Below, piece after piece: positions 1 through 32,000 of a stretch of DNA of 32,000 nucleotides. Positions within the stretch are counted from its first letter, which is position 1. Each line of letters starts with the position of its first letter. Under the pieces are notes generated by a model. That model did not search any database, had not been told where the DNA came from, and saw nothing but the letters and a program-made list of their open reading frames with translations. Both the position numbers and the translations under genes were made by a program. Source of the stretch: a virus; IMG/VR virus record IMGVR_UViG_3300032397_000002, positions 65,579 to 97,578 of that record; one strand, given 5' to 3'.

Positions 1-158
1 ACTACACCGCCTACGTGACCGTCTACATCGGCAGCTACAGCGGAGGCAGAGAAAAGTACAGCGCCCAGGCCACCAGCCGCAATCAGTTCAAGGCTCTCGG
101 CTACGCCATCGAAGAGATTGGTCGCCAGGTCCGAGTCCTCACGCGGGGCGCACCGTAA
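1..158 (+). CDS. 3' end of a hypothetical protein (5' part lies outside the window)
   Basis: Frame 3 is open from the window edge to TAA at 156-158 (...YTAYVTVYIGSYSGGREKYSAQATSRNQFKALGYAIEEIGRQVRVLTRGAP*). No recognisable motif. Confidence 0.4.
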   Translation, partial: YTAYVTVYIGSYSGGREKYSAQATSRNQFKALGYAIEEIGRQVRVLTRGAP

Positions 159-163
159 TCTTC
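154..163 (+). promoter_or_regulatory. Conserved upstream motif copy 1 (CGTAATCTTC), 7 nt before the trx ATG with no SD
   Basis: AATCTT core at 157-162, followed by the pyrimidine-rich spacer CCTCCCC and then ATG at 170. Confidence 0.4.
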
Positions 164-169
164 CTCCCC

Positions 170-472
170 ATGAACGACAATCAACCGAACGACCTCCCGA
201 CGTTGTACGACTTCTGGGCCCCCTGGTGTGGCCCCTGTAGGGCGATGGCCCCCGCCATTGAGGCCCTGAGCAAGAAGTTCGAAGGGCGACTCGAAGTCAA
301 GAAGGTCAACATCGATGAACAGCCTGGTCTGGCGAAGTTCTACAGCGTCCAGAGCATCCCCACCTTGATTTTGATGGCTCCAGATGAGAGGATGAGAATC
401 ATCGGCGGTCGACCGAGCATCGACCTGGAAGCAAAGATTGAAGAAGCGCTGAAGACTGTTACTGCGGAGTAG
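170..472 (+). CDS. trxA: Thioredoxin
   Basis: 100 aa with the canonical WCGPC active site (FWAPWCGPCRAMAP) and the cis-Pro region (SIPTLILM). Size is typical of Trx. Confidence 0.9.
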   Translation: MNDNQPNDLPTLYDFWAPWCGPCRAMAPAIEALSKKFEGRLEVKKVNIDEQPGLAKFYSVQSIPTLILMAPDERMRIIGGRPSIDLEAKIEEALKTVTAE

Positions 473-533
473 ATTAACGGTAGATCAGCGGGCTCATACC
501 CCGCGCGTGAAGGTTCAACTCCTTCCTCCGCTA
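463..533 (+). tRNA. tRNA-Met (anticodon CAT), initiator (fMet)-like
   Basis: Hand-folded 71-nt cloverleaf. Acceptor is 463-469/526-532. D arm is GATT-AACGGTA-GATC. Anticodon arm is GCGGG-CTCATAC-CCCGC. Variable region is GCGT. T arm is GAAGG-TTCAACT-CCTTC, and the discriminator is A. Initiator hallmarks are present: a 1:72 mismatch (T x T), three G:C pairs closing the anticodon stem, and A11:T24. No encoded CCA. It overlaps the trx stop codon (470-472). Confidence 0.8.
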
Positions 534-542
534 TGCAGTAAA

Positions 543-660
543 GAAGACGGCTGCAGCCTGGGTATGGTGTGTCCAGGAGTACCGCTTTGCCGACGAGGCT
601 GGTGGGCTGGGCCGATGGAAGTGTCGGCTCCTGTGAGTTCAAGTCTCACTGGCCGTCTTC
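543..660 (+). ncRNA. Oversized tRNA-like RNA (canonical T arm and long acceptor-like stem; anticodon not assignable)
   Basis: An 11-bp terminal stem (543-553 with 650-660) directly abuts a canonical T arm, GTGAG-TTCAAGT-CTCAC (633-649). Internal helices are possible at CCTGG/CCAGG (557-561/573-577) and 609-615/624-630. At 111-118 nt it is 20-40 nt longer than any standard tRNA, and I could not fold a 7-nt anticodon loop. Confidence 0.45.
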
Positions 661-666
661 TAGTTT

Positions 667-739
667 GGGGCCTTAGCTCAGCTGGGAGAGCGCCTGCCTT
701 GCACGCAGGAGGTCGACGGTTCGATCCCGTCAGGCTCCA
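667..739 (+). tRNA. tRNA-Ala (anticodon TGC)
   Basis: 73-nt cloverleaf: GGGGCCT TA GCTC AGCTGGG AGAGC G CCTGC CTTGCAC GCAGG AGGTC GACGG TTCGATC CCGTC AGGCTCC A. The G3:T70 alanine identity pair is present. No encoded CCA. Confidence 0.93.
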
Positions 740-745
740 TATGTC

Positions 746-1180
746 ATGAACTGGTCGCTCTTGCTTCAGAAGTTCTTCGTCTATGGATGCCTGGGTCTTC
801 TCATTGAGATCTTCTTCACTGGTGTCTACTCCCTCATCATCAAGAACTGGAAGGCAACCTCTCAGACCTACCTCTGGATGTTGCCGGTCTACGCCATTGC
901 TGGGCTCGCTCTGGAAGGCATCAGCGAAGCTCTCCCCTGGCCTTTCTACCTGAAAGCCCTGGTCTACGTCCCGACCATCTATCTCATCGAGGCATTCAGT
1001 GGTTGGTGCTTGAAGAAGGCCATTGGTGTCATTCCGTGGGACTATGGGCGCTCCAAACACACGCCATGGGGCCTCATCAACCTCAAGTACGCTGGCTTCT
1101 GGCTCGTCTTGGGAATGGCCTTCGACCCACTCAGCCTCTACTTGAGAAAAATGTTGAACTTCCTTGCCAAGATGGAGTAG
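746..1180 (+). CDS. Small polytopic membrane protein, resembles the 'putative ABC-transporter type IV' (CmpB/DUF1113-like) family
   Basis: 144 aa with about 4 hydrophobic helices. Family-like motifs are FFVYGCLGLLIEIFF and IPWDYGRS...GLINLKYAGFW. It starts 7 nt after tRNA-Ala. Confidence 0.6.
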   Translation: MNWSLLLQKFFVYGCLGLLIEIFFTGVYSLIIKNWKATSQTYLWMLPVYAIAGLALEGISEALPWPFYLKALVYVPTIYLIEAFSGWCLKKAIGVIPWDYGRSKHTPWGLINLKYAGFWLVLGMAFDPLSLYLRKMLNFLAKME

Positions 1181-1190
1181 ACTTCTCTTC

Positions 1191-1553
1191 ATGAGAGTGA
1201 AAATCCTGAACCTCGACAAGATGCCCGACTCCATGGGCGAAATCATCGACCCACCTGGCGTCACCGTCCGTGAGGGCGAAGTGCCGGTGGCCTACGACTA
1301 CAGCGACGACATCACGAAGCTCATGGGCTACGCCACCTTGGAGGTAGCCGTGGATGGGGTTTACGCCACCATCCGGCCTTTCAAAGAGACCGAAAAGACC
1401 ATCATGTATTTGTACCCTGGGGTCGGCGGTGAGACCACCGAGCGCGCAGGTAATGTCATCAAGAAGTGTCTGATTCGCATGGTCGGCGTCCACATGGGCC
1501 GTAACACCGACTACCGCATCGAGACCATCGGCGCCCAGCTGGAGAAGAAATGA
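1191..1553 (+). CDS. Hypothetical protein
   Basis: ATG at 1191 is the first start after the upstream stop at 1180; the track start at 1164 would overlap the upstream gene. The 3' end overlaps the next gene by ATGA. Confidence 0.6.
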   Translation: MRVKILNLDKMPDSMGEIIDPPGVTVREGEVPVAYDYSDDITKLMGYATLEVAVDGVYATIRPFKETEKTIMYLYPGVGGETTERAGNVIKKCLIRMVGVHMGRNTDYRIETIGAQLEKK

Positions 1554-2023
1554 GCTTCAAAATCAAGACTGTGACCATGTTCAAGCCCACCGACCTCAAC
1601 AAGTACCCCAAGGTCGACGAGGTCATCGCACTCGCTGCCGAAGATGGCCGGGTGGTCGAGTTGAAACTCACCGGCGACTGCTGCAGTGGGTCCTACTTCG
1701 AGGAGCAGAGTATCAAGGACGCCCAAACCCTGGTGGGTCAGACTCTCTTCAACATCGAGAATGCTGAGTCTGCCCGGCCCTACGTGAAGGCGGCGTACGG
1801 CTACACTGACGAGAAGACCGACAACTGGGTTGACGGTACCGATGCAATCCACTACCACTGCCTGAAGCTCACCACCGACCAGGGTGTGACCGTTCTGGAC
1901 TGGCGTAACGAGTCCAATGGCTACTACGACGGCACTTGTCGCGTTTCGGGCTGGTTCCTCCCCAACGTCTACGACGACTATGCCGACAACATCCGCTTCG
2001 AAGACATGGAGAGCACATCATGA
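1550..2023 (+). CDS. Hypothetical protein (CC-motif protein)
   Basis: 157 aa, ATGA-coupled at both ends. Contains GDCCSGSYFE and NESNGYYDG motifs. No family assigned. Confidence 0.65.
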   Translation: MSFKIKTVTMFKPTDLNKYPKVDEVIALAAEDGRVVELKLTGDCCSGSYFEEQSIKDAQTLVGQTLFNIENAESARPYVKAAYGYTDEKTDNWVDGTDAIHYHCLKLTTDQGVTVLDWRNESNGYYDGTCRVSGWFLPNVYDDYADNIRFEDMESTS

Positions 2024-2862
2024 GCATCTCAGCACGAGTCGTTGCCGACAGTCTCAGTCCATTGGGCAAGCGCATCACCACCTTCGTCTTGACCTACCCT
2101 CGCTTCGTGCATGCGGAGTTCATGACACATCGCGTCTTCAGTCGGAATGCGGCCAGTTCTCGGGCCATTCCGGCCCGAAAGATTCGAGCTTCAGTCCGCA
2201 TGGACCCCGCAATGCCCGTCTTCTGGGGTGCCAACCAGGCAGGCATGCAGGCTGACGTGGAGCTGAAGGGGCTCAAGTTATTCCTGGTTAAGTTACTCTG
2301 GATGAAGGCCATGTACTTGATGTTGTTCGTCAATTGGCTCCTGGAGAAGCTCGGCCTTCACAAGCAGATCGCCAACCGCATCACCGAGCCCTGGTTCAAT
2401 ATCACTGTGGTCTGCACCAGCACGGAGTGGGCGAACTTCTACAGCTTACGCAACCATGCCAAGGCCCAGCCTGAAATCAAGGCCCTTGCTGAGGTCATGC
2501 TCGAAGCCCAGAACCAAAGCATTCCGCGCATGCTCCAATACGGTGAGTGGCATCTCCCATTCATCGAGGAGTCAGACCTGGAAGACCTCGGCCTCGCACT
2601 CGCCAAGAAGGTCAGTGTGGCACGATGTGCTCGCGTCTCCTACCTCAACCATGATGGCAGGCGTTCGAGTGTCGAGGAAGACGAGAAGCTCTTCCAGCGC
2701 CTCGTGGGCGAGGAACCCAAGCACGCCAGTCCAGCAGAGCATCAGGCCACGCCGGGGGACGACCCCAACCGTCAACTGGGGAATTTCTTCGGCTGGATTC
2801 AGTACAGAAAGATGATTCCCAATGAAAACCTCGTGGAATACAAAGGACTTGTGATTCAATGA
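2020..2862 (+). CDS. thyX: Flavin-dependent thymidylate synthase, ThyX-like
   Basis: 280 aa starting at ATG 2020 (ATGA overlap). The ThyX signature region is FMTHRVFSRNAASSRAIP, against the canonical RHRxxSxxxxSxR. A downstream ANRITEPW...NFYSLR region matches the ThyX helical core. Confidence 0.75.
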   Translation: MSISARVVADSLSPLGKRITTFVLTYPRFVHAEFMTHRVFSRNAASSRAIPARKIRASVRMDPAMPVFWGANQAGMQADVELKGLKLFLVKLLWMKAMYLMLFVNWLLEKLGLHKQIANRITEPWFNITVVCTSTEWANFYSLRNHAKAQPEIKALAEVMLEAQNQSIPRMLQYGEWHLPFIEESDLEDLGLALAKKVSVARCARVSYLNHDGRRSSVEEDEKLFQRLVGEEPKHASPAEHQATPGDDPNRQLGNFFGWIQYRKMIPNENLVEYKGLVIQ

Positions 2863-3047
2863 ATGACGTGGAGAAGGGGAAGAAGTTGAAGGAGTTGGGC
2901 AAGAGGATGCAGGCCGCCAACGGCAACAGCCGCCTCCTGAACAAGCTTCAGGCTGAACTCGATGCTATACTTGAGATGGAGTCGAGTCCTGACCCCGAAC
3001 ATGACCAGGACCTGGAGGAAGCATGGGAGAAGGAACACCGACAGTAG
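2859..3047 (+). CDS. Small hypothetical protein (charged, helical)
   Basis: 62 aa, ATGA-coupled to thyX. Confidence 0.5.
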   Translation: MNDVEKGKKLKELGKRMQAANGNSRLLNKLQAELDAILEMESSPDPEHDQDLEEAWEKEHRQ

Positions 3048-3370
3048 CCAGGCCTCGTGACCAGGTGGATGGAGCCCTGAAGGTCGTGGAGTCCATTCGA
3101 GCCACCGGCGCCATGAGCGATGGCGCCTACTACAAGTGCCTCGTCTCCTTGGCCTACGAGTACGTCCTTGCCGACGAAGACCAGATGGCCCTTGTTCTCC
3201 TGAGCAAGGCACCCGAAGACTACTATCGTGTCGTCCAGCTCCAGCAGATGAGTGAGGATTCCATGTACAGAGACCTCGTCATCCTCCTCGCCTACAGGCT
3301 TGTGCAGATGGGCGTTGTCGACGGAACAGAAGACTCACTTCCACCCACCATGGCACCGGCAAAAGCATGA
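3023..3370 (+). CDS. Hypothetical protein
   Basis: 115 aa. A GGAGG lies 5 nt upstream of ATG 3023. An alternative GTG at 3065 would avoid the 25-nt overlap with the upstream gene. Confidence 0.55.
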   Translation: MGEGTPTVARPRDQVDGALKVVESIRATGAMSDGAYYKCLVSLAYEYVLADEDQMALVLLSKAPEDYYRVVQLQQMSEDSMYRDLVILLAYRLVQMGVVDGTEDSLPPTMAPAKA

Positions 3371-3738
3371 CAGACAAGACCTACACAGACATCCGTGTCT
3401 ACCGCTTCAGGGCAGACCTGGTCCATCAGAAGGAACTCGAAGCTCGCAGCGGAGGGCCAGTCCCCATCTTCAACGATGAGAAGCGCATCATCGGCTTTGC
3501 CACCATTCTCAATGAGTCTGGTACGACTGTTGCTGAGTGTGCCATCGACCCAGCCAATCCAGAGCGCCTGGACATGGAGAATGGGCGTGACTACTTTCTG
3601 GACGCCGCCCTTGAGTACAGAGGGTTCGTCGCCACCGAGAAGGGGTTTGTGCCCACCCTCGTTTGGGTCAAGGCTCTTCGGCTCACTTCCAATAGTGACA
3701 AGCTCCTGCCCCCTGTGACCGTTGGGAGCTGCACGTGA
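3367..3738 (+). CDS. Hypothetical protein
   Basis: 123 aa, ATGA-coupled. Confidence 0.6.
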   Translation: MTDKTYTDIRVYRFRADLVHQKELEARSGGPVPIFNDEKRIIGFATILNESGTTVAECAIDPANPERLDMENGRDYFLDAALEYRGFVATEKGFVPTLVWVKALRLTSNSDKLLPPVTVGSCT

Positions 3739-3917
3739 GCAAGAGATGGAGGACTGTTCAGTTCTGGGTCTGTCTGGTCATGGCCCTTGTCAACCTGGCG
3801 ATGTTCTTCGTCAGCTCCCAGCTTCACAATGCCAGCCTCATGAAACTCAATGTCGTCACCATCGCCTGCTGCCTGGTGGGGGCATTTGTCAACTGGTACC
3901 AGGACAAGAGCGAATGA
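3735..3917 (+). CDS. Small membrane protein (2 predicted TM helices)
   Basis: 60 aa with a GTG start overlapping the upstream TGA (GTGA). Hydrophobic stretches are WVCLVMALVNLAMFFV and VVTIACCLVGAFV. Confidence 0.5.
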   Translation: MSKRWRTVQFWVCLVMALVNLAMFFVSSQLHNASLMKLNVVTIACCLVGAFVNWYQDKSE

Positions 3918-4177
3918 AAATCAGGGTCTATCACACCTACTACGGATGCGACACGGGGTGCTGTGGGCATCGCATTGAGTTCTACCCCGGGGGGGAGAGT
4001 GAGGGGTGCTACCAGGAGTGGGAATGGGGCCATCGAGACGAATCTGAGACCCCAGAGGAGTACGCCAGGGGCATGGCTGAGGCCTTTCTGAGGGTTCATC
4101 ACCCAGAATGCCTGGCTACCATCGACTGGTCGAGCATGGAAGTCGATGTTGCTGCCATCAGTGAATGCAACCTGTAG
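3914..4177 (+). CDS. Small Cys/His-rich protein
   Basis: 87 aa from the internal ATG at 3914 (ATGA overlap with the upstream gene). Motif HTYYGCDTGCCGH plus HHPEC; probably metal-binding. Confidence 0.55.
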   Translation: MKIRVYHTYYGCDTGCCGHRIEFYPGGESEGCYQEWEWGHRDESETPEEYARGMAEAFLRVHHPECLATIDWSSMEVDVAAISECNL

Positions 4178-4182
4178 GCGGA

Positions 4183-4192
4183 GGCAATCTTC
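4183..4192 (+). promoter_or_regulatory. Conserved upstream motif copy 2 (GGCAATCTTC)
   Basis: Lies in the 4178-4220 gap, 29 nt before ATG 4221, and is followed by the SD GAGAGGAG. Confidence 0.4.
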
Positions 4193-4220
4193 CTGCTAGG
4201 TCGAGAGGAGATCCAACCCC

Positions 4221-4631
4221 ATGCTTCTAAGTGCCAGAATTTTGAACGATGTCGCCTCCGTGAACAGCTATGAGCACGCTCAGGCTGGCGAGTTCACTCA
4301 GGGCGACGCTGCAAGTGTCTACTTTCAGCTCACTGATGCCTCGCTGGATGGGGCAATACACGGCTTCAACCCCTCGGGACGACGCTACATCCCAGCCACC
4401 GGTGCAACTCTTCAAGTCGTGGTCGACAACATCGACGATGGCAAGAAAATCACCAGAACGGCCACCAACCCCTTCCCAGACGACAGAAGCATCTGGAAGC
4501 TGGACTTCATCGCCTCCGACACCATTTCTGGCACGTGCAGCATGCAGCTGACGCTGACTGAGGGGCTCTTGATTCGACGAGGTCTCGTGAAGAACGCCCT
4601 GCGCATCTCTTCCCCGACCGGCTGCGCCTAA
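4221..4631 (+). CDS. Hypothetical protein, likely virion-associated (by context only)
   Basis: 136 aa with SD GAGAGGAG upstream. It begins the run of structural-type genes. Confidence 0.6.
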   Translation: MLLSARILNDVASVNSYEHAQAGEFTQGDAASVYFQLTDASLDGAIHGFNPSGRRYIPATGATLQVVVDNIDDGKKITRTATNPFPDDRSIWKLDFIASDTISGTCSMQLTLTEGLLIRRGLVKNALRISSPTGCA

Positions 4632-4640
4632 GGAGTCAAC

Positions 4641-5480
4641 ATGGCAGACTACACGAACTCCCGATTCTCTGTCGGCGCTGTCATGCCCGAGAATGCGGTG
4701 CAGACCACATTCCCCAGCATGGAGCCGCTCATCACCCCCGAGCTGCTGAAGATGAGGCATCTCCTGGGTGTCAGCCTCGCCACGGCCAAGGACCCTCTGA
4801 CCGGCAAGGCCACCATCATCACCGACGATATTCTTGCTGATGCCATCGAGGGTGCAGTGGCCAGTGCAGAGCTGGAACTGAAGATTGACATCTTCCCAGT
4901 CAAGCGCCGAGAGAAGCAGCCCTTTGACTTGAATCTCTACCAGAGCTTTGGGTACTTTCAGCTCAGCCATCGGCCCTGCAGCAGCCTCGACAAGATGTCT
5001 GTCACACCCAGCAATCAGCTTGACGTCTACGTGGTGCCCAACGAGTGGGTCGAGACAGCGTATCTGGCTCGTGGCCAGGTGAACATTGTCCCCTTGACCA
5101 TCGCTTTCGTCCAGGGAACCTACATCCCCCAGCAGTCCGCCGGCGGTGCGGCCTTCTTGCAGATTCTCGGCAACAAGCCATGGATTCCTGCCTGGTGGCA
5201 GATTGAGTACACCTCGGGCTTTCCCAACGGCATGCTCCCACGCATCCTCAACGAGTACATTGGCAGTCGAGCTGCCGTGGAGATTCTCTCCCAGCTCGCT
5301 CTCAGCTTCGCACGTGCGAACAGCCAGAGCCTCGGCATTGACGGCCTGAGCCAGAGTGTCAGTACCCCTGGCCCTCAGATTTTCAAGGGTCGCATTGATG
5401 AGCTGGAAGAGAAGATGAAGGCCATCGGCAAGAAGGTCAAGGCGCTCTTCGGGTTCAAGATTTACAGTGGGACCATCTAA
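4641..5480 (+). CDS. Hypothetical virion protein; N-terminal part loosely resembles gp6-like head-tail connector/adaptor proteins
   Basis: 279 aa with SD AAGGAG 5 nt upstream. The stretch ITPELLKMRHLLGV...DDILADAIEGAVASAELELKIDIFP is reminiscent of the connector-family N-terminus. This is a weak call. Confidence 0.6.
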   Translation: MADYTNSRFSVGAVMPENAVQTTFPSMEPLITPELLKMRHLLGVSLATAKDPLTGKATIITDDILADAIEGAVASAELELKIDIFPVKRREKQPFDLNLYQSFGYFQLSHRPCSSLDKMSVTPSNQLDVYVVPNEWVETAYLARGQVNIVPLTIAFVQGTYIPQQSAGGAAFLQILGNKPWIPAWWQIEYTSGFPNGMLPRILNEYIGSRAAVEILSQLALSFARANSQSLGIDGLSQSVSTPGPQIFKGRIDELEEKMKAIGKKVKALFGFKIYSGTI

Positions 5481-5489
5481 GGGGGCGTT

Positions 5490-8400
5490 GTGAAGCTTGG
5501 CAAGTCCCAACGCGAGAAGGAGCCGACGAAGGTAGCCTCTGTCGCTGCCTTCAATCCTGACGGCTTGCTTCTGTTCGGCCTCCGCAACGACACCGAGAAA
5601 TGGACCTTGCCTGGTGGCCACTTTGAGCCTGGTGAAGAGCCCATCGAGGCCGCACGCCGAGAGCTTGAGGAAGAGACGGGCCTGAAGGGTGAGAACTTCG
5701 AGTTCCTTGGCGTGGGCGCTGTCAAGGAAGACCTCCACATCTACTGCTTCCGCTGTCTGGTTGCAGGCGACCCCGACGGTGGCGAAGACCCCGACGAAGA
5801 GTGCTCTGAGTGGAAGTGGTGTGAGCCCTGTGATATTCCTGAGGAGGTCATGGGCAACCTGCACTCCAAGAAGAACATCACGTTGAGGCTGTTGGGCATC
5901 CAGGAAGGCGAAGTCGAAGAGCCCCTGGAGAAGAAGGACCTTGTTGTCACCAAGCCCTTTCCCGTTCAGCACTACAGCACTACGCCAGGCCTGAAGCAGC
6001 TTGACCCTGCCTTCCAGGGGACCGGCAGCGCAGGCCAAGAGAAGAACCGCACCAAGAGAATTCCAAGGACGTACTACTATTCACGTCCGGGCGTGCCGGA
6101 AGCCCACGTTGCCTCCGCCGCCCACCTTTACCACGGGGAGCTGCCCAAGGGCACCCGGCTCTACGACATGGGCAATGACTCCATGGGCCTGATGACTGGC
6201 AAGTGGAGACAGACCAAGCAGGGCATGATGTACGATGCCCCCGACCGCGACAGGGCCGAGAAGAAGCTCAAGGCGCTGGGCTACCACGGGTACCACAACT
6301 ACGGCACCCAGGACGCCCTGGTCTACTTCCACCCACTGCCCGTCCGTCACATCACCAAGTCTGAGGATCTCGACAAGGCCGTCCTCGACCCAAATGCCGG
6401 GTATGCGATTACCCACACGGTCACGCAAGAACCAGCTCAAACCACCCGTCGCGGTGCAGTCCAAGCTAAGACGTACGTGAAAGTGTTAGCCCACCACAAC
6501 GGCAGTATTGTGGGCGCCCTGCACTTGGATGGTTACCATGCGGGCTCGCCTTCAATCACAGCGTTCAACATTGAAGTAGATCCAGCTCATCGACGCAAGG
6601 GTCTTGCTAGTGCCATGTACGCGCACGCTGAAAAGGTCACGGGTTTGAAGGCATCTCCCAGCTCTACCCAATCCCGCGAAGGACGTTTGCTGTGGGAGGG
6701 GAACAATAACACTCCACAGTTCGGCAAGTCTGAAGAGAGCCTCCAGAAGGGTTTCATGGCTGCAGCAGCCATCGCCGGCGCTATGGCCATGGGTGGTGCT
6801 TCCAAGCCCCCAGCTGCCCCGCAGGAGCAAGTTCAGCAGGCACCCAAGCCCCAGATGAACGAGGTAGCCCAGGCCAGCGGCATGCCCGCCTGGACCCCCG
6901 AGGAGCTACATCCCGACCTCATCCCCATCGCTCACCTTGAGTCCAGCTTCGGTCAGAACATGGCGCACGCCAGCCACCCCAAGGGCGAGTTTCATACCGC
7001 TCATGGCGCACTTGGTTTCAAGCCTATCACTGCGCACGAAGAGTACACCAAGTCGAAGTTCATGAACCAGAAGTACCCAGGCCTCAGTTCGCCTGAAGTG
7101 TTTTTGGAGAAGTTCAAGGGCGACAACAAGTTCTACAACCTGCTGGCCAGTGCCCACTTCGCACGTCTGAAAGCTAGACATGGTGACCCACAGAAGGCGG
7201 CATACGCCTGGCGCTGGGGCAGTACCGCATGTGCCAATGCGACTGATGAGCAGATCAAGAACGACGCCTACGTTCAACGGTACACCGCCATGCAGCTGCA
7301 CGGGAAGCAGCTTCAGAAGAATACCGAGGAAATTCTCTCCAAGGGTGAATTCCGCTCGGCTGCCTTCAAGCACAAGGATGGCACCGTAGCGGAGACCGGT
7401 GTCTACCACAACATCGAGCCCTGGCTGCTGGGCGGCTCCATGTCCCATCGCCCCGATGGCCCTCACAACTCCTCGGACTGGGAGGCCGGCTTCGTAACCA
7501 ACGGGGGCGCCTTCATGAACAGGGACCAGGCGGCCAAGCACGTCAGCTTGCACCGCTACAGCCCGGTCACCGGAGAGCTTCGCAACCTGGACTCTCAGGA
7601 CCCTGAGGCGTTTGGCAAGGAAGAGGAACCACCCGAAGGCGCTGACACCAGCTTTGACTTCGGTGCCAATGACCCAGCCCAAGACCAGCTCCATCAGAAA
7701 GCCCTGAAGTCCATTGCCCGGATGCACCCGGACAACCAAAAGATGGCCCAGGCTTGGATTGCCTTCACCAGGGGGCAAACAACTCAGAGGCCTGTTATTC
7801 ACCCAGACATGGAAAGACACCTCGCCAGATTCGGCATCGTGGACCCCAAGGGCTTCCCTTACGCCGAGAATGGACGCTCAATGGAGCGGGTGCAGGCGAA
7901 GACTGGACCTAAGAGGGCTCCAGGTGCCAAGCGTGTGGAGCAACCCGAAGGCCTCCGCCGGTACCGAGGCCTGGACCGCGACTACTTCATGCCCTACCAG
8001 CGTTCTGAGGAGGGCGAAAACGACCTCCTCAAGACCGAGCATGACCCCCTTGAGGCGATGCTGCAGCACGAGAATCCCCGTGAGCGCATCCTCGCCCTGA
8101 AGAACAAGCACGTCACCCCCTACCATCTCCGCATGGCCCTCGATGACGAGGACCCCGAGGTGCGAGCCTTTGCTGCGCGTCATCCCAAGATGACGGAGCC
8201 CCTGATTCATGAAGCTCTCCATCACGAGAGCATCCACACTCGAAAGGCGGCCTTGAGCCGTCCCGACTTGACGTCGGAACACATCCAGTCCGTCCTCTTC
8301 GACCCCGACATTCAGACCCTGGCAGCGATGCACCCGCGTTGCACGGAAGAGCAGCGTTCCATGGTCAGTGACCACCACCTGACTCCCCCAGGGCTCCGCC

Positions 8401-10223
8401 ACGAGCTGTTGGCCAAGACGGTGGGCTTCCTGATGTACCCCCGCCTGGGACAGGACAAGGTCACCAACAGGCCGATGGTGCATGAGCCTGCCGTCCATCA
8501 GAAACTGGCTGAGGCGAACAACCGAGCAAACCCATCGGCCAACCTCGGCTTCGTCAGGGCCTCCGCCCTCGATAGGGAGCCTACGCCACCTGAGGCGAGA
8601 TGGACTACGATGAGCATGAGGGGTGGCCGCGCACCGAATGCTCACCTCGGTACCATGGGCCACGAGACTCAGCACGGCATCTTCACACACCTCAAGCAGG
8701 TCTACGGCAAGGAGGCTGGCCATCGCATCATCGCCACAACTCTGACCGCCCTCGACCCATCCGAGCATAAGCACCTGAAAAATCTCACGAATTGGGCTAT
8801 CAAGAGCTACGATTCCGTCAGGCATCCAGAGGAGCGGATCGCTTACCTCCAGAACTACCTTCAGGACCAGATGTGGAGGGCCAAGGCCCACAAGCACATG
8901 AAGATTCTCGGCCACCGCAATGCCGAGAAGGCCAGCCACGACATTGCCAAGGGCATCTGGAAGAAGCTCAAGCTCCGCGCCGAGGCTCTGACCCCCCAAG
9001 AGGTTGGCGTCATCCGCAAGTCCGAGCTTGACATCATTCGAGACTGGGTGAGCCTGAAGACGGGAGATGTACAAGTTGAGCAGTTTGTCAAGTCTGACCC
9101 TGATGTGGGGTATGATAGTACCTACGAGGACCAGTTGGGTATGCAGTCGAAGTTTGAGGCTTTTCTGAAAGCAGGCAAGTTCTTGGCTCACGCGGAGCCA
9201 GACCTTGGTCTGTTTCGGCAGGCCATGCTGGCTGGCCTCGACCTCGATGCTGCAGTGCTCACCTCGGTGGGCCTGGAGGTTGACCACAAGAGCCGCCGGG
9301 CACTGCTGGCTGTCGTGTCCCTGCAGGATGGCAAGCTCGGCAAGGCCGACGTACATCGGACCCACGAAGTCCATGCTTTGATGCCAGACGGCGCCGATGT
9401 GGCCGATGGTGTGCGAAGGGGCTTCAGTGCAGAGACTGAGCAAGACCTGCACCTGGGTGGTCGCCACAGCAAGGGCACCATGATGGTCAGGGACCCGGAC
9501 ACGGGCATGATGTATCTCATCAAACCGGGCAGCGGCAACCAGAGCCCAGCCATGGGTGCGCGTGAAGAGGGTGCCAATCAGAGCCGGCGCGAAGCCGCCT
9601 TCTGGCATGTCGCCGACGTCCTCGGTCTTGGCAATCGTGTGCCACGAGCAGACTTGCTTCTGATTGATGGGCAAGAAGTAGCTGCTCTTCATTTGCTCCC
9701 GTTCAGCTGGAAGAACCTGGAGAAGCTCAAGTTCCAAGACCCGGGCCTGCCACACAAGGCGCTGGAGAAGTACCGCTCCACCGGCGAGCTGCACAAGTGG
9801 GCTGTCCTGGACTACCTCCTGGGCAACCCCGACCGCCATGGCCAGAATCTGATGGTTGGGCCGGAGAAGGATGACCACCCAGTGGCCCTCATTGACCACG
9901 GTAGCGCCTTCGCGGGGCCCAGCTTCGACCCGGCCAGAGACAAGAACTCCTTCATCCCCTACTACCTGCGAGCTTGGAGGGGTGACACCTGGAAGGACCT
10001 GACCCCAGAGCAGCGCCTTCGTGCCATGCCATCATTGGCGCGAGACGCCGACGATCAACTCAGAACCTGGCTTGAGGGCGTCCACGCCGGCGATGTTGAA
10101 CAGATTCTGGCGCGGTACGGTATCGACCCAGCACCCAGCCTGCAGCGCATGGTCCGCCTGAAGCAGCTCCTGGCCGAGCCCAGCGTGAGTCAGGCCATCA
10201 ACCGACTTTGGCTGGCGACGTAA
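5490..10223 (+). CDS. Polyvalent multidomain virion/ejection-type protein (Nudix + GNAT-like + TM + lytic transglycosylase + LRV/HEAT-like repeats + HExxH + PI3/4-kinase-like)
   Basis: Uninterrupted 1577-codon ORF with a GTG start and AGGGGG SD. Individual domains are listed as separate features below. Confidence 0.9.
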   Translation: MKLGKSQREKEPTKVASVAAFNPDGLLLFGLRNDTEKWTLPGGHFEPGEEPIEAARRELEEETGLKGENFEFLGVGAVKEDLHIYCFRCLVAGDPDGGEDPDEECSEWKWCEPCDIPEEVMGNLHSKKNITLRLLGIQEGEVEEPLEKKDLVVTKPFPVQHYSTTPGLKQLDPAFQGTGSAGQEKNRTKRIPRTYYYSRPGVPEAHVASAAHLYHGELPKGTRLYDMGNDSMGLMTGKWRQTKQGMMYDAPDRDRAEKKLKALGYHGYHNYGTQDALVYFHPLPVRHITKSEDLDKAVLDPNAGYAITHTVTQEPAQTTRRGAVQAKTYVKVLAHHNGSIVGALHLDGYHAGSPSITAFNIEVDPAHRRKGLASAMYAHAEKVTGLKASPSSTQSREGRLLWEGNNNTPQFGKSEESLQKGFMAAAAIAGAMAMGGASKPPAAPQEQVQQAPKPQMNEVAQASGMPAWTPEELHPDLIPIAHLESSFGQNMAHASHPKGEFHTAHGALGFKPITAHEEYTKSKFMNQKYPGLSSPEVFLEKFKGDNKFYNLLASAHFARLKARHGDPQKAAYAWRWGSTACANATDEQIKNDAYVQRYTAMQLHGKQLQKNTEEILSKGEFRSAAFKHKDGTVAETGVYHNIEPWLLGGSMSHRPDGPHNSSDWEAGFVTNGGAFMNRDQAAKHVSLHRYSPVTGELRNLDSQDPEAFGKEEEPPEGADTSFDFGANDPAQDQLHQKALKSIARMHPDNQKMAQAWIAFTRGQTTQRPVIHPDMERHLARFGIVDPKGFPYAENGRSMERVQAKTGPKRAPGAKRVEQPEGLRRYRGLDRDYFMPYQRSEEGENDLLKTEHDPLEAMLQHENPRERILALKNKHVTPYHLRMALDDEDPEVRAFAARHPKMTEPLIHEALHHESIHTRKAALSRPDLTSEHIQSVLFDPDIQTLAAMHPRCTEEQRSMVSDHHLTPPGLRHELLAKTVGFLMYPRLGQDKVTNRPMVHEPAVHQKLAEANNRANPSANLGFVRASALDREPTPPEARWTTMSMRGGRAPNAHLGTMGHETQHGIFTHLKQVYGKEAGHRIIATTLTALDPSEHKHLKNLTNWAIKSYDSVRHPEERIAYLQNYLQDQMWRAKAHKHMKILGHRNAEKASHDIAKGIWKKLKLRAEALTPQEVGVIRKSELDIIRDWVSLKTGDVQVEQFVKSDPDVGYDSTYEDQLGMQSKFEAFLKAGKFLAHAEPDLGLFRQAMLAGLDLDAAVLTSVGLEVDHKSRRALLAVVSLQDGKLGKADVHRTHEVHALMPDGADVADGVRRGFSAETEQDLHLGGRHSKGTMMVRDPDTGMMYLIKPGSGNQSPAMGAREEGANQSRREAAFWHVADVLGLGNRVPRADLLLIDGQEVAALHLLPFSWKNLEKLKFQDPGLPHKALEKYRSTGELHKWAVLDYLLGNPDRHGQNLMVGPEKDDHPVALIDHGSAFAGPSFDPARDKNSFIPYYLRAWRGDTWKDLTPEQRLRAMPSLARDADDQLRTWLEGVHAGDVEQILARYGIDPAPSLQRMVRLKQLLAEPSVSQAINRLWLAT
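5526..5900 (+). other. Nudix hydrolase domain of the polyvalent protein
   Basis: A perfect Nudix box, GX5EX7REUXEEXGU, reads G43-HFEPG-E49-EPIEAAR-R57-E-L-E-E-E-T-G-L65 (nt 5616-5684). Confidence 0.85.
6357..6737 (+). other. GNAT-like acetyltransferase module (copy 1)
   Basis: ITAFNIEVDPAHRRKGLASAMYAHAEKV carries the acetyl-CoA motif A (R-x-x-G-x-A). The whole module, LDKAVLDPNAGY...PQFGKSE, is paralogous to 12579-12917. Confidence 0.6.
6750..6803 (+). other. Predicted transmembrane/hydrophobic segment
   Basis: GFMAAAAIAGAMAMGGAS, followed by a P/Q-rich linker and then the SLT domain. Confidence 0.5.
6918..7300 (+). other. Lytic transglycosylase (SLT-like) domain
   Basis: LIPIAHLESSFGQN supplies the catalytic Glu in the E-S motif (codon 6939-6941). 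It is followed by HGALGFKPITA and AAYAWRWGS, which is typical goose-type/SLT architecture. Confidence 0.7.
8067..8360 (+). other. Leucine-rich-variant/HEAT-like helical repeats
   Basis: Periodic DDEDPEVRAFAARHP / HESIHTRKAALSRPD / DPDIQTLAAMHP units. Confidence 0.45.
8661..8675 (+). other. HExxH (zincin-like) motif
   Basis: GTMGHETQHGIF (H1058-E-T-Q-H1062). It is a single motif and the fold is unverified. Confidence 0.35.
9450..9965 (+). other. PI3K/PI4K-like atypical kinase catalytic core
   Basis: MMYLIKPG provides a candidate ATP-binding Lys. The catalytic loop is DYLLGNPDRHGQNLMV (DRHxxN, nt 9831-9848). LIDHGSAF is the DFG equivalent (9894-9902). Confidence 0.55.
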
Positions 10224-10686
10224 GCTCGCTGATGTAGCTCCAAAGCCTCTGGTATTCTGCTACAGCCTCATCTCGCTGTTTGGTCAGCTCAGCGACCTCC
10301 TCCTTCAAAAGCCTAACTCGTTCTTCGCTGTGCCTTTCGATGGGTTCGGAGGGCGGTATGACTATGTGGAAACTCTCCCCGCTCTCCTCGGGCCTGAGGA
10401 TTCGTTCTACCCGCCGACACTTGTATTCTTTTCCCTCATCCGGGATTGGAATCTGGCCGTAGTAGAGGTCGGATAGGGTTCTTTGGATTGCCTGCATCCG
10501 CTGAAACTTCTGCCTGTCGGTCAAGACCTCTCCGGTTCGGCTGATTCCACGAACCGTAAGCTCGTAGACTTCCGTCGGAGTAAATCCATGGGTGCCGGCC
10601 ATTCTCAGAATGGCCAGCATTTCGCCTTCGCTTTTACTGAACCGCTCTTTGACCTCTGTGAATGCTACGAGTTGTGCTTCGCTCAT
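10198..10686 (-). CDS. Reverse-oriented hypothetical protein, possible winged-helix DNA-binding regulator with C-terminal coiled coil
   Basis: 162 aa with SD GAGGT 5 nt upstream. The N-terminal SEGEMLAILRMAGTHGFTPTEVYELT looks wHTH-like. The 3' end overlaps the polyvalent ORF by 26 nt. G+C is lower (52-53% in two hand-counted 100-nt samples, against 62% at 9441-9540). Confidence 0.65.
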   Translation of the reverse strand: MSEAQLVAFTEVKERFSKSEGEMLAILRMAGTHGFTPTEVYELTVRGISRTGEVLTDRQKFQRMQAIQRTLSDLYYGQIPIPDEGKEYKCRRVERILRPEESGESFHIVIPPSEPIERHSEERVRLLKEEVAELTKQRDEAVAEYQRLWSYISELTSPAKVG

Positions 10687-10692
10687 ACCCTA

Positions 10693-10721
10693 CCTCTATC
10701 AGGCCCCAAATTGGGTGTCAA
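10693..10721 (-). promoter_or_regulatory. Candidate sigma70-type promoter for the reverse gene
   Basis: On the minus strand: TTGACA (plus 10716-10721), a 17-nt spacer, then TG-A-TAGAGG (a weak -10 with a TGn extension), then 6 nt, then ATG. Confidence 0.3.
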
Positions 10722-10725
10722 GGCC

Positions 10726-10735
10726 GGCAATCTTC
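10726..10735 (+). promoter_or_regulatory. Conserved upstream motif copy 3 (GGCAATCTTC)
   Basis: Lies in the divergent gap 10687-10756, 22 nt before ATG 10757, and is followed by the SD AGAAGAGG. Confidence 0.4.
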
Positions 10736-10756
10736 TTTTCAGAAGAGGTATCCAAA

Positions 10757-11071
10757 ATGGACCTAAGCGCAAAGCAAATCGATGAGAAACCCAAGAAGGT
10801 TGGGGTACTTAAGGGGCGACCCGTGTACCACCTTCGCACCAAGGGTGGTCTCCACATCCTTGTCACCCCAGGCGGCACTGGCTACGAAACCCTTGGAACT
10901 GGCCCCCATCGAGCCGTGGCACGTCACATCGCCCAGAAGCACGAGCCCGAGATTGTCTGGTCCGAGCTGAGCAAGTCCGACCACGTCGACATCGAGGCCT
11001 TCGAGTTGGTTCTCCCCAAGTACGAGAGTCTCACCGACGCCCTCAGGGCCATCTGTGAGCCGGTGAAGTAA
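10757..11071 (+). CDS. Hypothetical protein
   Basis: 104 aa from ATG 10757 with SD AGAAGAGG. The longer track ORF starting at 10592 would run antisense through the reverse gene. Confidence 0.6.
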   Translation: MDLSAKQIDEKPKKVGVLKGRPVYHLRTKGGLHILVTPGGTGYETLGTGPHRAVARHIAQKHEPEIVWSELSKSDHVDIEAFELVLPKYESLTDALRAICEPVK

Positions 11072-11072
11072 C

Positions 11073-11942
11073 ATGGCAAGAGACGGTCGTAAACCTATCG
11101 AGCCGATGGCGATAGATCAACGTGACATTGAAGTATCGTTCGACCCTGATGCTTTCGACGCAGCCCTCCGTAGCCATGGTGTCAGTTTGGTGCACTATGT
11201 GGCCCTACGTTGCCCTGTCGGCATGACGGACCTCGATGACAACCGTCGCCCCCACGAAGACCACGCAGGCTGCAGCAACGGTTTCCTCTACTCCAAGGCC
11301 GGCTGTATCAAGGCCCTCATGGTTGGCAACCAGAACAAGCAGGACCTCCGTGACATCGGCTTTGTAGATGGGGCCAGCGCCACCTCCACCTTCCCACGCA
11401 CCTACGAGGACGGGGAGAAGGACTTCTACCTTGCCCCCTACGACCGCTTCTACCTCAATGAGGAGAGTATCACCGTCCCCACCTGGCAGCTGAGCCGTTG
11501 CAATGAGAGTGGAACGGAACGTTTGGCCTTCCCCGCCGCCTGTGTTGAGCACCTGGTTGATTCAAGGGGCGACACCTACAAGGAGGGAGAGGACTTCCAT
11601 GTTCACAGTGGCCAGGTCTTGTGGCTGCCTGACGGGAAACGCCCCATCAACGACCTGGAAACGGGCCGTGGGTCTGTCATCAGCATCCGCTACCGCTATC
11701 GCCCCTTCTGGTACTGTGCTCGTCTCCTTCACGAGATTCGCGTTGCCCAGATTGAGCACCCCATCCTCGATGAAAGGCGCCTCATCCGCATGCCCCAGCA
11801 GGCCCTCCTCAATCGAGAGTTCTTGTTCCTCAACGAGAGCCATGACGACCAGGCCCGCCGAGACCCCAGGAACAAGGACTCTGGCCCGGAAAGTCCACGT
11901 CAGACCCCAGAACCAGACGATGGCGGCTTTGGTCCACGGTAA
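11073..11942 (+). CDS. Hypothetical protein (likely virion component, by context)
   Basis: 289 aa, starting 1 nt after the upstream stop. No motif recognised. Confidence 0.65.
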   Translation: MARDGRKPIEPMAIDQRDIEVSFDPDAFDAALRSHGVSLVHYVALRCPVGMTDLDDNRRPHEDHAGCSNGFLYSKAGCIKALMVGNQNKQDLRDIGFVDGASATSTFPRTYEDGEKDFYLAPYDRFYLNEESITVPTWQLSRCNESGTERLAFPAACVEHLVDSRGDTYKEGEDFHVHSGQVLWLPDGKRPINDLETGRGSVISIRYRYRPFWYCARLLHEIRVAQIEHPILDERRLIRMPQQALLNREFLFLNESHDDQARRDPRNKDSGPESPRQTPEPDDGGFGPR

Positions 11943-11947
11943 TCTTT
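11938..11947 (+). promoter_or_regulatory. Conserved upstream motif copy 4 (GGTAATCTTT)
   Basis: Spans the upstream TAA stop, 11 nt before ATG 11958. TTGGAG lies between. Confidence 0.35.
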
Positions 11948-11957
11948 CCCCTTGGAG

Positions 11958-13277
11958 ATGACGATGTCCGACTTGGGCAGAAAATTCATGGCGGCGGCAC
12001 TTGGGAACGATGGGGCTCAGGCCCTCCGCAAGGCTGCTGAGCGTGAACCTGCCCTAGACCAGGTCCTCATCCCTCGCGCCATTGTAGGCTGGCTGTCTTT
12101 CACCACCGAGCATGAGTACGAAGGCCAGATTCCAGGTGTTGAGAACAGCTACGTGCAGTTTCAGAAGTCAGACAGCGGCTTCAGTGGCAGCATCACCCTC
12201 AATGAGGGCATCTACAGCTTTGAAAATGCCAGTCTCTACCACCTCGCTGCCAGCATCGCAATGGCCCTGGGCGTCGAGACGGGTTCCTTGGAGGCTGGGG
12301 TTCGAGATACGGTCCTGGTGAAGCTGGGCAAGAGCATCGACACCTTGGCCAAGGCTCAAATTCTGATGGCAGAGCTGAGGTCCCCCAAAACGCTTCAGCC
12401 ACAGAAGATGTCAAGTCACGGCGCTTACCATGTGGAACACATGGGCCAGGGCGATAGGCCCTACTTGGTTGTCCACAGTCTCTCCAAGTCGACTGTCCAG
12501 CGTGGGATTGCAAGTCTCAAGGACGCCGGAGAAATCGCCACCTGGCACCACAAGAAGTACAAGGGCGCCTTCCATCCAAACCTGGACAAGGCTGTATTGG
12601 ACCCCAAACTGGGCTACCAAATCCATCACGAGGAAGCACCAGAAATTGCCGGCTCAGGCCCACTGCTTCGCATCAAGGCGGTTGCACCAAACGGGCAAAC
12701 CGTTGGCCACGCGCTCTTCACTCATCACGGTCCACATCTGCAGCCGGCCACTGTAGCTGTTGACGAAGACCACCAGCGTCGAGGTCTTGGCTCTGCCATG
12801 TATGCTCACGCCGAGAAGGTCACAGGCAAGAAGTTGATTCCATCGAAACTCCAGACTGACGAAGGTCAGGCACTCTGGTCAGGTAACACCAAGAACCCGC
12901 AGTTCGGCAAGGTCGAACTCCCCGGGCACGCACATCTCCCTACCCAGCAGCAAGGCCCCCAGGGCGCCATGCCACCCCAGAAGCAGCCAGCGATGGGTCA
13001 GGCCACTCAGGGTGCAGCACCCAAGCCCAAGCTCCCCAAGGCGCCCAAGCAGCCCCCTCTCGCGGTCGGCAAGTCCGAGTCTGAGCAGGCCTGCGAGGTC
13101 TGTGGTGGGCACCAGTTCGAGAGCAACAAGTTCAGGGGCTGCATCTGTTTCAGGGACTTGGCCAAGAGCATCAAGACCACCGCCTATGGCGACGGCTACG
13201 TGTTGGACTTCAGCTCCAGCATCGATGCCGACACAGTCAGGGCTCTGATGAAGACTTTCAGGAGCCACAATGGATAA
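11958..13277 (+). CDS. GNAT-like domain protein with P/Q-rich linker and C-terminal Cys cluster
   Basis: The start is ambiguous (TTG 11952, ATG 11958 or ATG 11964). It carries GNAT-like module copy 2, ATVAVDEDHQRRGLGSAMYAHAEKV (Q-x-x-G-x-G), and a Zn-ribbon-like CEVCGGHQFESNKFRGCIC. Confidence 0.75.
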   Translation: MTMSDLGRKFMAAALGNDGAQALRKAAEREPALDQVLIPRAIVGWLSFTTEHEYEGQIPGVENSYVQFQKSDSGFSGSITLNEGIYSFENASLYHLAASIAMALGVETGSLEAGVRDTVLVKLGKSIDTLAKAQILMAELRSPKTLQPQKMSSHGAYHVEHMGQGDRPYLVVHSLSKSTVQRGIASLKDAGEIATWHHKKYKGAFHPNLDKAVLDPKLGYQIHHEEAPEIAGSGPLLRIKAVAPNGQTVGHALFTHHGPHLQPATVAVDEDHQRRGLGSAMYAHAEKVTGKKLIPSKLQTDEGQALWSGNTKNPQFGKVELPGHAHLPTQQQGPQGAMPPQKQPAMGQATQGAAPKPKLPKAPKQPPLAVGKSESEQACEVCGGHQFESNKFRGCICFRDLAKSIKTTAYGDGYVLDFSSSIDADTVRALMKTFRSHNG

Positions 13278-14295
13278 CGCACCCCACTGGAACGGTCGGA
13301 AGATCGCCAAAGACGAAGACAAGCACGATCTGGAGTCGAGGGCTGCCGTCTACGAGTTCAAGCACCGGATGGCCCGGCCTGACGCCGAGCATCGCGCCCA
13401 CCACGAGTACAAGCAGGACAAGCACCGTGAGGCAGCTGCGTACCACATGCAGGGGCTCAAGGCAGCTCAAGCCGCTGGCAGCCACGAAGAAGGCCACAAG
13501 CACGGCATGATGTACCAGCTCCACATGAAAGAGCTGGGCTTGGACCCCATGGGGCCGGTTCCCCACGAAATCAAGGGCCTGGCTGACAAACAGGACAAGT
13601 TCTACCACTTCAAGGCTCATCGAGGCGACGCCTTCTTGCTCCAGGATGATGGTGTGAAGAAGTCCGAGCTGGCCAAGGCCGACGGCAAGGTGCTTCCATT
13701 CAAGGGCAACCCCAACCCCAAGCAGGACCTGGGCCAGGATGCCAAGCAGGCCGGCTACATCAGGCCTGAGGGCTCTTTTGCCTACAAGCCGAAGGAGCAG
13801 GGCGGTGGGTGGAAGCCGGCGCCAGCACCAGAGCCACAGAAGGTTCCAGCGGGCTGGGACGCAGCGGTCAAAGAGACTGCAGCTGCAGGTTCTCAGGCTG
13901 CACCGCCGGCGGGAAACGTTCTCAGTGCCATGCCCAAGCTCAATGCCAGGGCAGAGTCCAGGAAGCAGCTGGCCCGCACCAAGGTCCAGGGCATCCTCGA
14001 AGATGCAGCCAGCATCATGGCGGAAGACCCAGGCTTCAAGGAAGCAGCTCGCCAACGCGATGTTGAGGCCAAGAAGGCCAAGCTCAAGGCCGGCGGCCAG
14101 CTTTACAAGGAAGGCCAGACGGTCTCGCACGTAGACCCCTCGCGGATTCCTTGGAAGGGTGTCGTCCACTCTGGTGGCTACCAGGAGAACGGCATCGATG
14201 GCCCTGGACACTACTACGAGGTCCGTTGGTGGAATCCGAAGTTGAAACAACACCACGAAGACCTCTACCACCAAGACGACCTGAAGCCGGGGTAA
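13270..14295 (+). CDS. Hypothetical His/Lys-rich protein
   Basis: 341 aa with an 8-nt overlap with the upstream gene. The N-terminal half is His-rich, followed by an A/P-rich linker and a small beta-rich C-terminal region (WKGVVHSGGYQENGIDGPGHYYEVRWW). Confidence 0.65.
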   Translation: MDNAPHWNGRKIAKDEDKHDLESRAAVYEFKHRMARPDAEHRAHHEYKQDKHREAAAYHMQGLKAAQAAGSHEEGHKHGMMYQLHMKELGLDPMGPVPHEIKGLADKQDKFYHFKAHRGDAFLLQDDGVKKSELAKADGKVLPFKGNPNPKQDLGQDAKQAGYIRPEGSFAYKPKEQGGGWKPAPAPEPQKVPAGWDAAVKETAAAGSQAAPPAGNVLSAMPKLNARAESRKQLARTKVQGILEDAASIMAEDPGFKEAARQRDVEAKKAKLKAGGQLYKEGQTVSHVDPSRIPWKGVVHSGGYQENGIDGPGHYYEVRWWNPKLKQHHEDLYHQDDLKPG

Positions 14296-14298
14296 GAC

Positions 14299-14910
14299 AT
14301 GAGCAAGTTCGAAGACGCGATTCCAGTCATCATGGCCCACGAGGGCACCGACACCAACTTCTGGGTCGATGACCCGGCTGACCCGGGCGGTGAGACCGTC
14401 TGGGGTTGGTCGATGCTGACCATCAAGAAGCTCGGCCTGACCCCCCAGGACCTCGGCCTGCCTCAACTCGTGTTCACCCCCGGCTGTCTCAAGGCCGTCA
14501 GCAAGCAGACCTGCCAGAGCCTCTACCGGAAGTTCTTCTGGAACCAGCTCGGCTACCAGAACGTGGCCGACCAGACCGCTGCCACCAAGATGATGGACGC
14601 CGCTGTCAACATGGGCCCCAAGAGGGCTGCGGAGTTCGCCCAGAGAGCCTGTAATGCCCTGGGTGCGGCCCTGGATGTGGACGGCAGCCTTGGAACCAAG
14701 AGCTGGGCAGCCATCAACGCCTGTGATTCCGAAGACTTTGTGAGGGCTTACGCCGACGAGATGTCGGCCTACTACCTCCGCATCATCGCCAGGAACCCAT
14801 CCTTGGCGAAGTTCCAGAAGAACTGGCTCAGGAGAGCACAGTGGGGCGTCAAGCCCAAAGCGCCCCCGGCACTTCCGCCGATGGCAACAGAACCGGTCGA
14901 AGAGCAGTAA
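14299..14910 (+). CDS. Glycoside hydrolase family 108-type lysozyme with C-terminal peptidoglycan-binding region
   Basis: IMAHEGTDTNFWVDDPADPGGETVWGWS matches the GH108 N-terminal EGG...DP.DPGG.T.YG signature. LDVDGSLGTKSWAAI resembles the PG_binding_3 motif. Confidence 0.8.
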   Translation: MSKFEDAIPVIMAHEGTDTNFWVDDPADPGGETVWGWSMLTIKKLGLTPQDLGLPQLVFTPGCLKAVSKQTCQSLYRKFFWNQLGYQNVADQTAATKMMDAAVNMGPKRAAEFAQRACNALGAALDVDGSLGTKSWAAINACDSEDFVRAYADEMSAYYLRIIARNPSLAKFQKNWLRRAQWGVKPKAPPALPPMATEPVEEQ

Positions 14911-14915
14911 TCTAA
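14906..14915 (+). promoter_or_regulatory. Conserved upstream motif, degenerate copy 5 (AGTAATCTAA)
   Basis: Spans the lysozyme TAA stop, 34 nt before ATG 14949. The core reads AATCTA instead of AATCTT. Confidence 0.25.
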
Positions 14916-14948
14916 CAGACGTACAACCTTCCCTTTGGGAGCAACACA

Positions 14949-15290
14949 ATGGCACTTTCAGAAAGCCTCACGAAGCGACTCATGCACGCAGTCACCGACC
15001 AGGACCTTGGCCGGGAGCTGGTGGACGCAGTTAACCAGGGCCAGGCGCTGGCCTCCCTCTGCTCTCACGGCGCGGCTGCTGCGATTGTGGCCACCAACGT
15101 GAGCCAGACCGTTGACTTCGGGGCCCTGAAGGTGGGCGACAAGATTCTCATCTTCCCTGCCGTAGCCGGCACGTCGCAGTTCCTGACGGTCGCTACGGCC
15201 GGCACCCTTGGCCAGGCCGCTGTTGTTGGCGACCTGTACCTGGTCCTCCGCGCCGACGCCGTACCTGCAGCTTCCAGCGTCAAGCTGTAA
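14949..15290 (+). CDS. Hypothetical protein
   Basis: 113 aa with SD GGGAG. Ala/Val-rich. Confidence 0.6.
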   Translation: MALSESLTKRLMHAVTDQDLGRELVDAVNQGQALASLCSHGAAAAIVATNVSQTVDFGALKVGDKILIFPAVAGTSQFLTVATAGTLGQAAVVGDLYLVLRADAVPAASSVKL

Positions 15291-15378
15291 GATGTGGTAG
15301 ACTGAAGCCATGAACAGCTACCATTGACGGCAGCGGTACCCAAAGCCCGCCGCCAGAGTTTCCCGAAGCCCAGAATGC

Positions 15379-15411
15379 CCCAGAACAGGGGTCTTCTGGG
15401 CTTTCATTTTT
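15379..15411 (+). terminator. Rho-independent terminator-like hairpin
   Basis: 7-bp stem CCCAGAA/TTCTGGG (15379-15385 with 15394-15400), an 8-nt loop, then CTTTCATTTTT. Confidence 0.55.
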
Positions 15412-21331: not shown

Positions 21332-22681
21332 ATGAAGCTCTTCGTGTCTTTCGATGGTGACCACATTGGCCGCATGGTTGGCAGGGCCAGCCTTGCCGAC
21401 AATCCCGAGGAAGTCTCCAGGATTGCACAGGGAATTGACCGTGGCAACCGCCTGTGGGCGAGCTGGGCTGAATCTCATGGCGGCAAGGTCATCAACATCG
21501 GTGGCGACGAAGGCCGGCTGGAGATTGAGGCGGACTACCTCTCTGAGCTGCCCGGCATCCGTGAGCAGTACGAAGGGGCCGTGGGTAGCACCTGCAGCGT
21601 GGGCGTTGGTACCAAGCTCAGCGAGGCTGACAAGAGCCTGATGGCAGCGAAGCTCCAGGGTGGAGACCGCACCCAGCTCTACACCGAAGAGGTTGATGAG
21701 ATTCTGTCCAAAGTCAAGGAGAAGTCTGAGGGCGAGAAGCTTGAAGACGAGTACCTTGACCCCGAGACAGGCCTGAAGAAGGCGGATCCGGCAACGAATC
21801 CGGCCATGAATCCCGGCGATAATGCCGGATTCTCTGGTGCCAGCCAGAGCACCCCAGCTGCCCCTCAGAAGCCCACCGAAGGAAGCGAACACAGCGAGAA
21901 CGAGGCCCTCAACAGCCAAATTGCAGCTGCACCCAAGCCCCCGGAAGCCCCCAAGGCCACTGCAGCTGACTACGAGCAGCTCTTCCACCAGCTGGCAGCC
22001 CAGCAGAAGGATGTGCCAGCTCAGAAGCCCTCTGGTGTGGTCGATGGTGTCCGTGAGCAGGTCGTCAAGGTACTCCAAAATGTGAGGGCTCACGCTCCAG
22101 AATTGGAGCAGATGAAGGCGAGCAACCCTGAGATGTACCAGTCCGTGGTGGGCGTTGTCCAGGCGATGATTGCCATGGCGCAGAGCACCCTGGGCGATGA
22201 GGGCCAGCAGCCCCAGCAGGTTCAGAAGGCCGAGGACAAGATTGAACTTGACCCCAGTCAGCCCCCGAAGGATTCCAAGGTTCTCAGCAAGGACCTGATG
22301 CCAGGTGGCGCCGGCGACAACAAGCCTGACTCTGACTTCGACTCCGAGGAGCTTCTGGAGGGCATGAGGCAGGAGATGGTCGAACACGGTCTCGACGAGA
22401 AGAGGGCCAAGGAAGTTGCCAAGGACCATCTGGTCGAAGACCCCAACTACTACTCCAACATGGAGAAGGCCGCCCTGACTGCCGGCAAGACTGGTCGTCA
22501 CCAGGTGGATCTCCCTGTTGGTTCGCAGATTGATGCAGGTCCCAGCGCTGCCCATGAGAGTGGTGAGCTGAAGGTGCAGGACCCAGCAACAGGCAAGACG
22601 AAGTGGCGCAGTGTTCGTGCTGGCATTGTGATGGCACCGGATGGGACACCCACTTCGAGCCGGAACCCCAGCGGGGGCTAA
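21332..22681 (+). CDS. Minimal GGDEF/Cas10-palm (mCpol-like) nucleotide-cyclase domain protein with long low-complexity linker and conserved C-terminal module
   Basis: 449 aa. The N-terminal ~115 aa contain LFVSFDGDHIG (two acidic metal ligands, nt 21350-21370), the GGDEG hairpin (21500-21514) and SVGVGTKLSEADKSLMAAKLQGGDR. The last parallels the GGDEF-family SxGxA...AD.ALY.AK..GrN. A P/A/Q/E-rich middle follows, then GGAGDNKPDSDFDSEELLEGMRQEMVEHG...AKDHLVEDPNYY (22286-22471). Confidence 0.6.
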   Translation: MKLFVSFDGDHIGRMVGRASLADNPEEVSRIAQGIDRGNRLWASWAESHGGKVINIGGDEGRLEIEADYLSELPGIREQYEGAVGSTCSVGVGTKLSEADKSLMAAKLQGGDRTQLYTEEVDEILSKVKEKSEGEKLEDEYLDPETGLKKADPATNPAMNPGDNAGFSGASQSTPAAPQKPTEGSEHSENEALNSQIAAAPKPPEAPKATAADYEQLFHQLAAQQKDVPAQKPSGVVDGVREQVVKVLQNVRAHAPELEQMKASNPEMYQSVVGVVQAMIAMAQSTLGDEGQQPQQVQKAEDKIELDPSQPPKDSKVLSKDLMPGGAGDNKPDSDFDSEELLEGMRQEMVEHGLDEKRAKEVAKDHLVEDPNYYSNMEKAALTAGKTGRHQVDLPVGSQIDAGPSAAHESGELKVQDPATGKTKWRSVRAGIVMAPDGTPTSSRNPSGG

Positions 22682-23509
22682 GTGATTTACTTCAACCTCG
22701 ACCTTGGCCCCATCATCGCGATGACGAGAGGGTTCGACTCTGCTGTCCGCAAGGCTATGACCGAAGCTGCGCGTGACCTGACCACGCAGACTCATGCCCA
22801 CATCCTTGAAGAGGTCCAGGCCAAGCTCCACAGCACCCGCGAGAAGTACGTCAAGGCGTTGAGCTTCAAGCAGGTCGACCAGGACACCTGGGTCATCGAG
22901 CTTGGCAAAGAGGCTATGTTCATTGAGGAGGGCCTCAAGCCCAACACGGACATGCTCGATGGCCTCCTGAGGTCTTCCAAGGCCAAGACCGCCAAAGACG
23001 GCAGCCGCTACATCGTGGTGCCATTCGAGCACAAGAAGGGTGCAACCCAGCAGACCTCTGCAGCAACCAACCTCACCGACACCATCAAGTCCGAGATGAA
23101 GAAGCGCAAGATTCCGTACGGCAAGCTTGAGAACGGACCAGATGGCAAGCCCAAGACCGGCCTCCTCCACAGTTTCGACATCATGAAGCAGCCCGTCAAG
23201 ACGGCACCTGGCGCTGGCTCAGGGCGTGGCCCGATAGGTGCTGTGAAGCAGGGGCCCACCGGCATCCCCTTCCTGCAAGGCGTCAGGGTCTACCAGAGCA
23301 AGGTCAAGGATGCAAAGGGCAAGGAGTCGGTGAAGAAGTCCATCATGACCTTCCGCATCGCCAGCTCGAAGATGAAGGGTCAAGGCCGCTGGGTTCACCC
23401 AGGGCTGGAAGCCAAGAAGTTCCTGGATGAGGCAGCTGAGTGGGCTCTGAAGGAGTTCGAGACTCGCATCAAGGACCAAATTCTCATCAGCGTGGTGGGC
23501 GGTTTTTGA
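22682..23509 (+). CDS. Hypothetical virion protein, loosely HK97 gp10-like (neck/tail-completion)
   Basis: 275 aa with a GTG start abutting the upstream TAA; an alternative ATG lies at 22721. FDSAVRKAMTEAARDL...AMFIEEG resembles the gp10-family pattern, but weakly. Confidence 0.55.
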   Translation: MIYFNLDLGPIIAMTRGFDSAVRKAMTEAARDLTTQTHAHILEEVQAKLHSTREKYVKALSFKQVDQDTWVIELGKEAMFIEEGLKPNTDMLDGLLRSSKAKTAKDGSRYIVVPFEHKKGATQQTSAATNLTDTIKSEMKKRKIPYGKLENGPDGKPKTGLLHSFDIMKQPVKTAPGAGSGRGPIGAVKQGPTGIPFLQGVRVYQSKVKDAKGKESVKKSIMTFRIASSKMKGQGRWVHPGLEAKKFLDEAAEWALKEFETRIKDQILISVVGGF

Positions 23510-23792
23510 TTCGGGCCTGAGCTGTAGCCAGGATGTCCGAGAAATCATCAGTACTGACGGCATCTTGAGGGTGTTCGGAGTTGAATTCAGCCGCCTTGTT
23601 CCCCAACCAGGTGAAGAGTTCGGTGACCGTCTTGAGAATCCACTCCACCCGATACCCCGTTGGATTCTCTCCACGACCAATGGCAGCTTGCATCTCAACC
23701 CTGAGCTTGGCTCCATACCGTAGCTTGGCCTCCTTGTCACTGACGAACTTCAGGAGGATGCGTGATGCGTTCTTGGCGGTGTCGTCGTTCAT
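23487..23792 (-). CDS. Reverse-oriented hypothetical protein
   Basis: 101 aa from the internal ATG at 23792. It overlaps the 3' end of the convergent upstream gene by 23 nt. Confidence 0.5.
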   Translation of the reverse strand: MNDDTAKNASRILLKFVSDKEAKLRYGAKLRVEMQAAIGRGENPTGYRVEWILKTVTELFTWLGNKAAEFNSEHPQDAVSTDDFSDILATAQARIKNRPPR

Positions 23793-23804
23793 TGTCCAGC
23801 CTGT

Positions 23805-23814
23805 GGTAATCTTC
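23805..23814 (+). promoter_or_regulatory. Conserved upstream motif copy 7 (GGTAATCTTC)
   Basis: Lies in the divergent gap 23793-23881, 68 nt before ATG 23882. Confidence 0.35.
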
Positions 23815-23837
23815 AAGCTACTGGGGCCACTTGAATG

Positions 23838-23846
23838 ATTGTACCA
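23838..23846 (-). promoter_or_regulatory. Candidate extended -10 promoter element for the reverse gene
   Basis: The minus strand reads TGGTACAAT (TGn + TACAAT, 5/6 match). No good -35. Confidence 0.3.
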
Positions 23847-23881
23847 CTGTCGGAAGAGACACTTGACGCTGGGAGCCACTG

Positions 23882-24289
23882 ATGATAGTCGCGCGACCCA
23901 GATCAGATGGAGCCATTGCGACAGCGGTCTGCACAGCAGCCGAAGTTGTGGGCGACCTCGTCTACATTAGCGGTGCTAAGGTGGGTGCTGACTACAGCGT
24001 CAGGACCGCAGACAACACCCTCACGGCCAAGATGCCGGCAATCGGCGTCATTGTTGCCAAGATTTCTTCGACCAGGGCCTTGATTCAGCTCCAGGGGGAG
24101 ACAACCCTCTTCACCGGCCTGACCCCTGGCACAGTCTACTGGGTCGGTGACACGGGCCAGCCTACGAGTACCCCACCAACCCCAACTGGGCCAGGGGCTC
24201 GAAAGTACTGGCAGTCCATCGGAGTTGCGACCGACTCTGGTAGAATAAGGCTTGACTTCACAAAGGTTCTCAGAACCAGGGTAGGGTAA
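23882..24289 (+). CDS. Hypothetical small beta-rich virion protein (decoration/cement-like pattern)
   Basis: 135 aa. GDLVYISG...AIGVIVAK...LTPGTVYWVG...QSIGVA resembles small head-decoration/DUF2190-like proteins. This is a weak call. Confidence 0.55.
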   Translation: MIVARPRSDGAIATAVCTAAEVVGDLVYISGAKVGADYSVRTADNTLTAKMPAIGVIVAKISSTRALIQLQGETTLFTGLTPGTVYWVGDTGQPTSTPPTPTGPGARKYWQSIGVATDSGRIRLDFTKVLRTRVG

Positions 24290-24291
24290 AC

Positions 24292-24738
24292 ATGGCACGA
24301 AAAAGCAAGAAGAAGGCCCTCGACCTCAACGAGCCCATCGTGGGTGAGGTCACCGATTTGCGCACTGACTTTGAGTTGCAGATTGAGAAAGAGCTGGAAA
24401 AGCCAGTGGTTGCACCTGAGGAACCTCAGGAGCCAACACCTCCGGCTCTCACCAAGGATGAGCTTCATCGTCTCCAGCTCACTCAGTTCCAGGCTCGGGC
24501 TTTTGATGCCGAGGCCAAGCTGGAGATGATCAAACGCGACCTCTTCGTGAAGCAGGTCGACCCCGAGGGCAAGCTCCAGCAGATGATGTCCATCATCCGG
24601 GGCAGGACCGACGAGGCTGTGGCGGCCAAACAGGATTACGCCAAGACTGTCAAGGACATCGAAGAGCGCCTGAAGCTCAACCTCAAGGAATGGGCCTACG
24701 ACGAGAACAACGGCGTCCTTTCCAGGGTAGACCAGTAA
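24292..24738 (+). CDS. Coiled-coil hypothetical protein (assembly/scaffold-like)
   Basis: 148 aa with a basic N-terminus, an acidic/Pro linker and long heptad-like helices. Confidence 0.6.
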   Translation: MARKSKKKALDLNEPIVGEVTDLRTDFELQIEKELEKPVVAPEEPQEPTPPALTKDELHRLQLTQFQARAFDAEAKLEMIKRDLFVKQVDPEGKLQQMMSIIRGRTDEAVAAKQDYAKTVKDIEERLKLNLKEWAYDENNGVLSRVDQ

Positions 24739-24769
24739 CCTACAGTCTCCATTTTAGCTCCCGTGGGCA

Positions 24770-24779
24770 CCTAATCTTC
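24770..24779 (+). promoter_or_regulatory. Conserved upstream motif copy 8 (CCTAATCTTC)
   Basis: Lies in the 24739-24816 gap, 38 nt before ATG 24817. The SD TTGGAG follows. Confidence 0.35.
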
Positions 24780-24816
24780 AGGTTGGAACTAAACCAACTC
24801 TTTTGGAGATTCAACC

Positions 24817-26187
24817 ATGGCCGGTCTTAAGAAATTCACCTTCCTCAACGCCACCGAGGGCTACACCGAGGAGCAGGCGTCCAACGACGAGCTTTCGCTC
24901 GGCAAGGTCACCGCAGTCGGCGTCTCTGGCATCGCTTTCGATGCCTCCTCGCAGCGCGTTGTTGGTGTTGCGGCCCCCACGGCCGGCACCGACGCCGTCA
25001 ACCGCGACTACGTCCAGGCTTACTCTGCTGGTCTTGACTGGAAGCAGTCCGTTCGAGTCGGTACCGCAGCGGCTCTGCCTGCCTACACGGCATCGGGCAC
25101 TGGCGTCGGCAAGACCCTGACTGCAGCCGGCAACGGCAACATCAACACCACCGGTCCTGGTATCGATGGTATCACCAACCTTGTCGCGCTTGACCGCGTC
25201 ATTGTCATGTCGGAAGGCGCAAGCCACGTCGACCATGGCATCTACTTCTTCGCGACCACTGCAGACCTCGGCACCGCCGGTACCCCCTGGGTTCTGACTC
25301 GCGCCACCGATGCAGACCAGAACGCAGAAGTGACCGCAAACCTGGCCGTCTTCATTGAGGAAGGCACTGCCAACCTCGATACCGGATGGACCCTGGTCAC
25401 CAACAACCCCATCGTTGTTGACACCACGGCACTGACCTTCACTCAGTTCACCGGTACCGGCGGCATCATCGCAGGTGCAGGTATCGTCAAGTCTGGCAGC
25501 ACCCTCAATGTCGAGCTTGACACCACTGCCAACGCGCAGGGTGCAGGTACTGCTGGTGGTAGCTCGGGTCTTGAGTTCGACACCTCTGGTGTTGCAGGCA
25601 AGCTCCGCTCTGCTGTCAATGCGACTGCAGGTCTGCAGCGCACCGCCTCTGGCCTCGGAGTGCTACTGGACGGCACCACCCTCCAGTCCAGCGGCTCAGG
25701 TCTCAGTGTCAAGGGCCTTCCCTCGCTGTTCGAAATCGCAACCGTTGCTACCTCGGCAAACGTGTCTGCGGCCAACCTGAATACCCTGACCGCCGGTTCC
25801 ACCAGCGATGCAAGTGCCCTGCACATGCACTCTGTGGTTTCGGAAGTCTGGACCACGTCGGCCAACACCACTGTTGGTGTGGGTCTCTACATCAGCGGCA
25901 ACAACACCGTGGCTCCTGGTGCTGCAGCTGTCGATGCTCAGGCTCGCGTCATCGGCTGCGCCAAGACCGCAGTTACCAGCCCCGCTCCTGTCGAGGTCAT
26001 CTCGTCGGGTCCAGTGGCCGGTGCACTCTCTGGTGCCACCGCGAACGTCCCCTACTACCTCGGTTCGGCAGGCACCCCGGTGCTCTACGCTGCACTGACC
26101 GGTGGTGACCGCACCGTGCGCCTCGGCTTTGCCAAGAACGCCACGGACCTCGAAGTTCGGGTTCACGACTACGGCAAGAAAGCCTAA
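24817..26187 (+). CDS. Tail fibre / fibre-like protein
   Basis: 456 aa. PTAGTDAVNRDYVQ, then WKQSVRVGT...LDRVIVMSEG...HGIYFF...WVLTRATDAD...AVFIEEGTANLDTGW. This is the widespread phage tail-fibre N-terminal pattern (DAVNK.YVD / W.R..D.D). The C-terminal half is Gly/Ser/Thr/Ala-rich. Confidence 0.65.
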   Translation: MAGLKKFTFLNATEGYTEEQASNDELSLGKVTAVGVSGIAFDASSQRVVGVAAPTAGTDAVNRDYVQAYSAGLDWKQSVRVGTAAALPAYTASGTGVGKTLTAAGNGNINTTGPGIDGITNLVALDRVIVMSEGASHVDHGIYFFATTADLGTAGTPWVLTRATDADQNAEVTANLAVFIEEGTANLDTGWTLVTNNPIVVDTTALTFTQFTGTGGIIAGAGIVKSGSTLNVELDTTANAQGAGTAGGSSGLEFDTSGVAGKLRSAVNATAGLQRTASGLGVLLDGTTLQSSGSGLSVKGLPSLFEIATVATSANVSAANLNTLTAGSTSDASALHMHSVVSEVWTTSANTTVGVGLYISGNNTVAPGAAAVDAQARVIGCAKTAVTSPAPVEVISSGPVAGALSGATANVPYYLGSAGTPVLYAALTGGDRTVRLGFAKNATDLEVRVHDYGKKA

Positions 26188-26214
26188 CCAGTAGCCCATC
26201 AGGGCTTGGTTTTC

Positions 26215-26250
26215 AAAAGGCCTCGGGATTCCCGGGGCCTTTTGCTTTTC
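26215..26250 (+). terminator. Strong rho-independent terminator
   Basis: AAAAGGCCTCGGG-ATT-CCCGGGGCCTTTT forms a 13-bp stem with one G:T pair, followed by GCTTTTC. Confidence 0.8.
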
Positions 26251-26253
26251 TGT

Positions 26254-26263
26254 CGCAATCTTA
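26254..26263 (+). promoter_or_regulatory. Conserved upstream motif copy 9 (CGCAATCTTA)
   Basis: Lies immediately after the terminator, 17 nt before ATG 26280. The SD GAGGCAGAG follows. Confidence 0.35.
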
Positions 26264-26279
26264 CCTCTGAGGCAGAGCC

Positions 26280-26825
26280 ATGGCCATCACCAAGACCAAC
26301 CCGCTCAAAAACGAGCCGACAGAGGGCTACGAGGAAGACTTTGATCCGAACGTGGATGCTGCAGCCGTGCGTGGTATCTACATCCAGAACGACTCCAGTG
26401 CCGATACGGCCGTCTTGGTCACGCGGGACGCCAGCAACAACCTCACCCTCACCGACCCCGTTGCAGGCTCTCACACGCTGTCGGCACTTACGACCGGTGG
26501 CGGAGGAATCAGCGAAAATCAGCACCGTGCACTTCGCCAACTCATTCATTTCATTGACAATGGTCCAGCCAACGGATTCGCTTCGGGCGCCTACCGTGAG
26601 AATCTGCCTACAGGTAACCCCTTTGTGACCTCTGTCACATGGTATGATGACAATACGAAGGTGAAGAAGCTGGTACAGAAACTCATCACTTACACGGGGG
26701 TCTTGGCGACCCAGGTGCAATGGAAGATGTATGACGTGGATGGGTCGACTGTTCTTGCAACTGTCACCGATGCCATCACCTACTCAGGCATTTTTGAGTC
26801 TGACAGGACAAGGACGATAGCCTAA
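26280..26825 (+). CDS. Hypothetical protein (tail-module context)
   Basis: 181 aa. Its stop overlaps the next ATG (TAATG). Confidence 0.6.
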   Translation: MAITKTNPLKNEPTEGYEEDFDPNVDAAAVRGIYIQNDSSADTAVLVTRDASNNLTLTDPVAGSHTLSALTTGGGGISENQHRALRQLIHFIDNGPANGFASGAYRENLPTGNPFVTSVTWYDDNTKVKKLVQKLITYTGVLATQVQWKMYDVDGSTVLATVTDAITYSGIFESDRTRTIA

Positions 26826-28732
26826 TGGCAGCCGAATCTCCAGTTGCATTGATTTACGGATACAACGGCACCTCGTACATCGAGACCACTATCCGTGCAG
26901 GCCTGACCGTGCCAGCTGGGCAGCCAGGTTTCATGGCCCTTGGTTCCGACGGTACTGCTGCCAGGTACCTGAAGGTCAGTGCTACGGGCGTTCTTGCTGT
27001 TGATGGCTCTGCTGTCACCCAGCCCGTCTCTGGTACCTTCTGGCAAGCCACTCAACCTGTCAGCATTGCCACAATGCCGACGACTCCTGTGACTGGGACC
27101 TTCTGGCAAGCTACCCAGCCTGTCTCGGCAGCAGCTCTACCTCTACCGTCTGGCGCGTCGACCTCTGCCAAGCAACCAGCCCTGGGAACGGCAGGAACGG
27201 CCTCTGCTGACGTCCTGACGGTCCAGGGCATCGCTGGCATGGTCGCCCTCAAGGTCGATGGCTCAGGGGTCACCCAGCCTGTCTCCGTGGCCAGTCTCCC
27301 ACTTCCATCTGGAGCAGCCACTGAAACAACGCTGACCGGCGTCCTGACGACCTCCGCATTCCAGGCGCGGGTGCCAGTAAACGGTCAGGCTGCAATGTCC
27401 GGCAGCGTTCCTGTCGTCATTGCTTCTAACCAGTCCGTGTTGCCAATCAACGACAACGCGGGCAGCCTCACCATCGACTCCACCCAACTTCCGGCCGCCT
27501 TGGTTTCTGGGCGGCTGGACGTCAACATCGGAGCCAGTACCTCCATCGCGGTCACGGGGACATTCTGGCAAGCCACTCAGCCCGTTTCTGCCGCTTCCCT
27601 GCCCCTGCCCACCGGTGCAGCCACCGAAACCACGCTGGCGGCGGTCAGCGGGAAGCTCCCGGCTGCATTGGTCGGTGGACGGCTCGACTCCAACGTGGGG
27701 GCCATCAACAACGTCACCCCACTGATGGGCAACGGCGTCACCGGCACCGGCAGCCTCCGAGTCACCATCGCCAGCGACAACACCGCCTTCAGCACCAACA
27801 GTATCCAGAGCGGCTCATGGACGGTCACAGCCAACGCTGGCACCAACCTCAACACCAGCGCCTTGGCTCTGGACGCAACGCTCACTGGCAACAACCAGCG
27901 CACCCGCATCACCGATGGCACCAGCCTCGCGACCATCAAGGCTGCCTCCACGGCTCCGGTAGCTGGTGATACGGCTATCGTTGTGGTGCTCAGCCCCAAT
28001 CAGCAGGCAATCCCCGTCACCACGAACCCGACGACCTCTTCGCCAACCCTTGCGTTCGGCGACATCACGCTGGCGGCAATCACCACAGCCGCCATCCGTC
28101 GTACCACGTACACGGAGCAGACCACCAACTTCACGGGCTCCATCGTCAGCGCCAGCGCCAACGACTCAGCAGCTGGCACTGGTGCCCGCACCGTCAAGAT
28201 CTACTACGTTGACCAGACCGGAGCAACGGCTGGCACCGAAACCGTCACCATGAACGGCACCACGCCTGTCAACCTGGTGACCAGCACCAAGTGCTTTATC
28301 GAGAAGATGGAAGTCGTGACCGTGGGCTCTACGGGCTCGAACGCCGGCATCATCACCCTGAAGACCGGAGCAGCAGGCGCAGGCACTACGGTTGGAACCA
28401 TCGGTGCCACCGACAACACGACTCTCTGGGCCCATCACTACGTGGTCACCGGCAAGACCGCCAACGTCACCGGCATGCAGTTCGGCACGACTGTCACCAA
28501 CAGCGCCGGTGTGGCCAGCGCCTTCTTGCGTGCCCAAATCATCGGTGGGTCGAACCTCGTGGAGAAGCAGGTCAGCGACGCCATCACCGTCGCTGGTTTG
28601 GACAGCTCCGTTTTCCGCTCGTACGGTTCGCAAATCCAAATCGCAGGCCCTGCCCGCATCACCATGTACGTCGCCACCCTCACTGGATCGTCCTTCGTGT
28701 ACCGAGGGTCGTTCGACTCCTACGACGTGTAA
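26825..28732 (+). CDS. Tail fibre / receptor-binding-type protein with internal sequence repeats
   Basis: 635 aa, Thr/Ser/Ala/Gly-rich. GTFWQATQPVS occurs three times and LPLP(S/T)GA(A/S)T(E)TTL three times. Confidence 0.65.
   Translation: MAAESPVALIYGYNGTSYIETTIRAGLTVPAGQPGFMALGSDGTAARYLKVSATGVLAVDGSAVTQPVSGTFWQATQPVSIATMPTTPVTGTFWQATQPVSAAALPLPSGASTSAKQPALGTAGTASADVLTVQGIAGMVALKVDGSGVTQPVSVASLPLPSGAATETTLTGVLTTSAFQARVPVNGQAAMSGSVPVVIASNQSVLPINDNAGSLTIDSTQLPAALVSGRLDVNIGASTSIAVTGTFWQATQPVSAASLPLPTGAATETTLAAVSGKLPAALVGGRLDSNVGAINNVTPLMGNGVTGTGSLRVTIASDNTAFSTNSIQSGSWTVTANAGTNLNTSALALDATLTGNNQRTRITDGTSLATIKAASTAPVAGDTAIVVVLSPNQQAIPVTTNPTTSSPTLAFGDITLAAITTAAIRRTTYTEQTTNFTGSIVSASANDSAAGTGARTVKIYYVDQTGATAGTETVTMNGTTPVNLVTSTKCFIEKMEVVTVGSTGSNAGIITLKTGAAGAGTTVGTIGATDNTTLWAHHYVVTGKTANVTGMQFGTTVTNSAGVASAFLRAQIIGGSNLVEKQVSDAITVAGLDSSVFRSYGSQIQIAGPARITMYVATLTGSSFVYRGSFDSYDV
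27013..27640 (+). repeat. In-frame intragenic repeats (GTFWQATQPVS / LPLPxGAATETTL units)
   Basis: GTFWQATQPVS lies at 27032-27064, 27095-27127 and 27557-27589. The LPLP unit lies at 27137-27175, 27296-27334 and 27599-27637. The nucleotide copies are diverged at synonymous positions. Confidence 0.85.
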
Positions 28733-28740
28733 GGTTCTCT

Positions 28741-29559
28741 ATGGCACTTTCGATCTCACAGAATCTGACCCAACGAAGCTACCAGTGGACTGCCTGGAAG
28801 GGCGTCAAGAACGTCAAGTCCTTCTCTTGTCAATTCGACGAGGACGCTGAGACGTACACCGTCTACGGGTACGACGGACCAGAAGTTCACCTTTGCAAGA
28901 TCTGGAAGGGAGCGGTCCCCGACGGAGTCCTGAGTGTCTACAGCCAAGAGCAGAACGATGCCGACAAGGCTGACTTCGAGACGCACTACAAAGACACTGC
29001 CAACTGGCCCCTGGAAAAGCGAGAGAAGGACGGACGTCTCGTGGCTCGCATCAGCACTGCGACCAGCGGCCACCTGTTCCGGCTTCGCGCCTACAGCTTC
29101 AAGACCTGCAACCCCAGCACCCTTCACAACTGCAAGCCCGACGGCAGCAGTTATGGTGACGTTACCGTCACCGAGTTCGACGGCAATGGCGATGTGATTA
29201 CCGGCTCCGACTTCACGGCTTCAGTGAAGACCTACATCGACTTCGAGGCCCAGCAAGACATTGAACTGATCGGCGGCTGGTCTGAGATTGACGACAGCAT
29301 TCATGGCAGCGGCATGGGTGCCTGGTATCTGAGCTGCATCGCTGCTCCCGACGTCCCTGCCCAGTACGGGGGCTGCATTGACTTCATCTCGGAAGCCGAC
29401 CTCGGCGCCCTCCAAGACAAGCGAATTGTCACAGACGGTCGAAGCTCGGCGCTCATCAAATATGACCCCACGTACCACTCTGGGAAGATTCGCATCATCA
29501 TCAAGCATCCAGCTGGAGTCCAGAAAGACTTTCAGTTCTTCATGGAGACCTTCCGATAA
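28741..29559 (+). CDS. Hypothetical protein (tail-module context)
   Basis: 272 aa from ATG 28741, 9 nt after the upstream stop. The longer track ORF from 28291 overlaps the fibre gene out of frame. Confidence 0.6.
   Translation: MALSISQNLTQRSYQWTAWKGVKNVKSFSCQFDEDAETYTVYGYDGPEVHLCKIWKGAVPDGVLSVYSQEQNDADKADFETHYKDTANWPLEKREKDGRLVARISTATSGHLFRLRAYSFKTCNPSTLHNCKPDGSSYGDVTVTEFDGNGDVITGSDFTASVKTYIDFEAQQDIELIGGWSEIDDSIHGSGMGAWYLSCIAAPDVPAQYGGCIDFISEADLGALQDKRIVTDGRSSALIKYDPTYHSGKIRIIIKHPAGVQKDFQFFMETFR

Positions 29560-32000: not shown

Follow-up and report, generated by a model that had tools for sequence, protein, structure and literature searches.

A polyvalent protein of reshuffled modules in an Mx1-like phage, a candidate injected effector polyprotein

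What is a single protein with a nucleotide-hydrolase motif, an acetyltransferase-like domain, a wall-degrading enzyme and a kinase-like core doing among the virion genes of a tailed phage? This question is raised by a gene on the plus strand (5490..10223) of a 32,000-nucleotide stretch of the virus record IMGVR_UViG_3300032397_000002 (its positions 65,579 to 97,578), referred to here as the window. An earlier note, made from the sequence and its open reading frames, had described the product as a polyvalent protein that is probably packaged and injected. The answer that we favor, with moderate confidence, is that its product is a polyvalent effector polyprotein of a contractile-tailed, Mx1-like phage, which would be packaged, cut and injected.

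The gene and its surroundings

The gene is, as had been noted, a single uninterrupted reading frame for 1577 aa with a GTG start, and a ribosome-binding site (GGGGG, 5481-5485, plus strand) lies 5-9 nt upstream of that start. An independent metagenomic contig (P0001) encodes a 99%-identical protein, likewise of 1577 aa, and a second relative, 55% identical, has an end-to-end architecture equal to that of the query. Because the architecture recurs in this way on independent contigs, a misassembly or gene-fusion artefact was rejected. Overlapping minus-strand ORFs (7878-9899, for example) were also rejected as real genes, since long spurious ORFs are usual at a G+C content of 58.6% and homologs of the plus frame number in the hundreds.

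The upstream neighbor (4641..5480, plus strand), whose stop codon falls 10 nt before the GTG start, encodes a head-tail adaptor-like or structural protein (phrog_772, phrog_442) that is homologous to the structural protein whose gene directly follows the capsid gene in Herelleviridae. Downstream, a virion structural protein with an Mx1 homolog is encoded at 11073..11942 on the same strand (phrog_1004). The locus order, including the upstream neighbor, is preserved in Mx1 and in two metagenomic lineages (L002 and L003), and in Mx1 the capsid gene lies to one side of the locus and the tail-sheath gene to the other. Gene order thus supports a position within a late structural operon, with the adaptor-like gene before and virion structural genes after. 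Megablast of the window against phage genomes returned tRNA matches only, and therefore no close isolate exists. The sole isolate relative is Myxococcus phage Mx1, the others being many metagenomic phages of ~150-170 kb.

Genes of nucleotide metabolism are also found nearby, with a thymidylate synthase gene at 1936-2862 of the window and Thy1, NT5C and DNMK near the locus in relatives, and no MuF fusion, portal fusion or capsid-targeting sequence was recognized in the protein. The nucleotide-metabolism genes and the lack of a MuF or portal fusion would fit a late-expressed cytoplasmic multi-enzyme that is not packaged and acts in the producing cell, its possible targets being nucleotide pools or late host proteins, or its task an aid to lysis, with the linkers between its domains merely flexible joints. 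We consider this account quite unlikely. The 10-nt spacing from the adaptor-like gene speaks against it, as does the separate GH108-type endolysin that the phage encodes: given this dedicated enzyme, the SLT-like lytic transglycosylase described below, with its candidate membrane anchor, has no obvious late role and is free for a role in entry.

About nine modules in changing order

About nine autonomous modules (M1-M9) make up the protein, in the order Nudix, M2, GNAT, anchor plus SLT, M5, M6, HEAT-like, HExxH helical, and helical domain plus kinase. When 88 homologs are aligned by BLAST, their segments end at shared query positions and come in differing orders, and the 224 family proteins, 351 to 2445 aa in length, show more than 40 distinct architectures. 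Relatives gain, lose and reorder modules at fixed junctions. The Nudix module is usually N-terminal, and the kinase almost always closes the chain at its C-terminus (155 of 174 proteins).

M1 (aa 1-150; 5490..5939, plus strand) is a Nudix hydrolase module with matches to Pfam NUDIX, PHROG nudix families and PDB entries. Membership of the family is defined by the box GX5EX7REUXEEXGU and a Pfam NUDIX score above cut-off. The translation reads G43-x5-E49-x7-R57-E58-L-x-E61-E62-x-G64-L65 (aa 43-65; 5616-5684, plus strand), which is indeed the perfect box that had been claimed, and the Pfam match over aa 15-116 (E 4e-21) scores 75.8 bits against a cut-off of 21.1. The best PDB matches were mixed, comprising ADP-ribose pyrophosphatase (ADPRase) and Ap4A hydrolase at 1e-6 to 1e-7, and DIPP. 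Among Nudix subfamilies a Pro ~16 residues past the box is a signature for ADP-ribose and SQPWPFPxS one for NADH; the translation, read by eye, lacks a Pro at 80-82 as well as an NADH or CoA motif. The earlier suggestion of an NAD-derivative hydrolase thus finds no support among the subfamily signatures compared. The following region of ~140 aa (about aa 150-290), previously left unassigned, is a discrete conserved module, M2 (aa 151-292; 5940..6365, plus strand), whose position differs among homologs and whose invariant residues in the alignment include H161, R190, Y197 and E204. It had no match in Pfam, PHROGs, NCBIfam or the PDB profile search. M3 (aa 293-415; 6366..6734, plus strand) is a GNAT acetyltransferase module, as suspected earlier. 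Scanned as a segment, it matched Acetyltransf_1 at 27.2 bits (cut-off 20.7), and its acetyl-CoA motif in the translation, R-R-K-G-L-A, fits R/Q-x-x-G-x-G/A. NCBIfam returned generic Nudix and GNAT matches and nothing further.

A hydrophobic helix or transmembrane segments and a P/Q linker had been proposed to follow. The linker is there, and the hydrophobic stretch is real and conserved; it is, however, one stretch and a weakly hydrophobic one. The segment GFMAAAAIAGAMAMGGA (aa 421-437; 6750..6800, plus strand) consists of 17 residues, rich in Ala and Gly (Kyte-Doolittle about 1.1-1.5), with the P/Q-rich linker directly after it, and such a segment lies upstream of 55 of 59 SLT modules as against 10.5% of random windows. 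Its composition looks more like that of a SAR or signal anchor than that of a classical transmembrane helix. For the M4 core behind it (aa 465-610; 6882..7319, plus strand), sequence searches gave no Pfam SLT match and nothing in the PDB profile search, and it is the predicted structure that bears out the claim of an SLT-like lytic transglycosylase. The AF2 model (pLDDT 93.3) has a lysozyme-like helical fold with the Glu at the end of the first core helix, and Foldseek ranks 1-16 against the PDB are all lytic transglycosylases (Slt, Cj0843, phiKZ gp144, MltD), matched with probabilities of 0.92-1.00, modest E-values of 0.02-0.2 and TM about 0.5. The predicted catalytic residue E484 (6939-6941, plus strand) is invariant in homologs, and the E-S motif that it forms with S485 is invariant or nearly so.

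The next ~350 aa had been called unassigned, which holds in that no family match was found in Pfam, PHROGs or NCBIfam; the stretch nevertheless splits into two mobile modules (612-715 and 719-841). M5 (aa 623-716; 7356..7637, plus strand) is small and has 65-88% identical copies at other positions in P0007, P0035, P0036 and P0062, and M6 (aa 717-840; 7638..8009, plus strand) has 50-77% identical copies in P0030, P0032 and P0045. The LRV/HEAT-like repeats reported for M7 (aa 851-985; 8040..8444, plus strand) all score below threshold in the query itself (HEAT_2 20.7 against 27.7, HEAT 19.9 against 23.5, LRV 9 against 21.6), but homologs carry LRV_2, HEAT and DUF2336 matches. M8 (aa 1028-1179; 8571..9026, plus strand) is delimited by alignments and contains the HExxH motif (H1058, E1059, H1062; 8661-8675, plus strand) that had been taken for a protease. 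The motif is invariant in 18 homologs, as are E1114, E1115 and N1122, with E1114/E1115 a candidate third metal ligand. A metallopeptidase is not a supported assignment, because the module drew no match in Pfam (all 18 members), PDB profile, PDB fold or BFVD fold searches and its confident all-helical AF2 model (pLDDT 86) does not show the zincin fold of a β-sheet with an active-site helix.

The C-terminal module begins with a helical domain that always precedes the kinase (M9a, aa 1204-1287; 9099..9350, plus strand). A 368-position profile that includes it matches hundreds of proteins end to end. The remainder, M9b (aa 1288-1577; 9351..10220, plus strand), comprises a predicted PI3/4-kinase-like core and C-terminal helices. 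Its catalytic loop, D1448-R-H-G-Q-N1453 (9831-9848, plus strand), is accompanied by a G-loop GGRHSKG at 1323-1329, K1345, E1368 and D1469-H-G. The match to PI3_PI4_kinase scores 37.5 bits against a cut-off of 27.1 and is restricted to the stretch from the catalytic loop to DxG, about 60 of 241 profile positions (117-173). In 15 divergent homologs D1448, R, H, N1453 and D1469-H-G are invariant or nearly so; the candidate N-lobe set (G-loop, K1345 and E1368), which the Pfam match excludes, is invariant in the alignment. The kinase profile gave weak catalytic-loop matches to ATM and PI3K in the PDB (E about 0.08-1), and the Mx1 homolog has a weak HipA_C match. Together, the Pfam score above cut-off and the invariant K1345, D1448, N1453 and D1469 argue for the kinase-like core that had been proposed.

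The profile and AF2/Foldseek checks called for earlier thus support the Nudix and kinase modules by profile and the SLT module by fold, and the residues singled out for mutation (E61/E62, E484, D1448 and N1453) are all at conserved positions. The view of the product as a polyvalent protein of a tailed phage also stands, with four assigned domains, five further conserved modules, and homologs that carry ART-PolyVal and PBECR5 (P0021, P0026, P0028 and Mx1 WNM70333 among them). These two domains are characteristic of delivered polyvalent proteins and are a further point against a non-packaged enzyme. None of the signature domains (ART-PolyVal, PBECR, LPD and others) is present in the query protein itself. 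Pfam annotations of homologs also include DUF5661 and ParB-like N-terminal domains, and PF26820, annotated on several of them, maps to no query module. Polyvalent proteins as defined by Iyer et al. (2017) have 2-15 distinct, mostly enzymatic, conflict-related domains and are encoded by phages or conjugative elements in a virion or transfer gene neighborhood, or are fused to MuF or portal; the present protein has such a set of domains and a virion gene neighborhood in a phage. The domain combination had been thought uncharacterized, and no earlier description was found in the literature searched.

The range of architectures bears on a different role that could be imagined for the protein, namely that of a structural part of the tail or baseplate (a tail lysin, a tape-measure-like protein or a tube plug) whose SLT domain acts from the tail tip to breach the wall, with accessory enzymatic domains carried along. 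Tail-associated lysins and tape-measure proteins commonly contain SLT or other muralytic domains, the present gene is placed between those of the neck and the tail, and the PHROG label on its upstream neighbor is 'tail fiber protein'. However, many family members have no SLT module (KIN-only, NUDIX-KIN and HEXXH-KIN architectures, for instance), which makes a conserved structural tail role unlikely, and the spread in length from the shortest to the longest relative is unfit for a ruler or a fixed tail component. We regard a tail role as very improbable.

A motif at the module junctions

Most module junctions carry the motif Φ-x-K-[S/A/T/K]-[E/D], in short form Φ-x-K-[S/A]-E. The query has LEKKD at the M1/M2 junction (aa 146-150; 5925..5939), ITKSE at M2/M3 (aa 288-292; 6351..6365), FGKSE at M3/M4 (aa 411-415; 6720..6734), LLKTE at M6/M7 (aa 846-850; 8025..8039; a relaxed YQRSE lies at 836-840), IRKSE at the end of M8 (aa 1175-1179; 9012..9026), FVKSD at the start of M9a (aa 1199-1203; 9084..9098) and LGKAD between M9a and the kinase core (aa 1283-1287; 9336..9350), all on the plus strand; no motif was found at the M7/M8 junction. 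All seven are strict copies, where 0.82 would be expected (P = 2e-4), and they fall on module-boundary peaks (permutation P = 2e-4). In the family as a whole, the motif shows a 4-fold enrichment (z = 25), and its distance from HSP ends is 5-fold smaller than that of random positions. In P0002, which is 98-99% identical to the query, a 175-aa extra module is inserted exactly at the linker at 415, with a duplicated linker flanking it. Because this insertion sits at a linker, the motif offers a mechanical explanation for module swapping.

The motif is not confined to the polyvalent proteins. Homologs of the scaffold-like protein, whose gene immediately precedes the capsid gene in Mx1, all have it (80 of 80), with 4.1 motifs per protein against 0.28 expected, a 15-fold enrichment, and at conserved alignment columns. 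Within the first 47 kb of Mx1 it is found in the portal, the scaffold-like protein, both polyvalent proteins and several genes that lie between these and the tail sheath, and the large terminase has two weaker copies; it is absent from the helicase, sigma factor, ThyA, dNMP kinase and sheath, and the capsid protein has no strict motif. That the motif is common to the scaffold-like and portal proteins indirectly supports packaging and weighs against a non-packaged enzyme. Its presence in these head proteins, and not in the sheath, counts likewise against a tail component.

We read the motif as a putative head-maturation protease site, which would make the protein a capsid-processed effector polyprotein. 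In T4 and in phiKZ/SPN3US-like phages, the prohead protease cleaves scaffold and ejection proteins at short motifs that contain Glu (PMC10052503), the sites being L/I-x-E in T4 and A/S/G-x-E in phiKZ/SPN3US, as compared with Φ-x-K-S/A-E here. This difference in sites counts against our reading, as do the capsid protein without a strict copy and the M7/M8 junction without a motif. Neither the 'prohead protease' nor the scaffold-like protein of Mx1 has a Pfam match, and for the former this means that protease class is no guide to cleavage specificity.

Alternatively, or in addition, the motif may mark a recombination joint or be a preferred flexible linker. Taken as a signature of recombination or domain boundaries only, it would leave an intact 175-kDa polypeptide to be packaged and injected, which is what is assumed for many polyvalent proteins, or to be released by its own HExxH module; we judge this account unlikely. 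The P0002 insertion with its duplicated linker is what cassette exchange predicts, the HExxH motif is invariant, and embedded peptidases have been proposed to self-process polyvalent proteins (Iyer et al., PMC5512222). On the other hand, the motif is enriched in the single-domain scaffold-like family, where there is no shuffling, and in the Mx1 portal. Self-release in particular is opposed by the many motif-bearing members that do not have the HExxH module and by the lack of a peptidase-like fold in that module.

Proposed delivery and known systems

For the packaged polyprotein that we favor, gene position and family membership suggest packaging, and the linker motif suggests cleavage. The protein would be produced late, along with the structural proteins, and taken up into the prohead, where the head-maturation protease would cut it at the linker motifs into domain-sized pieces of about 9-37 kDa that exit the head together with the DNA. 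The SLT piece would have its new N-terminus just before the Ala/Gly-rich anchor, and might then attach to the inner membrane and make a local opening in the peptidoglycan. For the Nudix, GNAT, kinase and M2/M5/M6-type modules the site of action would be the cytoplasm, before phage transcription, where they may modify host proteins or destroy nucleotide-derived defense signals. A bolder version, which we put forward tentatively as possible but somewhat doubtful, is that the linkers are protease sites at which the chain is dissected in the capsid into up to nine injected enzymes, and that the C-terminal kinase recruits the chain to the prohead and represents a new class of phage-delivered kinase. 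If true, it would amount to a polyprotein strategy inside a tailed-phage head, and with a simple sequence rule the proteins injected by an entire phage clade could be read from genomes alone.

Were the modules delivered at injection, a soil and freshwater phage clade (about 150-170 kb) would carry a rapidly reshuffled pre-transcription toolkit of Nudix, GNAT, ART, nuclease, cyclase and kinase modules and several folds without assigned function. Action before transcription is where counter-defense against NAD- or nucleotide-signaling immunity would be most effective, and at least four conserved modules without known relatives (M2, M5, M6 and HExxH) are candidates for new anti-defense or takeover activities. 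The linker motif also provides a testable sequence marker for head-processed proteins in Mx1-like phages.

That myovirus virions package Nudix, GNAT and ART effectors has, as a general idea, already been published as a prediction (PMC5512222, PMC9503650). The polyvalent proteins described previously (PMC5512222) resemble the present one in joining many unrelated effector domains, GNAT and muralytic domains among them, in one polypeptide that is phage-encoded beside virion genes, and in domain accretion and shuffling. Unlike in those proteins, a defined motif common to the scaffold-like protein stands at most junctions here, and the query has no MuF, portal or other known head-anchoring domain. 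Nudix, mentioned in passing there, is the usual N-terminal module here. The kinase described there is a truncated Ser/Thr/Tyr-type enzyme of Verrucomicrobia/Bacteroidetes phages, whereas the one here is PI3/4K/HipA-like and predicted to be complete; no report of such a kinase in phage polyvalent proteins was found in the literature.

With the PI3/PI4-kinase superfamily (PIKKs, HipA), M9b shares a catalytic loop G-N-P-D-R-H-G-Q-N and L-I-D-H-G, corresponding to DRHxxN and DFG, and likewise a candidate β3 Lys and αC Glu, although only the catalytic loop aligns to Pfam and PDB models. Lipid kinases have accessory domains, and M9b is without any. M4 resembles T7 gp16, the specialized lytic transglycosylases of secretion systems (VirB1, EtgA) and SAR endolysins in a GH23/SLT-type fold with the catalytic Glu in an E-S motif, in its combination with a candidate membrane-active segment and in a proposed envelope-crossing role. 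It is too divergent for the Pfam SLT models, G-A-L-G-F-K-P replacing GLMQ and A-Y-A-W-R-W-G replacing AYNxG. The likeness to SAR domains is one of composition only, and the candidate M4 anchor is internal to a polyprotein and not at a translated N-terminus. The T4 head-internal proteins, Alt and the ejection proteins of phiKZ/SPN3US-like phages are enzymes that are packaged in a myovirus head, cut by the prohead protease at a short motif with Glu and injected with the DNA (PMC9503650, PMC10052503), as proposed here, but they are single-function proteins with N-terminal propeptides, whereas the cuts proposed here from sequence would dissect a multi-domain chain. The closest counterparts are Mx1 WNM70333 ('NUDIX hydrolase', 1479 aa) and WNM70334 ('kinase', 619 aa), true homologs with 43% identity over the matched parts, which share with the query the locus after an adaptor-like gene, the kinase module and the linker motifs. 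In Mx1 the modules are divided between two genes instead of one, and the module set differs, as does its order there (YunG-like, GNAT, ART-PolyVal, Nudix), which places the Nudix module away from the N-terminus.

The polyvalent gene, its locus and its family

The polyvalent protein is encoded by a single unbroken ORF (5490–10223, plus strand, 1577 aa) with a GTG start, a Shine-Dalgarno sequence (GGGGG) 5–9 nt before it, and the stop of the preceding gene 10 nt ahead of it. A 99%-identical 1577-aa protein was found on a separate contig, and a 55%-identical protein aligned over the full length. An assembly artefact was therefore ruled out, and the uninterrupted ORF described in the earlier note is real. 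The sole relative in the collection of phage genomes searched came from Mx1, a Myxococcus phage of 169.6 kb with a contractile tail (PMC10720576). There the protein is divided over two genes, for a "NUDIX hydrolase" of 1479 aa and a "kinase" of 619 aa, which lie between those for the capsid and the tail sheath. A large protein collection yielded 88 homologs of 867–2470 aa, many of them on contigs of 100–200 kb. Because alignments of the query to these homologs break at the same positions, nine modules (M1–M9) could be defined.

The same modules recur in the homologs in varied combinations and orders. Using home-made profiles, more than 40 architectures were distinguished among 224 family proteins, only 2 of which have the full arrangement of the query. 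By an exhaustive profile search, at least 420 clusters at 50% identity contain the kinase module (E ≤ 1e-30; proteins of 351–2445 aa), and the module ends no more than 5 residues from the C-terminus in 155 of 174 sequences examined. The family plan is thus a kinase fixed at the C-terminus, a Nudix domain that is usually N-terminal, and a variable interior. DUF5661, ParB-like and GGDEF domains were also on the Pfam list of the homologs. Homologs carry, too, ART-PolyVal, which is present in the Mx1 protein itself, and PBECR5. Since the "polyvalent proteins" reported by Iyer et al. 2017 (PMC5512222) are the source of both family definitions, the classification proposed in the earlier note was right. 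We hold this classification and the domain map with high confidence.

The gene upstream (4641–5480) matches phrog_772 and the head-tail adaptor family phrog_442. In SPO1-like Bacillus phages, a homolog of its product, a structural protein, is encoded next after the capsid. Downstream lie genes for a virion structural protein (11073–11942) and a GH108-type endolysin (14299–14910). Mx1 and two metagenomic lineages share one gene order with the window: an adaptor-like gene, the polyvalent gene, then genes of ∼104 aa and ∼280 aa. What the polyvalent gene encodes varies between lineages, the copy at one metagenomic locus (L003) encoding 2297 aa with PBECR5 and ART-PolyVal. The locus is a conserved late-operon slot with a hypervariable occupant.

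Several other features of the region were recorded. A 162-aa minus-strand ORF (10198–10686) shares 26 nt with the 3' end of the polyvalent gene and looks like a small moron-like insertion directly after it; at the matching spot, the second metagenomic locus (L002) has three small genes on the minus strand, while Mx1 and L003 have none there. Genes for thymidylate synthase (1936–2862, plus strand; phrog_85, Thy1 in relatives) and a dNMP-kinase-like protein (19616–20443, minus strand; sub-threshold DNMK match) stand among the structural genes, and in Mx1 both are found in the stretch from the capsid gene to the polyvalent locus. Three tRNA genes were located: Met-CAT (463–533, plus), Ala-TGC (666–740, plus) and Ile-AAT (16894–16968, minus). 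The tRNA-Ala gene is 92–94% identical to those of Stenotrophomonas phages; at the nucleotide level, nothing else in the window matched a phage isolate.

Enzymatic and structural modules

Three of the modules named in the earlier note were borne out by sequence profiles. The Nudix domain (M1, aa 1–150) is firm: it matches Pfam at E 4e-21, several PHROG Nudix families, and Nudix enzymes in the PDB at 1e-6 to 1e-7, and its box (aa 43–65) is perfect, including E61/E62. The sequence points to no single substrate: the closest relatives of solved structure are a mixture (ADP-ribose pyrophosphatase, Ap4A hydrolase and DIPP), and none of the subfamily signatures considered was seen on a by-eye reading of the query. 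The GNAT-like module (M3, aa 290–416) scored 27.2 bits against a Pfam cut-off of 20.7 when the segment was scanned by itself, and has the acetyl-CoA motif R-R-K-G-L-A. M9 (aa 1204–1577) combines a helical domain with the PI3/4-kinase-like core, which scored 37.5 bits against a cut-off of 27.1, the matched part spanning the catalytic loop to DxG only. The G-loop glycines, K1345, E1368, D1448, N1453 and D1469 are invariant in 15 divergent homologs. Weak profile matches to the PDB fell on the same catalytic loop of ATM and PI3Ks, and the Mx1 homolog gave a weak HipA_C match.

The SLT lytic transglycosylase (M4, aa 416–610, including its anchor) is supported by predicted fold, not by sequence profile, as neither Pfam nor a profile search against the PDB gave a match. 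An AlphaFold model built from an alignment of 23 module homologs reached a pLDDT of 93.3, and its best 16 matches to PDB folds were all lytic transglycosylases (probability 0.92–1.0), among them P. aeruginosa and E. coli Slt, C. jejuni Cj0843, phiKZ gp144 and MltD. These matches are modest (E 0.02–0.2, TM ∼0.5). Only three columns of the module alignment are invariant, E484 among them. The "hydrophobic helix" of the earlier note is an Ala/Gly-rich stretch of 17 residues (aa 421–437). Such a stretch lies just upstream in 55 of 59 SLT modules, compared with 10.5% of random windows, and is a conserved part of the module. It is, however, only moderately hydrophobic, and by composition resembles a SAR or signal-anchor segment more closely than a classical TM helix.

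For the LRV/HEAT-like repeats (M7, aa 845–985), the query itself gave only sub-threshold matches, but homologs reach LRV_2 and HEAT. The HExxH motif of M8 (about aa 1028–1179) is present and invariant at 1058–1062 in homolog alignments, along with E1114, E1115 and N1122, and a conserved metal site is plausible. Its proposed identity as a protease was not supported: the model (pLDDT 86) is entirely helical, with no fold match in the PDB or BFVD and no sequence match in Pfam or the PDB. M2 (aa 150–290), M5 (aa 612–715) and M6 (aa 719–841) could not be assigned.

A linker motif at module junctions

Most module junctions of the query carry the motif Φ-x-K-[S/A/T/K]-[E/D]. Strict copies are LEKKD 146, ITKSE 288, FGKSE 411, LLKTE 846, IRKSE 1175, FVKSD 1199 and LGKAD 1283, that is, 7 against 0.82 expected (P = 2e-4), and they fall where homolog alignments most often end (permutation P = 2e-4). 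Relaxed copies were picked out by eye at other junctions (LSKGE ∼618, FGKEE ∼712 and YQRSE 836, the last from homolog sequences); the M7/M8 junction of the query has neither kind. Family-wide, enrichment of the motif is 4-fold (z = 25), and its distance to alignment ends is 5-fold smaller than that of random positions, in related sequences whose counts are not independent.

P0002, a homolog 98–99% identical to the query, has an extra 175-aa module exactly after linker 415, bordered by a duplicated linker (...KSEEALQKA-[insert]-ESEALQKG...), which shows that the linkers serve as joints for cassette exchange. The motif is also found outside the family. In Mx1, a 290-aa Pro/Ala/Gly-rich protein encoded directly ahead of the capsid gene, which by position and composition fits a scaffolding protein, has 4 copies. 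The motif is present in 80 of 80 homologs of this protein, at 4.1 copies per protein versus 0.28 expected, and in conserved alignment columns. The Mx1 portal has 2 copies, several genes lying between kinase and sheath have 1 or 2 each, and the large terminase has two weaker ones; within the first 47 kb, none was found in the helicase, sigma factor, ThyA, dNMP kinase, sheath and ∼20 other proteins. Occurrence in the scaffold-like protein, the portal and the query junctions is best explained by the motif being the maturation-protease site of the clade.

As to the inserted module of P0002 (residues 416–600), it starts DSSGVWWHGTPTGDL..., recurs in four further homologs (P0004, P0075, P0122 and P0152), and has a WHGT motif that may be reminiscent of ADP-ribosyltransferases. 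In the window, strict copies also occur in ORFs 10592–11071, 11952–13277 and 13270–14295, just downstream of the polyvalent gene, twice in an mCpol protein (21332–22681), and once each in three further ORFs. The 441-aa protein encoded two genes downstream (11952–13277, plus strand) has a GNAT domain (aa 244–290) and linkers at aa 70 and 372, and is possibly another processed virion effector. The mCpol protein (449 aa, plus strand) has an N-terminal mCpol domain (minimal CRISPR polymerase, a nucleotide cyclase; E 2.7e-9) and a C-terminal match to DUF5661 that falls below threshold. Its linker copies are GLKKAD at 148 and QVQKAE at 297, and it has the appearance of another, smaller multi-module protein assembled through linkers. 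A 621-aa minus-strand ORF overlapping its gene (21305–23170) had no matches and is probably spurious. In Mx1, a "nucleotide cyclase" gene directly follows that for the prohead protease.

Proposed head processing and relation to known systems

In T4 and in phiKZ/SPN3US-like phages, prohead proteases cut at short Glu-containing motifs, degrading the scaffold and trimming ejection proteins (PMC10052503). By analogy, the polyvalent chain would enter the prohead, be cleaved into pieces of ∼9–37 kDa, and leave with the DNA on ejection. A cut at 415 would have the SLT piece begin just ahead of its Ala/Gly-rich anchor, the same arrangement as in a membrane-tethered specialised lytic transglycosylase, while the other pieces would be active in the cytoplasm ahead of transcription. 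We consider packaging in the virion, as the earlier note proposed, fairly probable; dissection by the protease is a more tentative proposition, with chances a little short of even. The linkers could be recombination joints only. Their motif differs from known prohead protease sites, its strict form is absent from the Mx1 capsid protein, and the Mx1 "putative prohead protease" (1239 aa; 13002–16721 of that genome) has no Pfam match.

Two further features of this Mx1 protein were noted. Its C-terminal part contains GQVDRNDGNYML ... HIDNAITW, which by eye resembles a second PI4K-type catalytic loop and DxG. Residues ∼230–255 (AKAMEAGNFNAAPSTLQGGSALQSE) almost repeat the N-terminus of the capsid protein (RKAMEAGNFNAKPSTLVQGSAMQIE), and this near-repeat may mark a site for maturation or recognition that the two proteins share, Φ-x-K-A-M-E.

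We found no literature description of the query family or its C-terminal kinase, of the anchored SLT module, of the four modules without relatives (M2, M5, M6 and the HExxH module), or of a junction motif common to polyvalent and scaffold-like proteins; a literature text search for PI3_PI4_kinase with phage returned nothing relevant. The polyvalent protein concept itself has already been published (PMC5512222), and the packaging of Nudix, Macro and ART effectors in virions, above all those of myoviruses, is likewise in the literature (PMC9503650). The kinase in the 2017 polyvalent paper is a truncated Ser/Thr/Tyr-type enzyme (PMC5512222), whereas that of the query family is of a different type, PI3/4K/HipA-like and C-terminal.

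Follow-up and report, generated by a model that had tools for sequence, protein, structure and literature searches.

The protein encoded at positions 21332..22681 of the window (the whole 32-kb stretch of phage DNA analysed here) carries in its N-terminal 120 aa a genuine mCpol-type (minimal CRISPR polymerase) palm domain with its catalytic residues in place. The best explanation that we can offer, and one that we consider evenly poised between right and wrong, is that the protein acts as a scaffold of the virion module and bears an active nucleotide cyclase, an accessory warhead for counter-defence. The preliminary description had the open reading frame exactly right (449 aa, + strand) but viewed its product as a stand-alone cyclase, a view that has to be given up: the cyclase domain is instead one module, the N-terminal one, in a conserved family of multi-module phage proteins. 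The gene and the parts of it that bear on the nature of the domain are the following.

21332..22681, stop codon included, + strand: complete gene of the mCpol-scaffold protein (449 aa), ATG start, from the ORF listing.
21273..21331: divergent intergenic region of 59 bp between a leftward 87-aa gene (21009-21272) and the mCpol gene, read from the sequence.
21332..21691, + strand: mCpol palm domain, aa 1-120 (Pfam PF18182, AlphaFold2 model, Foldseek).
21353..21361, + strand: strand-1 acidic motif D8-G9-D10, in which D8 corresponds to the catalytic Asp6 of KpOptS (phmmer alignment to 9nwn/9mnr).
21500..21511, + strand: hairpin motif G57-G58-D59-E60, in which D59 corresponds to the catalytic Asp57 of KpOptS (phmmer alignment to 9nwn/9mnr).

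The domain was assigned from several lines of evidence: (i), in a Pfam profile search, PF18182 matched the whole protein with an E-value of 2.7e-9 (37.9 bits) and the N-terminal domain alone with 2.7e-10 (41 bits), well above the gathering cut-off of 26.4 and over positions 1-111 of the 114 in the profile. (ii), phmmer gave an end-to-end alignment of the domain with 9nwn and 9mnr, two Panoptes mCpols of known crystal structure. (iii), the AlphaFold2 model has a pLDDT of 97-98 over aa 1-130, and its top PDB matches in Foldseek were the OptS structures 9pd0, 9mnr and 9nwn (E 8e-8 to 1.5e-6, TM 0.81-0.86, rmsd 1.6-2.7 Å), the best superposition reaching a TM of 0.86 with an rmsd of 1.6-1.9 Å over 119 columns; GGDEF domains and Cas10/Csm1 came as second-tier matches (E ~1e-4 to 1e-3). 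(iv), Asp6 and Asp57 of KpOptS are catalytic (PMC12657218), and the window protein keeps every one of the residues that are 87-100% conserved in the 91 family members with an intact active site, namely D8 (100% in this subset), G9, D10, G13, G17, R18, D23, N39, GGDE57-60, R77, Y80, S89, S97 and K107. The mCpol-type palm proposed from the sequence is thereby borne out, together with its three landmarks (FDGDHIG, aa 7-13; GGDEG, aa 57-61; SVGVG...ADKSLMAAKLQGGDR, aa 89-113), and, because the domain begins at residue 1, so is the absence of an N-terminal sensor. A GGDEF assignment found no Pfam match (PF00990) in the protein even at E<=10, Cas10-Cmr2_palm2 scored 14.8 bits against a cut-off of 27, and HD and D4 domains and cas genes were not found in the window. 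An active mCpol domain would synthesise cyclic di- or oligonucleotides from NTPs.

Comparison with the Panoptes OptS proteins (type I: KpOptS, VnOptS; PDB 9mnr, 9pd0, 9nwn; PMC12657218, PMC12657230) shows a common minimal palm fold of ~115 aa, a common catalytic Asp pair (Asp6/Asp57, here D8/D59), a conserved C-terminal Lys (K107) and a shared lack of a sensor domain, at a sequence identity of ~22%. Since OptS is constitutively active, the window domain is likely, by analogy, to be so too. Unlike OptS, however, the window protein is phage-encoded, its domain is fused to a scaffold of ~330 aa, no OptE, 2TM-beta, CARF-TM or SAVED partner was found in the window, and its gene lies in a neck/tail morphogenesis block, whereas OptS is encoded in a defence island. 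It also has a full GGDE hairpin, a motif reported to be nearly absent from OptS (PMC12657218). GGDEF diguanylate cyclases and the Cas10 palm share with the window domain the RRM-like palm, the D-x-D strand, the GGD[ED] hairpin and the conserved C-terminal Lys, but the window domain is shorter (~115 aa vs 160 for GGDEF) and lacks an I-site, an HD domain and a CRISPR context.

In the mCpol/Panoptes literature accessible to us, the domain has been placed only in cellular defence operons, and the available parts of the polyvalent-protein and jumbo-phage surveys make no mention of it. Could the gene belong to a Panoptes-like defence module used against competing phages, with an effector encoded elsewhere? 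Phages are known to carry defence systems and the domain is the same as in OptS. We nevertheless regard such a module as very improbable: the adjacent effector gene that defines Panoptes was not found, the window ORFs containing no S-2TM-beta, CARF-2TM or SAVED-2TM effector domain that would form the operon; the gene does not occupy a cellular location beside CBASS in a defence island; the domain forms one polypeptide with a structural-module scaffold; the cellular genomes searched had no member of the family; and the ~170 kb contigs of the family, with a tail sheath and tRNA arrays, resemble those of lytic myophages.

The remainder of the protein consists of four segments.

21692..22036, + strand: aa 121-235, linker 1, with short helices and then P/A/Q/E-rich disorder (pLDDT mostly 40-58, low conservation).
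22037..22195, + strand: middle helical bundle, aa 236-288, three helices (pLDDT 81-92), present in nearly all family members.
22328..22486, + strand: DUF5661-type helical hairpin, aa 333-385, an optional module (PF18905; pLDDT 94-97).
22487..22678, + strand: family-defining extreme C-terminal tail, aa 386-449 (LPVGS...GxIKV...W..VRAG...SSRNP), from the alignment.

The region following the palm had been taken for ~200 aa of low complexity. This stands for aa ~143-235 and 289-332, which are disordered in the AlphaFold2 model, but not for the intervening aa 236-288, which form the conserved helical bundle. Similarly, the C-terminal module noticed earlier appears to correspond to a Pfam family, DUF5661 (22 bits in the window protein against a cut-off of 27, and 24-49 bits in aligned homologues), but the most conserved part of the protein, its terminal ~60 aa, had been missed. 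DUF5661 is carried by only about one third of the family members, and the tail is 60-90% identical across the family and nearly always located at the protein end. No match to the tail was found in PDB, Pfam or PHROGs (a tail profile being used for PDB and PHROGs), and the 449-aa protein as a whole was not recognised by PHROGs and PADLOC. We also considered the tail as a shared packaging tag; it is not repeated on other proteins of the window, of the related locus L001 or of the Mx1 locus, and is thus not a general tag of this kind.

The family alignment gives a module order of mCpol, linker, middle bundle, optional insert, optional DUF5661 and tail. In relatives, GNAT, ART-PolyVal, radical SAM and DUF3293 are inserted on the same scaffold, and the first three of these inserts follow the syntax of polyvalent proteins, which are inferred to be packaged and injected (PMC5512222). 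Like these proteins, whose packaged-enzyme prototype is T4 Alt, the family joins unrelated enzyme domains (mCpol, GNAT, ART-PolyVal, radical SAM and 2H) on one polypeptide, encoded among structural genes. Rare GGDEF and 2H domains have been reported in polyvalent proteins and interference with nucleotide signalling suggested (Iyer, Burroughs, Aravind et al. 2017, PMC5512222); the text searched of the same work describes neither mCpol nor the middle bundle nor the C-terminal tail. Unlike polyvalent proteins, the window protein has one enzyme and is without the MuF, portal or metallopeptidase modules of known packaging routes. It has the DUF5661-type hairpin besides this single enzymatic domain and is therefore polyvalent only through its family membership; it is best read as the minimal form of a modular phage protein of polyvalent type.

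The mCpol gene is the first rightward gene, as the preliminary description had it; it follows the 59-bp divergent gap and abuts a gene with a weak Neck1-like hit. A GGGAAAGAGG stretch lies ~13 nt upstream of its ATG, and a promoter scan of the 59-bp gap gave a sole sigma-70-like match, on the minus strand and at or below shuffle expectation. The opposite strand has an ORF of 621 aa (21305..23170), which we dismissed as a GC-rich artefact; profile, structure and homologues all support the + strand ORF. The conserved neighbours in the window are the following.

22682..23509, + strand: adjacent partner gene, 275 aa, in neck/connector position (synteny; phrog_16819 match, weak Neck1 hit).
23487..23879, - strand: small gene, 130 aa, conserved within the block, with homologues at the same place in nearly all loci.
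30588..31733, + strand: conserved gene, 381 aa, of the same block (phrog_1000 match, unknown function).

The mCpol gene is sited among phage structural-type genes. The partner is found directly 3' of the mCpol-tail gene in all 19 tail-bearing loci, often with a gap of 0-8 nt, and its Herelleviridae homologues are encoded between genes of major-capsid and tail-sheath size. In most relatives, the first rightward gene to follow the partner is the 381-aa gene; in Myxococcus phage Mx1, one gene separates its homologue from the tail sheath, which is annotated four genes downstream of the family gene. Upstream, the same conserved block contains a phrog_1004 virion structural protein and a 1577-aa NUDIX-GNAT-kinase protein, and the 10 kb preceding the window in the source lineage contain accessory genes, not head genes. 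The AlphaFold2 model of the partner (pLDDT 79.6) had no significant Foldseek match (best E 0.09), and profile searches against PDB sequences were empty for both the partner and the 381-aa protein. Since neither the scaffold modules nor the partner have a recognisable solved virion homologue, the argument for an association with the virion is one of gene order only. Packaging into the virion and synthesis of a signal or decoy nucleotide are both plausible, the gene context giving indirect support to packaging.

The distribution of the family is restricted to phages. Besides the near-identical protein P0001, 121 further homologues of the 449-aa protein were found, and the C-terminal module defines at least 320 clusters, which come from metagenomes, often on ~170 kb contigs, and from Mx1. 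A DNA similarity search against cultured phages gave no match, and tblastn against them detected the family in Mx1 only. All members lie on phage or metagenome contigs, with the addition of two short MAG contigs, the only ones returned by a profile scan of genome contigs. A word-index search aimed at cellular mCpols with the N-terminal domain alone gave only three fragments, all of the same family. P0120, a distant relative, has an intact mCpol with an intact 2H phosphoesterase fused directly to it; this protein is without the C-terminal tail and has a different phage context. This fusion ties the phage mCpol lineage to a theme of nucleotide-signal degradation, as known for the anti-CBASS 2H phosphodiesterase Acb1, although the Acb1 model itself matched weakly (19 bits, cut-off 27) and the window protein has no 2H domain.

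The acidic residues singled out from the sequence are 98-100% conserved in the subset to which the window protein belongs, but the catalytic Asp pair has been lost in 53 of the 88 representative clusters. About 60% of the representative clusters have lost the active-site set in its entirety, following at least 10 independent changes of state, so that catalysis cannot be the core function of the family. These losses bear on a first alternative, that the role of the protein is in essence a structural or morphogenetic one (as a neck, head-completion or assembly factor), the mCpol fold being an oligomerisation or nucleotide-binding module and any cyclase activity vestigial. We see this alternative as possible, though distinctly less probable than an active warhead: Mx1, the only cultured member, has a degenerate active site yet keeps gene, tail and synteny, the adjacency to the neck-position gene is invariant, and the residues of the fold core (W45, G51, G91, G93 and G110) are conserved in intact and degenerate subsets alike. 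On the other hand, the intact subset conserves ~17 active-site positions at 87-100%, down to ~35% overall identity, and these are jointly collapsed in the degenerate forms, and being kept or lost together is expected only if catalysis is selected where it is kept; moreover, the GNAT, ART-PolyVal and radical SAM domains added to the scaffold in relatives would be needless for a purely structural protein. The retention of gene place and tail despite lost catalysis rather argues for a structural anchor with an optional enzymatic payload.

A second alternative is that of a late enzyme that is not packaged and whose product is read by a phage receptor encoded elsewhere in the ~170-kb genome, for example for lysis timing, superinfection exclusion or late regulation. 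Every characterised mCpol has a cognate sensor-effector partner, and the inspected region represents 32 kb of the ~170 kb genome. Mx1 also has a separate GGDEF-type cyclase inside its head module, so nucleotide signalling seems recurrent in this lineage; complementarity between this cyclase and an intact mCpol-tail was looked for across genomes and no relatives of it were retrievable. We find this alternative unlikely. As the preliminary description reported, no cognate receptor or effector is identifiable nearby: none was found among the ORFs of the 32-kb window by Pfam, PHROGs and PADLOC, nor was a sponge or a phosphodiesterase, and neither the window nor the recorded flanks of related loci showed a CARF, SAVED, 2TM-beta-barrel or other nucleotide sensor. 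The genes conserved around it are of structural type and none is a sensor, and the frequent loss of catalysis in a gene that is kept is hard to square with an essential internal signal.

Returning to a scaffold with an active warhead, a mechanism may be suggested for the phage clade concerned, the ~170-kb, Mx1-related myophages. The scaffold (helical bundle, optional DUF5661 hairpin and ~60-aa tail) would tie the protein to the neck/connector morphogenesis module, most likely by binding to the 275-aa neck-position partner or to the particle, so that the protein would travel with the virion. Its N-terminal 120 aa would be the warhead, an active mCpol nucleotidyl cyclase which, like Panoptes OptS, would oligomerise, bind NTP-Mg via D8 and D59 and, no sensor being required, produce a cyclic di- or oligonucleotide. 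Inside the host, this product could interfere with cyclic-nucleotide immunity, for example by resupplying the decoy signal monitored by guard systems such as Panoptes.

It is tempting to speculate further that the virion delivers the protein as a counter-guard whose constitutive mCpol makes a decoy of the kind (e.g. 2',3'-c-di-AMP or cA3) that Panoptes-type systems monitor. The host toxin would thus be kept silent while CBASS or type III CRISPR signalling is taken apart by sponges or phosphodiesterases of the phage itself. We consider this specific proposal improbable as it stands, but if true it would provide both the first anti-Panoptes mechanism of a phage and the first case of a Cas10-family cyclase used by a virus. 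An arms race of this kind would then have left its footprints in the 2H-phosphoesterase-mCpol fusions of related phages and in catalysis being repeatedly gained and lost.

That mCpol generates the signal of the Panoptes guard system was not shown until 2025: where phages deploy sponges or nucleases, the mCpol product is lost, and this loss sets off host suicide. Here, a large phage-restricted family bears an apparently active mCpol on a neck-module scaffold, to which some relatives add ART, GNAT, radical-SAM or 2H domains, suggesting that phages have taken the signal-making enzyme of their hosts and possibly bring it along with the particle. In the middle bundle and the C-terminal tail, the family has two conserved modules not described before; they may mark a route by which enzymes are loaded into virions. 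The active site, lost repeatedly and in a coordinated way, offers a natural experiment as to the circumstances in which such a warhead is of advantage. If this reading is true, it would add a testable layer to the cyclic-nucleotide arms race, that of signal replenishment or jamming, not depletion.

The open reading frame at 21332-22681 (+ strand, ATG start, 449 aa), exactly as described previously, encodes a protein whose N-terminal domain belongs to the mCpol family on the evidence of sequence, structure and catalytic residues: (i), the Pfam mCpol profile PF18182 (gathering score 26.4) scored 37.9 bits against the whole protein and 41 bits against the isolated N-domain (first 120 residues), with profile positions 1-111 of 114 covered. 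(ii), the crystallised mCpols of Panoptes, a bacterial anti-phage guard system, aligned end to end with the domain in a phmmer comparison with PDB sequences (9nwn and 9mnr), placing D8 and D59 on Asp6 and Asp57 of the Panoptes cyclase KpOptS, which are its metal-binding catalytic residues (PMC12657218). (iii), an AlphaFold2 model built from 50 family members (pLDDT 97-98 at residues 1-130) found OptS structures as its best PDB matches (E 8e-8 to 1.5e-6, TM 0.81-0.86, rmsd 1.6-2.7 Å), well ahead of GGDEF domains and Cas10/Csm1. The mCpol-type palm that had been proposed is thus confirmed and a chance motif excluded. The gene belongs to neither the GGDEF cyclases nor Cas10: in the Pfam search no GGDEF model matched the protein, and Cas10 palm2 reached only 14.8 bits (cut-off 27). 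It shares the mCpol domain with Panoptes but is not itself a Panoptes system.

The preliminary description had presented a stand-alone cyclase. Dissection with 120 homologues and the model shows instead that mCpol is the N-terminal module of a multi-module protein:

aa 1-120: mCpol domain
between mCpol and aa 236: linker 1, largely disordered, P/A/Q/E-rich
aa 236-288: middle bundle of three helices, conserved, pLDDT 81-92
between aa 288 and aa 333: linker 2, disordered
aa 333-385: DUF5661 helical hairpin (Pfam 22 bits here, gathering score 27; up to 49 bits in homologues)
about 60 aa at the C-terminus: terminal tail, pattern LPVGS...GxIKV...W..VRAG...SSRNP

Outside the cyclase, the tail is the best-conserved part of the protein; it almost always occupies the extreme C-terminus and had no match in Pfam, PDB or PHROGs. 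DUF5661, which is not mentioned in the literature searched, is optional and present in about one third of family members. In close relatives (P0007, P0008, P0011 and P0015-P0018) it is replaced by a Cys/His-rich segment, consensus CKWKLGERRCxRxxTGDYCHxHxxHW, that resembles a small zinc-binding module.

With aa 336-449 as query, exhaustive phmmer searching yielded 320 representative clusters at 50% identity, with proteins ranging from 92 to 1,459 aa, and an mCpol-like N-domain was found in 75 of 112 newly retrieved tail-family proteins. In long members, extra domains (GNAT, ART-PolyVal, radical SAM, DUF3293) are inserted after the middle bundle, ahead of DUF5661 or the tail, as in the homologue P0327, where the order is mCpol, GNAT, tail. 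In P0311, mCpol (8-118) is followed by radical SAM (571-725), DUF5661 (977-1014) and then the tail; radical-SAM insertions on the same scaffold also occur in P0303 and P0334. From this domain syntax, the mCpol-scaffold family appears to behave at the family level as the polyvalent proteins of Iyer et al. 2017 (PMC5512222), which were inferred to be packaged and injected. That paper records rare GGDEF and 2H domains in polyvalent proteins, and mCpol is not among the domains given in the text searched. In the accessible literature mCpol appears only in cellular defence operons, with no mention in phage polyvalent or jumbo-phage surveys. Scanning 185,579 cellular species genomes with the family patterns returned two short MAG contigs only. 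The gene combines a known enzyme domain with an undescribed, phage-specific structural-module architecture, and its function is predicted.

Is the enzyme still an enzyme? Among 166 full family N-domains, 89 have strict D8/D10/G58/D59/E60, whereas one or both of D8 and D59 are gone in 75. The expected conservation of the acidic residues therefore holds for part of the family and fails for the rest (35 intact vs 53 degenerate among 50%-identity representatives). When the catalytic columns are masked, a neighbour-joining tree requires at least 10 changes of state, some of them in P0006, P0023 and P0025, which are very closely related to the window protein. Such frequent degeneration favours a rival reading, in which the palm is vestigial and the protein mainly structural. 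This reading is contradicted by the strong conservation of the active site in the intact subset, where D8, G9, D10, G13, G17, R18, D23, N39, G57-E60, R77, Y80, S89, S97 and K107 are 87-100% conserved; the same positions fall to about 20-83%, mostly 20-60%, in the degenerate subset, and fold-core residues W45, G51, G91, G93 and G110 exceed 88% in both. Such coordinated loss bears the signature of purifying selection on the retained enzymes and of genuine inactivation in the other members. Since the window protein has every residue of the intact active-site set, we infer that it is catalytically competent. At the equivalent of the OptS base-selecting S30 it has Ala (Ser in most of the family), and at that of N34, Asp.

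The window is evidently part of a phage of about 170 kb: the 275-aa protein encoded next to the mCpol gene has a 100%-identical counterpart on a 168,622-bp JGI contig, a 168,933-bp contig is syntenic (protein identity 78-90%), and the sole cultured relative, Myxococcus phage Mx1, has 169.6 kb. As had been noted, the mCpol gene is the first of a rightward operon, beside a neck-like gene; a 59-bp divergent gap precedes it. The 275-aa partner immediately follows the mCpol-tail gene in 19/19 tail-bearing loci, frequently at a gap of 0-8 nt, and is succeeded by a small reverse-strand gene (in nearly all) and a 381-aa protein. It belongs to phrog_16819 and weakly matches Neck1/tail-completion proteins; no solved structure was matched in the PDB sequence profile search or with its AlphaFold2 model. 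Its distant full-length Herelleviridae homologues are flanked by major-capsid-size and tail-sheath-size genes, and in Mx1 the annotated tail sheath lies four genes downstream. The leftward block facing the mCpol gene includes a 5'-nucleotidase, a dNMP kinase and an HslV-like peptidase. Details of these and other genes in the window are:

170-472, +: thioredoxin
2020-2862, +: ThyX-type thymidylate synthase (listed ORF 1936-2862, TTG, probably begins at the internal Met at 2020)
5490-10223, +: 1,577 aa; NUDIX aa 15-116 (E 4e-21), GNAT about aa 328-383, PI3/PI4-kinase-like aa 1416-1476; likewise in the conserved block upstream of the mCpol gene; kept in most related loci, split in Mx1 into 'NUDIX hydrolase' and 'kinase'
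11073-11942, +: phrog_1004 virion structural protein, upstream in the conserved block; conserved in Mx1 and IMG/VR loci
11952-13277, +: 441 aa, GNAT aa 244-292, directly after the phrog_1004 gene, in the same upstream block; likewise conserved
18436-19077, 19029-19619 and 19616-20443, all -: HslV-family peptidase-like (phrog_1040, E 2.7e-16), NT5C 5'-nucleotidase and dNMP-kinase-like; the first two overlap as listed, so start sites need revision
23487-23879, -: 130 aa, wedged among rightward structural genes, conserved at this place in almost all related loci
23882-30571, +: block with a 456-aa fibre/decoration-like protein (24817-26187), a 635-aa protein without matches and a 161-aa ClpP/crotonase-like protein (29559-30044)

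The 1,577-aa product seems to be a giant polyvalent protein with several enzymes, and the 441-aa GNAT protein is another enzyme embedded among structural genes. The 23882-30571 block, present in the closest relatives and missing between the partner and 381-aa genes in Mx1 and many other loci, seems to have been inserted as a set of accessory structural genes.

No window ORF yielded a CARF, SAVED, 2TM effector, sponge or phosphodiesterase; the preliminary description had likewise identified no receptor or effector nearby. A phage-borne Panoptes-like defence would share the cyclase, but its defining adjacent effector is absent and we disfavour it. Alternatively, the protein may be a soluble late enzyme signalling to a phage-encoded sensor in the remaining ~140 kb of the genome.

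Related enzymes occur in other phages. P0120, a distant phage relative, joins an intact mCpol directly to an intact 2H phosphoesterase with HISI and HVTI motifs. P0120 and its counterpart P0117 (loci L003, 10001-12187, and L004, 8437-10623) come from another phage lineage, about 138 kb in size; their 2H domain (HxS/T motifs at 201 and 287) is weakly Acb1-like, and the protein lies, without the tail, amid very large co-directional genes. Mx1, whose mCpol-tail copy is degenerate, has a separate intact GGDEF-type cyclase (243 aa, OR576727.2 17173-17904; best PDB match SadC GGDEF, E 2.7e-6) between the 1,239-aa 'prohead protease' and major capsid genes. No relatives of this cyclase were retrieved, and in this one genome it could be a functional replacement for the mCpol. 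Both cases fit the idea that these phages have repeatedly put enzymes of nucleotide signalling to use in their virion modules.

Two layers make up the best-supported picture. The scaffold (middle bundle and tail) would have a conserved function linked to the neck module; since that function outlasts catalytic death, it probably consists in physical association with the particle or with the neighbouring 275-aa protein in the neck position. The mCpol at the N-terminus would be an accessory warhead, like the other enzymes in relatives, kept or lost by host pressure. Virion loading and delivery would be the most economical reading, given the late-operon position, the polyvalent-type architecture and the restriction to phages. 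Inside the cell, an mCpol without a sensor would be active constitutively, as OptS is reported to be in the Panoptes literature. Given current knowledge of Panoptes, the guard logic itself is an attractive candidate target: a decoy nucleotide made by the phage would keep the host toxin from being tripped by the phage's own sponges or nucleases.
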